NCBI RefSeq assembly: GCF_056712565.1 | Contig: NZ_CM160072.1 | Direction: 5' to 3' (one strand) | DNA length: 64,000 bases | In this document: positions 1 through 64,000 of the stretch, piece after piece | How the letters are laid out: each line of letters begins with the position of its first letter | How positions within the stretch are numbered: the first letter of the stretch is position 1 | The notes under the pieces: model-generated | Told to the model about the DNA's origin: nothing | Database searches by the model: none | Seen by the model: the letters and a program-made list of their open reading frames with translations, nothing else | Position numbers and translations under genes: made by a program

Positions 1-32
1 GAAGGATGAAGTGTAAATAAAAAAGGAAGTGA

Positions 33-422
<390 letters not shown>

Positions 423-432
423 TTCTTTATTT

Positions 433-460
433 CCCTGTTGCCTGCACTCAGGTAACAGGG
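433..460. terminator. stem-loop between convergent cybC and nrdG (ccctgtt...aacaggg)
   Basis: inverted repeat seen directly in the intergenic sequence; likely bidirectional terminator. Confidence 0.5.
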
Positions 461-466
461 AACTTA

Positions 467-931
467 TCATCGCAAATGATGCACCACCTGATTGCTGCTG
501 CCGCGCCAGATCAGGGAAGGGTCTTTTAAATCCTGCACAAATTTGCCGTCGACCAGCACGTTAATCAAATCAACAACCTGCATTTGCGCAGCGTTGAGTT
601 CGTCGAGTTTATAGCCTGTCCACACCCAGATGTCTTTACCCGGACACTCGGCGCGGATGCGTTGTACCAGTTTCAGAATATCCGGCACGTTTTGCGGATG
701 TAGCGGATCGCCGCCGGAGAGGGAAATACCCTGGCGTTTGATACGAGTGTCATTCAGATCGTTAATGATCTGGTCTTCCATTGCTTTGGTAAATGGCTGA
801 CCGGAATTTACCCGCCAGGTGCTTTTGTTATAGCAACCGGGGCATTCATGAACACACCCGGAGACAAACAGGGTGCAGCGAGTGCCGGGGCCGTTGACGA
901 TGTCGACAGGATAGTACTGATGATAGTTCAT
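467..931 (-). CDS. nrdG: anaerobic ribonucleotide reductase activating protein (radical SAM)
   Basis: 154 aa; CxxxCxxC-type cysteine cluster (GCVHECPGCYNKSTW); directly downstream of nrdD. Confidence 0.93.
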   Translation of the reverse strand: MNYHQYYPVDIVNGPGTRCTLFVSGCVHECPGCYNKSTWRVNSGQPFTKAMEDQIINDLNDTRIKRQGISLSGGDPLHPQNVPDILKLVQRIRAECPGKDIWVWTGYKLDELNAAQMQVVDLINVLVDGKFVQDLKDPSLIWRGSSNQVVHHLR

Positions 932-949
932 TATTTCACTTGGCTTATC

Positions 950-1075
<126 letters not shown>

Positions 1076-1088
1076 CACAGAGTGAAGA

Positions 1089-3227
1089 TTAACCTATCTG
1101 CCCATTTCCCAAATGTTTAACGCGGCGCTTAACTTCTTCCTGCTTACCAGCGTTAAACGGACGTGCATCCGGGCTACCTAAATATCCGCACACGCGGCGA
1201 GTCACCGACACACGGGAGGTGTCATGGTTACCACATTTCGGACAAGTGAAGCCTTTGCTGGTGCACTCAAATTCGCCGGTAAAGCCACACTCGTAGCATT
1301 CATCGATCGGTGTGTTGGTGCCGTAATACGGTACATGCTGATAGCTGTAATCCCAGACATCTTCCAGCGCCTTCAGGTTGTGCTGAATGTTTGGATACTC
1401 GCCATAGCAAATGAAGCCACCGTTCGCCAGTGGCGGGTAAGGCGCTTCAAAGTCGATCTTGTCGTACGGGTTCACCTTCTTCTCCACATCGAGGTGGAAA
1501 CTGTTGGTGTAGTAACCTTTATCGGTCACGCCCGGCACCACGCCAAACTCAGCGGTATCGAGACGGCAGAAGCGGTCACACAGGTTCTCACTCGGCGTAC
1601 TGTAGAGGCTGAAACCGTAGCCAGTTTCTTCTTTCCACTGATCCACCGCCTGACGCAGACGCTCAACAATCGCAATACCTTTCGCGCGCAGCTGCTCGTT
1701 GTCGTAAACATGCTCGCCGCCGAACAGCGCGTTAATGGTTTCGTGGATGCCGATGTAACCCAGCGAAATAGACGCACGACCGTTTTTGAAGATTTCAGAA
1801 ACGTCGTCGTCAGCATTCAGACGCACGCCACAAGCGCCTTCCATATAGAGGATCGGGGCTACGCGCGCTTTCACGCCTTCGAGACGAGCGATACGGGTCA
1901 TCAGCGCCTTACGTGCCAACACCAGACGTTCATCCAGCAGCTTCCAGAAGGTGGCTTCATCGCCTTTTGCTTCCAGAGCAATACGCGGCAGGTTCAGGCT
2001 GATCACGCCGAGGTTGTTACGACCATCGTGGATCTGCTCGCCGTTTTCATTTTCCCACACGCCGAGGAAGCTGCGGCAGCCCATCGGGGTTTTAAACGAA
2101 CCGGTGACTTTCACTACCTGATCGTAGTTCAGGATATCCGGATACATGCGCTTGCTTGCGCACTCCAGCGCCAGCTGTTTGATGTCGTAGTTCGGATCGC
2201 CTTTTTTATGGTTCAGGCCATCGCGAATCGCAAACACCAGTTTCGGGAACACCGCCGTTTTACGGTTTTTACCGAGGCCTGCGATACGGTTACGCAGGAT
2301 CGATTCCTGAATCAGGCGCGATTCCCAGCTGGTGCCCAGACCAAAACCAAAGGTTACAAACGGCGTTTGACCGTTGGCGGTATGCAGGGTGTTTACTTCG
2401 TACTCCAGCGACTGGAAGGCATCGTAGCACTCTTTGATGGTACGAGAGTTAGCGTAGCCTTCGGCGTCCGGGATGTTCCACTCTTCTGCGGTCTTGCGAT
2501 GTTTGTTGTAGCTGGCGGTGACAAACGGTGCCAGCACTTCATCGATACGGTTAATGGTGGTGCCGCCATAAATATGGCTGGCGACCTGAGCAATAATCTG
2601 CGCAGTTACCGCGGTTGCCGTAGAGATCGACTTCGGCGGTTCAATCTCGGCGTTCCCCATTTTAAAGCCCTGGGTCAGCATGCCTTTCAGGTCGATCAAC
2701 ATGCAGTTGAACATCGGGAAGAACGGCGAGTAATCGAGATCGTGATAGTGAATATCGCCACGCTCATGTGCCTGCACCACGTCACGCGGCAGCAGGTGCT
2801 GGCGTGCATAGTGTTTAGCCACGATCCCGGCCAGCAGGTCGCGCTGGGTTGGAATCACCTTGCTGTCTTTGTTGGCGTTTTCGTTGAGTAACGAGGAGTT
2901 GGTCTGCTCGACCAGACCACGGATCTCCTGGTTCAGGCGACCGCGTTTTTCACGTTCAATGTCGCGATCGTGACGGTACTCGATGTAGGCACGAGCCAGT
3001 TGTTTGTATGGCCCCGACATCAGCTGGTTTTCAACTGCGGTCTGGATCTCATTGATATCCACTTGGTTGCGGCCCTGCATCTGCTCGCTGACAACCGCAG
3101 CAACAGTGGCGCAATAATCGGCATCATCGACTTCCGCTGCTTTAGCTGCACGCAGAATCGCTTCTTTGATGCGCTCTGATTTAAACGGCACTTTGCAGCC
3201 GTCTCGTTTCATCACATGCGGTGTCAT
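1089..3227 (-). CDS. nrdD: anaerobic ribonucleoside-triphosphate reductase (class III, glycyl radical)
   Basis: 712 aa; C-terminal glycyl-radical motif RVCGYLG and zinc-ribbon cysteines. Confidence 0.95.
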   Translation of the reverse strand: MTPHVMKRDGCKVPFKSERIKEAILRAAKAAEVDDADYCATVAAVVSEQMQGRNQVDINEIQTAVENQLMSGPYKQLARAYIEYRHDRDIEREKRGRLNQEIRGLVEQTNSSLLNENANKDSKVIPTQRDLLAGIVAKHYARQHLLPRDVVQAHERGDIHYHDLDYSPFFPMFNCMLIDLKGMLTQGFKMGNAEIEPPKSISTATAVTAQIIAQVASHIYGGTTINRIDEVLAPFVTASYNKHRKTAEEWNIPDAEGYANSRTIKECYDAFQSLEYEVNTLHTANGQTPFVTFGFGLGTSWESRLIQESILRNRIAGLGKNRKTAVFPKLVFAIRDGLNHKKGDPNYDIKQLALECASKRMYPDILNYDQVVKVTGSFKTPMGCRSFLGVWENENGEQIHDGRNNLGVISLNLPRIALEAKGDEATFWKLLDERLVLARKALMTRIARLEGVKARVAPILYMEGACGVRLNADDDVSEIFKNGRASISLGYIGIHETINALFGGEHVYDNEQLRAKGIAIVERLRQAVDQWKEETGYGFSLYSTPSENLCDRFCRLDTAEFGVVPGVTDKGYYTNSFHLDVEKKVNPYDKIDFEAPYPPLANGGFICYGEYPNIQHNLKALEDVWDYSYQHVPYYGTNTPIDECYECGFTGEFECTSKGFTCPKCGNHDTSRVSVTRRVCGYLGSPDARPFNAGKQEEVKRRVKHLGNGQIG

Positions 3228-3419
3228 GATCGCTCCATATTTTTAAGAACAGGTTATCCACAGAAATTGGGAAAGGCGTTTTCCGGTTTTTTCGTTTCGT
3301 TTTCCGGTGCTTTCCGCAATCGCCATCCGCTTATCCACAACGCCGCACCTTTTTCGTGGGGAGCTGTAGTAGCAATTATAGTCGATTAATACAACATATT
3401 GGGTTGGGACGCATTTTAA

Positions 3420-3480
3420 AGTCTATATATAGTGCTTTGCATCAAGGATGTTTGAACTTTTTTTGATGTAGCTCAAAGTA
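3420..3480 (-). promoter_or_regulatory. nrdDG promoter region with NrdR-box-like palindrome (ctatatatagtg) and FNR-like site (ttgatgtagctcaa)
   Basis: motifs seen in sequence upstream of nrdD; assignment rests on known anaerobic FNR and NrdR regulation of nrdDG. Confidence 0.4.
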
Positions 3481-3620
3481 AAAAGCAGAGCGTACGGATG
3501 ACGGGCGCTACAGCGATATGTAAATTTTTTAATGAATTTTTTGATTATAAAATCAACAAAAACAACATGCTGACAGGCAAAACCCCGGAATGACAGGCAT
3601 TACCGGGGCTTAGCGAAGAT

Positions 3621-5276
3621 TTACTTCTGTAACCACCAGACAGCCTCAAAAGGCCGTAAAGTCATGGCACAGGGTTGTGGTGAGGCTTCTTCGTAGTTAT
3701 GCATCACAAGCTGCCAGTTGCCGAGCATTTTCCCTGGCTGCCAGGGTTGGGTCTCACGGCTAAGGTTGGCAATGACCAGCAAGGTTTGCCCCTTCCACTC
3801 ACGGCGATAGCACCACAATACAGGGCTGTTTGGCAGCAGATCCTGGTAATCGCCCCATGTCAGGACGGCTTCTTGCTTACGCAGTGCGATTAACTTTTGG
3901 TAGGTGTAAAACACCGAGGACTCATCGGCCAGCGCTGCTTCTACGTTGATTTCCTGATAGTTATCGCCCAGGCCAATCCACGGTTCGCCAGCCGTAAACC
4001 CGGCATTATCGCCGTTGGTCCATTGCATGGGGGTGCGACTGTTGTCACGGGATTTACTGGCGAGGATTGCCAATAACTCGTCGGCATCACGCCCATCGTT
4101 GCGCAGCTCGGCAAACATATTGAGGCTCTCCACGTCGCGATAGTCAGTAATGCGCGTGAAATGTGGGTTGGTCATGCCAATCTCTTCGCCCTGGTAGATA
4201 TACGGCGTTCCCTGCATGCCATGCAGCACCATCGCCAGCATTTTTGCCGCAGGCACACGGTATTCACCTTCATCACCAAAGCGAGAAACAATGCGCGGCT
4301 GATCGTGGTTACACCAGAACAAGGCATTCCATGCCACGTTGTGCATTCCTTGTTGCCAGTGGCGGAACAATGTTTTCAACGCCACAAAGTCAGGTTTAGC
4401 CAGCGTCCATTTTTCACCACCGGGATAATCGACCTTCAGGTGATGAAAATTAAAGGTCATCGACAATTCACTGCCTGTCAGTGCCGCGTATCGCTGGCAA
4501 TGCTCAAGGCTGGTGGAGGACATTTCACCTACGGTCATTAACCCGCGTGGCGTAAACACATCGCGGTTCATCTCGTGCAAAAATTCGTGTGCTCGTGGCC
4601 CGTCGGTGTAGAAGCGACGCCCGTCGCCATCCAGGTCTTCAGGGTAACGCGGGTCTTTGGAGATCAGATTCACCACATCCAGGCGCAACCCGTCGACCCC
4701 ACGATTGGCCCAGAACTCACAGACTTTTTTCAGCTCTGCGCGTACCGCTGGATTCTCCCAGTTGAGATCCGCCTGTTCTGGTGCAAAGAGATGCAAATAG
4801 TACTGTTCGCTTTCCGCATGCCAGCGCCACGCACTACCACCGAATTTTGAACGCCAGTTGTTCGGTGGCGTTTCTGGTTCTCCATCGCGCCAGATATAAA
4901 ACTGGCGGTAAGGGCTTTCTTTGTTCAGCGCCTCGCGAAACCAGGCATGTTGGGTAGAGGTATGGTTAAACACCATATCGAGAATGATACGAATCCCACG
5001 CGATTTTGCCTGTGTCACCAGTTCGTCAAAATCGTCCAGCGTGCCATAGGTGGGATCAATCGCCGTATAATTCGCTACGTCGTAACCGTTATCGACCTGG
5101 GGAGAGACATAAAAGGGGGTTAGCCAGATGGCATCAACGCCCAGTTTATGCAGATAGTCCAGACGCTGGATAACGCCACGTAAATCGCCGGTGCCGCTAC
5201 CCGTGGTGTCCTGAAAACTCTTTGGATAAATCTGGTAGATAACGCCGTTTTGCCACCAGTGGGGAAGATGAGTCAT
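3621..5276 (-). CDS. treC: trehalose-6-phosphate hydrolase (GH13)
   Basis: GH13 alpha-glucosidase family sequence; start placed at MTHLPHWW (551 aa) rather than the longer ORF. Confidence 0.92.
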   Translation of the reverse strand: MTHLPHWWQNGVIYQIYPKSFQDTTGSGTGDLRGVIQRLDYLHKLGVDAIWLTPFYVSPQVDNGYDVANYTAIDPTYGTLDDFDELVTQAKSRGIRIILDMVFNHTSTQHAWFREALNKESPYRQFYIWRDGEPETPPNNWRSKFGGSAWRWHAESEQYYLHLFAPEQADLNWENPAVRAELKKVCEFWANRGVDGLRLDVVNLISKDPRYPEDLDGDGRRFYTDGPRAHEFLHEMNRDVFTPRGLMTVGEMSSTSLEHCQRYAALTGSELSMTFNFHHLKVDYPGGEKWTLAKPDFVALKTLFRHWQQGMHNVAWNALFWCNHDQPRIVSRFGDEGEYRVPAAKMLAMVLHGMQGTPYIYQGEEIGMTNPHFTRITDYRDVESLNMFAELRNDGRDADELLAILASKSRDNSRTPMQWTNGDNAGFTAGEPWIGLGDNYQEINVEAALADESSVFYTYQKLIALRKQEAVLTWGDYQDLLPNSPVLWCYRREWKGQTLLVIANLSRETQPWQPGKMLGNWQLVMHNYEEASPQPCAMTLRPFEAVWWLQK

Positions 5277-5325
5277 TACGTTATTCCTGCAAATGCGAGG
5301 GGGCGCAATTGCGCCCCGAAGAAAA

Positions 5326-6747
5326 TTAAACAATGTCCAGCGTGCCCAGGCGGTATTTCCGCTGATAGATAAACGAGGTGAGTACAATCGGGATGATGAT
5401 GGCGATAGCCATTGCCAGCGCAAACACCTGCCAGTAGCTCGGTTGAATCGAGAGAATTCCCGGCAGGCCGCCTACGCCGATGCCATTCGCCATAACGCCG
5501 TTCAGGCCGCATAGCAATCCTGCCAGACCAGAACCAATCATCGCGCACAGCATCGGGAAGCGATATTTCAGGTTGATGCCGTACATTGCAGGCTCAGTGA
5601 CCCCAAGCCAGGCGGAGATCGCCGCAGGCACGGAGATCTCGCGTTCATTGTGCTTGCGGCTGGAAATGATAATACCTATCACAGCGGAGCCCTGAGCGAT
5701 ATTCGACAGCGCAATCAGCGGCCACACTGGCGTGCCACCCATGCTTTGAATCATCTGCAAATCAATAGCAAGCGTGGTCTGGTGTACGCCGGTGATCACC
5801 AGCGGGGCGTACAGGAAGCCAAACAATGCCGCGCCAATCGGAGCAAAGCTGCCGGTCATCAGGTGACGTACCGCAAAGGCAACGCCATCGCCAATCATGC
5901 GACCAAACGGACCAATCAGCGCATGGGCGAGGAACACCGCGAGGATCAGCGAACAGACGGGCACCACCACCAGGTAGAGGTAATCCGGCACGATGCGCTT
6001 AAGACGAGTTTCAATAACGCCCAGCGCCAGCCCGGCTAACAGTGCCGGAATAACCTGTGCCTGATAGCCCACTTTGGCGATGCTGAACATGCCAAAGTTC
6101 CATACTTCCGGCAGCTGCTGCCCGAGCAGATAAGCGTTCATCAACTGTGGGGAAACCAGCGTCACGCCAAGCACGATACCGAGGATCGGTGTACCGCCCA
6201 TTTTTTTCACCGCTGACCAGCAAATCCCGACCGGCAGGTAGAAGAAGATCGCTTCACCGATCAACCACAGAAAATCGTAGATCGTTTGCAGGGAAGGGTA
6301 CATTTGCGCCAGCGTTTGACCGTTGCTCATGGGCAAATCGCCGATCACATTGCGAAAACCGAGGATCAAACCGCCGCTAATCAACGCGGGCAGCAACGGG
6401 AAGAAAATCTCCGCGAAATGAGAGATCAACTGCTCATGCCATTTCATATTCTGCCGGGCGGCTTTTTTTACCTGCTCTTTATCAACCTGCGCCTGTCCGG
6501 TTGACGCTATCAGTGCTTGATAGTAATCACCCACGTTGGTGCCAATCACCACCTGAAATTGCCCGGCATTGGTGAAACAGCCTTTCACCATGGGGAGTTG
6601 CTCAATTTCTTTCGGTCTGGCATTGGCCGGTTGGTTGAGGACAAAGCGCAGACGAGTAATACAGTGGCTCACCGTCGCAATATTGCCGCGCCCGCCGACC
6701 AGTTCAATCAACCGATCGATATCCGTTTGGTTTATTTTGCTCATCAT
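5326..6747 (-). CDS. treB: PTS trehalose-specific EIIBC component
   Basis: 473 aa; EIIB cysteine motif VSHCITRLRF followed by polytopic EIIC domain. Confidence 0.93.
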   Translation of the reverse strand: MMSKINQTDIDRLIELVGGRGNIATVSHCITRLRFVLNQPANARPKEIEQLPMVKGCFTNAGQFQVVIGTNVGDYYQALIASTGQAQVDKEQVKKAARQNMKWHEQLISHFAEIFFPLLPALISGGLILGFRNVIGDLPMSNGQTLAQMYPSLQTIYDFLWLIGEAIFFYLPVGICWSAVKKMGGTPILGIVLGVTLVSPQLMNAYLLGQQLPEVWNFGMFSIAKVGYQAQVIPALLAGLALGVIETRLKRIVPDYLYLVVVPVCSLILAVFLAHALIGPFGRMIGDGVAFAVRHLMTGSFAPIGAALFGFLYAPLVITGVHQTTLAIDLQMIQSMGGTPVWPLIALSNIAQGSAVIGIIISSRKHNEREISVPAAISAWLGVTEPAMYGINLKYRFPMLCAMIGSGLAGLLCGLNGVMANGIGVGGLPGILSIQPSYWQVFALAMAIAIIIPIVLTSFIYQRKYRLGTLDIV

Positions 6748-6865
6748 AAAGCCCCATGGCAGATGACATTTTTGGTTGGCTGCAGAATATATTGCGCGGA
6801 AAAATTTAAAAACGGGAACGTTCCCGAAACGCAGCGAAGATCACAATTTATCGTTCAGGAAACGA

Positions 6866-7813
6866 TCAGGACAGGGTGGCGGGGATGATGATTTGTTGCG
6901 GTTCGCTGCGCCCGGTGACCTGCGCGATCAACTGGCAGGCCGCCTGGCGTCCAGCTTCGGCGTAACCGGGATCTACGGTGACGATCTCCGGATGGAGGAA
7001 TTTCATTAACGGTGTATTACCGACGCTCGCCAGTTGCAAGGTGTCGATGCGTTGCTCTTGCAGGTATTTACTTGCGCCAAGTGCCAGCGTGTCGGTTGCG
7101 CACAGTAACGCGGTAGTTTCAGGCGTAATCACTTTTGCTACGTTCTCATAGCCTTGCTTCATAGCAAGCCCTGGCAGAGCGGCAACGGGATGCAATTTAT
7201 GCGCTTTGCAGAACGCCAGGTAGGCTTCGTGACGTCGCTTACCGGTCGTCACGTCACTATGCGGCACGCCGAGATAACTGATATTACGATGCCCCTGGTC
7301 ATACAGCCGTTGCATCAGGATCTTGATTGCCCCTTCGTCGTCATAACAGACCGAAGCAAAGCCTTTTGCGTCACGCGCCAGCAGAACCAGCGATGACTGC
7401 CAGTGGGCTAACATTTCTTCTGTTATGCCGGTAAAACCGAACAGCACTACGCCGTCGATATTACGCCGTTTCAGGACCCCCAAATGTTCGGCAACTAATT
7501 GTGGGGAAAACTGACTTTCCATCATGATTGGATCGTAACCTTGTTCATAGAACGCTGGCAGCATGGTTTGAACGGCGAGATTTTCTGACAACGAATCCAG
7601 ACGGGTAACAATGATGGCGACCACTTTATCGCTTTGCCCACGCATAGCGCGCGCAGAGCGGGAAGGGGAAAATCCATGCTGATTCATCACTGCTTCAACA
7701 CGCTCGCGCGTGCGCTGGCTCACGCCGCTTTCGTTATTCAGCACCCGGGAAACCGTAGATTTCCCCACGCCGCTTAAGCGCGCGATGTCTTTGATGGTCA
7801 GCCGATTTTGCAT
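6866..7813 (-). CDS. treR: trehalose operon repressor (LacI family)
   Basis: 315 aa; N-terminal HTH (IKDIARLSGVGKSTVSRVLN) and periplasmic-binding-like effector domain. Confidence 0.92.
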   Translation of the reverse strand: MQNRLTIKDIARLSGVGKSTVSRVLNNESGVSQRTRERVEAVMNQHGFSPSRSARAMRGQSDKVVAIIVTRLDSLSENLAVQTMLPAFYEQGYDPIMMESQFSPQLVAEHLGVLKRRNIDGVVLFGFTGITEEMLAHWQSSLVLLARDAKGFASVCYDDEGAIKILMQRLYDQGHRNISYLGVPHSDVTTGKRRHEAYLAFCKAHKLHPVAALPGLAMKQGYENVAKVITPETTALLCATDTLALGASKYLQEQRIDTLQLASVGNTPLMKFLHPEIVTVDPGYAEAGRQAACQLIAQVTGRSEPQQIIIPATLS

Positions 7814-7997
7814 CCTGTTGTCCCATAACGTGTTGTTTAATTATTTGAGCCTAACTTTACCTGTGCATTCAGCAATGGGTAAAGTCTGGTTTATCGTTGG
7901 TTTAGTTGCCAGCAGGTATTATATCGCCATAAATGCTACGAATATTATTGGATTCTCCTTATTATTTGCGGCGCTTTTTTCACTTACCGGAGGTTAT

Positions 7998-8051
7998 ATG
8001 GAACCTGATCCCACGCCTCTCCCTCGACGGAGATTAAAACTTTTCCGGTAA
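7998..8051 (+). CDS. mgtL: mgtA leader peptide (proline-rich, 17 aa)
   Basis: [17 protein letters not shown] short ORF in the mgtA 5' leader; embedded in an artefactual longer six-frame ORF. Confidence 0.8.
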
Positions 8052-8191
8052 GCCCGTCTTTTCACGGCGTTACCGGATGCGTAAGGCCGTGACGTTTTAA
8101 CGTCCCTGCTCAGCTTTATTACCTTCAGGTAAGGCTTCGCCACGCCTGAAGACATTTCTGTACTGTTTCAGACAGTGCGGAGGGACTCCTT
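8052..8191 (+). promoter_or_regulatory. mgtA 5' leader (Mg2+/proline-responsive attenuation region)
   Basis: position between mgtL and mgtA; established knowledge of the mgtA leader. Confidence 0.5.
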
Positions 8192-10888
8192 ATGTTTAAA
8201 GAAATTTTTACCCGGCTCATTCGCCATTTACCTTCCCGTCTGGTTCATCGTGATCCATTGCCTGGCGCGCAGCAGACAGTGAATGCGGCGGTCCCGCCTT
8301 CTTTAAGTGCGCATTGCCTGAAAATGGCGGTGATGCCCGAAGAAGAATTGTGGAAAACGTTCGACACCCATCCGGAAGGGTTAAATCTGGCGGAAGTGGA
8401 ATCTGCCCGCGAACAACATGGTGAAAATAAATTACCCGCACAACAACCGTCGCCGTGGTGGGTACATTTATGGGTCTGCTATCGCAACCCCTTTAATATT
8501 TTGCTCACCATTCTTGGTGCTATTTCTTACGCCACGGAAGATTTATTTGCCGCAGGTGTTATCGCGCTAATGGTCGCTATTTCTACGTTGCTGAACTTTA
8601 TTCAGGAAGCTCGTTCCACCAAAGCGGCAGATGCCCTGAAAGCGATGGTCAGTAATACCGCGACGGTACTGCGAGTAATTAACGACAAAGGCGAAAATGG
8701 CTGGCTGGAGATCCCGATCGACCAGCTGGTGCCCGGCGATATTATAAAACTGGCGGCAGGGGATATGATCCCGGCAGATTTACGTATCTTGCAGGCGCGG
8801 GATCTGTTCGTCGCTCAGGCGTCGTTAACCGGTGAGTCTCTGCCCGTGGAAAAAGCCGCTACTACTCGCCAGCCGGAGCACAGCAATCCGCTGGAGTGCG
8901 ACACCCTGTGTTTTATGGGCACCACCGTGGTGAGCGGCACGGCACAAGCAATGGTGATTGCTACAGGAGCCAACACCTGGTTTGGTCAACTGGCGGGGCG
9001 TGTTAGTGAGCAGGAAAGCGAGCCGAATGCCTTTCAGCAAGGGATCAGCCGCGTCAGTATGCTGCTGATTCGCTTTATGCTGGTGATGGCTCCGGTGGTG
9101 TTGCTTATCAACGGTTACACCAAAGGCGACTGGTGGGAAGCGGCACTGTTCGCACTTTCGGTCGCGGTAGGCTTAACGCCAGAAATGTTGCCGATGATTG
9201 TTACCTCGACGCTGGCGCGTGGCGCAGTCAAGTTGTCGAAACAGAAAGTGATCGTCAAACATCTGGATGCCATTCAGAACTTTGGCGCAATGGATATTCT
9301 GTGCACTGATAAAACCGGCACCCTGACACAGGATAAAATTGTGCTGGAGAATCATACCGATATCTCCGGTAAAACTAGCGAACGCGTGCTGCATAGCGCG
9401 TGGTTGAACAGCCATTACCAGACCGGGCTTAAAAACCTGCTTGATACAGCGGTGCTCGAAGGTACGGATGAAGAGTCAGCGCGCTCGCTGGCCAGCCGTT
9501 GGCAAAAAATTGATGAGATTCCATTTGATTTCGAGCGTCGTCGGATGTCGGTGGTTGTGGCAGAAAATACCGAACACCATCAGTTGGTTTGCAAAGGCGC
9601 ATTGCAGGAAATCCTCAATGTGTGTTCGCAAGTGCGTCACAATGGCGAGATTGTACCGCTCGATGACACCATGCTGCGTAAGATTAAGCGGGTTACTGAT
9701 ACGCTGAATCGTCAGGGGCTGCGCGTGGTTGCGGTGGCGACGAAATACCTGCCAGCGCGTGAAGGAGATTACCAGCGGGCGGATGAATCCGACCTGATCC
9801 TCGAAGGATATATTGCTTTCCTTGATCCGCCAAAAGAGACAACAGCTCCGGCACTGAAGGCATTAAAAGCGAGTGGAATTACCGTAAAAATCCTTACTGG
9901 CGACAGTGAGTTGGTTGCAGCGAAAGTGTGCCATGAAGTGGGGCTGGACGCGGGAGAGGTGGTCATTGGTAGTGATATTGAAACGCTATCTGACGACGAA
10001 CTGGCAAATCTCGCACAGCGCACCACGCTGTTTGCTCGTCTGACGCCGATGCATAAAGAACGCATCGTAACGTTGCTGAAGCGCGAAGGGCATGTGGTTG
10101 GCTTTATGGGCGATGGTATTAATGATGCGCCCGCCTTGCGCGCTGCGGATATCGGCATTTCTGTGGACGGCGCGGTAGATATTGCCCGTGAAGCGGCTGA
10201 TATCATCCTGCTGGAAAAAAGCCTGATGGTGCTGGAAGAGGGGGTTATTGAGGGACGTCGCACTTTCGCCAACATGCTGAAATACATCAAAATGACGGCG
10301 AGCTCTAACTTCGGTAATGTGTTCAGCGTGCTGGTGGCGAGTGCTTTCTTGCCCTTCCTGCCGATGTTGCCGCTACACTTGCTTATTCAAAATCTGCTGT
10401 ACGATGTGTCACAGGTGGCGATCCCATTTGATAACGTCGACGACGAGCAAATTCAAAAGCCGCAGCGTTGGAATCCGGCGGATCTGGGGCGCTTTATGGT
10501 CTTCTTCGGACCGATCAGCTCGATTTTCGATATTCTGACGTTTTGCCTGATGTGGTGGGTATTCCATGCCAACACGCCGGAAACGCAAACGCTGTTCCAG
10601 TCGGGCTGGTTTGTGGTGGGCTTACTGTCGCAAACGCTGATTGTGCATATGATCCGCACCCGTCGTGTACCGTTTATTCAGAGCTGTGCATCGTGGCCGT
10701 TAATGATTATGACCGTGATCGTGATGATTGTCGGGATCGCATTGCCGTTTTCACCGCTGGCCAGTTATCTGCAGCTGCAGGCGCTGCCGTTAAGCTATTT
10801 CCCGTGGCTGGTTGCGATTCTGGCAGGGTATATGACGTTAACCCAGTTGGTGAAAGGGTTCTATAGCCGTCGTTACGGTTGGCAGTAA
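8192..10888 (+). CDS. mgtA: Mg2+-importing P-type ATPase
   Basis: 898 aa; phosphorylation motif DKTGTLT and hinge motif GDGINDAPAL. Confidence 0.95.
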   Translation: MFKEIFTRLIRHLPSRLVHRDPLPGAQQTVNAAVPPSLSAHCLKMAVMPEEELWKTFDTHPEGLNLAEVESAREQHGENKLPAQQPSPWWVHLWVCYRNPFNILLTILGAISYATEDLFAAGVIALMVAISTLLNFIQEARSTKAADALKAMVSNTATVLRVINDKGENGWLEIPIDQLVPGDIIKLAAGDMIPADLRILQARDLFVAQASLTGESLPVEKAATTRQPEHSNPLECDTLCFMGTTVVSGTAQAMVIATGANTWFGQLAGRVSEQESEPNAFQQGISRVSMLLIRFMLVMAPVVLLINGYTKGDWWEAALFALSVAVGLTPEMLPMIVTSTLARGAVKLSKQKVIVKHLDAIQNFGAMDILCTDKTGTLTQDKIVLENHTDISGKTSERVLHSAWLNSHYQTGLKNLLDTAVLEGTDEESARSLASRWQKIDEIPFDFERRRMSVVVAENTEHHQLVCKGALQEILNVCSQVRHNGEIVPLDDTMLRKIKRVTDTLNRQGLRVVAVATKYLPAREGDYQRADESDLILEGYIAFLDPPKETTAPALKALKASGITVKILTGDSELVAAKVCHEVGLDAGEVVIGSDIETLSDDELANLAQRTTLFARLTPMHKERIVTLLKREGHVVGFMGDGINDAPALRAADIGISVDGAVDIAREAADIILLEKSLMVLEEGVIEGRRTFANMLKYIKMTASSNFGNVFSVLVASAFLPFLPMLPLHLLIQNLLYDVSQVAIPFDNVDDEQIQKPQRWNPADLGRFMVFFGPISSIFDILTFCLMWWVFHANTPETQTLFQSGWFVVGLLSQTLIVHMIRTRRVPFIQSCASWPLMIMTVIVMIVGIALPFSPLASYLQLQALPLSYFPWLVAILAGYMTLTQLVKGFYSRRYGWQ

Positions 10889-10899
10889 AGAATAAACTG

Positions 10900-11090
10900 G
10901 GCATGGTGGCCCGGAATCAGATTGCAGACAAAGTGAGCTTTGTTCATGCCGGATGCGGCGTAAATGCCTTATCAGGCCTACAAATTCAATAAATTGCAGG
11001 AATCACGTAGGCCTGATAAGCGTAGCGCATCAGGCAATTTTGCGTTTGTCATTAGACTTAATCCGGGCATGATAGCCCGGATTTCCATCA
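10900..11090. repeat. REP element cluster
   Basis: gccggatgcggcgtaaatgccttatcaggcctac and aggcctgataagcgtagcgcatcaggc palindromic units. Confidence 0.7.
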
Positions 11091-11093
11091 AGA

Positions 11094-11480
11094 TTAGCGA
11101 CGAACAGCGATCGCTTCGATCTCAATCTTCACGTCTTTCGGCAGACGAGCAACTTCAACGCAAGAACGTGCCGGGAAGGTGGCGTTGTGTTCGGTGAAAA
11201 AGGCTTCGTAGGTAGCATTAACGGTTGCGAAGTCGTTCAGATCTTTCACAAACACGGTGGTTTTAACGATATCGCCCACTTTCAGGCCAGCGGCTTCGAC
11301 GATCGCTTTTACGTTATCCAGCGACTGACGTGCCTGTGCAGCGACATCTGCCGGGACTTCGCCCGTTTTCGGGTTTACCGGGATCTGACCGGAAGTGATA
11401 ATCATATTGCCCAGATCAACGCCCTGCACGTAAGGACCGATAGCTGCCGGTGCATTTTCCGTCGCGATAGTTTTGCTCAT
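11094..11480 (-). CDS. ridA: enamine/imine deaminase (YjgF/RidA family)
   Basis: 128 aa from MSKTIATENAP; the six-frame ORF is extended upstream into the pyrI tail. Confidence 0.9.
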   Translation of the reverse strand: MSKTIATENAPAAIGPYVQGVDLGNMIITSGQIPVNPKTGEVPADVAAQARQSLDNVKAIVEAAGLKVGDIVKTTVFVKDLNDFATVNATYEAFFTEHNATFPARSCVEVARLPKDVKIEIEAIAVRR

Positions 11481-11552
11481 GATTTCTCCTTTATTACAGC
11501 GGTAAAAAGTCTGGCTCATTATAGGGAGCCAGACTTTTATTACCAACCGCAA

Positions 11553-12014
11553 TTAATTGGCCAGCACCACATTATGGGAAAACTCTTTTTCACAGTATTT
11601 GCATTTGAGCGCGATATCATTGGCGCGTTTTCGCACGGCAAAGCTGGATGAAACCGGTTCGGCATGGCTGATACAGTTGCTGTTCGGGCAGACCAGCACA
11701 TTGTCGATGCGCTCTGGCAGACTGGGGCGCGATTTGCCAACCACTTCATAGTTGTCGATACGGTTAACCGTGGCTTGCGGTGCATATAACGCCAGCTGAT
11801 CAACCTGATCCTCACTTAAAAAGGTATTTTCGATTTTGATCAGATCCTTGCGCCCCATCTCGCCAGAAGGCAGGTTCAGACCAATGGTGATGCGCTGATC
11901 TGTTTCGGTCAACTTGAACAGACTCAACAGTTTAAAACCGATCTGGGCGGGGATATGGTCAATTACCGTGCCGCGTTTAATAGCTTCAACCTGCAATTTA
12001 TTATCGTGTGTCAT
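11553..12014 (-). CDS. pyrI: aspartate carbamoyltransferase regulatory chain
   Basis: 153 aa; C-terminal zinc domain with CPNSNC and CKYC cysteines. Confidence 0.95.
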
Positions 12015-12026
12015 CTCTATTTCCCC

Positions 12027-12962
12027 TTACAGTACCAGATCGCGATTCAGAACCAGTGCCAGTAACGCCTGGCGAGCGAAAATCCCGTTGCCTGCTTGCT
12101 GGAAGTACCAGGCGTGAGGCGTTTTATCCACATCCGTCGCAATCTCATCAACACGCGGCAGCGGATGCAGCACTTTCATATTGGCTTTGGCGTTGTGGAG
12201 ATCGCTGGCGCGAAGAACAAACTGCGCTTTCACGTTGGCGTACTCGGACGGGTCCAGACGCTCTTTTTGCACGCGGGTCATGTACAGGATGTCTACTTCC
12301 GCCATCACTTCTTCAATAGAGCTGTGCAGACTCCAGGCGATCCCTTTTTCATCGAGCATATCCAGAATGTATTGCGGCATTGCCAGCGCATCCGGCGCGA
12401 TAAAGTAAAAACGGTTGCCGTCGAACTTCGCTAGCGCCTGGGTCAGGGAGTGAACGGTGCGGCCATATTTCAGGTCACCAACCATTGCGACGTGGAGATT
12501 GTCCAGACGCCCCTGGGTTTCCTGAATGGTGAATAAGTCCAGCAAGGTTTGCGTCGGATGTTGGTTGGAGCCATCACCGGCATTCAGTACCGGTACATTG
12601 CCGGAAAACTCGGTGGCCAGGCGCGCTGCACCTTCCTGCGGATGACGCATCACTATCGCATCGACGTAAGTGCTGATAACCGAAATGGTATCGGCCAGCG
12701 TTTCGCCCTTTTTACCCAGTGATGTATTGGCGCTGTCGGAGAAGCCCACCACGCTGGCACCCAGGCGGTGCATGGAAGTTTCGAAAGAGAGGCGGGTGCG
12801 GGTAGAGGCTTCGAAGAAACAGCTGGCAATAACTTTGTGCTTCAACAGCTCTGGTTGCGGGTTCGCTTTCAGTTTCGCCGCTGTCGCCAGCACCAGATTA
12901 AGGTCATCGCGACTAAGGTCGTTTATGGAAATGATATGTTTCTGATATAGCGGATTAGCCAT
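12027..12962 (-). CDS. pyrB: aspartate carbamoyltransferase catalytic chain
   Basis: 311 aa; STRTR carbamoyl-phosphate binding motif and HPLP motif. Confidence 0.95.
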
Positions 12963-12965
12963 CTT

Positions 12966-13100
12966 TTATCTCCTGACGCCTGGGCAAAAAAAAGCCCCTC
13001 GATTGAGGGGCTGGGAATGGGTGATCAACGGGAAGAAAAACGGCAGGCCAGCGTCTTTTTTCAGACGCGGTAAGACAAAATGTCGAACACACTGAACCAT
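12966..13100 (-). CDS. pyrL: pyrBI operon leader peptide (44 aa)
   Basis: reverse-strand translation gives MVQCVRHFVLPRLKKDAGLPFFFPLITHSQPLNRGAFFCPGVRR. Confidence 0.85.
   Translation of the reverse strand: MVQCVRHFVLPRLKKDAGLPFFFPLITHSQPLNRGAFFCPGVRR
12984..13011 (-). terminator. pyrBI attenuator hairpin (gcccctcaatcgaggggc followed by U-run)
   Basis: GC-rich hairpin plus T8 run on the coding strand inside the pyrL ORF. Confidence 0.8.
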
Positions 13101-13189
13101 ACATCCTCCCGGCAAATTGTCCGGCATTATACTCAGCTCTGAGAGAGGATCAAGAAGATGATGCAGTTATAAAGCAAGGCAAACGGTTA

Positions 13190-13678
13190 TCATGAATATA
13201 TATTCAATTTTAATAAGTAATTAATTTGCTTGTGCACCAGGGCTGTACGCTTTACCACACGTGGTGCGACCCAAACGATATTGCTGCCAGCAATCACGCC
13301 AAGAATTTCTGGCAAAGCATGGAAATCAAGGATTCGTGCTACTGCCCGACCATATCCGGCGACGGTATGGATAAGGATAAATTCACCATTATGCTCGACA
13401 CTCAGGACCATTTCAGCGACGGATCGACCTGCGTCAGGTGTGGGAAGTAATTGAGGATTCACCGAATAAATTTTTTGTCCTTTTGTATTTCTAATTTTTA
13501 TGACTCCCAGCAATTTCAGTAGTCGTGAAACGGTTGACTGACTGATACTGTCAAAGCCATGGTTTTGCAAATCGCGGCGGATTTCCTCCTGTGAAAGATA
13601 ACTTTTTTCGGTAATCAGGCGCTGACAGACCGCCAGTTGCTTCTTTTCTTTGGCGGAGTAATCATCGTATTCCTTCAT
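13190..13678 (-). CDS. ArgR-family transcriptional regulator, candidate ADI-cluster regulator
   Basis: 162 aa from MKEYDD (RBS aaaggtg upstream); winged-helix N-domain (SQSTVSRLLKLLG) and ArgR-like C-terminal oligomerisation domain. Confidence 0.75.
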   Translation of the reverse strand: MKEYDDYSAKEKKQLAVCQRLITEKSYLSQEEIRRDLQNHGFDSISQSTVSRLLKLLGVIKIRNTKGQKIYSVNPQLLPTPDAGRSVAEMVLSVEHNGEFILIHTVAGYGRAVARILDFHALPEILGVIAGSNIVWVAPRVVKRTALVHKQINYLLKLNIYS

Positions 13679-13793
13679 AATGCACCTTTTATTTATTATT
13701 ACCTGATGATATTTTTCACATTTTATAATGTGAGAGTGGTTCATTTATCACTACACCAGATTTGAAGGCCGCTTTGATAAGCGGCCTGTCGCG

Positions 13794-15197
13794 TTAAATC
13801 ATCGCGGCGATACTCAGCACAATCATATTCAACATCGTGAGAATCAGCAGTAGCGGTGCTACCCATCTCAGATAACGGACCCAGGGTACACGGGCAATCG
13901 CCAGACCGCCCATCACTACCGCAGAGGTTGGCGTAATCAAATTAACCACCCCGGAAGCAGACTGATAAGCGGTCACCACCAGATCGCGTTGTACATGAGC
14001 AAAATCAGCGAGTGGAGCCATTATTGGCATCGTTAACACTGCAAGGCCGGAAGATGAGGGAACCAGAAAAGAGAGCAATACTTCCAGCCAATAGGTCACG
14101 TTGATGAAAACAGTGGTGGAAAGCCCTGAAACCAGATTCTCAGCACTGTGCAGAATTGTGTGCGTAATCATGCCGTTATCCATCACGACCACAATACCGC
14201 GGGCGATGCCGATAATCAGTGCCACACCAAGGAGATCCCGCGCGCCGTCAATAAAGGTACTGGTGAAGGTTTCTTCGCCCATGCGGGCAATGACACCCAC
14301 GATGACCGCAGCTGCCAGAAAGACAGCAGAGATTTCCGCCATCCACCAACCCAGTACCGCTACGCCGTAAATCATAAAGGCAAAGGATGCAGCAAAAAGT
14401 ATCAGGATCGCTTTGCGCGTGGGGGTAAATTCCAGCATCGTTTCTGAACGATTTCCCAGAAAATGCGCCTGGTTTTCAGCCATCTTATCCGCCACGATAG
14501 AGCTTTCCGGACTGTTGCGAACTTTGCGGGCATAACGCATAACCCAGTAAACACAAATCACGTAGCCTACTAACAGCAAAATAACACGCAGCAAAATGCC
14601 CTGAGTAAAGGGGATCCCTGCGGCGTTGGCAGCAATGACGGTAGCAAATGGGTTAATGGTTGAGCCCAGCGTGCCAATGCCCGATCCCAATAACACTGTG
14701 GCGGCAGCGACCAGAGGATCAAAGCGGGCAGCCATCATGACGGGCACCAGCAACGTGTAGAAGGGGAGTGATTCTTCCGCCATCCCATAAATAGTACCGC
14801 CAGCAGCGAAGAGCGCCATCAGGATCGGAATCATCCACTCTTCCCGACCATTAAGGCGAGTTGTCACTCGTTCGATACCGGCATCTATTGCTCCGGTTTT
14901 ATTTACTACTCCCAAAAATCCACCGATGATCAGGACAAACAGCGCGACATCAATCGCTCCCGCAGTGTAGGTTTGATGGTTGTACAAGCCGTCGATGGGC
15001 GCTAACAGGACAGCCGTAATACCCTGTGGTTGCGCCTCAACAGGTGCGTAAGTGCCTGCAACAGGAACTTCCTTTCCCAGTGCGGCATTTGTCACCATCT
15101 GATATTTTCCCGCAGGTACAATCCAGGTCATTGCCGCAACTAACGCAATCAGCACGAACAAGATGGTATAAGCGGTGGGAAATTTGAATTTACCCAT
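13794..15197 (-). CDS. YfcC-family polytopic membrane transporter, candidate arginine/ornithine exchanger
   Basis: 467 aa from MGKFKF (RBS ggag); many hydrophobic helices; sits between arcB-like and argR-like genes. Confidence 0.7.
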   Translation of the reverse strand: MGKFKFPTAYTILFVLIALVAAMTWIVPAGKYQMVTNAALGKEVPVAGTYAPVEAQPQGITAVLLAPIDGLYNHQTYTAGAIDVALFVLIIGGFLGVVNKTGAIDAGIERVTTRLNGREEWMIPILMALFAAGGTIYGMAEESLPFYTLLVPVMMAARFDPLVAAATVLLGSGIGTLGSTINPFATVIAANAAGIPFTQGILLRVILLLVGYVICVYWVMRYARKVRNSPESSIVADKMAENQAHFLGNRSETMLEFTPTRKAILILFAASFAFMIYGVAVLGWWMAEISAVFLAAAVIVGVIARMGEETFTSTFIDGARDLLGVALIIGIARGIVVVMDNGMITHTILHSAENLVSGLSTTVFINVTYWLEVLLSFLVPSSSGLAVLTMPIMAPLADFAHVQRDLVVTAYQSASGVVNLITPTSAVVMGGLAIARVPWVRYLRWVAPLLLILTMLNMIVLSIAAMI

Positions 15198-15253
15198 AAT
15201 GTGATCTCCATAATCACGGGCATACGCCACTCGTCGACGCATGCCCGTCAGGG

Positions 15254-16258
15254 TTAGTCGCCGAGAGTTGCTACCATCACCGCTTTAATGGTGTGCATCC
15301 GGTTTTCTGCTTCATCGAAAACAATGGAGTGGGCAGATTCAAAAACCTCATCAGTTACTTCCAGTCCTTTGAGGCCGTAGGCCATCTCGATCTCGCGTCC
15401 TACTGTGGTGTGCTCATTATGGAAGGCGGGCAGGCAGTGCATAAATTTGACTTCAGGGTTACGCGTGGCAGTAATCACCTGTTGATTGATCTGATAAGGT
15501 GTCATAAGACTCACTCGTTCTGCCCAGGCTTCTTTTGGCTCTCCCATCGAAACCCAAACATCCGTATAGAGAAAATCAACGTCGTATACGCCTTCTTCCA
15601 CATCCTCTGTCAGGGTGATTCTCGCCCCAGTCACGCTGGCGATCTCACGGCATTGTGTTACCAGCGCTTCATCTGGCCAGAAAGATTTTGGTGCCACCAG
15701 ACGGATATCCATCCCCATTTTTGCAGCACCAACCATCAGCGAGTTCCCCATGTTATTTCGGGCATCACCAAGATACGCAAAGCTCAGCTCTGGCAGCGTT
15801 TTGCCTGGCGCATGTTCCAGCATGGTCATTAAATCCGCGAGGATCTGTGTCGGGTGAAATTCATTGGTCAGTCCGTTCCATACCGGAACACCAGCGAACT
15901 CACCTAATTCTTCAACGATATTCTGACCATAACCGCGATACTCAATACCGTCATACATGCGTCCGAGTACGCGAGCGGTATCTTTCATTGATTCTTTATG
16001 GCCGATTTGTGAGCCGCTGGGGCCGATGTAAGTCACCTGCGCACCTTGATCAAAGGCCGCGACTTCAAAGGCACAGCGGGTACGGGTAGAGGATTTTTCA
16101 AAAATCAACGCAATGTTTTTACCGACCAGCGTTTGTTTTTCGTTTCCAGATTTCTTGGCGGCTTTAAGATTGATAGCCAAATCAATCAGGTATTGAATCT
16201 CTGCTGGGGTGTAATCAAGCAGCTTAAGAAAATTACGGTTTTTCAGTGAAGTAGCCAT
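15254..16258 (-). CDS. arcB: ornithine carbamoyltransferase (catabolic, ADI pathway)
   Basis: 334 aa from MATSLK; STRTR and HCLPA motifs; paralog of argI five kb away. Confidence 0.85.
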
Positions 16259-16268
16259 GGGGATGTCC

Positions 16269-17213
16269 TTATAAAAATGGATCAAGCGTGGTTATGGGGG
16301 TATCAAGGCGAATAAGAGTGCCTTTGTCTCCGGCGAGAATTTCCGGACCATCTGCAAGAGAGCCGATCCCTGCAATGCCCCGGCACTGACTAACAAACTT
16401 TGCGCAGGCGGTGACTTTCGGCCCCATAGACCCGGCATCAAACTGCATTTCGTTGAGTAATTCCGGCGTGACCTGGGCCAGCGGGCGTTGGGTTGGCTTG
16501 CCCCAGTCGAGATATACTGCGTCCGCATCAGTGAGGATCAACAAGGCGTCAGCATGGATCTGACTTGCCAGTAGCGCGGCTGAAAGATCTTTGTCGATAA
16601 CCGCTTCAATCCCATGGTATCCATCGGCTTTTTCAACCACCGGAACACCACCGCCACCATTACAGATCACCAGATGATCGTGGGCGATCAGTGTCTGGAT
16701 GGCATCCCGCTCGACGATGCGTTTAGGTTGTGGAGAAGGTACGACCCGGCGGAAAGAGTGACCATCTGCTTTGAAAACCCAGCCTTTTTCTGCCTGTAGT
16801 ACCTGAGTCTGAGCGTGGTCATAAATTGGGCCGATGTACTTAGTTGGGTTACTGAAGGCGGGATCGTTGGCATCCACTTCAACCTGCGTCAGCAGAACGC
16901 TGATTTCACGTTGTGGTAGTTGATTTTTCAGCGCCTGTTGTAGCATGTAGCCGATCATCCCCTGGCTTTCGGCCCCCAGAATGTCGAGTGGATAGGGAGC
17001 GACATGGGCATAGGCGCTATTTTGAAGTGCCAGAAGTCCAACTTGTGGACCATTCCCGTGAACCAGTACAACCCGCCAGTGTTGAGTCAGTTGGGCGATA
17101 GTTTTAGCCGCAAGATCGATATTTTTACGTTGGATTTCTGCTTCGAGTGGTTCGCCTCGTTTAAGCAGGGCATTACCGCCGAGAGCGATAACCAGTGTTG
17201 GTTTGTTTTCCAT
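16269..17213 (-). CDS. arcC: carbamate kinase
   Basis: start placed at [17 protein letters not shown] (RBS aaggaag); amino-acid kinase fold. Confidence 0.85.
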
Positions 17214-17223
17214 GATCTCTTCC

Positions 17224-18447
17224 TTAGATACCGTCACGATGCAAAGGGCAACTCATGCAACGTGCGCCGCCACGTCCGCGGCCTAATTCATCACCGGGGA
17301 TGGGTAAAACGGTGATGCCTGCTTTGTCATATTTTTCGTTAGTCCAGATGTTGCGCTCGTAGCCCACTACCACTCCCGGCCGAAGCGTGAGCACATTGTT
17401 AGCGTCATTCCACTGTTCGCGTTCTGCCTCAAAGGCATCACCCCCCGTGGTGATTAAACGTACCTGGTCAATACCGAGGGCTTTTTCGATAGCATGGAGG
17501 AGTGTGCTTTCTTGAGTACGTTTCAGGCCGCCGTGACCGTCAGGTGTTAGCGTCCAGCAATTAACATCCGGGCGCACAACTTCGGGATAAACCGAGAAGG
17601 TGTCGATATCGATATGAGTCATAACGGTGTCAAGATGCATACAGGAGCGGTGTTTAGGCAGCTCAACAGCGATTACCCGTTCAGCCTGACGATGTTTAAA
17701 CAATGCCTGAGCAAGAAACTCGATTCCTTGTGGCGTGGTGCGTTCAGACATGCCGATCAACACGGCCCCCCGACCAATCACCAGCACATCACCACCTTCT
17801 AACGTGGCGTGGTCATAATTAATATTCTCGTCGCCGAAATATTTAATAAATTCGCCGCCAGCAAATTGTGGATGCCAGCGATAAATAGCGCGTAGATTAT
17901 TGGTTTCACGTTGGCGAGCAGGTTTTGCCATTGGATTAATCGATACACCGTTATAAATCCAGCATGAGGTATCACGCGTAAATAAATGATTCGGTAACGG
18001 CTTCATAATGAAATCATTAATATCGTGGGTATCAACCACCATATTTTTAATTGAGGCGGGAATTTCACTATAAGTCAGCCCACCACTTAAATGACGAGCA
18101 AGGTCCCGGTGTGACATCTCTGCAAGCCAGGTGCGAACGTCAGTAGCAAACGTAGGGCCGAGTCGGTAATCTGATATTTGTGTTTCCAGTAACCAGCTTT
18201 TGGCTTCCGGGATATCCAATGTTTGTGTTAGTAAATCAGTGAGTAACAGAACTTCTATCCCTTGCTGGCGCAGCGTATTGGCGAAAATATCATGCTCTTC
18301 ACCTGCCCGCTCAACGGACAATACATCGTCAAATAACAACTCCTGGCAATTGGATGGTGTTAGACGTTTCAGACTGAGATTTGGGCGATGCAACATAACG
18401 CTGCGTAGTTGTCCAATTTCAGAACCAACATAATGCTTTTCCATCAT
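17224..18447 (-). CDS. arcA: arginine deiminase
   Basis: 407 aa; ADI-family sequence with C-terminal catalytic cysteine region (ARCMSCPL). Confidence 0.88.
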
Positions 18448-18567
18448 TATTCCTTTAACACTTTTTCAAAAATAAAGAGGAGATGGCTGCAAACAAATTA
18501 AATGCTTGTAGTCAGGTCTGTTCAGTAATTTTCAGATGCAATGATTCAGTTTATTTCTTCCAGAAAA

Positions 18568-18583
18568 TGTGACGACTTTCACA
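18568..18583. promoter_or_regulatory. perfect CRP/FNR-family palindrome TGTGA-N6-TCACA upstream of arcA
   Basis: tgtgacgactttcaca read directly, about 125 bp upstream of the arcA start in a 674-bp AT-rich intergenic region. Confidence 0.5.
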
Positions 18584-19094
18584 CCAGTGATGATATTAAT
18601 AATCGCAGTTAATAATATTTGATGCGGTTCTGATAAATGATAAAGAAACAAAATACGATAATGCATTAATACGCAAATATACGCAGAGTTATTCTTCGTT
18701 GTTAATTGATTGTTTTATTTTTCAGGAAATGCCTTTAAGTATAAAGCATTGATATTTATGTATATTTTAATATTCATTGCATATCTATGCGAAAGAATAA
18801 GGTGATTATTTTTCACAGCACTATTTTCACGGGATAACTATGACAGCACGGGCATTAAAAGCTAAGAAAATGAACTGTGATCTGACTGAGAGTTTTCTTT
18901 TAACATATGCAATAACAAGATATTAGGACCAAAATACATAGCTAAGTTATAAGATTTATGCAGCAAAACTGCATACAAAATTACTCCTGCTTAACATCAG
19001 TACAACATCTCCAGCAATAAACATGCGCAAGGGCAAAACCTGATGATTTTTCTATGGTGAGAGGTGGCTTTTTTTCGTATAAGGAAAGAAGTGA

Positions 19095-19574
<480 letters not shown>

Positions 19575-19619
19575 GTGATCACTGCCGGGGGGCGACCTGT
19601 GCCGCCGCCCGGCAAAACG

Positions 19620-20624
19620 TTATTTTGCTAATGTAGCGACCATAACAGCTTTTATGGTGTGCATCCGGTTTTCTGCCTGGTCAAAGACAATACTTGCCGG
19701 AGATTCAAAGACTTCATCGGTGACTTCCATTCCACCATACAGACCGAATTCTGCGGCCATTTTTTTACCCAGCGTGGTTTGCTCATCATGAAATGCAGGC
19801 AGACAGTGGAGGAACTTAACCTGCGAATTACCGGTCAGGGCCATCATTTTGCTATTCACCTGATAGTCACGCAGCAGGGCAATACGCTCCGCCCATTTCT
19901 CTTTGGGCTCACCCATCGATACCCAGACATCGGTATAGATAAAGTCTGCACCTTTAACCCCAGAGGCGATATCTTCCGTCAAGGTGATTTTACCCCCGTG
20001 TTTTTGTGCCAGAGCACTGCATTCGGCGACCAGCGCAGCTTCCGGCCAGCATGCCTGTGGCGCGACCAGACGCAAATCCAGACCGGTAAGCGCCGCAGCT
20101 TCGAGCATCGAATTGCCCATGTTGTTACGCGCGTCACCTGCATAGACCAGCGTCATTTCGTTGAATGCTTTGCCGGGCAAATGCTCCTGCATGGTGAGGA
20201 GATCCGCCAGCAGCTGCGTGGGGTGGAACTCATTGGTCAGGCCGTTCCATACTGGCACGCCAGCGTATTCCGCCAGTGTTTCGACAATCTCCTGACCATA
20301 GCCGCGATACTGAATACCGTCATACATGCGACCAAGCACGCGGGCAGTGTCTTTAATCGACTCTTTGTGACCAATCTGGCTGCCGCTTGGGCCGAGATAA
20401 GTAACGCGAGCACCCTGGTCATATGCGGCAACTTCGAAAGAGCATCGGGTACGGGTCGAGTCTTTTTCGAAGATGAGCGCGATGTTTTTGCCAGTGAGTC
20501 TGGCTTCTTCTTTACCGCTTTTCTTATCGGCTTTCAGCTTCGCGGCTAACTGCAACAAGCTGTTGAGTTCAGCTGGCGTGAAATCGAGTAATTTCAGGAA
20601 ATGCTTATGATAAAACCCGGACAT
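19620..20624 (-). CDS. argI: ornithine carbamoyltransferase (anabolic)
   Basis: 334 aa from [20 protein letters not shown] and HCLPA motifs; ARG boxes upstream. Confidence 0.93.
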
Positions 20625-20649
20625 AGATCCCTCCTGTGGCCAACGCCTT

Positions 20650-20688
20650 AATGAATTAAAATTCAATCTATATGGATGATTATTCATT
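20650..20688 (-). promoter_or_regulatory. argI operator: two tandem ARG boxes 3 bp apart
   Basis: aatgaattaaaattcaat and tatggatgattattcatt match the TNTGAAT-N4-ATTCANW consensus. Confidence 0.8.
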
Positions 20689-20785
20689 TGCAAGTCTAAA
20701 GCATAAATCTTTGTCACAAAGGTGGAGGCAATGTCAGTGGTGTGTGACAATAAGAGTATCGGCAGGACATTAAGAGGAATGAGCC

Positions 20786-21202
20786 ATGGCAAACCCGGAA
20801 CAACTGGAAGAACAGCGTGAAGAAACACGTTTGATTATTGAAGAATTACTGGAAGATGGCAGCGATCCGGACGCGCTGTACACCATCGAACACCATCTTT
20901 CCGCAGACGATCTGGAAACCCTGGAAAAAGCAGCAGTTGAAGCGTTTAAACTCGGTTACGAAGTGACCGATCCAGAAGAGCTGGAAGTTGAAGATGGTGA
21001 CATCGTGATTTGCTGCGACATCCTCAGCGAGTGTGCGTTGAATGCCGACCTGATCGATGCCCAGGTTGAACAACTGATGACGCTGGCGGAGAAATTTGAC
21101 GTTGAGTACGATGGTTGGGGCACTTACTTTGAAGATCCTAACGGCGAAGACGGCGACGATGAAGATTTTGTCGATGAAGACGATGACGGTATTCGTCACT
21201 AA
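20786..21202 (+). CDS. rraB: RNase E inhibitor RraB (acidic protein)
   Basis: 138 aa, very acidic C-terminus ([17 protein letters not shown]). Confidence 0.9.
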
Positions 21203-21209
21203 TTAAGCG

Positions 21210-21320
21210 TTGACGACAAAGGCTGCGTTACCTGATGCGCTACGCATATCAGGCCCAGGTAGTTCCTGCAACCTGGTGAATTTGTAGCCCGGATAAGGCA
21301 TTTACGTCACATCCTGCATA
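21210..21320. repeat. REP element
   Basis: ctgatgcgctacgcatatcaggcc and gcccggataaggcatttacg palindromic units. Confidence 0.6.
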
Positions 21321-21349
21321 CTCAAAAAGCACGTGGTTAATGTTCGAAT

Positions 21350-21378
21350 GCCCGCGAGTCTAAGCTCGCGGGCATTTT
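21350..21378. terminator. bidirectional terminator between rraB and yjgM (gcccgcgag-tctaa-ctcgcgggc + T-run)
   Basis: perfect 9-bp stem followed by attttt. Confidence 0.75.
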
Positions 21379-21882
21379 TCAAAGTTTGCGTAGCATCCGT
21401 ACTTCACAATCGACATGACCCGTGCAGCCAAGCGCATAGTCGATATGCTCAAAGCCCAAATGCTCATAAAGCGCAATGGCTTCCTTTAAAAAAGCGGTCG
21501 TTTCCAGATAGCAGCGTTTGAAACCCATTTCTCGCGCCTGCTCCATTGCCATTAAGGCCAGTTTTTTTGCCAGCCCTTTGCCGCGGATAGCCGGAAGAAA
21601 ATACATCTTTTGCAGTTCGCAAATGTCTGACTCACTCCCGGTTAATGGCGCAATCCCACCGCCGCCGACCACTTCACCCTCGTACTCAACCACCCAATAT
21701 GCGTGGCCAGGCTGACTATATACTTGATACAGCTCGTCAAGGTTCGGATCGGCGACGGTGTAGCCTTTATCAGCGGTAAGACCGTATTCGGCGGATACCT
21801 GACGAATGACGTGGGCGATAGCAGGATTATCGGCGACGGTAAGTTTGCGCAAACGGAGTGCGGGAGAAGCGACAACATTCAT
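21379..21882 (-). CDS. yjgM: GNAT-family N-acetyltransferase
   Basis: 167 aa from ATG at MNVVAS (the track ORF begins at an upstream TTG); acetyl-CoA binding motif region (RGKGLAKKL). Confidence 0.85.
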
Positions 21883-22074
21883 AGCATAGCTCAATTTCAA
21901 ATGTATGATTTATAGCTCACTTTAATACCACCCTCGCTTAGGTGGTGCAAGAAGAAGATAAATCAGAAAATATTACGCATATCTCTCTGAGATAAAGCGT
22001 ATTCTAGGCGAACCAGTATCAATTGACTGGAATTATTATCGGTATGAATGGAATTTATTTTAGGGATATAGTTC

Positions 22075-35801: not shown

Positions 35802-36833
35802 TTAGAAAACAAGCTGGACTTTTGCTGCCTGGGTTTTATCACCGGCGAAACGTAGCGCCTCTTCCAGGTCTGTGAAGGGATATTCAGCACTCAGTAAAGG
35901 CAGTGGATTGATAACGCCATTCGCCAGCCATGACACTGCGGTATTAAATTCGCTGGTAAAACGGAAAGAGCCTTTGAGTGAAATCTCCTTACCAATCAAT
36001 GTCATCATTGGGAATTCTGCCATCGCGCCTCCCATACCTACCTGCACCATTACGCCGCGTGCACGAGTGACCTCCAGACAGGTATTCACTGATGAAGGAT
36101 GACCGGACACTTCAAAGCTGACATCGAAATAGCCTTTTTCCGCTTTCCAGTGATCCATGTCGTCGTTTTGTGGGTTTACGAGCACATCCGCCCCCATCTC
36201 TTTGCCCAGCGAAAGGGAACGGGGACTCACATCGGCACAGACAATTTCCGCGGCCCCCAGTGTTTTCACAGCACTGACAATCAGGCAGCCAATGGGCCCA
36301 ACACCAGAAATAAATACTCGCTTGCCCTGTAACTCGCCGGCCTGATGTGCGGCATGAATCGCGACGGCTAAAGGTTCGGCAAAAGCCATAACCTTTTCGT
36401 CAGCTTTGGCCGGATAAGGGACACATTGCGACGTTTCGACCATTTTATAACGGGTAAAGCCACCATCAACATGAGGGAAATACATGGCACTGCCAAAAAA
36501 ACGCATCTCTGTACACTGATTCTCGTTATGTTCAATGCAGTATTTGCAGTGACCGCACGGTTTAGACGGATTAATGGCTACCGTTTGCCCTTCATGTAAT
36601 TTTGATGAGTCGCTATGAATAACTTTACCGATAACTTCATGACCTAACACCATCGGTGCCTTTATCATGAAATTACCTACTTTTCCTTCCTGATAATAAT
36701 GTAAATCGGAACCGCAAATTCCACCTCGGGTTATTTGTACTAATGTTCCATTATTATTCCAATCTATCGTCTGCTCGGTAACGGCAACAGTTTTCTTGCC
36801 CGCAACAACGCAGGACTGTGTTTTCACTTGCAT
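35802..36833 (-). CDS. idnD: L-idonate 5-dehydrogenase (zinc MDR)
   Basis: 343 aa; zinc-binding alcohol dehydrogenase motifs (GHEVIG, CGHCKYC). Confidence 0.92.
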   Translation of the reverse strand: MQVKTQSCVVAGKKTVAVTEQTIDWNNNGTLVQITRGGICGSDLHYYQEGKVGNFMIKAPMVLGHEVIGKVIHSDSSKLHEGQTVAINPSKPCGHCKYCIEHNENQCTEMRFFGSAMYFPHVDGGFTRYKMVETSQCVPYPAKADEKVMAFAEPLAVAIHAAHQAGELQGKRVFISGVGPIGCLIVSAVKTLGAAEIVCADVSPRSLSLGKEMGADVLVNPQNDDMDHWKAEKGYFDVSFEVSGHPSSVNTCLEVTRARGVMVQVGMGGAMAEFPMMTLIGKEISLKGSFRFTSEFNTAVSWLANGVINPLPLLSAEYPFTDLEEALRFAGDKTQAAKVQLVF

Positions 36834-37049
36834 AAATTCCTCACTGGTCAGGTAGACACCTCGGAAGCATTTAAGCGGTTTTAATTGTCATTATTTGTGA
36901 TGAAGATCACGTTAGAAAATTGTTACATTACTATGTTACGCATAACGTGATGTGCCTTGTAATTCTTATCAGCAGAAATAAAAAAACGTGAAATTATTAC
37001 GCCACCAGGCGTAGTATCGCAGCAGGTAAGATGATTCAGGAGATTTTAA

Positions 37050-37613
37050 ATGGCGGGTGAAAGCTTTATTTTGATGGGCGTATCAGGGAGTGGTAAAACA
37101 TTAATTGGTAGCAAGGTTGCCGCGTTATTGTCTGCGAAATTTATTGATGGTGACGATCTTCATCCAGCCAAAAATATAGATAAAATGTCGCAAGGCATTC
37201 CATTATCTGATGAAGATCGACTTCCCTGGCTGGAACGCTTAAATGATGCTTCATACAGTCTTTATAAAAAGAATGAAACAGGATTTATTGTCTGTTCATC
37301 ATTAAAAAAACAGTATCGTGATATTTTACGCAAGGGTAGCCCCCATGTTCATTTCCTCTGGTTAGATGGCGATTATGAAACTATTCTCGCGCGAATGCAG
37401 CGTCGGGCTGGGCATTTTATGCCGGTAGCGTTACTAAAAAGTCAGTTTGAGGCGCTGGAGCGTCCACAAGCAGATGAACAGGATATTGTGCGCATTGATA
37501 TCAACCATGATATTGCCAATGTCACCGAACAATGTCGGCAGGCTGTGCTGGCGATACGACAAAACAGAATATGTGCGAAAGAGGGCAGCGCCTCAGATCA
37601 GCGCTGCGAATGA
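37050..37613 (+). CDS. idnK: gluconate kinase (thermosensitive)
   Basis: 187 aa; P-loop GVSGSGKT. Confidence 0.92.
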   Translation: MAGESFILMGVSGSGKTLIGSKVAALLSAKFIDGDDLHPAKNIDKMSQGIPLSDEDRLPWLERLNDASYSLYKKNETGFIVCSSLKKQYRDILRKGSPHVHFLWLDGDYETILARMQRRAGHFMPVALLKSQFEALERPQADEQDIVRIDINHDIANVTEQCRQAVLAIRQNRICAKEGSASDQRCE

Positions 37614-37616
37614 TTT

Positions 37617-38636
37617 TCAAAAATCGGCTTTCAACACCACGCGGTAACGCGCCTTACCGTCGCGCACATGCTGGATGGCGTCGTTAATTTTCGACATCGG
37701 GAACAGTTCGGTAGTCGGCGCAACCTTGCTGCGGGCGGCAAAGCGCATCAGCTTACGCAACTCATAAGGTGTACCGGTAGCAGAGCCAGAGACACTGCGA
37801 TCGCCCGCAATCAGCGTAAAGGCCGGAACCGGCAACGGCGTGAGAACCGCACCGACGGTGTGGAAATTACCGCCATACGTCAGCGCCTCAAAATAAGGCT
37901 GCCAGTCGAGGCTGACGTTCACAGTATTGATAATGAGATCAAACTGCCCCGCCAGAGTTTTCAGTGCCTGCGGATCGCGGCTATTCACCACTTTATCGGC
38001 ACCCATCGCCAGTACTTCCTGCTCTTTCGCCGGATTTGAACTAAAGGCTGTCACCTCGCATCCCATTGCGTGCAGAAGTTTTATAGCGATATGCCCCAGC
38101 CCGCCAATACCAATTACCCCAACGCGGCTGGTAGCAGTGATATGGTGCATCAACAGTGGTTTAAAGACCGTGATACCGCCGCACAACAGCGGCCCGGCGG
38201 ACTCGATATCAATATTTTCTGGCAGTGGAATCACCCATTGCCAGTCCGCACGCAACTTCTCGGCAAAGCCACCGCGATTCATAATCGTCGGCACCGCACC
38301 TTGCTCGCAGTTGATCTGATTACCGCTAATACAGGCGTCGCAGTGACCACAGCTACGCGCCGTCCAGCCAATCCCGACACGCTGACCGACCTGCAAACCT
38401 TTATCCTGCGCGGCGCTCCCGAGTGCCACCACGCGCCCAATCACCTCATGCCCGGCAACCAGCGGATATTGTGAAAATCCCCATTCGTTATCGATCATCG
38501 ACAGATCGGAATGGCAGATCCCGCAGTAATCCACCTGCACTTCAACATCTTGTGGCCTCAGCTCACCGGGATCGTACTCATAAACTTCCAGTTCGCCGCC
38601 CGCTTCTTTTGCGGCATAGCTTTTTATCATCGACAT
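37617..38636 (-). CDS. ahr: NADPH-dependent aldehyde reductase (zinc MDR)
   Basis: 339 aa from [21 protein letters not shown] and GHEVIG zinc-ADH motifs. Confidence 0.9.
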
Positions 38637-38831
38637 TTTTTGGTCCTTCTCTGGTGTTGTTTGGGAAGTGTAGAGCATGGCAGGGCGGGGTGCCTGGAGT
38701 GTGACAAAGGTTACACATCGCTGTATGCAATGCTGAAAATTTCAGCACTTAGCGAGGTGCGAGCAAGCTGGCGCTTGCATGGTGGCGTGCGACAGGTATA
38801 ATCCACAACGTTTTCCGCATACCTCTTCAGT

Positions 38832-38916
38832 GCCGAAGTGGCGAAATCGGTAGACGCAGTTGATTCAAAATCAACCGTAGAAATACGTGCCGGTTCGAGT
38901 CCGGCCTTCGGCACCA
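38832..38916 (+). tRNA. leuX: tRNA-Leu (anticodon CAA)
   Basis: 85-nt sequence gccgaagtggcgaaatcggtagacgcagttgattCAAaatcaacc...ggcacca with long variable arm and encoded CCA. Confidence 0.95.
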
Positions 38917-39176
38917 AAAGTATGTAAATAGACCTCAACTGAGGTCTTTTTTTATGCCTGAAATCCAGTGTTTATCTATCTTTCCCGCTATATTAACTCT
39001 CTCAAGGTCAACCGATATCAACGTACATCTACCAACATATGTTGGTACAGATGATGGTATTTCCGGTTCGATAATGCTTGTACCAACAGGGAGGGAATAC
39101 GATGGCATTAACAGATATCAAAGTCAGAGCAGCCAAGCCAACGGATAAGCAATATTAGCTGACTGATGGTGGCGGT

Positions 39177-40367
39177 ATGCATCTGCTTGTCCATCCAAAT
39201 GGTTCTAAGTACTGGCGTTTGCAGTACCGTTATGAGGGAAAGCAAAAAATGCTGGCACTTGGGGTTTATCCTGAAATCACACTAGCGGATGCCAGAGTAC
39301 GTCGTGACGAGACGCGTAAGCTGCTTGCGAATGGCGTCGATCCGGGAGACAAAAAGAAAAATGATAAGGTTGAACAGAGTAAAGCACGAACCTTTAAAGA
39401 AGTCGCGATTGAGTGGCATGGCACCAATAAAAAGTGGTCTGAAGATCACGCCCATCGTGTGCTAAAAAGTCTTGAAGATAATCTTTTTGCAGCGCTTGGT
39501 GAACGTAATATCGCTGAGTTAAAAACTCGAGATTTATTAGCACCTATTAAGGCCGTAGAAATGTCTGGACGTCTTGAAGTGGCCGCTCGTCTTCAGCAGC
39601 GCACTACAGCCATCATGCGCTATGCAGTGCAAAGTGGGTTAATTGATTATAACCCGGCACAAGAGATGGCTGGGGCGGTTGCTTCCTGTAATCGACAACA
39701 TCGTCCCGCGCTTGAATTAAAGCGCATCCCTGAGTTGCTTACAAAAATAGATAGCTATACTGGTAGGCCGCTAACCCGATGGGCGATAGAACTCACTTTG
39801 CTGATCTTTATTCGGTCCAGTGAGCTGCGTTTTGCTCGTTGGTCAGAGATCGATTTCGAAGCGTCTATATGGACTATCCCACCGGAGCGGGAGCCTATTC
39901 CTGGAGTGAAACATTCCCATAGAGGCTCAAAAATGCGTACAACGCATCTAGTGCCTCTTTCAACGCAAGCTCTTGCAATTTTAAAGCAGATAAAACAGTT
40001 TTATGGGGCCCATGACTTGATATTTATTGGTGATCACGATTCGCACAAACCCATGAGTGAGAATACGGTAAATAGTGCGTTACGGGTCATGGGGTATGAT
40101 ACAAAAGTAGAGGTTTGTGGTCATGGCTTTCGAACAATGGCCTGTAGTTCATTGGTCGAATCAGGTCTGTGGTCTCGTGATGCTGTTGAACGCCAGATGA
40201 GCCACATGGCGCGAAATTCAGTGAGGGCCGCGTATATCCATAAAGCAGAGCATCTGGAAGAACGGCGATTGATGCTACAGTGGTGGGCCGATTTTCTGGA
40301 TGTAAACAGAGAAAGGTTTATCAGTCCATTTGAATATGCAAAGATTAATAATCCATTAAAACAGTAA
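39177..40367 (+). CDS. intB: P4-type tyrosine integrase; the ancestral N-terminus upstream (ATG 39102) is cut off by an in-frame TAG at 39156
   Basis: 396-aa ORF with C-terminal tyrosine-recombinase catalytic region (HGFRTMA...RAAYIH); upstream in-frame MALTDIKVRAAKPTDKQY then TAG. Confidence 0.85.
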   Translation: MHLLVHPNGSKYWRLQYRYEGKQKMLALGVYPEITLADARVRRDETRKLLANGVDPGDKKKNDKVEQSKARTFKEVAIEWHGTNKKWSEDHAHRVLKSLEDNLFAALGERNIAELKTRDLLAPIKAVEMSGRLEVAARLQQRTTAIMRYAVQSGLIDYNPAQEMAGAVASCNRQHRPALELKRIPELLTKIDSYTGRPLTRWAIELTLLIFIRSSELRFARWSEIDFEASIWTIPPEREPIPGVKHSHRGSKMRTTHLVPLSTQALAILKQIKQFYGAHDLIFIGDHDSHKPMSENTVNSALRVMGYDTKVEVCGHGFRTMACSSLVESGLWSRDAVERQMSHMARNSVRAAYIHKAEHLEERRLMLQWWADFLDVNRERFISPFEYAKINNPLKQ

Positions 40368-40371
40368 TCAT

Positions 40372-40390
40372 CCCGGGCAAATGCCCGGGA
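40372..40390 (+). terminator. hairpin after intB (cccgggca-aat-gcccggg)
   Basis: perfect inverted repeat immediately after the intB stop. Confidence 0.55.
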
Positions 40391-40539
40391 ATTATTCTAG
40401 GATTATTTTCTTTGTTAAAAAAGACAAACGGTATTAACTGATGTATTTACTATTTACCGCTCCCTGCAGGGGGGATTATCAGAATCCGCGGTTATTCATT
40501 ATTTATATACATTCAATAAAAAAGTAACTGGATTTGCCC

Positions 40540-41445
40540 CTATATTTCCAGACACCTGTTATCACTTAACCCATTACTGGCTTGCTGCCGTAGATATTCC
40601 CGTGGCGAGCGATAACCCAGTGCACTATGCGGATGCCATTCGTTATAATGCTCGAACGCCTCTGCAAGGTTCTTTGCTGCCGTTAACCCGTCTGGTTTGG
40701 GCATGACACTGATGTAGTCACGCTTTATCGTTTTCACGAAGCTCTCTGCTATGCCGTTACTCTCCGGACTCCGCACCGCCGTGCTCTTCGGTTCAAGCCC
40801 CAACATCCGGGCAAACTGCCGTGTTTCATTAGCCCGGTAGCATGAACCATTATCCGTCAGCCACTCTACTGGAGACGCCGGAAGCTCGTTGCCGAAGCGG
40901 CGTTCCACCGCTCCCAGCATGACGTCCTGTACTGTTTCACTGTTGAAGCCGCCCGTAGTGACCGCCCAGTGCAGTGCCTCACGGTCACAGCAGTCCAGCG
41001 CGAACGTGACTCGCAGTTTTTCTCCGTTATCACAGCGGAACTCGAACCCGTCAGAGCACCATCGCTGATTACTTTCTTTCACAGCCACTCTGCCTGTATG
41101 TGCCCGTTTCGATGGCGGTACAGCAGGTTTTCGCTCAAGCAACAGCGCATTCTGGCGCATGATCCGGTAAACACGTTTGGCATTGATCGCAGGCATACCA
41201 TCAAGTTCTGCCTGTCTGCGAAGCAGCGCCCATACCCGACGATAACCATACGTGGGCAGCTCTCCGATAACATGGTGTATACGGAGAAGCACATCCGTAT
41301 CATCAGTGTGACGACTGCGGCGGCCATCCATCCAGTCATCGGTTCGTCTGAGAATGACGTGCAACTGCGCACGCGACACCCGGAGACAACGGCTGACTAA
41401 GCTTACTCCCCATCCCCGGGCAATAAGGGCGCGTGCGCTATCCAC
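40540..41445 (-). CDS. insD: IS2 transposase OrfB
   Basis: 301 aa DDE transposase within IS2. Confidence 0.9.
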
Positions 41446-41768
41446 TTTTTTGCCCGTCCATATTCAACGGCTTCTTTGAGGAGTTCATTTTCCATCGTTT
41501 TCTTGCCGAGCAGGCGCTGGAGTTCTTTAATCTGCTTCATGGCGGCAGCAAGTTCAGAGGCAGGAACAACCTGTTCTCCGGCGGCGACAGCAGTAAGACT
41601 TCCTTCCTGGTATTGCTTACGCCAGAGAAATAACTGGCTGGCTGCTACACCATGTTGCCGGGCAACGAGGGAGACCGTCATCCCTGGTTCAAAGCTCTGC
41701 TGAACAATTGCGATCTTTTCCTGTGTGGTACGCCGTCTGCGTTTCTCCGGTCCTAAGACATCAATCAT
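41403..41768 (-). CDS. insC: IS2 OrfA (HTH)
   Basis: starts [26 protein letters not shown]; overlaps insD in the -1 frame. Confidence 0.85.
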
Positions 41769-42099
41769 CTGCTCTCCAATGACTAGTCTAAAAACTAGTA
41801 TTAAGACTATCACTTAAATAAGTGATATTGGTTGTCTGGAGATTCAGGGGGCCAGTCTAGTAACCTCATAAAAAATCCTGTACTCACAGGGTGATGCGGG
41901 ATAACTGACGTAAGGAGTGCTGCAGGGATTTGATGGTCCCTTGTGCTGATATGAATACGGATATTTTATACAGAATACTTTTCAGTACAAGCGACTGTAT
42001 TACAGTCTGCCATATATGATTACCTGTGATCAGGAAGAATAAGTGGCTGAGGTTTCAAACTGTCTGCCGGTATATTCCTCTCTCCCTTAAAAACCATAA

Positions 42100-43330
42100 C
42101 AGGTTAGTTATCTTCGTCTGTCAGCGGATTGAATGGCGGTATATTTTCAGTACAAATACCGGTCATCCACTGAAAAATACCTGCGAAATGACGGGCACTG
42201 ATTTTTCTACTGACGGGCTGATGAGACGTTATGTCACTGGCGGTAATAATCAGTGGCACACTGTAGCCTCCCTGCACATGACCATAATGATGAACAGGAT
42301 TGGCACTGTCGCTGACCGACAGCCCAAGGCCAGAAAAGTAAAGCATGGCGAAATGACGTGAGTACCGGCGAAGGATACCATCAAGCTGGCCAAGAAAGTT
42401 ATCCAGTTTACTGATGCTGGCGAGGTAACAGGCAATTTTTCGGGGATACTGCTCCAGGTAATTATTCGGCTAGGAGTTAAGGCTGTCACACGGATTTGGA
42501 TGAGAACCCATCATGTGCAGGAAAATTATCTTCGGAGAGGATGTATCCGCCAGCGCACGTTCTGTTTCCTGTAACAACAGTTTGTCATCTGTTTTACGGG
42601 AAGCGAAGCTGCCTTTCTTGAGGAAAGTGGCATGCTCCGCATCAGAAGCAATAACAGAGATGCGTGTGTCATGCCCCCCAGTTTTCCTTGATTGGATATC
42701 CACCATGTGCTGTATCCTGCTTTTGCTGCCAGCGCCACCACATTGTTGCCGGAATCAGGGTTCTGCTCATAGTCATAAATCAGTGTCCGGCTCAGGGAAG
42801 ACACTGTACTGGAGGCTGTCGAGGTATAATCGTCAATAAATAAACCGGGTGCCGTATTCAGCCACGGTGTGGTTGGTACGGGATAGTCATACACTGACAT
42901 ATAATCCCTGCGCACACTCTCACCAGTGACAATAACAATCGTATCATATAACGGTGCTCCCGGCTGGATTTTCCAGTTGTCAGCCCCGTGCTACTCAGTT
43001 GTTCATAACGCTGCATTTCACGTAATGTGTCAGTTGTCCCCACAACTGTTCCTTTAACCATCCGCAATGGCCAACGGTTTACAGAGCATAATACGAATAG
43101 CCGTAGAGCCAGCCAGTTACGGTGGTCGCGATGGTGTGTCCGCCAGAAAATCACCACGAATACCAGAATCGCGGCACTGACCAGAAAATGATAAACAGGA
43201 AACACGGGGCGGTTCACTTTGCTTTCTCCTGTAGTGTTTTCTGTAGGTTCTGAACCGGTTCTAGCGGGGTTGTGAGGCTGATGGCAATCGCCGGGCTCTT
43301 CCTGCATGTTACACTGGTACTGCAAGAGGG
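42100..43330 (-). pseudogene. yjgX: EptA/sulfatase-family phosphoethanolamine transferase remnant, broken into several frames
   Basis: adjacent minus-strand ORF fragments with sulfatase-type motifs (HMMGSHPNPCDSL, VPLIITASD, DYMSVYDYPVP) and an upstream membrane-domain fragment. Confidence 0.6.
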
Positions 43331-43649
43331 GGCCTTCGCTCCTCTGACATTACTCAGTATTTTCACTACTACACCCCATCTGCCATCCATAACAACCGAT
43401 TCACCCCCTCGCGAGGCGTTGTTGCCCGTCACCCGGACAGACACCGTTATGGATTTCTCTTGTTGCACGATCGATCAATTGTTATGCATGCTGACACCAC
43501 AACCCCGGTGGGTATGACCGATGCCTTTCTCACTCTCTTCCCGGTCATCGTCGGCCTTCCCCGTTATTGTGGCGTGTCAGCACCCTCGACGGCATTTCGA
43601 TGGCTGCTCAGTGTTCACTCACGTTACGGCCCGCATAACCCGTTGACTT

Positions 43650-44015
43650 CCTGAAGAAGTCGTTTCAGGGAGAGATTCAGCCCTTTTGTTACCTCCTGGA
43701 CCGCTTCTTGTCCTTCCAGTCGGAGCGAGAGTTAGCCGGGGCGGACTTTCACCGACGGAAAGATCGTGCATTTCAAGGCACACACAACAATATCTGCGAG
43801 CGTGCTATCCGTCCGGTCGTTATGGGACGAAAGGCCTGGTTGTTCGCTGGTTCACTGGTGGCCGGGAACCGCGCGGCACAGATAATGAGCCTTCTGGGAA
43901 CCGCAGTCTGGAGCCACATGCTTGGCTGACGGACGTCCTGACGCGTCTGCCGGAGTGGCCGGAGGAGAGGTTGGCTGAGTTACTGCCTCTTGAGGGCTTT
44001 ACCTTCTTCGGGTAA
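43650..44015 (+). pseudogene. yjgZ: IS66-family transposase C-terminal remnant (109-aa ORF plus overlapping frame)
   Basis: two overlapping frames carry ERAIRPVVMGRKAWLFAGS...AAQIMSLLGTA and HAWLTDVLTRLPEWPEERLAELLP, the conserved C-terminal IS66 transposase region. Confidence 0.6.
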
Positions 44016-44515
44016 GTGATACCTGCCGTCAGGTGTTTGTGCACCGGGCCATAACCTGCAGTTGGGAATTGAACGCCTGACAACAGGAAATGAGCTAGAG
44101 CAGTAAACACGCGGGCTGACAATGGGTCAGAATATGAGTTAGCCCGGCGTTATTCCTGGGGTCAGTACTTCAGATCTAGCCTCCGGTACCAGACTAGCTA
44201 GCCCCTACGCAACCAAATAAATCAACCATCGTCAGAGTGCAATCGTTCATATACACTGTCGGTGATGCGCTAAAAAATGCGTTAATGTTGAGTTCCTCGA
44301 ACCCTTACCAATTAAGGGACATAGCCAGATACGCAACTGGCTGATGCAAGCAGTCTAATGTCTTTAGATCCGCTGGCCTGCGGGCATGACAATGTCAAAC
44401 AGTCAAAGATTGTGGCGTTGACGGTCAGTCTTGGGGACAAAAAAGCTCAGTATTCTCGTTGGCAACCAGATAATTTAACAGTTGATGCTGAAACGAAATA
44501 GGCATCTTGGTTCTG

Positions 44516-45941
44516 TAATGCCAGTCAGTTAAGCAACTGACTGGCTCTTTTTCGGGGCTGTGGGGTATTTCCAGGGCCTCTCCTTTACCACTCTCGGGAA
44601 GGCCCTTTCCCTTCTTGTCGGTAATTTCACAAGTTGTCCCATACTTGCAAGATCGCGCATCAGCTCCGGTATACGTCCCGGTGAAGCGCCCTGCAATGTT
44701 ATCAGCATTCTCATCACCATTCCGCATGATTCTGAGAAACTCAGTTGATTCGGCCAGTAACCTTTCAGATGTTCCGCCATTTTAATCATCTGATATCTCA
44801 CCAGATTATAAGCCAGTAAGACACCCCACAGCTCTTGCTCCACAAGCTCCGGCTTTTTACTTCTCAGCGTCAGCCTGCTCCGTTGCATCGTCTGTTTTAT
44901 CTCCCTGTATCCCAGTTCGATTTCCCAGCGATGACTGTACAGATCCCCCATTTCTCCTCCGGGGAAGCGCATGGCGTCCGTCATCGACGTCAGCAGATGG
45001 CAGACTTTTCCTTTGCGCGTCACGGTCAGCAGGCGGGCAGTCACTTCATTTCCCAGTCCCGGCCACTTTTTTCGTGCCTGCGGGCTGGTTTTCAGCTTCA
45101 CCAGATGATCGCCTTTACCCAGTTTTCTGATCTCTTCATATTGCGCTCCCTTTCTGAGAGGTATCATCCAGTGGCGGTGTTCTCCCGCCAGGCTCCAGGC
45201 ATTTAACAGTCCCAGTGAGTAATAACCTTTATCCATTAACGTCAGAGTGTTATCGCCGGTTTGTTCTATAAGTTGCTCAGCAAGCTCATTTTCGCTGTTC
45301 TTCATCGTGCCGAAGGCTGCAGCCGTCAGCAGATGGCTGGTCAGTTCCATCTGGCAGACCATTTTGACCTGCGGGTAGAGCGCCGGGTTCCCGGCATGTG
45401 TCTGGCGGGGGAAGGCTGCATCGTTCTCTGGTGTATCCGGTGTGCGCCAGAACACACCATCGATGGCCAGCAGGGTCAGGCCGCACCAGTGCGGATGCGG
45501 CGTGGCGTTATGCCAGAGCTGCGCTGTTTTCGTGAACACGCGGCGGACAGCCTCACTTCCCAGGCGCTGGCGGGCCTGAATAACGGCACTGGGGGCAACG
45601 AAGGGGCGATTGCCCGGCAGCATGATGTCCAGGCGATTCACAATCTGGTGAAGAGGTTCTTTACGCTCAAGCGCCATGCCAACAATACACCAGACCATCA
45701 TTTCGAGGGGAAGACGGCGCTTGCGTAGCGTTACAGTACCTGATTCGGCAAGGCAACGAGAGATGAGTTCGGGGTCGAGGTAATCCCCCAGAGAAGTCAG
45801 TGGGTTACGCAGAGAATCGTAACGGGATACCAGATCAAGAGCCTGTCCAATGTGCATAAAAAAATCCGGAAACAAGTGAGCGTTTCCGGATTCTTACACA
45901 GCCACTGGATCGGTCAACTGATCCTTAACTGATCGGCATTA
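44516..45941 (-). mobile_element. IS4, 1426 bp, flanked by 12-bp direct repeat atcttggttctg
   Basis: ends taatgcc...ggcatta; identical 12-mer at 44504-44515 and 45942-45953. Confidence 0.9.
44529..45875 (-). CDS. insG: IS4 transposase
   Basis: 448-aa ORF filling the element. Confidence 0.9.
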
Positions 45942-46050
45942 ATCTTGGTTCTGGTGTTTGTAACAAACTATCAGCTACAAAAATATGCTCAATTTGTGAC
46001 ATCAGTAACAAAACGCGTTTTGTTATGTGGATTGCTTGTTTTTTGATCTG

Positions 46051-46073
46051 GTATAACAGGTATAAAGGTATAC
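46051..46073 (+). promoter_or_regulatory. Nan box: three direct GGTATA repeats (NanR operator type) upstream of yjhB
   Basis: ggtataacaggtataaaggtata read directly about 410 bp upstream of the yjhB start. Confidence 0.65.
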
Positions 46074-46483
46074 AGAAAAGCAAAGAAATACTGCAAAGGA
46101 AAACAGCTATAACGTAAGCTAAAGTAATAACCTCTCAGTCTTTCCTCATTTGACGAAGGGAGTTTTATTCAACCTGAACGGACTACGAAAATGAGCACAA
46201 TGAATAAGTCAATTTTTGAAGCAGGGTTGAACTGTGCCAGTGGTGGAATATCTGGCGAACATTGTTTTTTGTTGGTGACCCAAAACTGTAGGTGGGTATC
46301 AGTTTTATCTTTCATAGAGTGAAATATGTTAAGAAGAAATGGAGGAAAAGATTGTACTGATTAGGTATTGATAACAATCAATAGTACTGGCGTATTTGAA
46401 GACAATATAATTATTTCTGGATATTGTTGAGGCTCCCTAATATTTACTTTAAGGGCTATATTAGAATAACACAGGAAACAAAT

Positions 46484-64000: not shown

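Follow-up and report, generated by a model that had tools for sequence, protein, structure and literature searches.

We assign the interval from 13190 to 18447 of the window, i.e., of the whole 64-kb stretch of DNA that was analyzed, to the intact arginine deiminase (arc) operon found on the chromosome of phylogroup B2 Escherichia coli, arcA-arcC-arcB-arcE and then arcR (rosE), with a probability of roughly 0.93. The arc operon between pyrBI and argI has already been described and functionally tested and is an ordinary, well-annotated feature. All five genes are annotated by PGAP, and the cluster DNA is 100% identical to that of annotated RefSeq genomes, among them strain HS13-1, from whose RefSeq/PGAP annotation the gene starts were taken. 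The ORF scan returned five minus-strand ORFs (13190-13744, 13794-15242, 15254-16285, 16269-17237, and 17224-18447), exactly the limits given for the five genes in a preliminary description of this DNA. With the PGAP starts, the following features were defined:

17224..18444, minus strand: arcA, arginine deiminase, 406 aa (TIGR01078, NF002381; WP_001346533.1)
16269..17213, minus strand: arcC, carbamate kinase, 314 aa (TIGR00746, NF009008; Shine-Dalgarno sequence AAGGAAGAG)
15254..16258, minus strand: arcB, ornithine carbamoyltransferase, 334 aa (TIGR00658, NF003286; PGAP name 'argF')
13794..15197, minus strand: arcE-type putative arginine/ornithine exchanger, YfcC/DcuC family, TC 2.A.118, 467 aa (Pfam DcuC, ArcE homology)
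13767..13786, minus strand: GC-rich hairpin, GGCCGCTT-ATCA-AAGCGGCC, directly 3' of the arcE stop, read from the sequence
13190..13678, minus strand: arcR/rosE, ArgR-family regulator, 162 aa (ArgR-family profiles, 3v4g, Salmonella synteny)

A Shine-Dalgarno-like sequence precedes every PGAP start, as had been claimed. The claimed spacing of 10 to 55 bp holds for arcA-arcC and arcC-arcB (10 nt each) and nearly for arcB-transporter (56 nt), but not for transporter-regulator (115 nt), where a gap of 49 nt arises only with the longer regulator ORF that had been assumed. The co-oriented genes arcA, arcC, arcB, and arcE lie close enough for cotranscription, and the terminator scan detected no terminator-like site with a strong stem inside this group. 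The hairpin behind arcE is a possible end of the arcACBE transcript; its T tail is weak, and the scan did not call it.

All five ORFs are full length against their profile models, and the content of an arginine deiminase (ADI) pathway was borne out by NCBIfam profiles, all of which scored above their curated cut-offs. ArcA matched over its full length with 531 bits to the equivalog TIGR01078 (cut-off, 489) and 617 bits to NF002381 (414), ArcC with 382 bits to TIGR00746 (358) and 514 to NF009008 (361), and ArcB with 439 bits to TIGR00658 (281) and 544 to NF003286 (515). The C terminus of ArcA carries the motif GGARCMSCP, and the RefSeq protein WP_001346533.1, named arginine deiminase, is the ArcA of the identical strain HS13-1. 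ArcB is presumed to be catabolic from the position of its gene between arcC and the exchanger gene. It shares 69% identity with the anabolic ArgI encoded in the same window, which together with the PGAP name argF means that the sequence alone is no proof of the catabolic direction.

The transporter had been described as YfcC type rather than ArcD, which proved correct: it belongs to the DcuC family (Pfam PF03606, E = 6e-115), and the profile search found no canonical ArcD in the cluster. An assignment as a YfcC orthologue was rejected (286 bits versus a cut-off of 500 for the equivalog NF008611), making the protein a family paralogue instead. The same operon slot holds a canonical ArcD (TIGR03810) in 22 related syntenic loci. 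BLASTP aligned residues 4-342 with ArcE of Streptococcus pneumoniae D39 (37% identity, 55% positives, E = 1e-70), the reference being the first 373 residues of A0A0H2ZNX2, OCR-derived from the supplement of PMC11106768, in which the C-terminal part is absent. This identity to a partial ArcE, together with the genomic context, suggests a putative ArcE-type arginine/ornithine exchanger; the view that its substrate could be deduced from context only does not stand, since homology to an experimentally characterized protein adds sequence support. The pneumococcal arcABC-arcE system (Noens & Lolkema 2017, PMC5300872) has an exchanger of the same family (TC 2.A.118, IT superfamily, Pfam DcuC) but differs in host phylum, gene order, and regulator. 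Electroneutral L-arginine/L-ornithine exchange was measured for this ArcE (PMC5300872); such measurements concern the pneumococcal protein only.

The regulator is a paralogue within the ArgR family. Its identification as ArgR itself was rejected, with scores below the equivalog cut-offs of NF003457 and TIGR01529 (110 versus 194 and 101 versus 130 bits), yet both ArgR domains are present, and the best solved relative is the arginine repressor 3v4g (E = 5e-22, residues 11-152, both domains). It occupies the genomic position of Salmonella STM4463 (RosE) and shares 86-87% of its amino acids with the syntenic gene of Salmonella enterica subsp. arizonae and diarizonae, which makes it the STM4463 orthologue, and its N terminus, MKEYDDY, is the one encoded by the rosE cloning primer in PMC2328253.

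The closest known counterparts are the chromosomal arc operons of E. coli Nissle 1917, CFT073, 536, and ABU 83972, which share both locus and allele with the window and show no substantive difference (ABU 83972, 99.7% identity over the whole cluster; Nissle 1917, 99.8% over arcE-arcR). The CFT073 gene c5350, which is lacking in MG1655, encodes the ADI (PMC6390828). The published Nissle gene order arcA-arcC-arcB-'arcD'-arcR (PMC10659395) is that of the window, although the protein there named 'arcD' is of the ArcE type and not of the APC type. In Salmonella, these five genes recur in identical order and position between pyrLBI and tabA/argI as the STM4463 (rosE)-STM4467 islet of ca. 5 kb, an islet also reported for uropathogenic E. 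coli; the Salmonella regulator represses std fimbriae, controls STM4467, and has a role in virulence (Chessa et al. 2008, PMC2328253; Choi 2012, IAI 80:4291). The islet shows 77-82% nucleotide identity to the window; at the protein level, identity to S. arizonae and S. diarizonae is 95% for ArcA, 90% for ArcC and ArcB, and 90-91% for ArcE. The arc operon on IncF plasmids such as pJIE186-2 of ST131, known from ESBL-producing E. coli (Billard-Pomares 2019, AAC 63:e00635-19), likewise has these five genes in identical order and a CRP-type site upstream of arcA, but it is a different lineage (72-79% nucleotide identity per gene, 77-91% amino acid identity) and is found on conjugative plasmids with IS elements on either side, not at pyrBI-argI; this type was found in complete genomes at about 297 plasmid and about 65 chromosomal places.

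In E. coli K-12 MG1655, the locus reads pyrL-yjgH-bdcA-bdcR-tabA-yjgL-argI, which agrees with the earlier statement that K-12 carries yjgH, bdcA, and bdcR here; the arc cluster is absent from this position. The reported lack of yjgL between tabA and argI was confirmed against MG1655, and yjgL is also missing from most syntenic loci. The locus is indeed strain variable, with two mutually exclusive alleles that together account for 5420 of the 5426 complete E. coli genomes: the K-12 allele is present in 4824 and the arc allele in 596. The carriers form a subset of phylogroup B2 (Nissle 1917, 536, and ST95 and ST73 strains) and also include ATCC 25922, ABU 83972, and NRG 857C; all 596 keep the entire interval, and their identity over arcE-arcR is no lower than 99.6%. 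The location of the variable interval had been given correctly, but the swapped segment is larger than described, extending from about 13136/13207 to about 20030 and taking in tabA and the 3' end of argI:

19122..19574, plus strand: tabA (yjgK), a divergent allele traveling with the arc haplotype (TIGR00022, 192 bits)
19620..20030, minus strand: 3' part of argI, exchanged haplotype, with the right-hand recombination junction near 20030

This tabA shares 75% of its nucleotides and 83% of its amino acids with K-12 tabA, versus 96-98% nucleotide identity of the flanking core genes. The last ca. 410 nt of argI are about 80% identical to K-12 and the rest of the gene 97.6% (76-83% for nucleotides 601-1005 and 97-99% for nucleotides 1-600). 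Gene conversion from the paralogue arcB was rejected as the source of this divergence because identity toward arcB is not elevated there.

Of the proposed "insertion/replacement," only the replacement holds. The order ridA-pyrI-pyrB-arcR-transporter-arcB-arcC-arcA-tabA-argI-rraB is shared by about 70 of 80 Enterobacterales species loci, which range from Citrobacter and Salmonella to Serratia and Erwinia. By synteny, the arc-bearing state is thus ancestral, and the K-12 allele, with yjgH-bdcA-bdcR, another tabA, and yjgL, is a derived replacement. The ancestral position leaves two options for the B2 strains, which may have kept the allele or re-acquired it. The latter, i.e., a "pathogenicity islet" that a B2 sublineage received horizontally from another enterobacterium, by insertion or by homologous recombination at pyrLBI and argI, instead of a retained ancestral allele, is possible but on balance somewhat doubtful. 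It would explain why an allele confined to B2 strains has almost no diversity, whereas the K-12-type allele varies between 95 and 100% identity across the species, as befits a presence already in the E. coli ancestor. The sharp junctions at both ends, one of them inside argI, and the divergence of tabA and the argI 3' end from K-12 (ca. 75-80% identity), which is that between genera, point in the same direction. Moreover, a second Escherichia lineage clearly has a Citrobacter amalonaticus-like arc segment (88-91%) between Escherichia-like flanks, which shows that imports at this locus do happen. However, no donor is known: the closest copy among 100,044 species representatives shares 96% of its amino acids, and those compared at the nucleotide level at most 83%. 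Compared with all other genera and with Escherichia sp. MOD1-EC7003, the B2 arc genes show a nucleotide identity of only 77-83%, and their divergence from Citrobacter and Salmonella in this range is near that of the neighboring core genes (83-86%), as predicted by vertical descent. K-12 still has, with one mismatch, the ARG box of the arcR 3' end, a relic which shows that an arc-bearing allele gave rise to the arc-less one. There is also no IS element, integrase, or other mobility ORF in the interval, no tRNA at positions 10000-24000 of the window, no flanking repeat beyond chance and the arcB/argI paralogy, and little deviation in GC content (0.492 for the interval versus 0.506 for the window). 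A mobile genomic island, with its mobility gene, tRNA target, direct repeats, and deviant composition, was rejected.

The control region upstream of arcA contains three conserved elements:

18568..18583, minus strand: perfect CRP-type site, TGTGAAAGTCGTCACA (TGTGA-N6-TCACA)
18662..18676, minus strand: ARG-box-like palindrome, TGCGTATTAATGCA (TGCGTAGTAATTCA in relatives)
18487..18511, minus strand: inverted repeat, consensus CTGCAAA...TTTGCAG

Besides the CRP-type site, the 64-kb window has no perfect TGTGA-N6-TCACA, with 0.08 expected. The center of the site lies about 29.5 nt upstream of the -10-like AATCAT (18546-18541), a class II geometry, and almost every related locus, those of Serratia and Erwinia and the IncF plasmid copy among them, has GTGA-N6-TCAC at 120-140 nt upstream of arcA. 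By its motifs, the arcA promoter is thus probably class II and CRP dependent. When 47 arcA upstream regions were aligned, the palindrome stood out as a conserved block; it has two to three mismatches to TGAAT-N4-ATTCA and is a candidate ArcR/ArgR operator. The inverted repeat, likewise conserved in this alignment, sits in the arcA 5' leader. Arc operons elsewhere are typically induced anaerobically, which is left without explanation here since no FNR-type site was found for this operon. The canonical arcDABC operon of Pseudomonas aeruginosa, with an ANR box at -41.5, shares with the window the three enzymes, the pathway logic, an exchanger encoded within the operon, and a CRP/FNR-family site at class II distance. 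It differs in its gene order and in its APC-family exchanger ArcD, which is unrelated to the ArcE/YfcC type; furthermore, the site of the window has the signature GTGA/TCAC (CRP) and not TTGA/TCAA (FNR/ANR), and an ArgR-family regulator gene is attached.

At the other end of the cluster, arcR adjoins the control region of pyrLBI:

13193..13206, no strand assigned: perfect ARG-box core, TGAATATATATTCA, overlapping the arcR stop codon
13188-13179: PurR-like site, AACCGTTTGC, following the ARG-box core
13153-13126: pyrLBI promoter, TTGATC-16-TATAAT, beyond the PurR-like site

The window has just two perfect matches, where 0.06 would be expected: this ARG box and the argI operator (20652-20665). 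The former is kept in Citrobacter, Salmonella, and Escherichia sp. despite differing last arcR codons, and ArgR and PurR ChIP sites have been reported at the K-12 pyrL promoter (PMC4299497). It is possible but unlikely that transcription couples the breakdown of arginine to the synthesis of pyrimidines and of arginine in a conserved "carbamoyl-phosphate neighborhood" with shared control and with CRP, not FNR, as the master switch. This idea draws on the position of arc between pyrLBI (ATCase) and argI (anabolic OTC) across the Enterobacterales, on the perfect ARG box and the PurR box of the pyrLBI region, and on the conserved class II CRP site. The coupling could run by read-through from arcR into pyrL, between which no terminator was found, or by competition of ArgR and ArcR for the shared ARG box.

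With respect to function, the steps of the pathway rest on established ADI biochemistry, and the Nissle activity, the Salmonella regulator roles, and ArcE transport are taken from the literature, whereas we infer CRP dependence, ArcR operators, and transcript structure from the sequence. An ArcE-type exchanger would bring in L-arginine and release L-ornithine, ArcA would hydrolyze arginine to citrulline and NH3, ArcB would convert citrulline by phosphorolysis to ornithine and carbamoyl phosphate, and ArcC would pass the phosphate on to ADP, yielding ATP, NH3, and CO2, i.e., a net gain of one ATP and two NH3 per arginine. Expression from the arcA promoter is probably modulated by the ArgR-family protein ArcR/RosE, whose gene would have a promoter of its own. 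In Nissle 1917, from which 'arcA, arcC, arcB, arcD, arcR' were deleted, the operon conferred arginine-dependent pH stabilization and a growth benefit in vitro but a cost in the mouse gut (Liu et al. 2024, PMC10659395). Formation of ammonia, ornithine, and ATP from arginine has likewise been reported for the Nissle operon (PMC10659395).

It is quite improbable that citrulline, alone or together with arginine, is the main substrate, in which case citrulline/ornithine exchange would feed ArcB and ArcC for ATP and ArcA would be dispensable. The transporter is a homologue of pneumococcal ArcE, which moves L-citrulline efficiently while ArcD does not and for which a shortened ADI pathway for citrulline has been proposed (PMC5300872), and Nissle 1917 releases ornithine and citrulline in a strain-specific manner (PMC6390828). 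On the other hand, arcA is intact, first in the operon, and kept in all loci; the affinity of ArcE for arginine is about 100-fold above that for citrulline (PMC5300872), and the Nissle phenotypes were obtained with arginine (PMC10659395). That the cluster has no current function and is silent or in decay is very improbable and already largely refuted: most E. coli have lost it, and the operon is a colonization burden in mice (PMC10659395), as is the plasmid type according to the Billard-Pomares study as cited in PMC7671891, but the five full-length ORFs, the complete interval in the 596 carriers and their near identity over arcE-arcR, the conserved promoter motifs, and the effects of deletion and induction on pH and growth in Nissle (PMC10659395) speak against it.

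As an arginine deiminase operon, the cluster would provide these B2 strains with a pathway that yields energy without respiration and makes the cell and its medium alkaline. If the coupling with pyrimidine and arginine synthesis were true, the exchange of arc for yjgH-bdcA-bdcR would have rewired that coupling in most E. coli.

Over 13000-19100, the window matches many RefSeq E. coli chromosomes at 100% identity. One of them is that of HS13-1, in which PGAP annotates the order pyrL / arginine repressor / YfcC family protein / argF / arcC / arcA / YhcH-YjgK family / argF (argI). The preliminary description had outlined five co-oriented minus-strand open reading frames, and an ORF scan recovered them at exactly the same limits. 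Each PGAP start is preceded by a Shine-Dalgarno-like sequence:

17224-18444, minus strand, arcA
16269-17213, minus strand, arcC
15254-16258, minus strand, arcB
13794-15197, minus strand, arcE-type transporter gene
13190-13678, minus strand, regulator gene arcR

The gaps between these genes, from arcA to the regulator gene, amount to 10, 10, 56, and 115 nt. The proposed protein families were likewise borne out by HMM searches, in which ArcA, ArcC, and ArcB exceeded the NCBIfam equivalog cut-offs for arginine deiminase (ADI), carbamate kinase, and ornithine carbamoyltransferase, respectively. An Rfam scan of 12800-19800 (E <= 1) detected no known RNA element in the cluster; its only two matches, both sub-threshold, fall on the hairpin of the pyrL attenuator, but on the wrong strand. 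The cluster is an ordinary, intact, and well-annotated accessory operon that is already known from the literature, and since its genes are correctly named by the standard annotation pipeline, its presence in the window is not a new finding.

Chessa et al. (2008; PMC2328253) placed rosE (STM4463) on an islet of ~5 kb that they found in every Salmonella genome sequenced and, within E. coli, in uropathogenic strains but in no others. According to the account of Choi et al. (2012) in PMC4813224, STM4463 controls STM4467, and ADI aids replication in macrophages and virulence in mice. ADI has also been reported for B2 strains (c5350 in CFT073), with none in MG1655 (PMC6390828). In E. coli Nissle 1917, the native operon (arcA, arcC, arcB, arcD, as well as arcR) has been deleted and also expressed from pTet; with arginine supplied, it kept the pH stable and sustained growth across starting pH values, but in the mouse gut it was disadvantageous (Liu et al., PMC10659395). 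The Nissle 1917 operon represents the same locus and allele as that of the window (99.8% identity over arcE-arcR), but its transporter gene was published under the name arcD.

The whole cluster was found in 596 of 5426 complete E. coli genomes, in every case on the chromosome, with an arcE-arcR identity of at least 99.6% among the carriers; in the comparison of the full cluster, three records fall into the 95-99% identity band. Among the carriers listed are Nissle 1917, 536, ATCC 25922, ABU 83972, NRG 857C, O18, and many O1/O2:K1 APEC strains, which are lineages of phylogroup B2. The yjgH-bdcA-bdcR segment of K-12 occurs in 4824 genomes (95-100% identity), so the two states, which together account for 5420 of the 5426 genomes, are alternative alleles of a single locus and exclude each other. 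There is a second arc operon, made up of the same five genes in unchanged order, with only ~77% nucleotide identity to the window over arcA-arcC. In the complete genomes it occurs on ~297 IncF-type plasmids and at ~65 chromosomal places; on pJIE186-2 (ST131) it has IS66/IS1 elements on one side and the replication region on the other. Judged by this divergence, the B2 chromosomal and the IncF-plasmid operons are distinct lineages. The operon studied by Billard-Pomares and colleagues in 2019 is said to be of the plasmid type, and we take the second operon to be the same one. As summarized in PMC7671891, that work reported that the operon was becoming more prevalent among CTX-M producers, that it was beneficial in a model of urinary tract infection, and that it was costly in gut colonization.

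The MG1655 order pyrL-yjgH-bdcA-bdcR-tabA-yjgL-argI agrees with the arrangement that the preliminary description had given. Near-identity to K-12 stops at window ~13135, a short way upstream of the -10 hexamer of pyrLBI, and a homologous but divergent stretch (79.5% identity) runs on to the arcR stop codon. On the other side of the cluster, tabA is a divergent allele (75% nucleotide and 83% amino acid identity to K-12), yjgL is missing with a tabA-argI gap of 45 nt, and argI is 97-99% identical to K-12 over nt 1-600 but 76-83% over its last ~410 nt. The divergent flanks and the argI 3' end indicate that the exchanged segment extends from ~13136/13207 to ~20030 and thus exceeds the five genes. 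Gene conversion by arcB was rejected as the source of the argI divergence, because the identity to arcB (58-75%) is no higher than that of K-12 argI. The paralogues arcB and argI have 3' ends (15267-15325 and 19633-19691, respectively) that form direct repeats (83% over 59 nt) 4.4 kb apart, a possible substrate for an arcC-arcA-tabA deletion. Further along, a ~32-nt insertion, possibly REP-like and missing in K-12, directly follows rraB (21211-21247). A second non-K-12 segment (21832-23264) covers the yjgM 5' end and all of yjgN, whose product has no NCBIfam match and shares only 42% identity with K-12 YjgN, but 87% with its counterpart in Escherichia sp. MOD1-EC7003.

At the pyrLBI side of the cluster, the following element was detected:

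13193-13206, perfect ARG-box core TGAATATATATTCA, overlapping the arcR stop codon

The core is followed by a PurR-like AACCGTTTGC and then by the pyrLBI promoter, and no terminator between arcR and pyrL was found in this region (13126-13206). It is one of two perfect ARG-box cores in the window (0.06 expected), the other being the argI operator at 20652-20665, and it is kept in Citrobacter, Salmonella, and Escherichia sp. despite differing last arcR codons. ArgR and PurR ChIP sites have been mapped to the pyrL promoter of K-12 (PMC4299497).

A scan for ArcA in one genome per species (100,044 species) yielded 446 relatives, and the best 80 loci were examined. About 70 of these show the order ridA-pyrI-pyrB-arcR-transporter-arcB-arcC-arcA-(tabA)-argI-rraB-yjgM, in Citrobacter, Salmonella arizonae and diarizonae, Enterobacter, Kosakonia, Lelliottia, Trabulsiella, Buttiauxella, Cedecea, Serratia, Rahnella, Erwinia, and Tatumella; most of these syntenic loci have adjacent tabA and argI and lack yjgL. 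In Aeromonas, arc adjoins pyrBI. The synteny comparison, which had been proposed as a check on the presumed insertion/replacement, revealed an arc position shared by about 70 Enterobacterales loci. From this conserved pyrBI-arc-argI order it follows that the position of arc is ancestral and the K-12 arrangement derived, and the same direction is supported by K-12 itself, which keeps a one-mismatch copy of the ARG box at the arcR stop together with the adjoining GCAAACGGTT motif.

An import of the arc allele into B2 E. coli by recombination, as opposed to its retention from the ancestor, would account for an allele that occurs only in B2 and hardly varies, when the K-12 allele is diverse species-wide. 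A precedent at this very locus is Escherichia sp. MOD1-EC7003, whose flanking genes ridA, pyrI, pyrB, rraB, and yjgM are 93-96% identical to the window, whereas its arc genes and tabA share 88-91% of their nucleotides with Citrobacter amalonaticus and only 75-82% with the window, the arc segment by itself 78-82%, a pattern that indicates an independent import of the whole allele by homologous recombination. However, the arc genes of the window are 77-83% identical at the nucleotide level to those of every other genus, and pyrB and rraB show 83-87% among those genera, which is roughly what vertical descent predicts. Moreover, no closer donor was present among the species scanned (none above 96% amino acid identity; at most 83% nucleotide identity in those compared), and the junctions lack mobile-element signatures (direct or inverted repeats, tRNAs). 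We regard import into B2 as less likely than not.

The transporter belongs to the Pfam family DcuC (PF03606, E 6e-115). With 286 bits it remains under the 500-bit cut-off of the NCBIfam YfcC model, a score that rules out a YfcC orthologue and identifies it as a YfcC-family paralogue. In about half of bacterial arc clusters, including 22 gamma-proteobacterial ones, arcE is found instead of arcD; ArcE constitutes family TC 2.A.118 of the IT superfamily, and the Streptococcus pneumoniae protein performs high-affinity electroneutral arginine/ornithine exchange as well as citrulline transport (Noens & Lolkema, PMC5300872). The transporter is 37% identical (E 1e-70) to this ArcE over the first 373 residues of A0A0H2ZNX2, which were taken from an OCR-derived alignment in the PMC11106768 supplement. 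A canonical APC-family ArcD (TIGR03810, 584-612 bits) takes the arcB-arcR slot in 22 syntenic loci, a non-orthologous displacement that argues for the same role of the ArcE-type protein. The substrate, which the preliminary description derived from context only, can thus be narrowed down further, and the protein is a putative arginine/ornithine exchanger. No solved structure had a sequence-detectable match, even at E <= 1. The slot in C. amalonaticus (loci L003:12362-14950 and L018) lacks the ArcE-type gene and contains an ornithine-racemase-like gene (NF040742, 404 bits versus a cut-off of 480) and a canonical ArcD (TIGR03810, 605 bits).

The regulator has both ArgR domains (3v4g, E 5e-22), but its score of 110 bits is well under the 194-bit equivalog cut-off of the NCBIfam ArgR model. 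Its positional orthologue in Salmonella is RosE/STM4463 (86-87% amino acid identity), and the N-terminus MKEYDDY of the window protein equals the peptide encoded by the rosE primer of Chessa et al. (2008; PMC2328253). The 115-nt arcE-arcR spacer contains a promoter-like site and, immediately behind the arcE stop, a hairpin rich in GC, an arrangement that fits the rosE transposon insertion located at -40 (PMC2328253).

The spacer between arcA and tabA (677 nt, 31% GC) harbors several blocks that are conserved in an alignment of 47 arcA upstream regions; the sites considered are the following:

18583-18568, minus strand, CRP-type site TGTGAAAGTCGTCACA, the sole perfect TGTGA-N6-TCACA in the 64-kb window (0.08 expected)
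18676-18662, ARG-box-like palindrome, conserved block and candidate operator
18511-18487, inverted repeat in the arcA leader, conserved block

Nearly all loci, those of Serratia and Erwinia and the plasmid operon included, have GTGA-N6-TCAC at a distance of 120-140 nt upstream of arcA. A -10-like hexamer, which reads AATCAT in the window and AATGAT or AAATAT in other loci, follows ~29.5 nt downstream of the center of this site, and from this spacing we infer the geometry of a class II CRP-dependent promoter. A strict ARG box was not found upstream of arcA at up to two mismatches, the degenerate palindrome at 18662-18676 being the only candidate, and the sole match to an FNR site there, a two-mismatch palindrome (18749-18762) outside the conserved blocks, is not convincing. 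The literature searched contained no paper on CRP control of the arc operon.

Elsewhere in the window, identity to K-12 is 99.8-99.9% in the leuX-island part (41939-64000; yjgX, nanX/nanY, IS911, and the fec operon), compared to 96.7-98.2% for the core genes to its left, which suggests that a KpLE2-like element was recently shared between distant E. coli lineages. At the K-12 IS30D/IS600 place, a segment without K-12 counterpart (50794-54236) between IS3-family transposase genes encodes a BetT-like BCCT choline/betaine transporter (51200-53203; NF007399, 751 bits versus a cut-off of 695). An IS2 (40529-41859) beside the intB pseudogene is inverted relative to K-12 IS2K.

The points added here to the published record are the polarity of the two alleles, the naming of the transporter, which should be ArcE-type and not ArcD, and the conserved CRP and ARG-box motifs, including the box shared with pyrLBI, which provide testable regulatory hypotheses. 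The split between the B2 chromosomal and the IncF-plasmid lineage is of practical relevance, since PCR or BLAST surveys may confuse the two or miss one of them. The operon yields ATP from arginine and raises the pH, with published roles in the gut-community pH of Nissle 1917 and in Salmonella virulence, and in ESBL-producing E. coli its plasmid form has been tied to a trade-off of gut fitness against urinary tract infection.

Follow-up and report, generated by a model that had tools for sequence, protein, structure and literature searches.

A YfcC-family gene in the arginine deiminase module of Escherichia coli probably encodes an ArcE-type arginine/ornithine exchanger

Results

The gene at 13794..15197 (minus strand) of a 64,000-nucleotide stretch of an Escherichia coli chromosome, called the window here, very likely encodes the ArcE-type arginine/ornithine exchanger of the E. 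coli arginine deiminase (ADI) operon. Its 467-aa product belongs to Pfam family PF03606, shares 43% identity with Streptococcus pneumoniae ArcE and is predicted to adopt an elevator-type fold of the ion-transporter (IT) superfamily. The assignment to ArcE, made from sequence, draws jointly on this identity, on clade membership and on tight synteny with the arc genes; low-identity homology alone would be insufficient, because the PF03606 family is functionally mixed. As a secondary transporter of the ArcE type (TC 2.A.118), the protein would take in one L-arginine for each L-ornithine released, in an electroneutral exchange that proceeds without metabolic energy, and it would probably move the pathway intermediate L-citrulline too. 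Imported arginine would then pass through ArcA, ArcB and ArcC in turn.

On the minus strand, an open reading frame of 482 aa extends from 15242 to 13794, and an internal ATG at 15197 gives a protein of 467 aa with the N-terminus MGKFKF. A putative ribosome-binding site, GGAG at 15209-15206, lies 8 nt 5' of this ATG. Orthologues from Salmonella, Citrobacter and Cronobacter are each 467 aa long and align with a query coverage of 100%, and the start at 15197 was therefore preferred over the ATG at 15242. In E. coli HS13-1, the coordinates 13794-15197 correspond exactly to a RefSeq CDS named 'YfcC family protein' (WP_001298046.1, 467 aa). The module region 13100-18600 (5.5 kb) was 100% identical to that of HS13-1 and of many other E. 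coli isolates, mostly human-derived, and 44000-52000 of the window also matched HS13-1 at 100%.

Five genes, arcA-arcC-arcB-arcE-argR-like, all on the minus strand, form a module between treR-mgtA-ridA-pyrI-pyrB-pyrL and tabA(yjgK)-argI-rraB. The gene for arginine deiminase, arcA (17224..18444), matched PF02274 with 453 bits and TIGR01078 with 531 bits, and that for carbamate kinase, arcC (16269..17213), matched NF009008 with 513 bits and TIGR00746 (arcC) with 382 bits; RefSeq names both accordingly. The catabolic ornithine carbamoyltransferase gene arcB (15254..16258), annotated as argF, carries OTCace_N and OTCace domains and matches NCBIfam ornithine carbamoyltransferase models. The last gene (13190..13678), 'arginine repressor' in RefSeq, encodes an ArgR-like regulator with N- and C-terminal Arg_repressor domains. 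It is an ArgR paralogue and the counterpart of Salmonella STM4463, and its matches to ArgR models all stayed below cutoff (110 bits against a cutoff of 194). The transporter gene thus lies inside a cluster with arcA, arcB and arcC, and no APC-family gene occurs in the five-gene module. Gaps are 10 bp between arcA and arcC, 10 bp between arcC and arcB, 56 bp between arcB and arcE, and 115 bp between arcE and the argR-like gene, so that the slot between arcB and the regulator, with the 56-bp gap that the first-pass annotation had reported, was borne out.

The arcB-arcE spacer contains a GC-rich stem-loop without a U-run (15216..15248, minus strand; -26 kcal/mol, z -3.9), followed by a small hairpin around GGAG (15206-15209). 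Six of eight related modules that were folded (five other genera and one E. coli plasmid) had hairpins of differing sequence in the same position, with z from -2.8 to -5.5; these were the modules of Citrobacter, Enterobacter, an unclassified proteobacterial MAG, Escherichia sp., Superficieibacter and the E. coli plasmid. In the Aeromonas spacer, UUUU comes directly after the hairpin, and the fold of the Erwinia spacer was indistinguishable from that of shuffled sequence (z -0.4). RNAalifold gave no consensus for the arcB-arcE spacers, because their hairpins are not alignable in sequence, and single-sequence folds were used instead. These folds suggest that the arcB-arcE hairpin is a stabiliser or partial terminator, which may determine how much enzyme is made relative to transporter. 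Directly after the arcE stop codon lies a 9-bp stem-loop (13766..13787, minus strand; spacer fold -31 kcal/mol, z -4.5), which is not a canonical terminator because no U-run follows the stem.

A terminator scan from arcA to the end of arcE returned nothing credible; the two matches inside arcE were 5-bp stems, fewer than expected by chance. Because of this and of the 10-bp and 56-bp gaps, arcE is probably transcribed together with arcA-arcC-arcB from the region upstream of arcA. This AT-rich intergenic region of 677 bp (18445..19121, minus strand; GC 0.415 for 18001-20000) is the presumed promoter/operator, with two sigma-70-like sites at 18705-18676 and 18793-18764. Scans for FNR boxes and ARG boxes 5' of arcA gave weak matches with 2-3 mismatches, and window-wide counts were not above those in shuffled sequence; as a control, the scans did recover the argI operator, which is already known.

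The transporter for which exchange has been measured is S. pneumoniae ArcE. This protein exchanges with high affinity (arginine 0.6 uM, ornithine 1 uM), in an electroneutral manner that is independent of metabolic energy, and it complemented an arcD1D2 deletion strain of Lactococcus lactis (Noens & Lolkema 2016, PMC5300872). We took protein P0410 (503 aa) as S. pneumoniae ArcE, matching it to the published protein by its source names ('arginine-ornithine antiporter', 'C4-dicarboxylate anaerobic carrier, arginine transporter' and 'YfcC family protein') and by its gene context, arcA-arcB-arcC-[PF03606]-arcT (Peptidase_M20), as in the published cluster. No proteins named for S. pneumoniae were among the matches listed in the search with the window protein or in that seeded with S. 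oricebi; P0410 was reached by cluster look-up on large clusters from the search with the S. oricebi arc-linked protein.

The window protein and P0410 are homologous over nearly their full length, with residues 4-443 aligned to 9-479 (43% identity, E 2e-123). Both belong to PF03606, both are encoded in an arcABC cluster and both score below the cutoff of the YfcC model; the predicted fold class of the window protein agrees with the ST3 class stated for ArcE (PMC5300872). P0410 is longer by 36 residues and has an insertion, placed by the alignment after residue 277 of the window protein, that the latter lacks, and the gene orders differ (arcA-C-B-E-argR against arcA-B-C-E-arcT). Since the substrates of the enteric protein are read from 43% homology and context, whereas transport was measured for the streptococcal one, substrate preference may differ between the two.

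Topology and structure prediction had been proposed as a check, and the results agreed in describing a polytopic protein with an elevator-type IT fold. PF03606 (DcuC) matched residues 6-464 with 385 bits, the hydropathy profile had 14 peaks, some of them overlapping (19-residue window), and the AlphaFold2 model contained about 20 helices (pLDDT 91.7, pTM 0.87, 66-sequence alignment). The 467-aa polytopic protein of the first-pass annotation, also present as an ORF and as an identical RefSeq CDS, is therefore a sound description. A sequence search of the PDB returned no solved homologue. In Foldseek the model matched the AbgT proteins YdaH and MtrF, VcINDY and TRAP SiaQM, with TM up to 0.65. 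All significant structural matches were elevator-type IT-superfamily proteins, and LeuT-fold or APC proteins were absent from the matches listed, so that the predicted fold is that of the IT superfamily (MemGen ST3) and not the LeuT fold. Identity to AbgT (YdaH, MtrF), ArsB, DASS (VcINDY) and TRAP-M proteins is only 10-16%, and their substrates and coupling differ.

Two helix-loop-helix hairpins in the model carry two conserved family motifs at their tips, GSTINPF (residues 178-184, between helices 161-177 and 183-193) and PSSSG (residues 380-384, between helices 361-378 and 382-399). If VcINDY and AbgT are a guide, the tips would form the substrate site, and the predicted fold points to an elevator movement in which a transport domain with the two hairpins would shift against a scaffold domain. 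No residues were found that separate arc-linked from unlinked relatives (150 positions were at least 90% conserved in the linked group, none of them at 35% or lower in the unlinked group), and consequently no specificity determinant could be proposed.

The closest structural neighbours include the Na+-coupled symporters VcINDY and TRAP SiaQM, and many relatives of the same fold (DASS, TRAP) are symporters, which would fit an H+- or Na+-coupled arginine importer instead of an obligatory exchanger. We consider this very unlikely, since the exchange by S. pneumoniae ArcE is energy-independent and electroneutral (PMC5300872), and since energised uptake would presumably erode the gain from the ADI pathway, which is no more than 1 ATP per arginine.

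The sole NCBIfam match of the window protein was NF008611, 'putative basic amino acid antiporter YfcC'. On this equivalog model (cutoff 500 bits) the window protein scored 286 bits, S. pneumoniae ArcE 262 bits and E. coli K-12 YfcC (b2298) 840 bits. The window protein and K-12 YfcC belong to the same Pfam family and share 29% identity (E 4e-68), and K-12 YfcC adjoins pta rather than arc genes. In a neighbour-joining tree of 85 sequences, which is distance-based and carries no bootstrap support, the window protein and S. pneumoniae ArcE fell inside one large, mostly arc-linked clade, whereas K-12 YfcC and an Enterococcus faecium plasmid homologue lay outside it. The window protein thus groups with arc-linked members rather than with YfcC (43% against 29% identity). 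YfcC proper was rejected on the basis of the score, the identity and the tree position, and the score of 286 bits against the cutoff of 500 marks the protein as a YfcC paralogue, not an orthologue. The identity of a C4-dicarboxylate carrier was also rejected, as the name DcuC comes from the broad Pfam family only and the neighbouring genes are all arginine-catabolic.

ArcD of the APC superfamily (TC 2.A.3.2; L. lactis ArcD1, Pseudomonas aeruginosa ArcD) occupies the same slot in arc clusters and is expected to perform the same exchange, and the two transporters have been described as convergent in function (PMC5300872). The window protein had no AA_permease match in Pfam, and its best BLASTP E value against the APC-type protein YdgI was 14. 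Together with the lack of LeuT or APC proteins among the structural matches listed, this shows that it is not an ArcD homologue; neither the APC sequence family nor the LeuT fold was found, and APC-type ArcD was rejected.

YdgI itself is a core APC-type putative arginine:ornithine antiporter of E. coli, present in 5423 of 5426 genomes, with a score of 508 bits against the cutoff of 591 of the arg_ornith_anti model. Part of the arginine/ornithine flux could go through it, and phenotypes of arcE deletions should for this reason be read with YdgI in mind. Its presence also bears on a different main mode for the enteric protein, with the same family and fold: citrulline/ornithine or arginine/citrulline exchange, with bulk arginine/ornithine exchange shared with YdgI. 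External citrulline would then feed a 'short' ADI pathway (ArcE-ArcB-ArcC), or the transporter would serve as a citrulline overflow valve. S. pneumoniae ArcE does translocate citrulline efficiently, and a short pathway has been proposed, but its affinity for arginine is about 100-fold higher than for citrulline (PMC5300872). Moreover, arcA is always present in the enteric module, and YdgI stays under the equivalog cutoff, its function being only 'putative'. On balance this mode appears improbable. Equally doubtful is the related idea that the enterobacterial ArcE branch (467 aa, without the streptococcal insertion) has diverged to act mainly in citrulline/ornithine or arginine/citrulline exchange and leaves arginine/ornithine to YdgI; if true, the ADI system of the strain would have two transporters and be tuned to citrulline from the gut or the urine. 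Arginine/ornithine exchange by the ArcE-type protein is the reading that we retain.

Synteny was scanned with one genome per species and a 19-sequence alignment subset as query, and each of the 80 loci returned, all from other species, was searched by tblastn with the window ArcA, ArcB and ArcC; a locus was scored as linked when all were found within 8 kb. Among relatives with at least 55% identity, arcA, arcB and arcC lay within 8 kb in 43 of 49; the corresponding counts were 14 of 27 at 45-55% identity and 1 of 4 below 45%. Four of the six unlinked loci at 55% identity or above were on contigs that end near the transporter gene. The two on complete contigs came from an Actinobacillus MAG and from Pseudovibrio stylochi. 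In the former, the transporter gene lies 11 bp downstream of an opine dehydrogenase gene of the octopine/nopaline type. Octopine is a conjugate of arginine and pyruvate, and for this reason we take the Actinobacillus context as arginine-related too.

Gene order varied among relatives (E denoting the transporter gene). It was arcA-arcC-arcB-E in Enterobacterales and Aeromonas, with argR next in Enterobacterales; E-arcA-arcC-arcB in Vibrio, Photobacterium and Salinivibrio; E-arcA-arcB-arcC in alpha-proteobacteria, Marinobacter and Halomonas; arcA-arcB-E-arcC in Bacillus relatives; and arcA-arcB-arcC-E in Streptococcus. The arcABC linkage was seen in Proteobacteria, Firmicutes and one archaeal MAG, and because it survives rearrangement across phyla it is good evidence for a shared function. 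More distant homologues had other neighbours: that on an E. faecium megaplasmid (37% identical) adjoins amidohydrolase and fructoselysine kinase genes, and that of S. pasteuri lies beside unrelated genes.

Such non-arginine contexts, the Pfam name 'C4-dicarboxylate anaerobic carrier' and the lack of arcABC linkage within 8 kb in about half of the relatives at 45-55% identity could indicate a YfcC/DcuC-like carrier of another substrate (a C4-dicarboxylate, a peptide or another amino acid) that is a mere passenger among the arc genes. This has little probability in our view. The arcABC linkage is kept across phyla, rearrangements and plasmids; the nearest characterised relative is an arginine/ornithine exchanger; the sole NCBIfam match is a model for a 'putative basic amino acid antiporter'; and the Actinobacillus exception adjoins the opine dehydrogenase taken as arginine-related.

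The chromosomal version of the module was present in 596 of 5426 complete E. coli genomes. A second version, with 72% DNA and 80% protein identity, was found in 348 records, where 299 of the matching places were on plasmids; about 17% of complete E. coli genomes have either version. One of these plasmids, of the IncF type, carries a complete arcA-arcC-argF-YfcC-argR module between IS elements, and homologues were present on 241 E. coli plasmids in PLSDB. The place that the module takes on the chromosome is occupied in K-12 by yjgH-bdcA-bdcR, which identifies the module as an accessory cassette. The dedicated role as substrate/product exchanger of the ADI cluster that the first-pass annotation had proposed is supported by the 43% identity to ArcE, by the conserved arcABC linkage and by the co-mobilisation of the module on IncF plasmids.

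Discussion

The ArcE-type exchanger proposed here for E. coli is an ordinary finding, because the transporter belongs to an already described family. The family and the exchange that it catalyses have been in print since 2016, as has its occurrence in about half of all arc clusters, and the arc operons of E. coli, on the chromosome of Nissle 1917 as well as on IncF plasmids, are likewise in the literature. Among 1281 species, 124 arc clusters were counted, 63 with an APC-type arcD and 64 with the unrelated arcE (17 against 22 in gamma-proteobacteria); the gene was named arcE in that study, which placed the protein in TC 2.A.118 and, as MemGen [st313]ITB, in the IT superfamily (Noens & Lolkema 2016, PMC5300872). 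The two premises from which the first-pass annotation had started are consequently out of date. One was that ADI operons normally carry an APC-family ArcD, which the counts of 63 and 64 contradict; the other was that the transport substrate is poorly defined, which no longer applies to the ArcE branch, for which exchange of arginine, ornithine and citrulline has been described (PMC5300872). The unusualness that they implied therefore disappears.

Genetic work in relatives is consistent with a role of PF03606-type transporters in the ADI pathway. In Streptococcus suis the gene called 'arcD' is the PF03606 gene (X) in arcA-arcB-arcC-X-arcT. Its mutant grew poorly in chemically defined medium with arginine, neutralised acid more weakly and survived less well inside host cells (PMC4129364). 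An in-frame deletion of arcD in Vibrio fluvialis (order arcDACB) slowed growth at pH 5 and the rise in pH, and led to poorer colonisation of mice (PMC11172107). We infer that this ArcD is also of the PF03606 type by analogy with five other Vibrio species, since all five sampled had this type in the arcD position, with about 77% identity to the window protein.

Closer to the window, deletion and renewed expression of the arc operon of E. coli Nissle 1917 (arcA, arcC, arcB, arcD, arcR) affected pH in an arginine-dependent way (PMC10659395); the gene order described for this operon agrees with that of the window module. A Salmonella cluster has been described with the same gene order as the window module. 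The YfcC-family protein of Salmonella enterica (467 aa) is 90% identical to the window protein and is presumably STM4464 on the LT2 map. In the Nissle and Salmonella papers the gene is named arcD though unrelated to the APC-type ArcD, and the transporter was not studied by itself.

The value of the result lies in annotation, as an ArcE-type gene is carried as 'YfcC family protein' in RefSeq and as 'arcD' in papers. The generic RefSeq name arises because there is no ArcE-specific model; S. pneumoniae ArcE itself falls under the YfcC cutoff. The KEGG model K03758 is one that we take to be specific for the APC-type arcD. If this is so, arcD surveys that use K03758, such as that in PMC10659395, may miss ArcE-type clusters. 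For the arc operon on plasmids, a connection with CTX-M plasmids has been described, together with a trade-off in which urinary infection stands against gut colonisation (Billard-Pomares 2019, as described in bioRxiv 10.64898/2025.12.08.692488). The module has also been associated with fitness in urinary infection. In both the E. coli and the Salmonella literature the gene goes by the name arcD, while the RefSeq name is 'YfcC family protein'.

Chromosomal and plasmid versions of the arc module

The interval between pyrL and tabA (window 13100-19121) holds the arc module here, whereas in K-12 (L089) it holds yjgH-bdcA-bdcR. The window likewise lacks yjgL, a gene that K-12 has between tabA and argI. 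The pyrL-tabA interval is a variable accessory slot. IncF plasmids carry a diverged second copy of the entire arcA-arcC-arcB-arcE-argR module, flanked by IS elements. Compared with the window, this copy shows 72% nucleotide identity, and 80% amino acid identity for the transporter; in E. coli plasmid NZ_CP117046.1 (L002) it occupies 2722-7964. PLSDB contains 241 E. coli plasmids with homologues, and among 5426 complete genomes of E. coli, 943 have one of the two versions.

Other candidate exchangers and family contexts

YdgI, an APC-type putative arginine:ornithine antiporter (K-12 ydgI, L091:5558-6940, outside the window), is core in E. coli (5423/5426 genomes), so that strains with the arc module possess two candidate exchangers that are unrelated to each other. 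A PF03606 gene with 37% identity occurs on 134 Enterococcus plasmids. On the one plasmid examined, E. faecium NZ_CP027401.1 (L003, 5983-7383), it adjoins genes for an amidohydrolase, a fructoselysine-6-kinase and a SIS-domain protein, neighbours that suggest another substrate within the family. An ArcE-like gene, 60% identical, was also seen in an Actinobacillus sp. metagenome-assembled genome (L031:6862-9398), with no arc genes within 8 kb of it. There it follows, 11 bp downstream, an opine dehydrogenase gene of the octopine/nopaline type (PF02317). Octopine is a conjugate of arginine and pyruvate, and for this reason we take the pairing to be a different yet arginine-related context.

Stem-loops in the arcB-arcE spacer

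A GC-rich stem-loop of 10-14 bp without a U-run is present in the arcB-arcE spacer of the window (15198-15253, minus strand), of related modules (L006:7940-8003, L008:4051-4106, L012:7947-8003, L013:7946-8003 and L071:7948-8003) and of the E. coli plasmid copy (L002:5948-6003). In the window the GGAG ribosome-binding site is enclosed by a second, small hairpin. Across genera their sequence varies, but position and strength are conserved (z -2.8 to -5.5). The arcB-arcE stem-loop may act as an intercistronic stabiliser or a partial terminator.

An ARG-box-like site at the end of the argR-like gene

A near-perfect ARG-box-like palindrome with 1 mismatch, CATGAATATATATTCAAT (window 13191-13208), overlaps the argR-like gene at its stop codon and lies ~40 bp upstream of a pyrBI promoter-like site (13153-13126). 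The same ARG-box pattern recovered the boxes of the known argI operator (20650-20688).

The leuX island and other RNA matches

Downstream of tRNA-Leu(CAA) (leuX, 38832-38916), the region is a mosaic island. Its content (39100-52000) comprises a tyrosine integrase, several IS elements (IS3, IS4, IS911 and IS600), a degraded gene for a phosphoethanolamine transferase, nanXY, a gene for a BCCT transporter and, after these, the fec operon; GC falls to 0.36 at 46-48 kb. Inside the island, Rfam matched group II intron domains D1-D4 (RF02003, 69 bits) at 43619-43758 on the minus strand, where the RefSeq annotation has no intron or reverse transcriptase gene. Other Rfam matches in the window were a Mg2+ riboswitch upstream of mgtA (7983-8098, 126 bits) and, in the pepA-lptF region, naRNA4 (26714-26789, 75 bits) and Ysr276 (27623-27817, 183 bits).

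Follow-up and report, generated by a model that had tools for sequence, protein, structure and literature searches.

Why does the convergent gene pair tabA and argI, which is interrupted by the large gene yjgL in E. coli K-12, lie only 45 bp apart at this locus? The original prediction, made from the letters of the window (the whole 64,000-nucleotide stretch analyzed here), had pointed out the short spacer and the apparent absence of yjgL, had contrasted it with the K-12 arrangement, and had proposed that the junction is either an ancestral empty site or a deletion scar. The open reading frames confirm the convergent arrangement and give the spacer its exact limits (Table 1), and a blastn comparison of window positions 1 to 34000 with K-12 yjgL returned no match. 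The K-12 arrangement was given correctly as well: MG1655 carries a 1,815-bp yjgL between tabA and argI and does not share the direct adjacency seen here. The GC-rich imperfect inverted repeat described for the spacer is also present, as GCCGGGGGGCGACCTGTGCCGCCGCCCGGC at positions 19584 to 19613.

Of the two proposed explanations, the deletion scar fails on the evidence below. The ancestral empty site holds for the architecture of the junction, although not in the sense of an unfilled K-12 allele. We consider it probable, at roughly 80%, that the junction represents the ancestral, never-occupied site, present here by way of an alternative, imported B2/F-type haplotype that extends from position 13137 to about 20028, with yjgL a separate insertion in the majority haplotype and with a hairpin at the 3' ends of the two genes.

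Table 1. Positions of the main features of the tabA-argI locus in the window
Feature	Position	Strand	Size	Description
tabA (yjgK)	19122-19574	+	150 aa	Open reading frame; divergent allele; YhcH/YjgK/YiaL (DUF386) family
tabA-argI spacer	19575-19619		45 bp	Between convergent stop codons; probable never-occupied form of the K-12 yjgL site
GC-rich imperfect hairpin	19583-19614			7 bp, G.G mismatch, 4 bp; 8-nt loop
argI, anabolic ornithine carbamoyltransferase	19620-20624	-		Stop codon at 19620-19622; mosaic gene
arcA, arginine deiminase	17224-18447	-		Open reading frame; first gene of the ADI operon, divergent from tabA
Divergent haplotype block	13137 to ~20028		~6.9 kb	Replaces K-12 yjgH-bdcA-bdcR-tabA-yjgL-argI 3' end

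The junction in E. coli genomes

The window segment matches E. coli HS13-1 at 100% identity and Nissle 1917 at 99.9%. An assembly artifact can be dismissed, since the same junction occurs at 95% identity or higher in 596 complete E. coli genomes. These genomes, out of the 5,426 searched, carry the window haplotype at 95 to 100% identity and always on the chromosome; among them are Nissle 1917, IAI39, an O18 strain, and an APEC O2:K1:H4 strain. The typical carriers of the haplotype are phylogroup B2/F strains, for example Nissle 1917 and IAI39. In the same set, yjgL was detectable in 4,802 of the 5,426 genomes, and it is very variable, with sequences that are 83 to 100% identical and differ in length.

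An Escherichia-clade junction probe found a contiguous match in five genomes. Two of these, HH97 and HH45, have the window haplotype, and the other three, UPEC132, GN02350, and N50, have identical matches. In UPEC132 (locus L084, NZ_CP040456.1), the order is pyrL-tabA-argI with nothing else between, and pyrB and valS are 93% and 95% identical to those of K-12. We considered this order as a third E. coli haplotype and rejected it, as UPEC132, the one genome examined, has pyrB at 93%. UPEC132, GN02350, and N50 are probably cryptic-clade Escherichia filed as E. coli.

Adjacency of tabA and argI across Enterobacteriaceae

A TabA alignment was used to scan GTDB species, each represented by a single genome, and gave 80 loci, drawn from Citrobacter, Salmonella, Klebsiella, Kosakonia, Kluyvera, Enterobacter, Trabulsiella, Atlantibacter, other Escherichia, and further genera, with no locus from E. 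albertii or E. fergusonii. Neighboring genes were mapped by tblastn, and stop-to-stop spacers were extracted from the 77 loci that contain both genes (75 GTDB species representatives, the window, and K-12). The spacer is at most 130 nt in 59 of these 77 loci (median, 49 nt), between 131 and 600 nt in 6, and longer than 600 nt in 12. Short spacers typically fold stably: 55 of the 59 have a fold z score below -2, though their sequences are often unrelated, and a hairpin between tabA and argI is evidently maintained. Across Enterobacteriaceae, tabA and argI most commonly lie side by side with a hairpin between them.

yjgL was found in only two of the 77 loci, K-12 and a contig from a MAG filed as Lachnospiraceae bacterium (L008, SFGN01000138.1). 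The latter has the order yjgH-bdcA-bdcR-tabA-yjgL-argI at 97 to 100% amino acid identity to K-12 and is almost certainly E. coli contamination of the MAG bin.

An empty site is expected to show adjacency in outgroups, a spacer homologous to the outgroup spacer rather than a novel fusion, and flanks of the same allele as the occupied site. Adjacency in outgroups is seen in the 59 short spacers and, within Escherichia, in four other lineages, L005, L006, L010 (Escherichia sp. E1V33), and L011 (E. whittamii), whose spacers measure 44 to 46 bp. The window spacer is homologous to those four spacers and to the spacers of Trabulsiella, and the alignment has the common core GCCGG..GGCGAC..GCCGCC..CCGG. 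The flanks of the window junction are not the same allele as the flanks of the occupied K-12 site, and the junction is not K-12's own pre-insertion allele.

A hairpin near both stop codons

Hairpins between convergent genes can act as bidirectional intrinsic terminators or as protective stems at 3' ends, as seen by Term-seq and SEnd-seq. The window likewise has a GC-rich stem-loop near both stop codons, 9 nt past that of tabA and 5 nt past that of argI. Its predicted folding energy is -28.7 kcal/mol on the plus strand and -27.8 kcal/mol on the minus strand, with a z score of about -3.1 relative to dinucleotide shuffles, and GCCGGGGGGCGACCTGTGCCGCCGCCCGGC occurs once in the window, where 0 matches are expected by chance. 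Stem pairs were read by eye from individual folds; MAFFT left the Trabulsiella and Escherichia hairpins out of structural register. Among about five informative sequences we found one compensatory change, a G-C pair in the window that is A-T in L006, and in L006 the G.G mismatch of the window is missing from both arms.

A GC-rich stem-loop directly after the stop codon is one of the two features of a canonical intrinsic terminator, the other being a U-rich tract 3' of the stem. Directly 3' of the stem, a U-tract is absent on either strand (the sequences there are AAAACGTTATTTT on the plus strand and AGTGATCACTTACG on the minus strand), and the hairpin is therefore not a canonical intrinsic terminator. 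In this it differs from the tabA-argI spacer of a Citrobacter amalonaticus locus (L004), which has a canonical A-tract, hairpin, and T-tract. A consensus terminator scan did not call the hairpin, and an Rfam scan of positions 12500 to 23500 with E values up to 1 returned nothing at or near the spacer and only subthreshold chance matches elsewhere. The likeliest role of the hairpin would be to terminate the two convergent transcripts or, as a stem, to shield their 3' ends.

We also asked whether the hairpin could be a mobile palindrome of the REP/BIME type rather than an element of transcript ends specific to this locus. The arm pattern GCCGG..GGCG / CGCC..CCGGC looks REP-like, and genuine REP-like sequences lie in the same spacer of several other species (e.g., L012, L016, and L076). 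However, the REP consensus at up to 3 mismatches matches four other sites in the window and misses the hairpin, the hairpin lacks the CTAC/GTAG tail and is single copy in the window, and its position is conserved in Escherichia and Trabulsiella. A REP/BIME origin is thus highly improbable, and we rejected it for want of a consensus match and of a second copy. Canonical REP/BIME copies, unrelated to the junction, are located at 1032-1065, 10948-10981, 26711-26744, and 26807-26840, and they account for short, scattered blastn matches between the window and K-12 intergenic regions.

yjgL as a probable insertion in the majority haplotype

In an alignment of K-12 with L010, homology extends up to the end of tabA and returns at the argI stop codon. 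The K-12 insert between these points is 1,992 bp long with a GC content of 32.6%, compared with a locus average of 50%; it takes the place of the entire spacer and contains yjgL with flanking hairpins of its own. The original prediction had suggested that alignment of this junction might reveal flanking direct repeats, but the ends of the K-12 insert have no word of 6 bp or more in common.

These observations bear directly on the proposal that a K-12-like ancestor lost yjgL by a precise or near-precise deletion that left 45 bp behind. Such a loss would agree with yjgL being the majority state (4,802 of 5,426 genomes), and the right-hand flank of the insert in K-12 (GTGATGCCGGG...CCCGGCA) loosely resembles the window hairpin. 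Against this, the blastn comparison of window positions 1 to 34000 detected no yjgL-derived sequence, the insert ends lack direct repeats, and tabA and the 3' end of argI differ from K-12 by 21 to 25%, beyond what a deletion explains. In addition, outgroups that have no yjgL share a homologous spacer with the window, and this sequence is wholly missing in K-12. Because K-12 lacks the ancestral spacer, a deletion of yjgL could not regenerate the spacer of the window. We therefore rejected the deletion scar, which has next to no chance of being correct given the missing remnant, the missing repeats, the outgroup homology, and the loss of the spacer from K-12.

Under the preferred reading of a never-occupied site, an AT-rich 2-kb segment with yjgL (icaR in Shigella) would have inserted separately, in the haplotype of most E. 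coli, and taken the place of the hairpin spacer there. The scanned loci are without E. albertii and E. fergusonii, while icaR is frequent in E. albertii (PMC9241512), and this may affect the timing assigned to the insertion.

A divergent 6.9-kb block surrounds the junction

The RefSeq annotation of Nissle, whose locus is near-identical, gave the gene content of the block. It consists of an argR-like gene, a yfcC/arcD-like gene, arcB, arcC, arcA, tabA, the spacer, and the last 409 bp of argI. In Nissle the order is pyrBI-pyrL, an arginine repressor-like gene, a YfcC-family transporter gene, a catabolic ornithine carbamoyltransferase gene, arcC, arcA, tabA, argI, rraB, yjgM, yjgN, and valS, whereas in K-12 it is pyrL, yjgH, bdcA, bdcR, tabA, yjgL, argI, and rraB; the difference between the haplotypes therefore far exceeds the presence or absence of yjgL. 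The cluster of arcA, arcC, a catabolic ornithine carbamoyltransferase gene, a transporter gene, and a regulator gene has the composition of an ADI operon, and ArcA matches the Pfam ADI family with an E value of 1e-135. Between arcA and tabA, the divergent intergenic region at 18448-19121 (674 bp) has a GC content of about 30 to 36%, compared with about 50% in its surroundings, and the regulatory region for both the arc operon and tabA presumably lies there.

Both ends of the block are abrupt and lie within collinear flanks, as expected of an allelic replacement. By blastn, the window is 97% identical to K-12 up to about 13136-13188, has no match across the arc genes, is 75% identical in tabA, and is 92% identical on average from argI to yjgM. 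At the left boundary, the window, K-12, and UPEC132 are alike up to about 13136, just upstream of pyrL, and all three part at the same nucleotide. The right boundary falls inside argI: positions 19620-20028 contain 87 mismatches to K-12 (409 nt, 21%) versus 14 in positions 20029-20624 (596 nt, 2.3%). Alongside an analysis of sliding-window identity, the maximum chi-square breakpoint was placed at 20029 (chi-square, 86). argI is thus a mosaic of a foreign-type 3' portion of 409 nt and an E. coli-type 5' portion of 596 nt, and it is intact, with the Pfam domains OTCace_N and OTCace both present. Within the foreign portion, the 100 nt at 19920-20019 are 98% identical to L009 (Escherichia sp. MOD1-EC7003) and neighboring stretches are 75 to 83% identical, which points to additional small-scale mosaicism of argI among Escherichia.

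The locus closely resembles that of Salmonella and Citrobacter, where pyrBI, the ADI operon, yjgK, and argI follow in the same order and orientation as in the window, again with a short, hairpin-bearing tabA-argI spacer. Window ArcA is 94 to 96% identical in amino acid sequence to the ArcA proteins of these two genera. Nucleotide identity to the Salmonella/Citrobacter locus is just 77 to 84%, however, so no sampled species is the donor, and no donor lineage was found among the 80 scanned loci. A plasmid origin of the block was considered and rejected: arc genes were present on 250 plasmids, but at 77% identity and in no case together with tabA or argI. These plasmids, which are mostly conjugative and come from Escherichia, Klebsiella, Shigella, and uncultured bacteria, have an arcA-arcC pair (e.g., NZ_CP103719.1, 58737-60838) that is a separate plasmid-borne ADI lineage.

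Native and putatively imported alleles of tabA

Window TabA is a clear family member, matching Pfam DUF386 (PF04074) over residues 1 to 147 with an E value of 3.8e-43 and 147.4 bits against a gathering cutoff of 26.5. Its identity to K-12 is 83% in amino acids and 74.9% in nucleotides, and nucleotide identity to the other Enterobacteriaceae tabA genes examined is 71 to 77% throughout. Of the 80 loci, C. amalonaticus comes closest (89% amino acid and 77% nucleotide identity), and the best match of window arcA, at about 84% nucleotide identity, is likewise to Citrobacter. By comparison, K-12 tabA is 96% identical in nucleotides to L010, 92% to L005, 89% to L011, and 88% to L006, lineages whose pyrB and valS are 92 to 93% and 96 to 97% identical to K-12. 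The K-12-type tabA looks, on balance, vertically inherited within Escherichia. Escherichia sp. MOD1-EC7003 is an exception, with an arc operon of its own and with tabA at 79% identity to K-12 and 75% to the window; divergent tabA alleles are therefore not unique to the window haplotype.

These comparisons allowed us to weigh the opposite polarity, in which arc-tabA-argI is the original E. coli state, kept by vertical inheritance in the early-branching B2/F strains, and the K-12-type locus is derived or imported. The order pyrB-arc-tabA-argI is common to Citrobacter, Salmonella, Kosakonia, Trabulsiella, and Escherichia sp. MOD1-EC7003, as this scenario would have it, and at the neighboring yjgN the aberrant allele belongs to K-12 and not to the window. 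Vertical descent does not explain, however, why window tabA is no closer to any Escherichia (74 to 76% nucleotide identity, including to L005, L006, L010, and L011) than to distant genera, nor why K-12 tabA follows housekeeping divergence (96% to L010, where pyrB and valS are at 93% and 97%). Inside argI, moreover, divergence drops abruptly from 21% to 2.3%, which marks a recombination junction. Taken together, we regard vertical inheritance of the window arrangement as unlikely.

We favor instead an import, in which the block would have been acquired by homologous recombination from an unsampled enterobacterial donor with the order pyrBI, arc operon, tabA, argI, and would have displaced the native segment yjgH-bdcA-bdcR-tabA, possibly together with yjgL. 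Because no donor was found among the species representatives, we only infer the direction of transfer, and the foreign donor with it; the word "imported" rests on patterns of divergence. In yjgN (22075-23262), the protein encoded in the window shares 92 to 96% identity with its counterparts in four other Escherichia lineages, 87% with that of L009, and only 42% with that of K-12. K-12 thus carries an aberrant or imported yjgN, and the interval from pyrL to valS is therefore a patchwork in both lineages.

Cargo at the same position in other genera

Unrelated cargo of 4 to 7 kb occupies the tabA-argI spacer in other genera (L037, 8445-14466; L030, 8445-12602; L013, 8445-15792; and also L027, L058, L071, and L077). 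It includes SIS, PfkB, amidohydrolase, DcuC, and GntR genes in Klebsiella oxytoca, a NapC/NirT cytochrome gene with a molybdopterin oxidoreductase gene in one C. amalonaticus genome, and DHDPS-like, dehydratase, and MFS genes in Citrobacter sp. R56. The spacer looks like a recurrent hotspot of insertion.

A broader proposal would make the whole pyrL-argI interval, and the tabA-argI hairpin in particular, a recurrent hotspot of integrase-free insertion and replacement across Enterobacteriaceae. On this view, an unsampled lineage would have supplied the B2/F allele long ago, selection might have kept it since, and the hairpin itself might be the target of recombination or insertion. In its favor are at least four unrelated cargos in the same spacer in different genera and at least three structural haplotypes that break at the same nucleotide upstream of pyrL. 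We hold this extended version to be speculative and quite unlikely.

Relation to published observations

The finding is already known in substance and represents ordinary strain-to-strain variation, because yjgL/icaR-negative B2 strains and IAI39 (PMC9241512) and the ADI pathway of Nissle (PMC11610980) have been reported. Silué et al. (mSphere, 2022; PMC9241512) described yjgL as the orthologue of Shigella icaR, a substrate of type III secretion, and found icaR/yjgL in all A, B1, and E strains examined and lacking in five of six B2 strains and in IAI39. They proposed that icaR entered by chromosomal insertion near argF/argI, and noted that strains without yjgL have an extra argF (ornithine carbamoyltransferase) gene and are without bdcR and bdcA (PMC9241512). 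Exceptions exist within B2, among them E2348/69, where icaR is present. Our analysis concerns the same locus and the same absence of yjgL, and the extra "argF" is the catabolic ornithine carbamoyltransferase gene of the arc operon. The yjgL-less strains were also stated to have lost tabA (PMC9241512). Here, by contrast, tabA is present as a divergent allele, annotated merely as "YhcH/YjgK/YiaL family protein". Neither the limits of the block nor the mosaic structure of argI nor the spacer homology is described in that paper. In Nissle, the genes of the ADI pathway were reported to be highly expressed (PMC11610980).

The junction is therefore best read as part of a known lineage marker, which carries little weight alone: B2/F-type E. 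coli, including Nissle 1917, have an ADI operon and lack yjgL/icaR and the biofilm-dispersal genes bdcA-bdcR. Contrary to the published loss, tabA is kept, and since the allele is divergent, results obtained with K-12 tabA may not transfer directly. The foreign 3' end of the mosaic argI is relevant to typing or phylogeny that uses argI or this region.

The G run at 19587-19592 is 6 Gs long in the window and 5 Gs long in Nissle 1917, giving spacers of 45 and 44 bp, respectively, and the extra G turns a one-sided bulge of the hairpin into the G.G mismatch; the spacer of IAI39 is 44 bp according to annotated coordinates. Downstream of ahr/yjgR, at about 33890-35300 in the window (placed from positions 29988-31400 of the Nissle-type locus L001), a tRNA-Leu gene precedes a gene for a site-specific integrase, which suggests a genomic island integrated at tRNA-Leu.

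Follow-up and report, generated by a model that had tools for sequence, protein, structure and literature searches.

Probable inactivation of intB, the P4-family integrase gene of the leuX island of Escherichia coli, by an amber codon at Lys19

Introduction

Can an integrase gene whose reading frame meets an in-frame stop codon only 19 codons after its start still produce a working recombinase? The question is raised by intB, which lies beside the tRNA gene leuX in a window of 64,000 nucleotides (the whole stretch of DNA that was analysed; NCBI RefSeq assembly GCF_056712565.1, contig NZ_CM160072.1). Positions 38832-40400 of this window match E. coli strain 104 at 100% identity and K-12-type genomes at 99.9%. 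A first-pass annotation had proposed that the integrase either starts internally, with loss of part of its arm-binding domain, or is a pseudogene. Both options find support, and the evidence from AAG alleles and from the K-12 record favours the pseudogene.

The interruption is already known to K-12 curators, and there is nothing new in the lesion itself. The curated record of MG1655 gives intB (b4271) a pseudogene flag over 4496750-4497940, equivalent to window 39177-40367, and its 'cryptic prophage PR-Y' feature (4496675-4497940) has the ancestral ATG and the stop as its exact limits. As a discovery, the locus therefore carries small weight. It does, however, illustrate clearly how a genomic island becomes fixed when both its integrase and its right-end site are lost, and how a dead allele has nonetheless spread among backgrounds by homologous recombination. 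The literature searched yielded no experimental work on the intB integrase; the single match to 'intB' was the integrase of the asnT island.

We consider it very probable that intB is a P4-family tyrosine integrase gene killed by an AAG-to-TAG change at Lys19, within a fixed leuX island. The following sections set out the evidence for this reading together with the alternatives.

Reading frame and start sites

The features of the 5′ end of intB are as follows.

39090-39094, + strand: Shine-Dalgarno sequence GGAGG of the ancestral start, a perfect match 7 nt 5′ of the ATG at 39102
39102-39155, + strand: ancestral intB start and codons 1-18 (MALTDIKVRAAKPTDKQY), from the sequence, 120/120 homologues and the start of the MG1655 PR-Y feature
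39156-39158, + strand: amber TAG in place of AAG (Lys19), with A-to-T at 39156; AAG in intact alleles
39159-39161, + strand: CTG at which NCBI PGAP begins a 402-aa 'intact' integrase (WP_223362169.1)
39177-40367, + strand: remaining open intB frame from Met25, 396 aa, from the list of open reading frames, Pfam and the MG1655 annotation

Direct reading and translation of 39102-40367 confirm the earlier description of a frame that opens at ATG 39102, stops at TAG 39156-39158 and continues into the 396-aa open reading frame. Specifically, the ATG (39102-39104) begins 18 sense codons, the TAG follows, and the frame proceeds as LTDGGGMHLLVHPNG... up to a TAA at 40365-40367. With the TAG at codon 19, an uninterrupted frame from the conserved N-terminal Met is absent in the window. 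The first 18 codons are real coding sequence and no chance frame, because their inclusion extends the Pfam match to the arm-binding domain and because all 120 closest homologues begin with the corresponding peptide.

The three candidate start sites differ in their predicted pairing with the 3′ end of 16S rRNA. The duplex energy is -11.6 kcal/mol at ATG 39102, -5.4 kcal/mol at ATG 39177, which lies only 18 nt past the TAG and has a weak GGUG 5 nt upstream, and -3.3 kcal/mol at CTG 39159, representing negligible Shine-Dalgarno pairing. Initiation would thus be expected at the strong ancestral site, with termination after a peptide of 18 residues, and at most a minor product would arise by restart at Met25 from the weak GGUG site. 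A sigma-70 scan upstream of intB returned no promoter match.

Automatic annotation presents the gene differently. The PGAP coding sequence opens at the CTG directly behind the TAG, is named 'tyrosine-type recombinase/integrase' (WP_223362169.1 or WP_223293345.1) and carries no pseudogene flag. This start was seen in all nine of the TAG-carrying RefSeq genomes whose annotation was inspected, and it is an annotation device. If it holds across the approximately 900 genomes with the TAG, surveys that judge island mobility by integrase intactness would be misled, and automated tallies of intact integrases would come out too high.

Ancestral state and further substitutions

Intact alleles of 1,266 nt (421 aa) occur in E. 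coli CH4790, AMSCJX02, PRO_A-1412 and FORC_081, at 96.7-99.4% nucleotide identity to the gene in the window. Codon 19 is AAG in all four, as it is in the allele of MIN10, which is 79% identical, and in a truncated ST131 remnant. Judged from these alleles, the lesion is a single A-to-T nonsense change at 39156 that turned Lys19 into an amber codon. The intact proteins encoded at the same location beside leuX (WP_001218934.1, WP_001218930.1 and WP_047088530.1; again 96.7-99.4% nucleotide identity over 1,266 nt) also differ from the window in having Ala71 and Glu370.

More distant relatives agree. We took the 120 best matches to the intact form in a large protein collection; they show 84-100% identity and represent taxa throughout the Enterobacterales. 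All but two are 415-422 aa long (118/120; the outliers have 391 and 436 aa), and every one begins with MAL(T/S)D or MPLTD. Lys19 is present in 120/120, and none carries a stop codon. The first-pass annotation had reasoned that intact homologues starting naturally at the internal Met would argue against an interruption; among the 120 closest, no such start is found. Alignment with intact P4-family integrases, which it had also proposed, places the intact form against P4 Int from residue 1. Alignment with the solved N-terminal domain PDB 3JU0 also begins at residue 1, and Lys occupies the corresponding position there. A sense codon in the orthologues and a stop limited to one lineage is the pattern of a pseudogene formed by nonsense mutation.

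The satellite phage P4 integrase (NP_042035) is 59.5% identical to the full-length intB form over residues 1-408. It shares with intB a three-domain architecture, a 20-nt att core at the 3′ end of leuX and repeats between the core and the integrase gene. P4 int is intact and active, whereas intB in the window is interrupted at codon 19 and carries E370A.

Two amino acid substitutions accompany the stop codon in the window.

39312-39314, + strand: ACG (Thr71), from alignment; Ala in 120/120 homologues, in the intact alleles and in the K-12 TAG allele
40209-40211, + strand: GCG (Ala370), from alignment; Glu in 120/120 homologues, between the invariant His368 and Tyr378

Ala370 is present in every TAG allele sampled, and the intact alleles have Glu370. 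Thr71 occurs in the window and in several other TAG alleles. K-12 MG1655 has the same gene in the same place (b4271, the leuX-adjacent KpLE2/'PR-Y' remnant) with the TAG at codon 19, and differs from the window at 2 of 1,266 nt: the window has Thr71 where K-12 has Ala71, and C rather than T at gene position 1092.

Comparisons between intact alleles give dN/dS values of 0.08-0.29, which indicates purifying selection on the intact gene. Apart from a single nonsense mutation, the TAG branch holds one or two changes each of the non-synonymous and the synonymous class, numbers too small for a selection test. Its amino acid changes all fall on invariant columns, which would fit relaxed constraint.

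Frequency and spread of the TAG allele

The first-pass annotation had suggested looking for the TAG in other strains. We counted exact 61-mers centred on codon 19 in 5,426 complete E. coli genomes, of which 922 match the TAG version and 869 the AAG version. The 869 AAG matches establish the TAG as a polymorphism within the species. The TAG matches bear on whether the stop codon might be an assembly or sequencing error in the window, a prospect whose only attraction is that the change involves one base. Since the identical 61-mer recurs in 922 independently sequenced genomes, all of them complete, with MG1655, B derivatives and clinical isolates among them, the TAG is real, and the chance of an error is negligible.

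Carriers of the TAG include laboratory derivatives of K-12 and B, and HB101. Natural isolates are also numerous in an evenly spaced sample of the ranking; they come from humans, chicken, pig, river and monkey, have genomes of 4.8-5.3 Mb and include one labelled ST1193. Ten TAG alleles from diverse strains are only 0-2 of 1,266 nt apart, and none of the ten has an additional stop or frameshift. For Ala370, the K-12-type 61-mer has 903 exact matches and the window type, a rare synonymous variant, has 14. The resulting 917 genomes, against 922 with the TAG, link the two changes, either of which may have come first.

TAG carriers fall into two groups separated by 22-23 differing sites, almost all of them at window 37743-38037, in ahr. 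Across these roughly 300 nt, window-type and K-12/B-type carriers are approximately 7% divergent, so that the distal half of ahr in the window departs from that of K-12, whereas from 38038 through leuX and intB the groups are essentially identical. This contrast indicates that the TAG haplotype has moved by homologous recombination, one breakpoint of which falls in ahr. On the sequence pattern, the haplotype is of single origin and was then carried between backgrounds on a recombined chromosomal segment, ahr-leuX-intB, and not through integrase activity.

Sampled ST131-type genomes (2019_APHA, locus 772-1373) show a different, deletion-type inactivation. Their intB has AAG at codon 19, is cut off after approximately 460 nt and abuts a remnant of a phosphoethanolamine transferase pseudogene.

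The leuX attachment site and the fixed island

Between leuX and intB lie the following features.

38832-38916, + strand: leuX, tRNA-Leu(CAA), with wild-type anticodon (ARAGORN; MG1655 leuX b4270)
38897-38916, + strand: 20-nt att core GAGTCCGGCCTTCGGCACCA, left junction of the intB island, identical to the annotated P4 attP core
38930-38947, + strand: terminator-like hairpin and T-run behind leuX (consensus scan; inverted repeat)
39030-39088, + strand: three copies of TACCAACA, at 39030-39037, inverted at 39040-39047, and at 39081-39088 (repeat search)

The core comprises the last 20 nt of leuX, and the ATG of intB follows 186 nt past the tRNA gene. The repeat block consists of a perfect 18-nt palindrome, TACCAACATATGTTGGTA, and one further copy just 5′ of the Shine-Dalgarno sequence. 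It is almost unchanged in the 79%-identical allele, where it is better conserved than the coding region. P4 has arm repeats of the type TGGGGGCA, in contrast to the TACCAACA of intB. As the position of the latter matches that of the P4 arm repeats, they are plausible candidates for arm-type integrase sites in the P′ arm; they might alternatively be autoregulatory sites.

The attachment site itself remains in use. In FORC_081 (AAG) and in elppa5 (TAG), a P4-like satellite separates leuX from intB, and the 20-nt core forms its end. The elppa5 satellite (locus 1-4020) encodes an Icd-like protein and a primase-helicase, and that of FORC_081 (locus 400-520) has P4-type arm repeats TGGGGGCA just 5′ of the core. 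Because these satellites end in the core directly 5′ of the intB leader, they fix the left junction of the island. Further, the finding of such satellites beside either allele, TAG or AAG, shows that the leuX site is still a live attachment site beside a dead integrase.

The opposite end of the island offers no matching partner. A search of the window for the core, allowing up to 3 mismatches, gave no second copy; the window covers 25 kb of the island, whose far end lies beyond it. In MG1655, the best match within approximately 45 kb downstream has 4 mismatches and lies inside fecA. With no second core copy, even a repaired integrase would be without an obvious right-end substrate. An island that has no recognisable right-end att repeat would be expected to stay fixed in the chromosome. 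The window very probably holds a dead integrase gene of no unusual kind, in a leuX genomic island that has decayed and become immobile.

Amber suppression and read-through

A further possibility is that full-length integrase is made conditionally, either by read-through of the UAG or in amber-suppressor backgrounds such as supE, supP and others. Termination at UAG is comparatively leaky when C follows, and amber suppressors are present in many laboratory strains. The base after the intB TAG is indeed C, and the ancestral ribosome-binding site is intact. In addition, the first-pass annotation had correctly pointed out that the adjacent leuX is the supP locus: supP is a leuX mutant with the anticodon changed from CAA to CUA, and it inserts Leu at UAG (PMC7969014).

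Several observations make conditional synthesis very unlikely. ARAGORN confirms that the leuX anticodon here is wild-type CAA, as had been reported. Programmed read-through or recoding is recognised by a stop codon conserved across diverged homologues; the TAG is instead confined to one near-clonal haplotype, and all homologues have Lys, the reverse of what a conserved recoding signal would show. Even full-length protein, if made, would bear E370A and lack an attR partner site.

The juxtaposition of supP and the intB TAG had been called a coincidence, a view that our analysis supports, as no functional tie between the two was seen. A functional supP link was considered and rejected, the anticodon being wild-type and the TAG a single-lineage polymorphism. 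The sole real connection is that leuX is the target of P4-family integrases.

Properties of a Met25 product

If intB is dead, as we believe, the 396-codon frame that remains open behind the TAG still requires consideration. The intact or reconstructed 421-aa form matches three Pfam domains above the gathering score: Arm-DNA-bind_3 (residues 3-87), Phage_int_M and Phage_integrase. The 396-aa frame spans the remainder of the arm-binding domain together with the central and catalytic domains, and also matches all three profiles. Its arm match, though, begins at profile position 24 of 83, scoring 71 bits (positions 24-82) against 100 bits for the intact form (positions 1-82), whereas scores for the central and catalytic domains are no lower in the Met25 form than in the intact one.

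An AlphaFold model built from a 27-sequence alignment was used for the N-terminal domain only. Its quality there is moderate, with block pLDDT values of 58-88, and the model is poor past about residue 190, with pLDDT of 35-56 across most of 310-421. The predicted elements are as follows.

Residues 5-9: helix
Residues 18-21: strand beta-1
Residues 26-30: strand beta-2
Residues 36-44: strand beta-3
Residues 47-56: strand beta-4
Residues 61-76: helix

Lys19 falls within beta-1 of this model. On the predicted fold, a Met25 restart product would be without the short first helix and strand beta-1 of the arm-binding domain. Lambda Int without its N-terminal arm-binding domain keeps core binding and cleavage chemistry, and the arm-dependent intasome is not assembled. 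By analogy with this literature, and bearing in mind that the loss in intB is only partial (24 residues), a similar phenotype might be expected of the Met25 product. Reasoning from arm domains of the lambda type, it should fail to build the arm-dependent complex for integration and excision. The same product would also carry E370A and, in the window, A71T at invariant positions.

R238, K277, H341, R344, H368 and Y378, which we take from motif knowledge to be the catalytic set, form invariant columns in an alignment that includes P4 Int, and all six are kept in the window. A search of the catalytic-domain sequence against solved structures gave no match.

Against a dead gene, then, stand these six putative catalytic residues and a 396-codon frame that is open in 10 of 10 sampled TAG alleles. 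The weak site 5′ of ATG 39177 may also allow some truncated protein to be made. From these points one could propose a functional truncated integrase, produced by termination-reinitiation at ATG 39177 or CTG 39159, that still binds the leuX core and either carries out recombination or alters it, for instance through interference with P4-type satellites sharing the leuX site. The proximity of the restart codon to the stop and its weak GGUG site would permit it, as would central and catalytic domains that score like the intact form, and P4-like elements do integrate at the core right beside intB. Nonetheless we regard it as unlikely. The product would be missing arm-domain profile positions 1-23, including beta-1, and would bear substitutions at positions invariant in 120/120 homologues (E370A and, here, A71T), none of which uses the internal start. 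The open frame in all sampled TAG alleles is accounted for by the youth of the haplotype (0-2 SNPs). The commonness of the allele (922 genomes) also speaks for a function at first sight; hitch-hiking on a recombined segment, together with the many laboratory derivatives in the database, accounts for it.

A more specific proposal is that the TAG allele is common because its Met25 product has been domesticated, occupying the leuX core as a decoy or modulator of the P4-type satellites beside intB. We give this very little credence. In a weaker variant of the idea, the integrase would be active only in amber-suppressing backgrounds.

Selection on the Met25 frame, as judged from its being open, was rejected as a candidate explanation, since TAG alleles that are 0-2 nt apart have had no time to decay. 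The open frame after the TAG is uninformative either way, the alleles being too young. Returning to the dead integrase gene as the preferred reading, the direct observations comprise the mutation, its ancestral state, the haplotype structure and frequencies, the domain loss and the missing attR; beside these, we infer that intB is probably without recombination activity.

Sequences downstream of intB

An insertion sequence follows the gene in the window.

40530-41860 (boundaries within a few nt), - strand: IS2 copy, 162 nt past the intB stop, from open reading frames and the annotation of strain 104

It was compared with an IS-free strain and with K-12. The K-12 copy, IS2K, is at another site, 240 nt past the intB stop, and in the opposite orientation. 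The IS is absent from the site downstream of intB in elppa5 and CH4790. There have thus been two independent IS2 insertions within approximately 80 nt, in two sub-lineages of the TAG haplotype.

Behind intB and IS2 follows a phosphoethanolamine transferase pseudogene (yjgX in K-12; approximately 42000-43300, - strand), which is frameshifted and has an internal stop, an additional sign of decay at the intB end of the island. The downstream pseudogene is shared between the locus in the window and CH4790, which carries an intact intB allele.

Follow-up and report, generated by a model that had tools for sequence, protein, structure and literature searches.

A complete IS2 element flanked by a 5-bp target duplication downstream of the leuX-linked integrase gene

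IS2 transposes by the two-step copy-out/paste-in pathway of the IS3 family (PMC3219604, PMC3299598). An A6G motif is the site of a -1 programmed frameshift in this element (PMC3219604). The right inverted repeat (IRR) is the donor end (PMC3299598), and the left inverted repeat (IRL) is the recipient end in step I as well as the supplier of the -10 box of the minicircle junction promoter (PMC3219604, PMC3299598). Residues 39-48 are reported to include the binding sequence of the OrfA repressor (PMC3299598). Wild-type IS2 is self-limiting, its low activity being attributed to the weakness of its promoter, to repression by OrfA and to the rarity of the frameshift (PMC3219604), and its targets are reported to fall preferentially in or between intrinsically bent segments (PMC3299598). 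The described copy to which the present locus has to be compared is IS2K of Escherichia coli K-12 (insC6/insD6, NC_000913.3 4498181-4499511), which sits in the same spacer downstream of leuX and an integrase gene as the element considered here. The two copies share a length of 1331 bp, ends of 42 and 41 bp, a TA at the IRL end and a CA at the IRR end, and they also have in common an identical OrfA, the A6G site, a DD(35)E transposase and a duplication of 5 bp.

The window, by which is meant the whole stretch of 64,000 nucleotides that was analysed, contains a complete IS2 of exactly 1331 bp at 40529-41859, its genes lying on the minus strand, as established both by reading the sequence and by script. 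Identical GTAAC pentamers abut the element at 40524-40528 (left copy) and 41860-41864 (right copy), such that window 40524-41864 reads GTAAC / TGGATTTGCCCC ... GGGGGCCAGTCTA / GTAAC. The side at 40529 begins with TGGATTTGCCCC, which is the right end of IS2, and the side at 41859 finishes with GGGGGCCAGTCTA, which is the complement of the left end, TAGACTGGCCCCC. An A precedes each GTAAC and the right-hand A is the terminal base of IS2; 1331 bp are assigned to the element and 5 bp to the duplication because the flanks of the K-12 copy are unambiguous. GTAAC occurs 50 times on the plus strand of the 64-kb window, giving a chance match at a fixed position of about 1 in 1000. The pairing of an IS2 right end with a left end occurs once within the window, which therefore holds a single IS2 and no composite element.

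In the IS orientation, the 42-bp left end (IRL, 41818-41859, minus strand) starts with 5'-TAGACT and reads TAGACTGGCCCCCTGAATCTCCAGACAACCAATATCACTTAT, and the 41-bp right end (IRR, 40529-40569, minus strand) finishes ...TTAAGTGATAACAGGTGTCTGGAAATATAGGGGCAAATCCA with a CA-3' terminus. Each repeat carries one change from its K-12 counterpart, namely L42 in IRL (41 of 42 positions match) and R27, a T to C change, in IRR (40 of 41 positions match), the latter falling in a stretch where IRL and IRR are themselves dissimilar. Identity to K-12 extends over the outermost 41 bp of the left end and the outermost 26 bp of the right end, and a candidate -35/-10 pair for the junction promoter, Pjunc, can be picked out by eye within these identical stretches. 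The inner edge of the left end is marked by an 18-bp palindrome, ATCACTTA-TT-TAAGTGAT, at window 41809-41826 on the minus strand (IS positions 34-51), the centre of which is TT in the window copy as against AA in K-12 (L42-43). This palindrome overlaps residues 39-48, the putative OrfA-binding region (PMC3299598). In both forms the palindrome is ATCACTTA-NN-TAAGTGAT with L42-43 at its exact centre, so that reverse-complementing the K-12 version gives the variant, a change of the hairpin-loop inversion type.

The coding capacity of the element is complete. The orfA gene (insC; 41403-41768, minus strand) encodes, from its ATG, a 121-aa HTH regulator that is identical to K-12 InsC, and orfB (insD; 40540-41445, minus strand) encodes 301 aa with the DDE catalytic domain and eight substitutions relative to K-12 InsD. 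The latter gene overlaps orfA in the -1 phase and both reading frames are open. The sole A6G (AAAAAAG) of the element, at 41445-41451 on the minus strand (IS position 409), is found inside the overlap, and a -1 fusion at this site is predicted to give an open 409-aa OrfAB without a stop. The Pfam domains HTH_Tnp_1, which is assigned to orfA, and rve, rve_3 and HTH_21, which are assigned to orfB, are all recognised in OrfAB above their cut-offs. The NCBIfam models for the IS2 transposase TnpB (NF006918; 709.4 bits against a cut-off of 597) and the IS2 repressor TnpA (NF006928; 238.8 against 229) are likewise exceeded, as is NF033516 for IS3 family transposases (281.9 against 160). The DD(35)E triad corresponds to D240, D306 and E342 of OrfAB, the second D and the E being separated by 35 residues, and is untouched by any of the OrfB substitutions. 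By the ISfinder convention, nucleotide identity of roughly 95% or more denotes the same IS or an isoform, and the element is 97.7% identical to IS2K (1301 of 1331 positions, with 30 nucleotide differences). Length and ends, ORF layout with A6G, HTH and DDE domains, protein models, the 5-bp duplication and nucleotide identity, all features of the sequence, thus agree in placing the element in IS2 (IS3 family, IS2 group). Its RefSeq annotation is 'IS3 family transposase, programmed frameshift', and the product WP_102384962.1 is named 'IS3 family transposase' only, as against 'IS3-like element IS2 family transposase' for K-12-type copies. An RNA stem (GCGCACGCG...CGCGUGCGC, with a GC-rich hairpin within) begins 6 nt past A6G (window 41340-41470, minus strand). 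Its predicted fold of -49.6 kcal/mol reaches only z = -2.0 relative to shuffled sequences, and the stem could be a candidate stimulator of the frameshift.

An artificial empty site, made by joining a 405-bp left flank, in which one GTAAC was kept, to a 400-bp right flank, was searched for in 5,426 complete E. coli genomes. The uninterrupted locus was found in 1,152 of these as one ungapped piece at 99.9% identity, and the genomes with the empty site include E. coli B (REL606 and BL21), strain C and the K-12 strain NCM3722. Three genomes were checked base by base (REL606, NCM3722 and MG1655) and each has a single GTAAC, in the context ...AATAAAAAAGTAACCTCATAAAAAA...; REL606 and NCM3722 read ...CATTCAATAAAAAAGTAACCTCATAAAAAATCC... 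with one GTAAC, and MG1655 does likewise at that position. An empty allele without GTAAC or with two, or one with non-contiguous flanks, was sought among the uninterrupted strains and was not found. The same insertion at GTAAC is found in 122 genomes; the 30 that were listed are all 100% identical over both element and flanks. In MCJCHV-1, one of the occupied genomes, GTAAC is likewise duplicated, and 805 of 805 flank bases agree with the empty alleles of REL606 and NCM3722. The sole flank mismatch, at window 40193, is located inside the integrase gene, far from the junction; it was considered as a haplotype marker linked to the insertion and rejected, since MCJCHV-1 combines the insertion with empty-allele flanks.

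IS2 and one extra GTAAC are consequently all that the occupied allele has beyond the empty one, which makes this a simple insertion that was not rearranged afterwards, and no observation speaks against this model. The favoured reading, to which a probability of about 95% is given, is that a single IS2 transposition into the spacer duplicated GTAAC, that nothing has been rearranged since, and that the copy is structurally competent to transpose. The initial annotation had described identical gtaac pentamers around a 1331-bp IS2 at 40524-41864, two intact ORFs and a clean transposition free of rearrangement. The pentamers were confirmed by sequence reading and script, and the frames of 301 aa and 121 aa are indeed open. 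The clean transposition is upheld by the single-GTAAC empty alleles, the contiguous flanks and the 805 of 805 matches in MCJCHV-1. The comparison with uninterrupted strains that it had proposed was carried out and came out in its favour, with 1,152 genomes and one GTAAC in each of the three checked by base.

Relative to IS2K, the differences are unevenly placed. Third codon positions hold 19 of the 25 coding differences, an excess that fits a functional lineage under purifying selection, and OrfAB is identical to its K-12 counterpart at 401 of 409 residues, the eight OrfB changes being mostly conservative. In or beside the ends, the only differences are L42, L43 and R27. Of the 30 differences, 24 fall within IS positions 777-1305 (window 41083-40555), for which a chi-square test gives p ~7e-6 with a breakpoint that was chosen post hoc; the clustering suggests a mosaic or recombinant IS2 subtype. 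With respect to location, IS2K is inserted 79 bp further right of the GTAAC site, in the opposite orientation and with the duplication CCTTG, in contrast to the minus-strand window copy with its GTAAC. Counts of the respective junctions give 122 genomes for the window copy and 348 for IS2K, with laboratory K-12 derivatives among the matches listed.

Numerous E. coli chromosomes and plasmids carry the exact 1331-bp sequence, with 100% identity. Six other loci with the identical copy were examined, and five of the six have their own 5-bp duplication, all of them different. These are a second site in the HS13-1 chromosome (CTGAT), a site near umuDC in the MS8345 chromosome (CTCAA), the IncHI2A/IncN plasmid pSJ_255 (AACGC), the Salmonella Anatum IncI-gamma/K1 plasmid pR17.0809_88k (NZ_CP100679.1 39463-40793; ATCAT) and the inside of a fimbrial usher gene in SCU-116 (GTGTG). 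The sixth, in ATCC 8739 (NZ_CP043852.1 2754179-2755509), has no duplication (TAGTC vs GTGGA), which implies that an IS-mediated deletion or a recombination of two copies took place subsequently; such copies are thus open to rearrangement after insertion, which the window copy did not undergo. Of the five loci with duplications, two are on conjugative plasmids and one is on the chromosome of HS13-1, which is the closest genome to the window. No target consensus is evident among the seven duplications, namely these five together with GTAAC and CCTTG. Of 7,734 matching E. coli records, 725 have a copy of at least 99% identity as their best match, and the same holds for 174 of the best-scoring 5,000 plasmid records. 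The Salmonella Anatum copy lies between ISEcp1 and blaCMY-2 on a conjugative plasmid, separating the resistance gene from ISEcp1, which usually supplies the promoter of an adjacent blaCMY-2. The ATCC 8739 copy adjoins microcin genes (mchF and a colicin V family gene).

As the identical sequence is found at loci with their own duplications, the sequence type has transposed several times, and recently. The element had been called probably active in the initial annotation. For the subtype this is reasonable, given that all the sequence requirements are present and that five of the six loci have duplications; for the window copy itself, what stands is structural competence only, and it may be expected to transpose at the natively low frequency of IS2. 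Three cis positions, L42, L43 and R27, differ from the K-12 element that has been studied, and of these L42 and L43 are in the putative OrfA-binding region.

Two other accounts of the insertion are both highly improbable. The flanking GTAAC pair might be a coincidence, the IS having arrived by homologous recombination or a larger rearrangement and not by direct transposition; the roughly 1 in 1000 chance of a 5-bp match is small but above zero, and ATCC 8739 does offer an identical copy with no duplication. This account is refuted by the alleles themselves, for occupied and empty forms differ by IS2 and one GTAAC alone, with flanks matching at 805 of 805 bases. The initial expectation was of a different kind, namely that the element is the K-12 IS2K next to intB, that the window is simply K-12 and that nothing departs from the reference annotation. 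The neighbourhood is indeed the same, with leuX, a P4-like integrase, IS2, a yjgX-type pseudogene and IS4, but MG1655 has an uninterrupted single GTAAC at the site used in the window, and E. coli HS13-1 matches the window at 99.99% identity over 50 kb. Identity with IS2K was accordingly rejected on position, orientation, duplication and 30 base differences in 1331. Judged by these same features, the window insertion is an event independent of IS2K and represents another sequence type. That the element is neither the K-12 IS2K insertion nor of the K-12 sequence type had been overlooked in the initial annotation.

A third account, which is unlikely though far less so than the previous two, concerns mobility and not origin. 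It holds that the window copy, whilst intact, is an effectively immobile passenger of its island and that copies elsewhere, or a common master copy, are the donors. The 122 genomes with the same site occupied, 30 of 30 listed being identical in element and flanks, speak for such passive inheritance, as does the self-limitation of IS2 through its weak promoter, OrfA repressor and rare frameshifting (PMC3219604). The comparison with MCJCHV-1 over window 26660-62058 points the same way. About 143 differences are found in the 7.3 kb of core at 26.6-34 kb, as against seven in the ~28 kb at ~34-62 kb, and this tract of low divergence comprises the idn operon, ahr, leuX and the island including IS2. 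The abrupt drop in divergence looks like a recombination tract that has carried the IS2-bearing island haplotype between lineages, and from the near-identity of the tract next to diverged core it follows that this IS2 copy has been spread passively, together with its flanks. Against immobility, there is no visible defect in any required part, the exact sequence has inserted at five or more other sites, and HS13-1 has a second identical copy with its own duplication. A single transposition that left a structurally competent copy remains the preferred reading.

The surroundings of the insertion are shared with other strains, window 38000-62900 being 100% identical to HS13-1, SF-468, APEC strains and others. 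The genes follow one another in the order ahr, leuX, the P4-type integrase gene, IS2, a phosphoethanolamine-transferase pseudogene, IS4, nanXY, IS911, IS600 and fec. The tRNA-Leu(CAA) gene leuX is at 38832-38916, the leuX-linked P4-type integrase gene at 39159/39177-40367 and the phosphoethanolamine-transferase (ept) pseudogene at 42020-43202 on the minus strand. IS2 has inserted between the terminator-like hairpins (40371-40390, plus strand; 41890-41877, minus strand) of these two convergent genes and interrupts no annotated feature; the insertion is for this reason probably without effect on the host. A promoter scan found two candidates where 2.4 were expected in shuffled sequence, which is no excess, and an Rfam scan of 38500-43500 at an E-value of 1 or below returned the tRNA only, with no curated frameshift element or sRNA at the insertion. 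Downstream of IS2, the island at 43786-55360 is rich in IS material, with a transposase fragment (43786-44015), an intact IS4 insG (44529-45875), a frameshifted IS911 (from 49623), IS600 within the same span and an ISEc52 fragment (~53.3-55.4 kb), and is followed by the fec operon. Elsewhere in the window, and unrelated to IS2, an arginine deiminase cluster (arginine repressor, YfcC-family protein, argF, arcC and arcA; ~13190-18440) sits between pyrBI-pyrL and a second argF, according to annotation transferred from HS13-1.

The ~320-bp spacer between the integrase gene and the ept pseudogene (window 40368-42019, with IS2 in place) has received two independent IS2 hits, 79 bp apart and in opposite orientations. 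The GTAAC target is flanked by two A6 tracts and local GC is 40%, compared with 50.6% for the whole window. An AT-richer target flanked by A6 tracts is consistent with the reported preference for bent DNA (PMC3299598), and two IS2 insertions no more than 79 bp apart would fit the preference for bent, A-tract-flanked targets that has been suggested for IS2. A wider proposal is that the spacer is a preferred landing site for IS2, perhaps by virtue of bent DNA, and, separately, that the element belongs to a mosaic subtype, with the centre of its OrfA-region palindrome inverted, which is now spreading on conjugative plasmids, including one with an insertion between ISEcp1 and blaCMY-2. This is put forward tentatively and is on balance doubtful.

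The steps by which such an insertion would arise are drawn from published work on IS2, whilst the structure of the element, its GTAAC repeat, the empty allele and the mobility of the sequence type were established here. A rare -1 ribosomal slip at A6G would join OrfA to OrfB and thereby produce the OrfAB transposase (PMC3219604, PMC3299598). OrfAB would cleave only the CA-3' right end and join it beside the donor-inactive, TA-ended left end, giving a figure-of-eight that host replication would convert into a minicircle. The abutted ends of the minicircle, together with a 1-bp spacer, would form the strong promoter Pjunc. The extra transposase would then cut both ends and insert the circle at a 5-bp staggered cut, repair of which would leave a direct repeat and so account for the GTAAC pair. 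OrfA would act as a repressor in this scheme.

The IS2 element, its 5-bp duplication and the mechanism are textbook matters, and the window insertion is already annotated in more than 100 RefSeq genomes. The insertion is real but ordinary, and it matters little beyond correct annotation. The additions are an event independent of IS2K in the same small spacer and a minority, mosaic-looking and demonstrably mobile subtype. In practical terms, the locus is not to be equated with K-12 IS2K, and the insertion could serve to mark a lineage or a recombination tract among the E. coli genomes that share the leuX-island haplotype. The minority sequence type is itself of note as one that is mobile across chromosomes and plasmids.

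Within the IS3 family, IS911, IS3 and IS150 share with the element described here the overlapping ORFs in phases 0 and -1, a slippery site of the A6G type, the HTH and DDE (rve) domains and short target duplications. The duplications of IS911, IS3 and IS150 are 3-4 bp long, as against the 5 bp seen for IS2 in the window. Unlike these relatives, IS2 has a donor-inactive, TA-ended left end and a mandatory 1-bp spacer in its minicircle (PMC3219604, PMC3299598).

Follow-up and report, generated by a model that had tools for sequence, protein, structure and literature searches.

A decayed phosphoethanolamine transferase gene in the leuX island is the Escherichia coli pseudogene yjgX and falls outside the EptA/MCR group

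What kind of gene left the broken phosphoethanolamine (PEtN) transferase sequence beside the leuX tRNA gene of Escherichia coli, and would its intact ancestor have had any bearing on polymyxin resistance? We took up this question in a contiguous stretch of 64,000 nucleotides (NCBI RefSeq assembly GCF_056712565.1, contig NZ_CM160072.1), hereafter the window. A first-pass annotation, made from the letters and their open reading frames, had noted several minus-strand ORF fragments with sulfatase-superfamily motifs at 42100-43330 and had proposed that they descend from a horizontally acquired, since inactivated gene of the EptA/MCR type. Our analysis leaves little doubt that positions 42020-43204 of the minus strand are the E. 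coli pseudogene yjgX, a non-functional relic of a PEtN transferase gene carried on an island. The membership of its family, and with it the proposed link to colistin resistance, required a different answer.

Results

The fragments belong to one gene that is broken across three frames

Successive segments of the Pfam Sulfatase profile (PF00884) were distributed over three minus-strand ORFs: profile positions 11-117 in ORF 42526-42915 (E = 1.9e-9), positions 141-179 in ORF 42470-42706 (E = 5e-4) and positions 235-299 in ORF 42104-42346 (E = 0.035). Intact relatives matched the same profile at E values of 1e-36 to 1e-40. Using intact relatives as tblastn queries, we obtained three collinear HSPs over the remnant, 43205-42993 (frame -3), 42990-42676 (frame -2) and 42685-42023 (frame -1), with E values from 1e-55 to 0.0, far beyond chance. 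Taken in order, the fragments carry the PF00884 catalytic domain of the PEtN transferase superfamily. Fragments out of order with respect to any single protein would have spoken against one ancestral gene; instead, they align collinearly to one PEtN transferase of ~499 amino acids, and because of this the earlier observation of motif-bearing fragments in different frames stands.

The core of the originally proposed span held up, whereas its bounds did not. The remnant occupies 42020-43204 (minus strand) and corresponds to codons 105-499 of a 499-amino-acid ancestor together with the original stop codon, which alignment to intact genes places at 42020-42022. The former lower bound, 42100, reflects an internal TAA beyond which 28 further homologous codons follow. 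At the other end, 43205-43330 is a fragment of a group II intron rather than ept sequence, and ORF 42858-43325 runs into the intron by chance. Compared with genes of the intact class in the sampled loci L006, L007, L008 and L009 and in uropathogenic strain (UPEC) 536, the remnant shows 90.5-92.5% nucleotide identity.

Window positions 41939-46500 matched E. coli K-12 MG1655 (NC_000913) at 99.93% nucleotide identity, with 2 mismatches and 1 gap in 4563 nt. The matching K-12 stretch comprises the annotated pseudogene yjgX (b4575), yjgZ, IS4 and nanX, with leuX and intB upstream, and the window has the same gene order, leuX-int-(IS2)-yjgX-yjgZ-IS4-nanX. By chromosomal locus and near-identical sequence, the remnant is therefore a member of the yjgX pseudogene (b4575). 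Many complete E. coli genomes, at least 12 of them assembled independently, have the pseudogene sequence at 100% identity, and in such genomes the NCBI annotation pipeline PGAP labels the same span as a frameshifted, truncated PEtN transferase pseudogene. We found nothing that contradicts its pseudogene status. The reference E. coli genome thus already lists the locus as a pseudogene, and the relic is not a new find because it is the same as K-12 yjgX and PGAP already calls it a pseudogene.

The surroundings confirm the placement in the leuX island. The attachment site, leuX tRNA-Leu(CAA), lies at 38832-38916 (plus strand) with a P4-type (tyrosine) integrase gene next to it at 39159-40367. IS2 (40529-41859, minus strand) separates the integrase from the 3' end of the pseudogene and is 97.7% identical to IS2K of K-12. 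Compared with IS2K, the window element is inverted, sits 80 bp away and has a 5-bp target duplication, and in the window the IS2K site (around 41939-41944) is unoccupied; the window IS2 is an independent insertion. IS4 (insG), at 44517-45942 (minus strand), is placed as in K-12. The lesions described below, the island synteny and the collinear alignment together uphold the proposal of an inactivated, horizontally acquired gene of the PEtN transferase superfamily in this island.

Elsewhere, the whole window is collinear with the genome of strain 104. At ~13189-18443 (minus strand), between yjgK and pyrL, lies an arginine deiminase cluster (arcA, arcC, argF, a yfcC-family gene and an arginine repressor), a call taken from the annotation of collinear strain 104 and of UPEC 536. 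Three plus-strand Rfam matches reached gathering level: a Mg2+ riboswitch (Magnesium-II, 7983-8098, 125.8 bits) that adjoins mgtA/mgtL in the strain 104 annotation, naRNA4 (26714-26789, 75.4 bits) and Ysr276 (27623-27817, 183.1 bits). All three look like ordinary core-genome features.

The ancestral family is closer to OpgE than to EptA or MCR

The earlier label would make this locus the relic of a lipid A transferase of the EptA/MCR type, with an intact ancestor that raised polymyxin resistance. A relation to these enzymes does exist at the level of the superfamily, where catalytic-domain similarity to EptA and the MCR models gave E values of 1e-8 to 1e-19, yet within the superfamily the affinity points elsewhere. 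When an intact relative was compared by BLASTP with five K-12 paralogs, OpgE was the closest (30.4% identity, residues 20-492 against 22-527, thus nearest over the full length; E = 3e-74), followed by YhbX (E = 1e-27), EptC (E = 2e-23) and EptB (E = 9e-12). EptA was the most distant, with 21.6% identity over 236 residues in the catalytic domain only (E = 1e-8). A neighbour-joining tree grouped the YjgX family with OpgE at 68.5% bootstrap and set EptA and EptB apart in a separate clade at 99.5%. OpgE and the intact relatives have in common the motif HxMGSHPxxCDR, where EptA instead has GSHGPxYxxRYP.

Profile and structure searches agree in keeping the family away from EptA and MCR. CptA models were the best-scoring among the NCBIfam models for intact relatives at 77-101 bits (best 101.4), with the subfamily model ahead at 92-101 bits, below their cutoffs of 404 (subfamily) and 900 (domain). 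The EptA, EptB and MCR models gave 18-67 bits and none approached its cutoff (493-1250); for EptA and MCR the cutoffs are 561-1250, and the MCR models alone gave 18-41 bits against cutoffs of 1075-1250. The closest solved structure was E. coli EptC (5zzu, E = 3e-17), with MCR-1 chains at ~3e-4. Also weighing against an EptA/MCR origin, about 1400 records of complete E. coli genomes have as their best match a sequence of the ~91%-identity class, to which the intact genes belong.

We consider it very unlikely that the relic descends from an EptA/MCR-type enzyme: on sequence comparison the YjgX family is clearly outside that group, and in what it works like it is probably OpgE-like. The 'EptA/MCR-like' label was not borne out, and the suggested relevance of an intact ancestor to polymyxin resistance found no support. 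OpgE (YbiP) transfers phosphoethanolamine onto osmoregulated periplasmic glucans (PMC3818809) and has been classed apart from lipid A enzymes (PMC10525099). Because the family is OpgE-like and not EptA/MCR-like, it would be a mistake to list this relic among decayed determinants of colistin resistance.

Truncation, frameshifts, stops and a lost metal site

Lesions in the yjgX relic were mapped against the intact 499-500-amino-acid genes of L006, L007, L009 and UPEC 536 (~91% nucleotide identity). Homology to the intact gene stops sharply at 43204 (breakpoint 43204/43205); aligning the DNA with intact genes and with full-length copies of the intron placed the truncation junction at 43205-43208 (minus strand). 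The gene has been stripped of its initial 313 nt, which amount to 104 codons and encode part of the N-terminal membrane domain; its promoter is gone too, and so is the OMP gene that lies upstream of intact copies. Two -1 frameshifts follow on the minus strand. The first, at 42992-42994, lost a C (reference nt 526) and is also found in K-12 while absent from SCU-109 and B1; the second, at 42674-42676, lost an A (reference nt 845, GGGGGAG > GGGGGG) and is absent from K-12. This second loss, at 42675, is the only difference between the window and K-12 within the aligned pseudogene stretch.

Three further minus-strand changes were read from the alignments. An internal TAG at 42470-42472, seen by tblastn and base-level alignment, replaces a TGG (Trp) that is kept in the intact genes, SCU-109 and B1. 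At 42326-42331, GAC CAT has become GGC CTT, turning Asp-His into Gly-Leu in the window, K-12, SCU-109 and B1, that is, in 4 of the 4 leuX-type alleles compared; a further change, GAT>TAT, lies two codons past a conserved His. An internal TAA at 42104-42106 (GAA, Glu, in the intact genes), likewise present in all 4, cuts off the last 28 codons.

The Asp-His residues of the sulfatase-type fold bind the catalytic metal, and the dyad was invariant in 10 other aligned family members, including EptA, EptB, EptC, OpgE and YhbX. The window copy keeps the catalytic Glu, Thr and GSH and has lost the dyad, leaving the residue set of the superfamily incomplete. Neither a complete N-terminal membrane domain nor an open frame survives: 104 codons are gone, and what is left is interrupted by two -1 frameshifts and two stop codons. 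The window copy cannot give rise to any enzyme. Programmed frameshifting or recoding was considered and rejected: the N-terminus and the metal ligands are gone, and less decayed alleles do not have the frameshifts.

The 5' end abuts a group II intron fragment

Directly upstream of the remnant lies a ~577-nt 5' fragment of a group II intron (43209-43785, minus strand), recognized by Rfam RF02003 (group-II-D1D4-4) at 43619-43758 with 69.1 bits (gathering score 49). Nucleotide identity to copies on Azotobacter and Enterobacter plasmids is 76-87%, and in the Azotobacter plasmid copy the reverse-transcriptase gene ltrA follows directly. The window fragment ends ~25 codons into its own reverse-transcriptase ORF, at the start of the yjgX remnant. 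Its orientation is antisense to an IS66-family tnpC, in the 3' end of which it lies; the 3' remnant of that gene, at 43786-44295 (plus strand), has 82% nucleotide identity to annotated tnpC genes and matches PF13817 (DDE_Tnp_IS66_C, E = 3.6e-10); PGAP calls it a transposase fragment.

A Pfam scan of small ORFs in 43205-43790 and around 44100-44700 returned no domain except the IS66 C-terminal element, and 43205-43790 is non-coding intron RNA sequence, not protein-coding. The intron fragment is absent from the K-12 and PGAP annotations that we inspected. Within the literature covered, looking for yjgZ and for group II intron fragments in K-12 brought up no paper on the intron remnant, which may nonetheless have been described.

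The single breakpoint suggests that one deletion took out what is now missing of the intron, the start of the transferase gene with its promoter, and the upstream OMP gene. The other end of the rearrangement would lie inside the group II intron, itself carried by the IS66-family element.

The 'uncharacterized protein YjgZ' of K-12 (b4277) corresponds to ORF 43686-44015 (plus strand), which overlaps the tnpC remnant. This ORF starts in the antisense strand of the intron and runs into the IS66 tnpC tail, and its domain match (DDE_Tnp_IS66_C) covers only residues 75-101. It is probably an accidental chimera and not a gene.

A graded decay series at leuX

Other alleles preserve earlier and later stages of decay. 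In SCU-109 and B1 the lesions are limited to the truncation, the Asp-His to Gly-Leu change, GAT>TAT and the TAA stop, and no IS2 or IS4 is near; K-12 has in addition the TAG stop and the -1 at 42993, and the window, on top of these, the -1 at 42675. A 566-bp pseudogene fragment is all that remains in IAI39, and in an ST131-like genome the gene is down to 159 bp, joined to a truncated integrase. As the truncation, the dyad loss and the TAA stop occur together in all four leuX-type alleles compared, these three came first, in whatever order among themselves, the first -1 and the TAG next (the K-12 stage) and the second -1 last, in the window.

Measured against intact alleles, the leuX allele has a dN/dS of 0.14-0.19, no different from the values among intact alleles themselves (0.12-0.17), which argues that most of the divergence built up while the gene was functional and that inactivation came late. 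From these substitution patterns we infer that the leuX allele was functional and diverged for most of its history and that its death was comparatively recent. Differences among the leuX-type alleles are all non-synonymous (dN 0.0066, dS 0). A protein search found no intact leuX-type allele (≥99% class) among its matches; the fullest 99%-identical protein, P0002, is already truncated and has Gly-Leu in place of Asp-His. P0002 is the 371-amino-acid ORF of SCU-109-type alleles, with 501 member sequences and a GTG start created at the junction. An exact-sequence contig look-up for P0007, a 471-amino-acid E. coli homolog, gave no match.

Decay of this gene is not confined to leuX. A common E. coli allele at pheV, P0005 (L003 712-2049; 445 amino acids, 3043 member sequences), has an in-frame deletion of ~54 codons between two RHF repeats that takes out the DHG metal site. 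Because so common an allele lacks the DHG site, the decay of the gene is widespread, and many 'intact-looking' copies are therefore also dead.

Could the remnant still do something, as a truncated periplasmic-domain protein or a regulatory transcript? The 371-residue ORF with its 501 member sequences is what gives the idea substance, but that ORF is without the first 104 residues and the Asp-His dyad, and in the window it is broken by two frameshifts and a stop. The wholly non-synonymous differences among leuX-type alleles fit drift, and in other lineages deletion has reduced the locus to 566 bp or 159 bp. Deletion of yjgX in K-12 has no confirmed phenotype; it produced no reproducible change in defensin susceptibility in a study that used it as a false-positive control (PMC4808223). 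In production strains derived from K-12, expression cassettes are also inserted at the yjgX locus (PMC10541719). We judge a residual function to be extremely improbable, more so than an EptA/MCR origin. The least credible reading of all puts the frameshifts down to faulty assembly and takes the damage to the gene to be smaller than it appears. It has in its favour that the extra -1 at 42675 sits in a G run, a typical site of homopolymer error, but it founders on the 100% identical sequence in the independently assembled genomes noted above, and the gene would be dead even if the frameshifts were erroneous because the truncation, the Gly-Leu change and the TAA are substitution or rearrangement lesions present in all four leuX-type alleles.

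Intact relatives travel with an OMP gene

Of the 5426 complete E. coli genomes covered by a DNA search, 3150 carry sequence homologous to the remnant; the best match was ≥99% identical to the window allele in 1310 records and 90-95% identical in 1442. Six of the sampled 90-95% copies are intact and encode 499-500 amino acids: L007, L009 and L022 at pheV, L023 and L024 at pheU, and L006, whose tRNA site is out of view. Intact counterparts at pheV and pheU include WP_001376499.1 and WP_096427323.1. The L008 copy is N-terminally truncated by ISEc12, which sits between the OMP and transferase genes. The first-pass annotation had suggested seeking an intact ortholog at the locus; UPEC 536 has an intact 499-amino-acid gene of the same family (WP_001026224.1) at leuX itself, in PAI II.

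At every locus inspected, the transferase gene was near a P4-type integrase and just downstream of, and on the same strand as, an OMP gene encoding a 246-248-amino-acid beta-barrel (PF13505, E = 4e-21). Examples of the OMP gene with an intact transferase gene are L007 4985-7409, L024 6985-9409 and L026 (UPEC 536) 40756-43170. The UPEC 536 PAI II locus has been described as an adhesin (PMC6174562). The opgE gene of K-12 also adjoins an OMP gene (ompX).

The intact protein of 499-500 amino acids combines an N-terminal membrane domain with a periplasmic catalytic domain of the sulfatase fold. By analogy with its relatives, the enzyme would move phosphoethanolamine from phosphatidylethanolamine to a periplasmic or envelope acceptor. 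Its gene travels as cargo beside the P4-type integrases of tRNA-associated islands, directly after the small beta-barrel OMP gene. We tentatively suggest, as a conjecture that we hold at low confidence, that a hek-like OMP gene and, after it, an OpgE-like transferase gene form a mobile and seemingly conserved two-gene module (leuX, pheV, pheU), repeatedly lost in E. coli, with a distinct role in modifying the envelope. Its acceptor might then be something besides lipid A, LPS core and periplasmic glucans, such as the OMP encoded alongside or a different surface glycan.

Discussion

The dead window copy is itself unremarkable. The locus matters little, and the useful outcome of studying it is corrective. 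The graded decay series and the intact OMP-transferase module (for example in PAI II of UPEC 536) could help to test what the intact enzyme modifies, a question that concerns other genomes and not the window locus.

Among known systems, K-12 yjgX is the nearest to the window copy. The two have in common the locus, the neighbours, the 5' truncation junction, the Asp-His to Gly-Leu change, the -1 at reference nt 526 and the TAG and TAA stops; the window differs in one more -1 frameshift (42675) and in an independently inserted IS2. The genes of UPEC 536 and of pheV and pheU belong to the same family, with ~91% nucleotide identity from codon 105 to the end and an adjoining P4-type integrase, and the UPEC 536 gene also lies at the same tRNA locus. 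These genes are full length, with all catalytic motifs and the upstream OMP gene kept, whereas the window copy has lost its N-terminus, the OMP gene and its frame.

Comparison with characterized enzymes sets the family beside OpgE without merging the two. OpgE and intact YjgX-type proteins are similar and collinear over their full length, membrane domain included, and share the motifs HxMGSHPxxCDR and YFSDHGL. OpgE has 527 amino acids against about 490-500 in the YjgX family, and opgE is a core gene (ompX-opgE-mntS in K-12) where YjgX-type genes belong to the cargo of tRNA-associated islands. The YjgX family is not an OpgE ortholog because identity is only 30% and its location is in islands, not the core genome. 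EptC/CptA supplies both the best solved structure and the best NCBIfam model, but its similarity is restricted to the catalytic domain and its scores are far under the family cutoffs. EptA and MCR-1 share the fold with the YjgX family and, in the intact relatives, the catalytic Glu, Thr, Asp-His and GSH-motif His; they differ in that no K-12 paralog is more distant than EptA, that EptA and EptB branch off as a separate clade, and that the scores of the family against their models lie under the cutoffs.

Follow-up and report, generated by a model that had tools for sequence, protein, structure and literature searches.

Positions 43209-44308 of the window, by which the whole 64,000-nucleotide stretch of DNA analysed here is meant, most probably consist of two nested dead mobile elements: the 5' head of a group II intron and the 3' tail of an IS66-family insertion sequence, into whose transposase gene the intron had inserted in antisense orientation. 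A probably spurious ORF, known in E. coli K-12 as yjgZ, runs across their junction. The probability of this reading is put at roughly 0.9. Within it, the two fragments with their boundaries and orientations were identified by direct comparison with relatives, and the order of the events and the inertness of the remains are deduced from their structure. The region is the leuX-associated island, KpLE2 of E. coli K-12, in which tRNA-Leu, an integrase, an IS2/IS3-type element, a transferase pseudogene, the small ORF, IS4, nanX and nanY follow one another from left to right. The features are as follows:

38832-38913, tRNA-Leu, in the left part of the island
between tRNA-Leu and the transferase pseudogene, an integrase and an IS2/IS3-type element
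42033-43204, minus strand, phosphoethanolamine-transferase pseudogene of the yjgX type, with internal frameshifts and the first ~104 codons gone
43205-43208, four nucleotides that belong to the homology of neither side
43209-43783, minus strand, 5' fragment of a group II intron, its first 575 nt (blastn and Rfam)
43619-43758, minus strand, match to Rfam RF02003 (group-II-D1D4-4), full model 1-138
43686-44015, plus strand, yjgZ ORF of 109 aa, with a TTG start and a chimeric frame
43784-44015, plus strand, 3' remnant of an IS66-family tnpC gene, the last ~80 codons from the Asn-Asn of an Asp-Asn-Asn motif to the stop
44016-44308, plus strand, IS66 3' non-coding end of 293 bp, including the right terminal inverted repeat
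44287-44308, minus strand, right terminal inverted repeat (IR)
44309-44512, non-IS flank to the right of the IS66 end, common to the region upstream of nanXY in strain MS 200-1
44529-45875, minus strand, IS4 (insG) transposase ORF, Pfam Nterm_IS4 and DDE_Tnp_1
to the right of IS4, nanX and nanY

Several clinical E. coli chromosomes share 43200-44500 with the window at 100% identity, and K-12 derivatives share 43600-44130, likewise at 100%. The RefSeq annotation (PGAP) places a pseudogene inside the 109-aa ORF and describes it as 'transposase domain-containing protein; frameshifted; incomplete; missing N-terminus'. Of the two fossils, the IS66 part is routine and already annotated in RefSeq; the intron carries no RefSeq annotation.

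The first-pass annotation of this DNA had proposed that the 109-aa ORF and an overlapping frame together contain the C-terminus of an IS66-type transposase, as the trace of an old, degraded insertion into an island of mosaic history, annotated as no more than a small ORF. This is borne out by both Pfam domains, which score above their cut-offs: DDE_Tnp_IS66 (PF03050) in the overlapping 73-aa ORF at 43708-43929 (model positions 255-282 of 284, E 6.6e-8, 32.7 bits, cut-off 23.1) and DDE_Tnp_IS66_C (PF13817) in the 109-aa ORF (E 3.6e-10, 40.3 bits, cut-off 30). With an intact ISEc49-family TnpC of 521 aa from E. coli 25POL as tblastn query, residues 443-482 were placed at 43786-43905 in frame 1 and residues 480-521 at 43887-44012 in frame 3 (78-81% identity). 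The similarity is highly significant (E 9e-30) and covers the last 79 residues of the protein at about 80% identity, with no comparable match elsewhere in the 64-kb window.

The tnpC tail is read in frame 1 up to about 43903 and in frame 3 from there on, because 10 bp present in four relatives are deleted between 43903 and 43904 (a placement ambiguous by 1-2 nt); the absent bases read CGAAACGCAA in ISEc49. In blastn searches of 5,426 complete E. coli genomes the similarity to other IS66 tnpC genes begins at 43784, with none before, and amounts to 82-86% identity to the tnpC genes of O157:H7, of the C8 plasmid and of ISEc49. In a multiple alignment with four uninterrupted IS66 copies the window is fully unlike them to the left of ACAACAATATCTGCGAG. 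Neither TnpA and TnpB nor residues 1-440 of TnpC of ISEc49 found anything at E<=0.1 in the 64-kb window (tblastn; the best match, 23 kb off, had E 0.12), and the lack of tnpA and tnpB is attributed to truncation. The tail is a remnant, not a functional gene.

The right edge of the remnant had been set at 44015. That edge does not hold, since the alignment with the ISEc49, O157 and C8-plasmid copies goes on beyond the tnpC stop codon, and the remnant runs on to the IS end at 44308; the 293 bp of 3' non-coding sequence had been overlooked. After 44161 a gap of 65 nt is found, where the relatives have two extra TCAGTACTT-type repeat units, three in all. The O157 and C8 copies, which lie in unrelated contexts, lose their mutual similarity right after ...GAGTTCGCCGGAAC(A/G)ATAC (that is, ...GAAC(A/G)ATAC). 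The counterpart in the window is ...GAGTTCCTCGAACCCTTAC, the last base of which is 44308, and the window is alignable up to ...GAACCCTTAC at that position.

A terminal repeat of the IS66 type, which had been suggested as something to be looked for nearby, is present at 44287-44308 and reads GTAAGGGTTCGAGGAACTCAAC from the end inwards on the minus strand. The right ends of the relatives read GTATCGTTCCGGCGAACTCAT... inwards and are inverted copies of the ISEc49 left end, GTGTCGTTACGGGGAAGTCATCTTCAC; when reverse-complemented, the C8 right end agrees with GTGTCGTTACGGGGAAGTCATCTTCAC at about 21 of 27 positions. Compared with three relatives the right IR is intact, and it starts with GTAA, as is usual for the ends of this family. 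Insertion of IS66-family elements produces an 8-bp target duplication. To the right of 44308 the sequence reads CAATTAAG. The left IR is absent, and a search of all 64 kb that allowed up to 3 mismatches found no second copy of the IR. The flank beyond is cut by IS4 from about 44513, and the alignment between the window and MS 200-1 holds to 44512 and then parts.

To the left of 43784 lies a group II intron fragment on the other strand. The RF02003 match scores 69.1 bits against a gathering score of 49, with E between 1.3e-14 and 4.7e-13 depending on the search space. The fragment begins with GUGUG at 43783, the 5' consensus of group II introns being GUGYG, and covers the 5' ribozyme domains, breaking off some 7 codons into the ORF for the intron-encoded protein (...LQEKAK). 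Over the 575 nt, blastn against plasmids gave 89.6-89.9% identity to Enterobacter copies, 88% to a Salmonella copy, 76% to an Azotobacter salinestris copy and 72% to Burkholderia copies; the Azotobacter intron is annotated with ltrA and adjoins an 'IS66 family transposase' fragment. Domains V/VI were sought with RF00029, which found no match in the window at the gathering threshold or at E<=10, and the Azotobacter intron-encoded protein (IEP) had no tblastn match anywhere in the 64-kb window. Since domains V/VI and the intron protein are missing, catalytic activity should be impossible, and the fragment is predicted neither to splice nor to reverse-transcribe.

The interval 43650-44015, which had been assigned as a whole to IS66, is therefore divided: 43784-44015 stands as IS66, and 43650-43783 (134 bp) is an antisense group II intron. 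It had been missed that about one third of the interval is an intron fragment and that this fragment truncates the IS66 element.

That the entire interval should nevertheless be IS66 tnpC, with a left part that is more diverged or belongs to a second IS66 element, is improbable in the extreme. A tblastn segment with the TnpC of IS682 (aa 428-497, 36% identity) does reach left to 43654, and residues 392-447 of the same protein are weakly collinear at 43547-43711 (E 0.015 in a search space of 575 nt). However, nearly all of the score of the former segment comes from the right of 43784, the ISEc49 TnpC has no match left of 43786, and the four uninterrupted IS66 copies part fully from the window left of ACAACAAT. 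Among the IS66 relatives seen there was no full-length element with a tnpC that runs on through anything like 43650-43783. On the other strand, the left stretch scores higher than the Rfam gathering score for a group II intron, and it is 90% identical to such introns over 575 nt. The full-length Enterobacter intron contains the weak TnpC-like match as well, although its real upstream tnpC exon is 2 kb distant, beyond the opposite end of the intron; the recurrence of the match there marks it as a chance similarity. An extension of IS66 leftward to 43547 was considered in addition and is ruled out, as that stretch is intron at 90% DNA identity.

The intron fragment ends on its left against the phosphoethanolamine-transferase pseudogene, which PGAP describes as 'frameshifted; internal stop; missing N-terminus'. 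Relative to an intact 500-aa orthologue in strain 2012C-4431 (92.5% DNA identity), the homology stops at 43204, which corresponds to codon ~105 (tblastn, blastn), and no part of the window holds the 104 codons that are lost. As the homology ends in the middle of the gene and the lost codons are absent, a single deletion appears to have joined intron nt 575 to codon ~105 of the transferase gene.

The right boundary of the intron fragment is a homing junction. It reads ...TTGTTGT|GTGTGCC in all four aligned copies (window, Enterobacter, Salmonella and Azotobacter); beyond ...TTGTTGT the sequence differs among the copies, yet in each it encodes IS66 TnpC on the other strand. Uninterrupted IS66 genes read GACAACAAT (Asp-Asn-Asn) at the intron site. 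The full-length relatives are about 2 kb long and encode a 428-aa reverse transcriptase (RT)/maturase with RVT_1 and GIIM and no endonuclease domain. On plasmid pJBIWA003_1 of Enterobacter sp. JBIWA003 (locus L067, whose coordinates are given here) the intron extends from ~2589 to ~4584 on the strand opposite to TnpC, and holds RF02003 at 2614-2753, the RT ORF and RF00029 at 4433-4583. It is flanked on the opposite strand by IS682-like TnpC aa 451-537 upstream and aa 421-457 downstream. The Azotobacter intron has TnpC aa 433-461 on one side and aa 36-441, followed by tnpB, on the other.

The junction was also scanned as a 17-mer in one genome per GTDB species, with a pattern that fixed only seven exon bases. 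The scan returned 53 loci, against an estimated 35 or so expected by chance, and 20 of them continue like the intron. In 14-16 of these 20 the strand opposite to the 5' exon encodes NN-x-x-E-x-x-(I/L)-R...G(R/K)KNWLF-x-GS. As this IS66 motif extends past the seven fixed bases, it is independent evidence for an IS66 site. Hosts in the scan included Azohydromonas, Stutzerimonas, Nitrosomonas, Pandoraea, Pseudoduganella, Janthinobacterium and several metagenome bins. Judged from these sequences, the target of the intron lineage is the Asp-Asn-Asn codons of IS66 tnpC, which it enters on the antisense strand, and one such event would be recorded in the window. Candidate exon-binding sites were sought across 19 copies: exon positions -8 to -13 have no co-varying intron segment, and if G-U pairs are allowed, TTGTTGT finds pairing partners in many parts of the intron.

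The yjgZ ORF lies across the homing junction and is composed of three parts:

43686-43783, 98 nt, antisense to the intron
43784-43903, 120 nt, tnpC out of frame
43904-44015, 112 nt, tnpC in frame, IS66_C domain

The 109-aa ORF is residue for residue K-12 YjgZ (AAC77233.1; b4277), and close relatives of YjgZ in UniRef are named 'Transposase IS66 C-terminal domain-containing protein'. Neither the identity with yjgZ nor the existing RefSeq tnpC pseudogene had been noted in the first-pass annotation. In K-12 resources yjgZ is still listed as protein-coding, and it has served as a proline-rich test N-terminus in a translation study (PMC8934632).

The full composite is also found, at 97% identity, in ST131 strain JJ1886, where its junctions and the 10-bp deletion are unchanged and an extra C at 43949/43950 shifts the yjgZ frame. 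In blastn with a 531-nt query, 455 records fall in the band of 95-99% identity, and among the matches listed all six at 97.6-97.7% identity span 532 bp. The +1 insertion in alleles of the JJ1886 type implies that the yjgZ frame is not conserved among carriers.

It has to be weighed whether yjgZ might encode a real small protein that is expressed, having arisen by domestication of an IS66 C-terminal domain that gained a new N-terminus. K-12 and some 1080 records at least 99% identical have the ORF open, identical 109-aa proteins have been deposited from many genomes, and the gene appears in lists of K-12 hypothetical proteins; in the same study it is one of five hypothetical genes for which no regulator or co-regulated function was found (PMC12356324). 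Against a domesticated protein stand the TTG start codon and the composition of the frame, of which the first 33 codons are antisense to the intron, the next 40 are out-of-frame tnpC and only over the last ~36 residues is tnpC read in its own frame. The +1 insertion truncates yjgZ in the JJ1886/ST131-type allele; the band of 95-99% identity holds 455 of about 1530 carriers, and the six listed matches at 97.6-97.7% carry the extra base within yjgZ. PGAP calls no yjgZ protein. Domestication is thus very unlikely. Instead, yjgZ is read as an accidental frame over two dead mobile elements and most likely codes for nothing functional, and the case for retiring it as a gene is made here.

The remnant could also have been kept as an RNA. 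According to one report, an RNA of about 300 nt between yjgZ and insG, 'ig-yjgZ-insG', was seen by Northern analysis and co-immunoprecipitation and is destabilised without Hfq (PMC4152368). The two genes are separated solely by 44016-44528, with IS66 sequence (44016-44308) making up more than half, and a strong terminator-like hairpin is found on the plus strand at 44520-44545. Accordingly, part of the IS66 3' end or of the flank is transcribed, and the description of the remnant as inert may fail for that stretch. It is a further step, and an improbable one, that the IS66 3' end or IR holds the start of the RNA or drives it and that the remnant was kept for it. The text of that report gives no strand or coordinates for the RNA, a promoter scan found nothing resembling a sigma-70 promoter in 43400-44700, and the hairpin lies inside the IS4 end, so that the RNA could be related to IS4 or lie wholly in the flank 44309-44512. 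Retention in 28% of genomes is explained equally well by neutral hitch-hiking in the island.

The junction of transferase, intron and IS66 (43150-43800) is present at no less than 80% coverage in 1,532 of 5,426 complete E. coli genomes (about 28%), and the IS66 part (43600-44130) in 1,531 of the 5,426, essentially with one copy each. The junctions are identical in strains of phylogroups A (K-12) and B2 (JJ1886). That both phylogroups share them points to a single old event, inherited along with the island. Among the 5,426 complete genomes there is no E. coli genome in the undeleted state and none with a full-length copy of the intron.

The nested-element reading implies the following history. 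An IS66 element, nearest to the ISEc49/O157 type, would have come to lie with its right end 204 bp upstream of the present IS4/nanXY region. A group II intron, whose IEP lacked an endonuclease domain, would then have retrohomed into the antisense strand of tnpC and split the gene exactly after the ...GAC AAC AA of the conserved Asp-Asn-Asn motif. A deletion would subsequently have taken everything leftward of intron nt 576, namely the RT ORF, domains V/VI and about 85% of tnpC, together with tnpB, tnpA, the left IS end and about 104 transferase codons. From the intact homing junction we infer that the intron was inserted before the deletion occurred. What was left, a 575-nt intron head (43209-43783, minus strand) abutting a 525-nt IS66 tail (43784-44308, plus strand), would have been unable to splice, reverse-transcribe or transpose. 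Later decay probably brought the 10-bp deletion in tnpC, the loss of 3' repeat units and, in some lineages, the +1 insertion. Gene callers would finally have taken the open frame over the junction for a gene, the 'yjgZ' of K-12.

The main value of the result is annotation hygiene in the best-studied bacterial genome, where yjgZ still counts as an uncharacterised protein and is included when functions are sought for hypothetical ones. If the reading is true, K-12 has carried an unrecognised relic since its genome was first sequenced, and the fragment is a second group II intron fossil for K-12-type E. coli genomes, outside the published survey. The comparison of many bacteria adds that one intron lineage lands on the most conserved codons of the IS66 transposase, in the orientation that inactivates the IS. 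In other respects this is ordinary genomic debris, and the understanding of insertion sequences and group II introns is unchanged.

A broader proposal joins these points: a widespread, unnamed lineage of endonuclease-less introns would parasitise IS66 at the Asp-Asn-Asn codons, antisense to tnpC, and would have left an unrecognised K-12 relic in yjgZ, with the IS66 3' end perhaps adding to an Hfq-bound RNA. An intron in antisense orientation is not removable from the transposase mRNA by splicing, so that the host IS would be killed. The proposal as a whole is tentative, and we would sooner expect one of its parts to fail than all of them to hold. In the literature consulted, coverage of which was incomplete and in which silence is absence of evidence only, no description was found of the lineage, of antisense homing at Asp-Asn-Asn or of an intron relic in yjgZ/KpLE2.

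Among insertion sequences the closest counterparts are ISEc49 and the unnamed IS66-type copies of O157:H7 and C8 plasmid A. The tail resembles theirs, with 78-81% protein identity to ISEc49 and 82-86% DNA identity to the three copies, 3' non-coding region included. In the window, unlike in these relatives, an element of about 2.7 kb is reduced to its last ~525 bp. It is without tnpA, tnpB, the catalytic part of tnpC and the left IR, has the frameshifting 10-bp deletion and retains one TCAGTACTT-type repeat instead of three. Among introns, those of Enterobacter pJBIWA003_1 and of Azotobacter have the same 5' 575 nt (90% and 76% identity), GUGUG start, homing site and antisense orientation. They differ in being about 2 kb long with RT and domains V/VI (RF00029 in the Enterobacter copy), whereas the copy in the window ends at about codon 7 of the ORF.

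IS66 elements are a known kind of intron target, as is apparent from Sr.md.I1, a relative of RmInt1 noted inside IS66 transposase ORFs of Sinorhizobium medicae (PMC4615759). E.c.I3, a class D intron of E. coli and Shigella, has been reported to target IS679 of the IS66 family (PMC3522654). Like the intron in the window, it has its homing site in the conserved C-terminal part of tnpC of an IS66-family element, and truncated fossils of it occur in Escherichia and Shigella. In E. coli 536, however, its orientation is sense and the GRKNWL|F codons are its insertion site, some 20 codons further downstream than the one in the window. No similarity between its DNA and the fragment was detectable, and the proteins of E.c.I3 and of the Azotobacter intron share only 32% identity. 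The different site, the opposite orientation, the lack of DNA similarity and the low protein identity rule out that the intron in the window is E.c.I3. For MG1655, a 2012 survey of Enterobacteriales gave E.c.I4-tr1 as the only group II intron fragment (PMC3522654); the fragment in the window is absent from that K-12 list. Both are truncated K-12 intron fossils in a prophage-like island. E.c.I4-tr1, however, is 1764 bp long, lies in CP4-6 and derives from an intron that targets transposases of the IS3 family, whereas the fragment described here lies in an island of the leuX/KpLE2 type.

The IS66 3' end and flank of the window have a second copy in E. coli MS 200-1, in which nanX-nanY follows directly. 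This copy lies at a different chromosomal site, adjoining VENN/Rhs-type toxin genes, and carries neither the intron nor the 10-bp deletion nor IS4.

Locus L005 (E. coli MS 200-1, NZ_CP146679.1), 3488-4700: IS66 3' end and flank, corresponding to window 43863-44512.

The occurrence of this arrangement at a different site indicates that the IS66 end and nanXY move jointly as one block. The IS66 remnant is truncated at different points in MS 200-1 and in the window, so that the insertion is older than either truncation.

[quoted passage not shown] In window 44016-44560, the yjgZ-insG interval consists of the IS66 3' non-coding end and a 204-bp flank, and the end of IS4 contains a strong terminator-like hairpin.

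Window 44520-44545, plus strand: hairpin, GCCAGTCAGTTAAGCAACTGACTGGC, followed by a T-run.

In the phosphoethanolamine-transferase pseudogene (window 42033-43204) the reading frame shifts internally at least twice, and ~104 codons are missing from the N-terminal end. Other E. coli strains, e.g. O178:H19 2012C-4431, have an intact 500-aa orthologue adjoined by a different integrase. Other Rfam matches noted in the window, all exceeding the gathering score, are as follows.

Window 7983-8098, plus strand: Mg riboswitch, 125.8 bits.
Window 26714-26789, plus strand: naRNA4/CssrE, 75.4 bits.
Window 27623-27817, plus strand: Ysr276, 183.1 bits.

The intron/IS66 composite was also found, as a nearly unchanged E. 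coli B2-type allele, on a 2.2-kb contig (JAIJJM010000556.1) of a 'Collinsella sp.' metagenome bin; the contig probably comes from E. coli and was mis-binned into an actinobacterial genome.

A single endonuclease-less group II intron lineage is present in Proteobacteria, Acidobacteria and Planctomycetes (loci L008, L067, L022, L024, L029, L030, L038, L045, L054, L058, L060 and others). Its intron always adjoins the Asp-Asn-Asn codons of tnpC genes of the IS66 family on their antisense strand (L008, L067, L022 etc.) and, in this orientation, cannot splice from the transposase mRNA. In tblastn, the antisense strand of the intron 5' region shows weak similarity (22-26 bits) to IS682 TnpC aa 363-447 that looks collinear.

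Window 43547-43711, antisense to the intron: weak IS682 TnpC-like match.
Enterobacter plasmid pJBIWA003_1 (L067), 2661-2909, antisense to the intron: the same match.

These segments were considered as tnpC and judged to match by chance, because the true exon of the full-length copy sits beyond the intron. The match is what misleads a reading by eye into extending the IS66 remnant leftward.

Two further introns were found in IS66 elements.

pJBIWA003_1 (L067), 2179-2325: 5' fragment of a different group II intron (Rfam RF02012, 91 bits).
E. coli 536 (L013), 2271-5375, sense to tnpC: E.c.I3, splitting IS66-family tnpC at the codons GRKNWL|F.

The RF02012 fragment precedes the full-length intron by ~260 bp, inside the IS66 tail region, and suggests that the same IS has been hit by introns repeatedly. 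The E.c.I3 site is only ~20 codons downstream of that of the window intron in tnpC; thus neighboring, highly conserved stretches of one transposase are the targets of two unrelated intron lineages.

Follow-up and report, generated by a model that had tools for sequence, protein, structure and literature searches.

In the 64,000-nucleotide stretch of E. coli DNA analysed here (the window; contig NZ_CM160072.1 of RefSeq assembly GCF_056712565.1), a transposase gene is enclosed by two copies of a perfect 12-bp repeat, raising the question whether these copies mark the exact limits of an intact IS4 insertion, and whether an element found at the same place in many other genomes is still a mobile one. 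We conclude, with a probability of about 0.97, that a complete IS4, the type element of its family and known in K-12 as insG, is present here and is flanked by a true target-site duplication; both the element and the site are already known.

Genomic setting

The insertion site is intergenic, lying between an IS66-family transposase remnant and the promoter of nanX (yjhB), in an island next to tRNA-Leu (leuX). Upstream of IS4 are found leuX, an integrase gene, an IS2 copy, a phosphoethanolamine-transferase pseudogene and the IS66-family remnant, and downstream the gene pair nanX-nanY (yjhBC). The tRNA-Leu gene (anticodon CAA, corresponding to leuX) at 38832-38916 marks the boundary of the island; in K-12, leuX is likewise followed by a tyrosine-recombinase integrase gene.

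In the pseudogene debris to the left of IS4, Rfam model RF02003 (group II intron D1-D4-4) gave a full-length match on the minus strand at 43619-43758, with a score of 69 bits (gathering score 49). The match overlaps the beginning of the ORF that represents the C-terminal IS66 remnant (43686-44015; Pfam DDE_Tnp_IS66_C). Since no further intron domain was found in 42000-44520, this match is probably an intron fragment.

Boundaries of the element

The element and its termini comprise the following features:

44504..44515, no strand: target-site duplication copy 1 (ATCTTGGTTCTG), from repeat and inverted-repeat analysis; the empty alleles of IAI39 and H10407 each have it a single time
44516..45941, minus strand: IS4 element, 1426 bp, with the transposase on the minus strand and the transposase-proximal end at 45941
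44516..44533, no strand: terminal inverted repeat at the transposase 3' end (TAATGCCAGTCAGTTAAG), 18 nt, from the inverted-repeat pair
45924..45941, no strand: terminal inverted repeat at the transposase 5' end (CTTAACTGATCGGCATTA), 18 nt, from the inverted-repeat pair
45942..45953, no strand: target-site duplication copy 2 (ATCTTGGTTCTG), from repeat and inverted-repeat analysis

The two terminal inverted repeats are complementary at 16 of 18 positions. Neither copy of the 12-bp repeat can be extended: copy 1 is preceded by C and copy 2 by A, the last base of the element, while copy 1 is followed by T, the first base of the element, and copy 2 by G. The duplication is therefore exactly 12 bp long, and the element spans exactly 1426 bp, from 44516 to 45941. 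The preliminary description had placed IS4 with a perfect 12-bp target duplication at 44504-45953, and these coordinates are right, spanning the element together with both repeat copies.

By our own arithmetic, about 120 chance-identical pairs of 12-mers are expected in 64 kb, so that a lone pair of this length means little, and it could be argued that the repeat arose by chance or pre-existed and does not mark the element boundaries. The probability that such a pair abuts the outer ends of the 18-bp inverted repeats is, however, only about 4^-12 (6e-8); here both ends are abutted exactly, and a search of both strands of the window found ATCTTGGTTCTG at these two places only. Together with the single 12-mer of the empty alleles, by which the comparison described below refutes it, this leaves the coincidental repeat with practically no likelihood.

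Empty sites in other genomes

A comparison with empty-site alleles had been proposed as the check on the duplication. Our empty-site query joined two flanks of 600 bp each, the left one having a single 12-mer at its end, and was run against 5,426 complete E. coli genomes. The query matched across the uninterrupted site in 169 of them, in a single piece and at 99.4-99.5% identity among the matches listed. In the two empty alleles that were read, those of IAI39 and ETEC H10407, the 12-mer occurs once and the flanks are continuous, which confirms that the duplication is real and was created by the insertion.

Identity and coding capacity of the element

The element carries a single gene:

44529..45875, minus strand: IS4 transposase ORF (insG), with a TTG start at 45875 (448 aa) or an ATG start at 45857 (442 aa)

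This ORF is uninterrupted and without frameshift, and its stop codon (44529-44531) lies inside the terminal inverted repeat 44516-44533. Its product matches Pfam Nterm_IS4 (3e-33) and DDE_Tnp_1 (3e-31; 109 bits against a cutoff of 23) and contains the Y-(2)-R-(3)-E-(6)-K signature at residue 313. This signature, located in region C1, defines the transposases of the IS4 family, for which a DDE domain and a transposase gene without frameshift are further criteria (PMC2266710). Within the family, the IS4 subgroup is tabulated with sizes of 1400-1650 bp and ends of the form -AATR--------WTW (PMC2266710, Table 1); the 1426 bp of the present element fall within that range, and its end, TAATGCCAGTCAGTTA, with AATG at positions 2-5 and TTA at 14-16, fits the pattern. 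The description of the element as apparently intact is thus borne out by both inverted repeats, the uninterrupted ORF, the Nterm_IS4 and DDE_Tnp_1 domains and the YREK motif.

Its designation as IS4 holds as well. At least 13 complete E. coli genomes contain copies with 100% identity to the element, annotated in RefSeq as 'IS4-like element IS4 family transposase', insG; the element differs by one base from the insG element of K-12 MG1655 (1425 of 1426 bases identical), with which it shares the length of 1426 bp, the inverted repeats, the insertion site, the orientation and the 12-bp duplication. In the K-12 annotation, insG is part of the KpLE2 phage-like element (PMC2859166). The sole difference, T at window position 44700 against C in K-12, is nonsynonymous and affects codon 392 of the 448-codon ORF, which reads ATA (Ile) here and ATG (Met) in K-12. 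Among 16 genomes sampled across those carrying this junction, only one matched the Ile sequence exactly. No second copy or fragment of IS4 was found in the 64-kb window.

With IS10 (Tn10) and IS50 (Tn5), the family members whose mechanism has been characterised, the element has in common short terminal inverted repeats and a single-ORF DDE transposase bearing the YREK signature, but IS10 produces duplications of 9 bp and IS50 of 8-9 bp, and both have other end sequences (PMC2266710, Table 1). The IS4 protein has an additional Nterm_IS4 domain compared to theirs, and no similarity between them and IS4 was detectable by phmmer against PDB chains. In this search of all PDB chains, the transposase had no relative at E<=1, so that its link to Tn5 is one of family classification and not of structure. 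The IS231 subgroup resembles IS4 in its 10-12-bp duplications, its YREK transposase and some target specificity, yet differs in having CAT ends instead of the -AATR ends seen here and is almost wholly restricted to Firmicutes (PMC2266710).

Mobility and target choice

Copies of the same element at other loci bear on both its mobility and the length of its duplication. In APEC E18055, an identical 1426-bp IS4 lies inside yicI, splitting the gene, with a 12-bp duplication (CAGACCTGGCTG); in BEN5202, another lies between rpoD and mug, with a duplication of 13 bp (CACCTTTTCGGTG). We verified that all three IS4 sequences are identical, and the Ile variant is accordingly the one present in both extra copies. 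That 12 bp are characteristic of IS4, as had been stated, is thus true insofar as this length is typical, but it is not unique, since identical copies elsewhere have 12 and 13 bp; a duplication of 12 bp lies within the IS4 range and is no fixed value. The older IS4 literature gives a target duplication of 11-13 bp. Table 1 of PMC2266710 lists the IS4 subgroup with duplications of 10-13 bp.

The occurrence of identical copies at other loci points to recent transposition, and this IS4 variant has probably moved not long ago; judged from this distribution, the copy in the window would itself be competent for transposition. One could instead regard it as structurally intact but practically immobile, a fixed resident passed on together with the nanXY island. 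In keeping with this, the same junction is found in 965-966 of the 5,426 genomes, among them strains of the K-12, B (BL21) and C lineages as well as extraintestinal pathogens, and genomes that bear IS4 have a median of one matching place, out of roughly 5,500 such places in all. Against it stand the identical 1426 bp at other loci, with fresh duplications of 12-13 bp and one gene split, the up to 32 IS4 places in some genomes, and the intact ORF, inverted repeats and catalytic signature; we consider a fixed resident improbable.

Members of the IS4 family are described as transposing by cut-and-paste (PMC2266710). By analogy to Tn5/IS50 and Tn10/IS10, the transposase would bind the 18-bp ends and excise the element, whose 3'-OH ends would then be joined to the two target strands at points separated by 12 bp; the direct repeat of this length would result when the single-stranded gaps left on both sides are repaired. 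Work of the 1980s arrived at AAA-N20-TTT as an IS4 target consensus. At all three sites examined, we find AAA in the flank on one side, 3-5 bp away from the duplication, and TTT in the flank on the other, 3 bp away, in the arrangement AAA-N20-TTT here and with N19 at the yicI and rpoD-mug sites. Target choice thus appears to follow a loose AAA-N19/20-TTT frame, as far as three sites can tell. A limited literature search found no paper on IS4 target specificity (galT, pheS).

Filled and empty alleles

IS4 occupies this junction in 965 of the 5,426 genomes when the whole element and its flanks are considered, and in 966 when only the left junction is. Across the left junction, identity is 99.8-100% for most of the sampled filled alleles, while the empty alleles listed differ from the flanks of the window by about 6 SNPs in 1200 bp, a pattern which suggests one main filled haplotype.

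The allele of E. coli EC12 (NZ_CP060933.1), aligned to window positions 44116-46700, departs from this haplotype. It carries IS4 at the identical position and with the identical 12-bp repeat, on flanks that have five of the six SNPs by which the empty allele of IAI39 is marked; two further SNPs lie in its IS4, and the accession of its nanX protein is the one found in empty-site strains. This allele would be explained if IS4 had inserted once, long ago, and loss or recombination had followed, and equally if it had inserted a second time into a target that it prefers.

More generally, the shared insertion might not go back to one ancient event, IS4 having inserted repeatedly into the same target (a hot spot), or empty alleles being secondary products of precise loss or recombination. 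The EC12 allele argues in this direction, as does the AAA...TTT frame common to the three IS4 sites, which suggests that targeting is directed by sequence. The near-identity of most sampled filled alleles across the junction speaks against it; among the empty alleles listed, moreover, none is closer than 99.5% to the window flanks, and all filled alleles seen have IS4 in one and the same orientation. The pattern of identities fits one main filled haplotype. We regard recurrent insertion or secondary loss as rather unlikely, though worth bearing in mind.

Putative transcription signals within the element

Near its two ends, the element contains sequences that may affect its transcription and translation:

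45890..45917, minus strand: promoter-like site (TTGACC, 16-nt spacer, TG AAGAAT) inside the element, upstream of the transposase start; a consensus match only
45846..45909, minus strand: strong hairpin in read-through RNA, with a core stem at 45860-45895 and the AUG at 45857-45855 paired
44520..44545, plus strand: 11-bp perfect stem followed by a T-run, overlapping the inverted repeat, from inverted-repeat and promoter/terminator scans

The promoter-like site on the minus strand, with its -35 at 45917 and its -10 at 45895-45890, overlaps the 5' arm of the hairpin at the transposase-proximal end; promoter-like matches are no more frequent in this region than in shuffled sequences. In computed foldings, RNA entering from outside reaches -35.4 kcal/mol (z -4.6, with none of 200 shuffles as stable), while transcripts starting at 45880-45886 are essentially unstructured (-0.7 to -3.4 kcal/mol). 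A hairpin forming only in read-through RNA would thus hide the start codon from transcription originating outside the element, and probably does so. It resembles the protection against outside read-through that has been described for other insertion sequences. At the opposite end, the stem with its T-run looks like a terminator for transcription entering there, and Rfam identified no RNA family inside the IS4 element.

The nanXY upstream region

Three landmarks downstream of the insertion define its relation to nanXY. A CRP-like site (TGTGACATCAGTAACA, 45995-46010) and a NanR-type operator of three GGTATA repeats (46050-46072) are both intact, with the insertion 41 bp and 96 bp upstream of them, respectively, and the nanX ATG (46484) lies 530 bp from the insertion point. 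Three GGTATA repeats are reported to form the operator to which NanR binds; yjhBC has such an operator and is NanR-regulated in K-12 (PMC3658417). K-12, with its NanR-regulated yjhBC, carries the same IS4 insertion.

We considered an outward-directed IS4 promoter reading toward nanX and rejected it: no promoter-like site was found on the plus strand in 44300-46500, and hence none facing nanX, leaving IS-driven transcription of nanXY unsupported. Because the insertion lies upstream of both regulatory sites, and because no such promoter faces nanX, the control of nanXY is probably left intact, as read from the sequence.

Symmetric sites are dense in the nanX upstream region (45954-46075). GTTTGT-A-ACAAAC at 45956-45968 stands directly beside the IS4 target, and a perfect 20-bp palindrome, TAACAAAACGCGTTTTGTTA, occupies 46006-46025.

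IS4 is present in about 85% of the genomes that have this nanX-upstream region (965 filled, 169 empty). This occupancy, the distance of 41 bp to the CRP-like site and the second flank haplotype, that of EC12, could be taken to mean that the copy is more than a passenger, held by selection (for example, in insulating or tuning the anhydro-sialic-acid genes nanXY) or placed at a true insertion hot spot. We hold this to be very unlikely.

The island compared with K-12

The possibility that the window is K-12 itself was considered and rejected: the half that was compared (31999-64000) is non-collinear with MG1655 at IS2 and at 49885-54236. The island differs from that of K-12 in the position and orientation of IS2 and in a 4.3-kb segment that takes the place of K-12's IS30.

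The IS2 copy at 40529-41859 has a 5-bp duplication, GTAAC; compared with the IS2 of MG1655, it lies in opposite orientation, about 75-80 bp away, and is 97.7% identical, indicating an independent IS2 insertion into the same short stretch of the leuX island. In the non-collinear segment 49885-54236, at the place where IS30 sits in MG1655, a gene for a betaine/carnitine/choline-type BCCT transporter (667 aa; 51200-53203, minus strand; Pfam BCCT, 1e-198) is flanked by IS3-family transposase genes at 49587-50901 (plus strand) and 53351-54507 (minus strand). The leuX island of the source E. coli is thus like that of K-12, and not identical to it.

Implications

With its exact boundaries fixed, the mobile element will not be mistaken for host sequence, a result of little import beyond correct annotation. 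The polymorphism between filled and empty sites (965 versus 169 complete genomes) could be of use as a marker in strain typing, and for IS4 itself the EC12 allele raises a minor question, that of target reuse.
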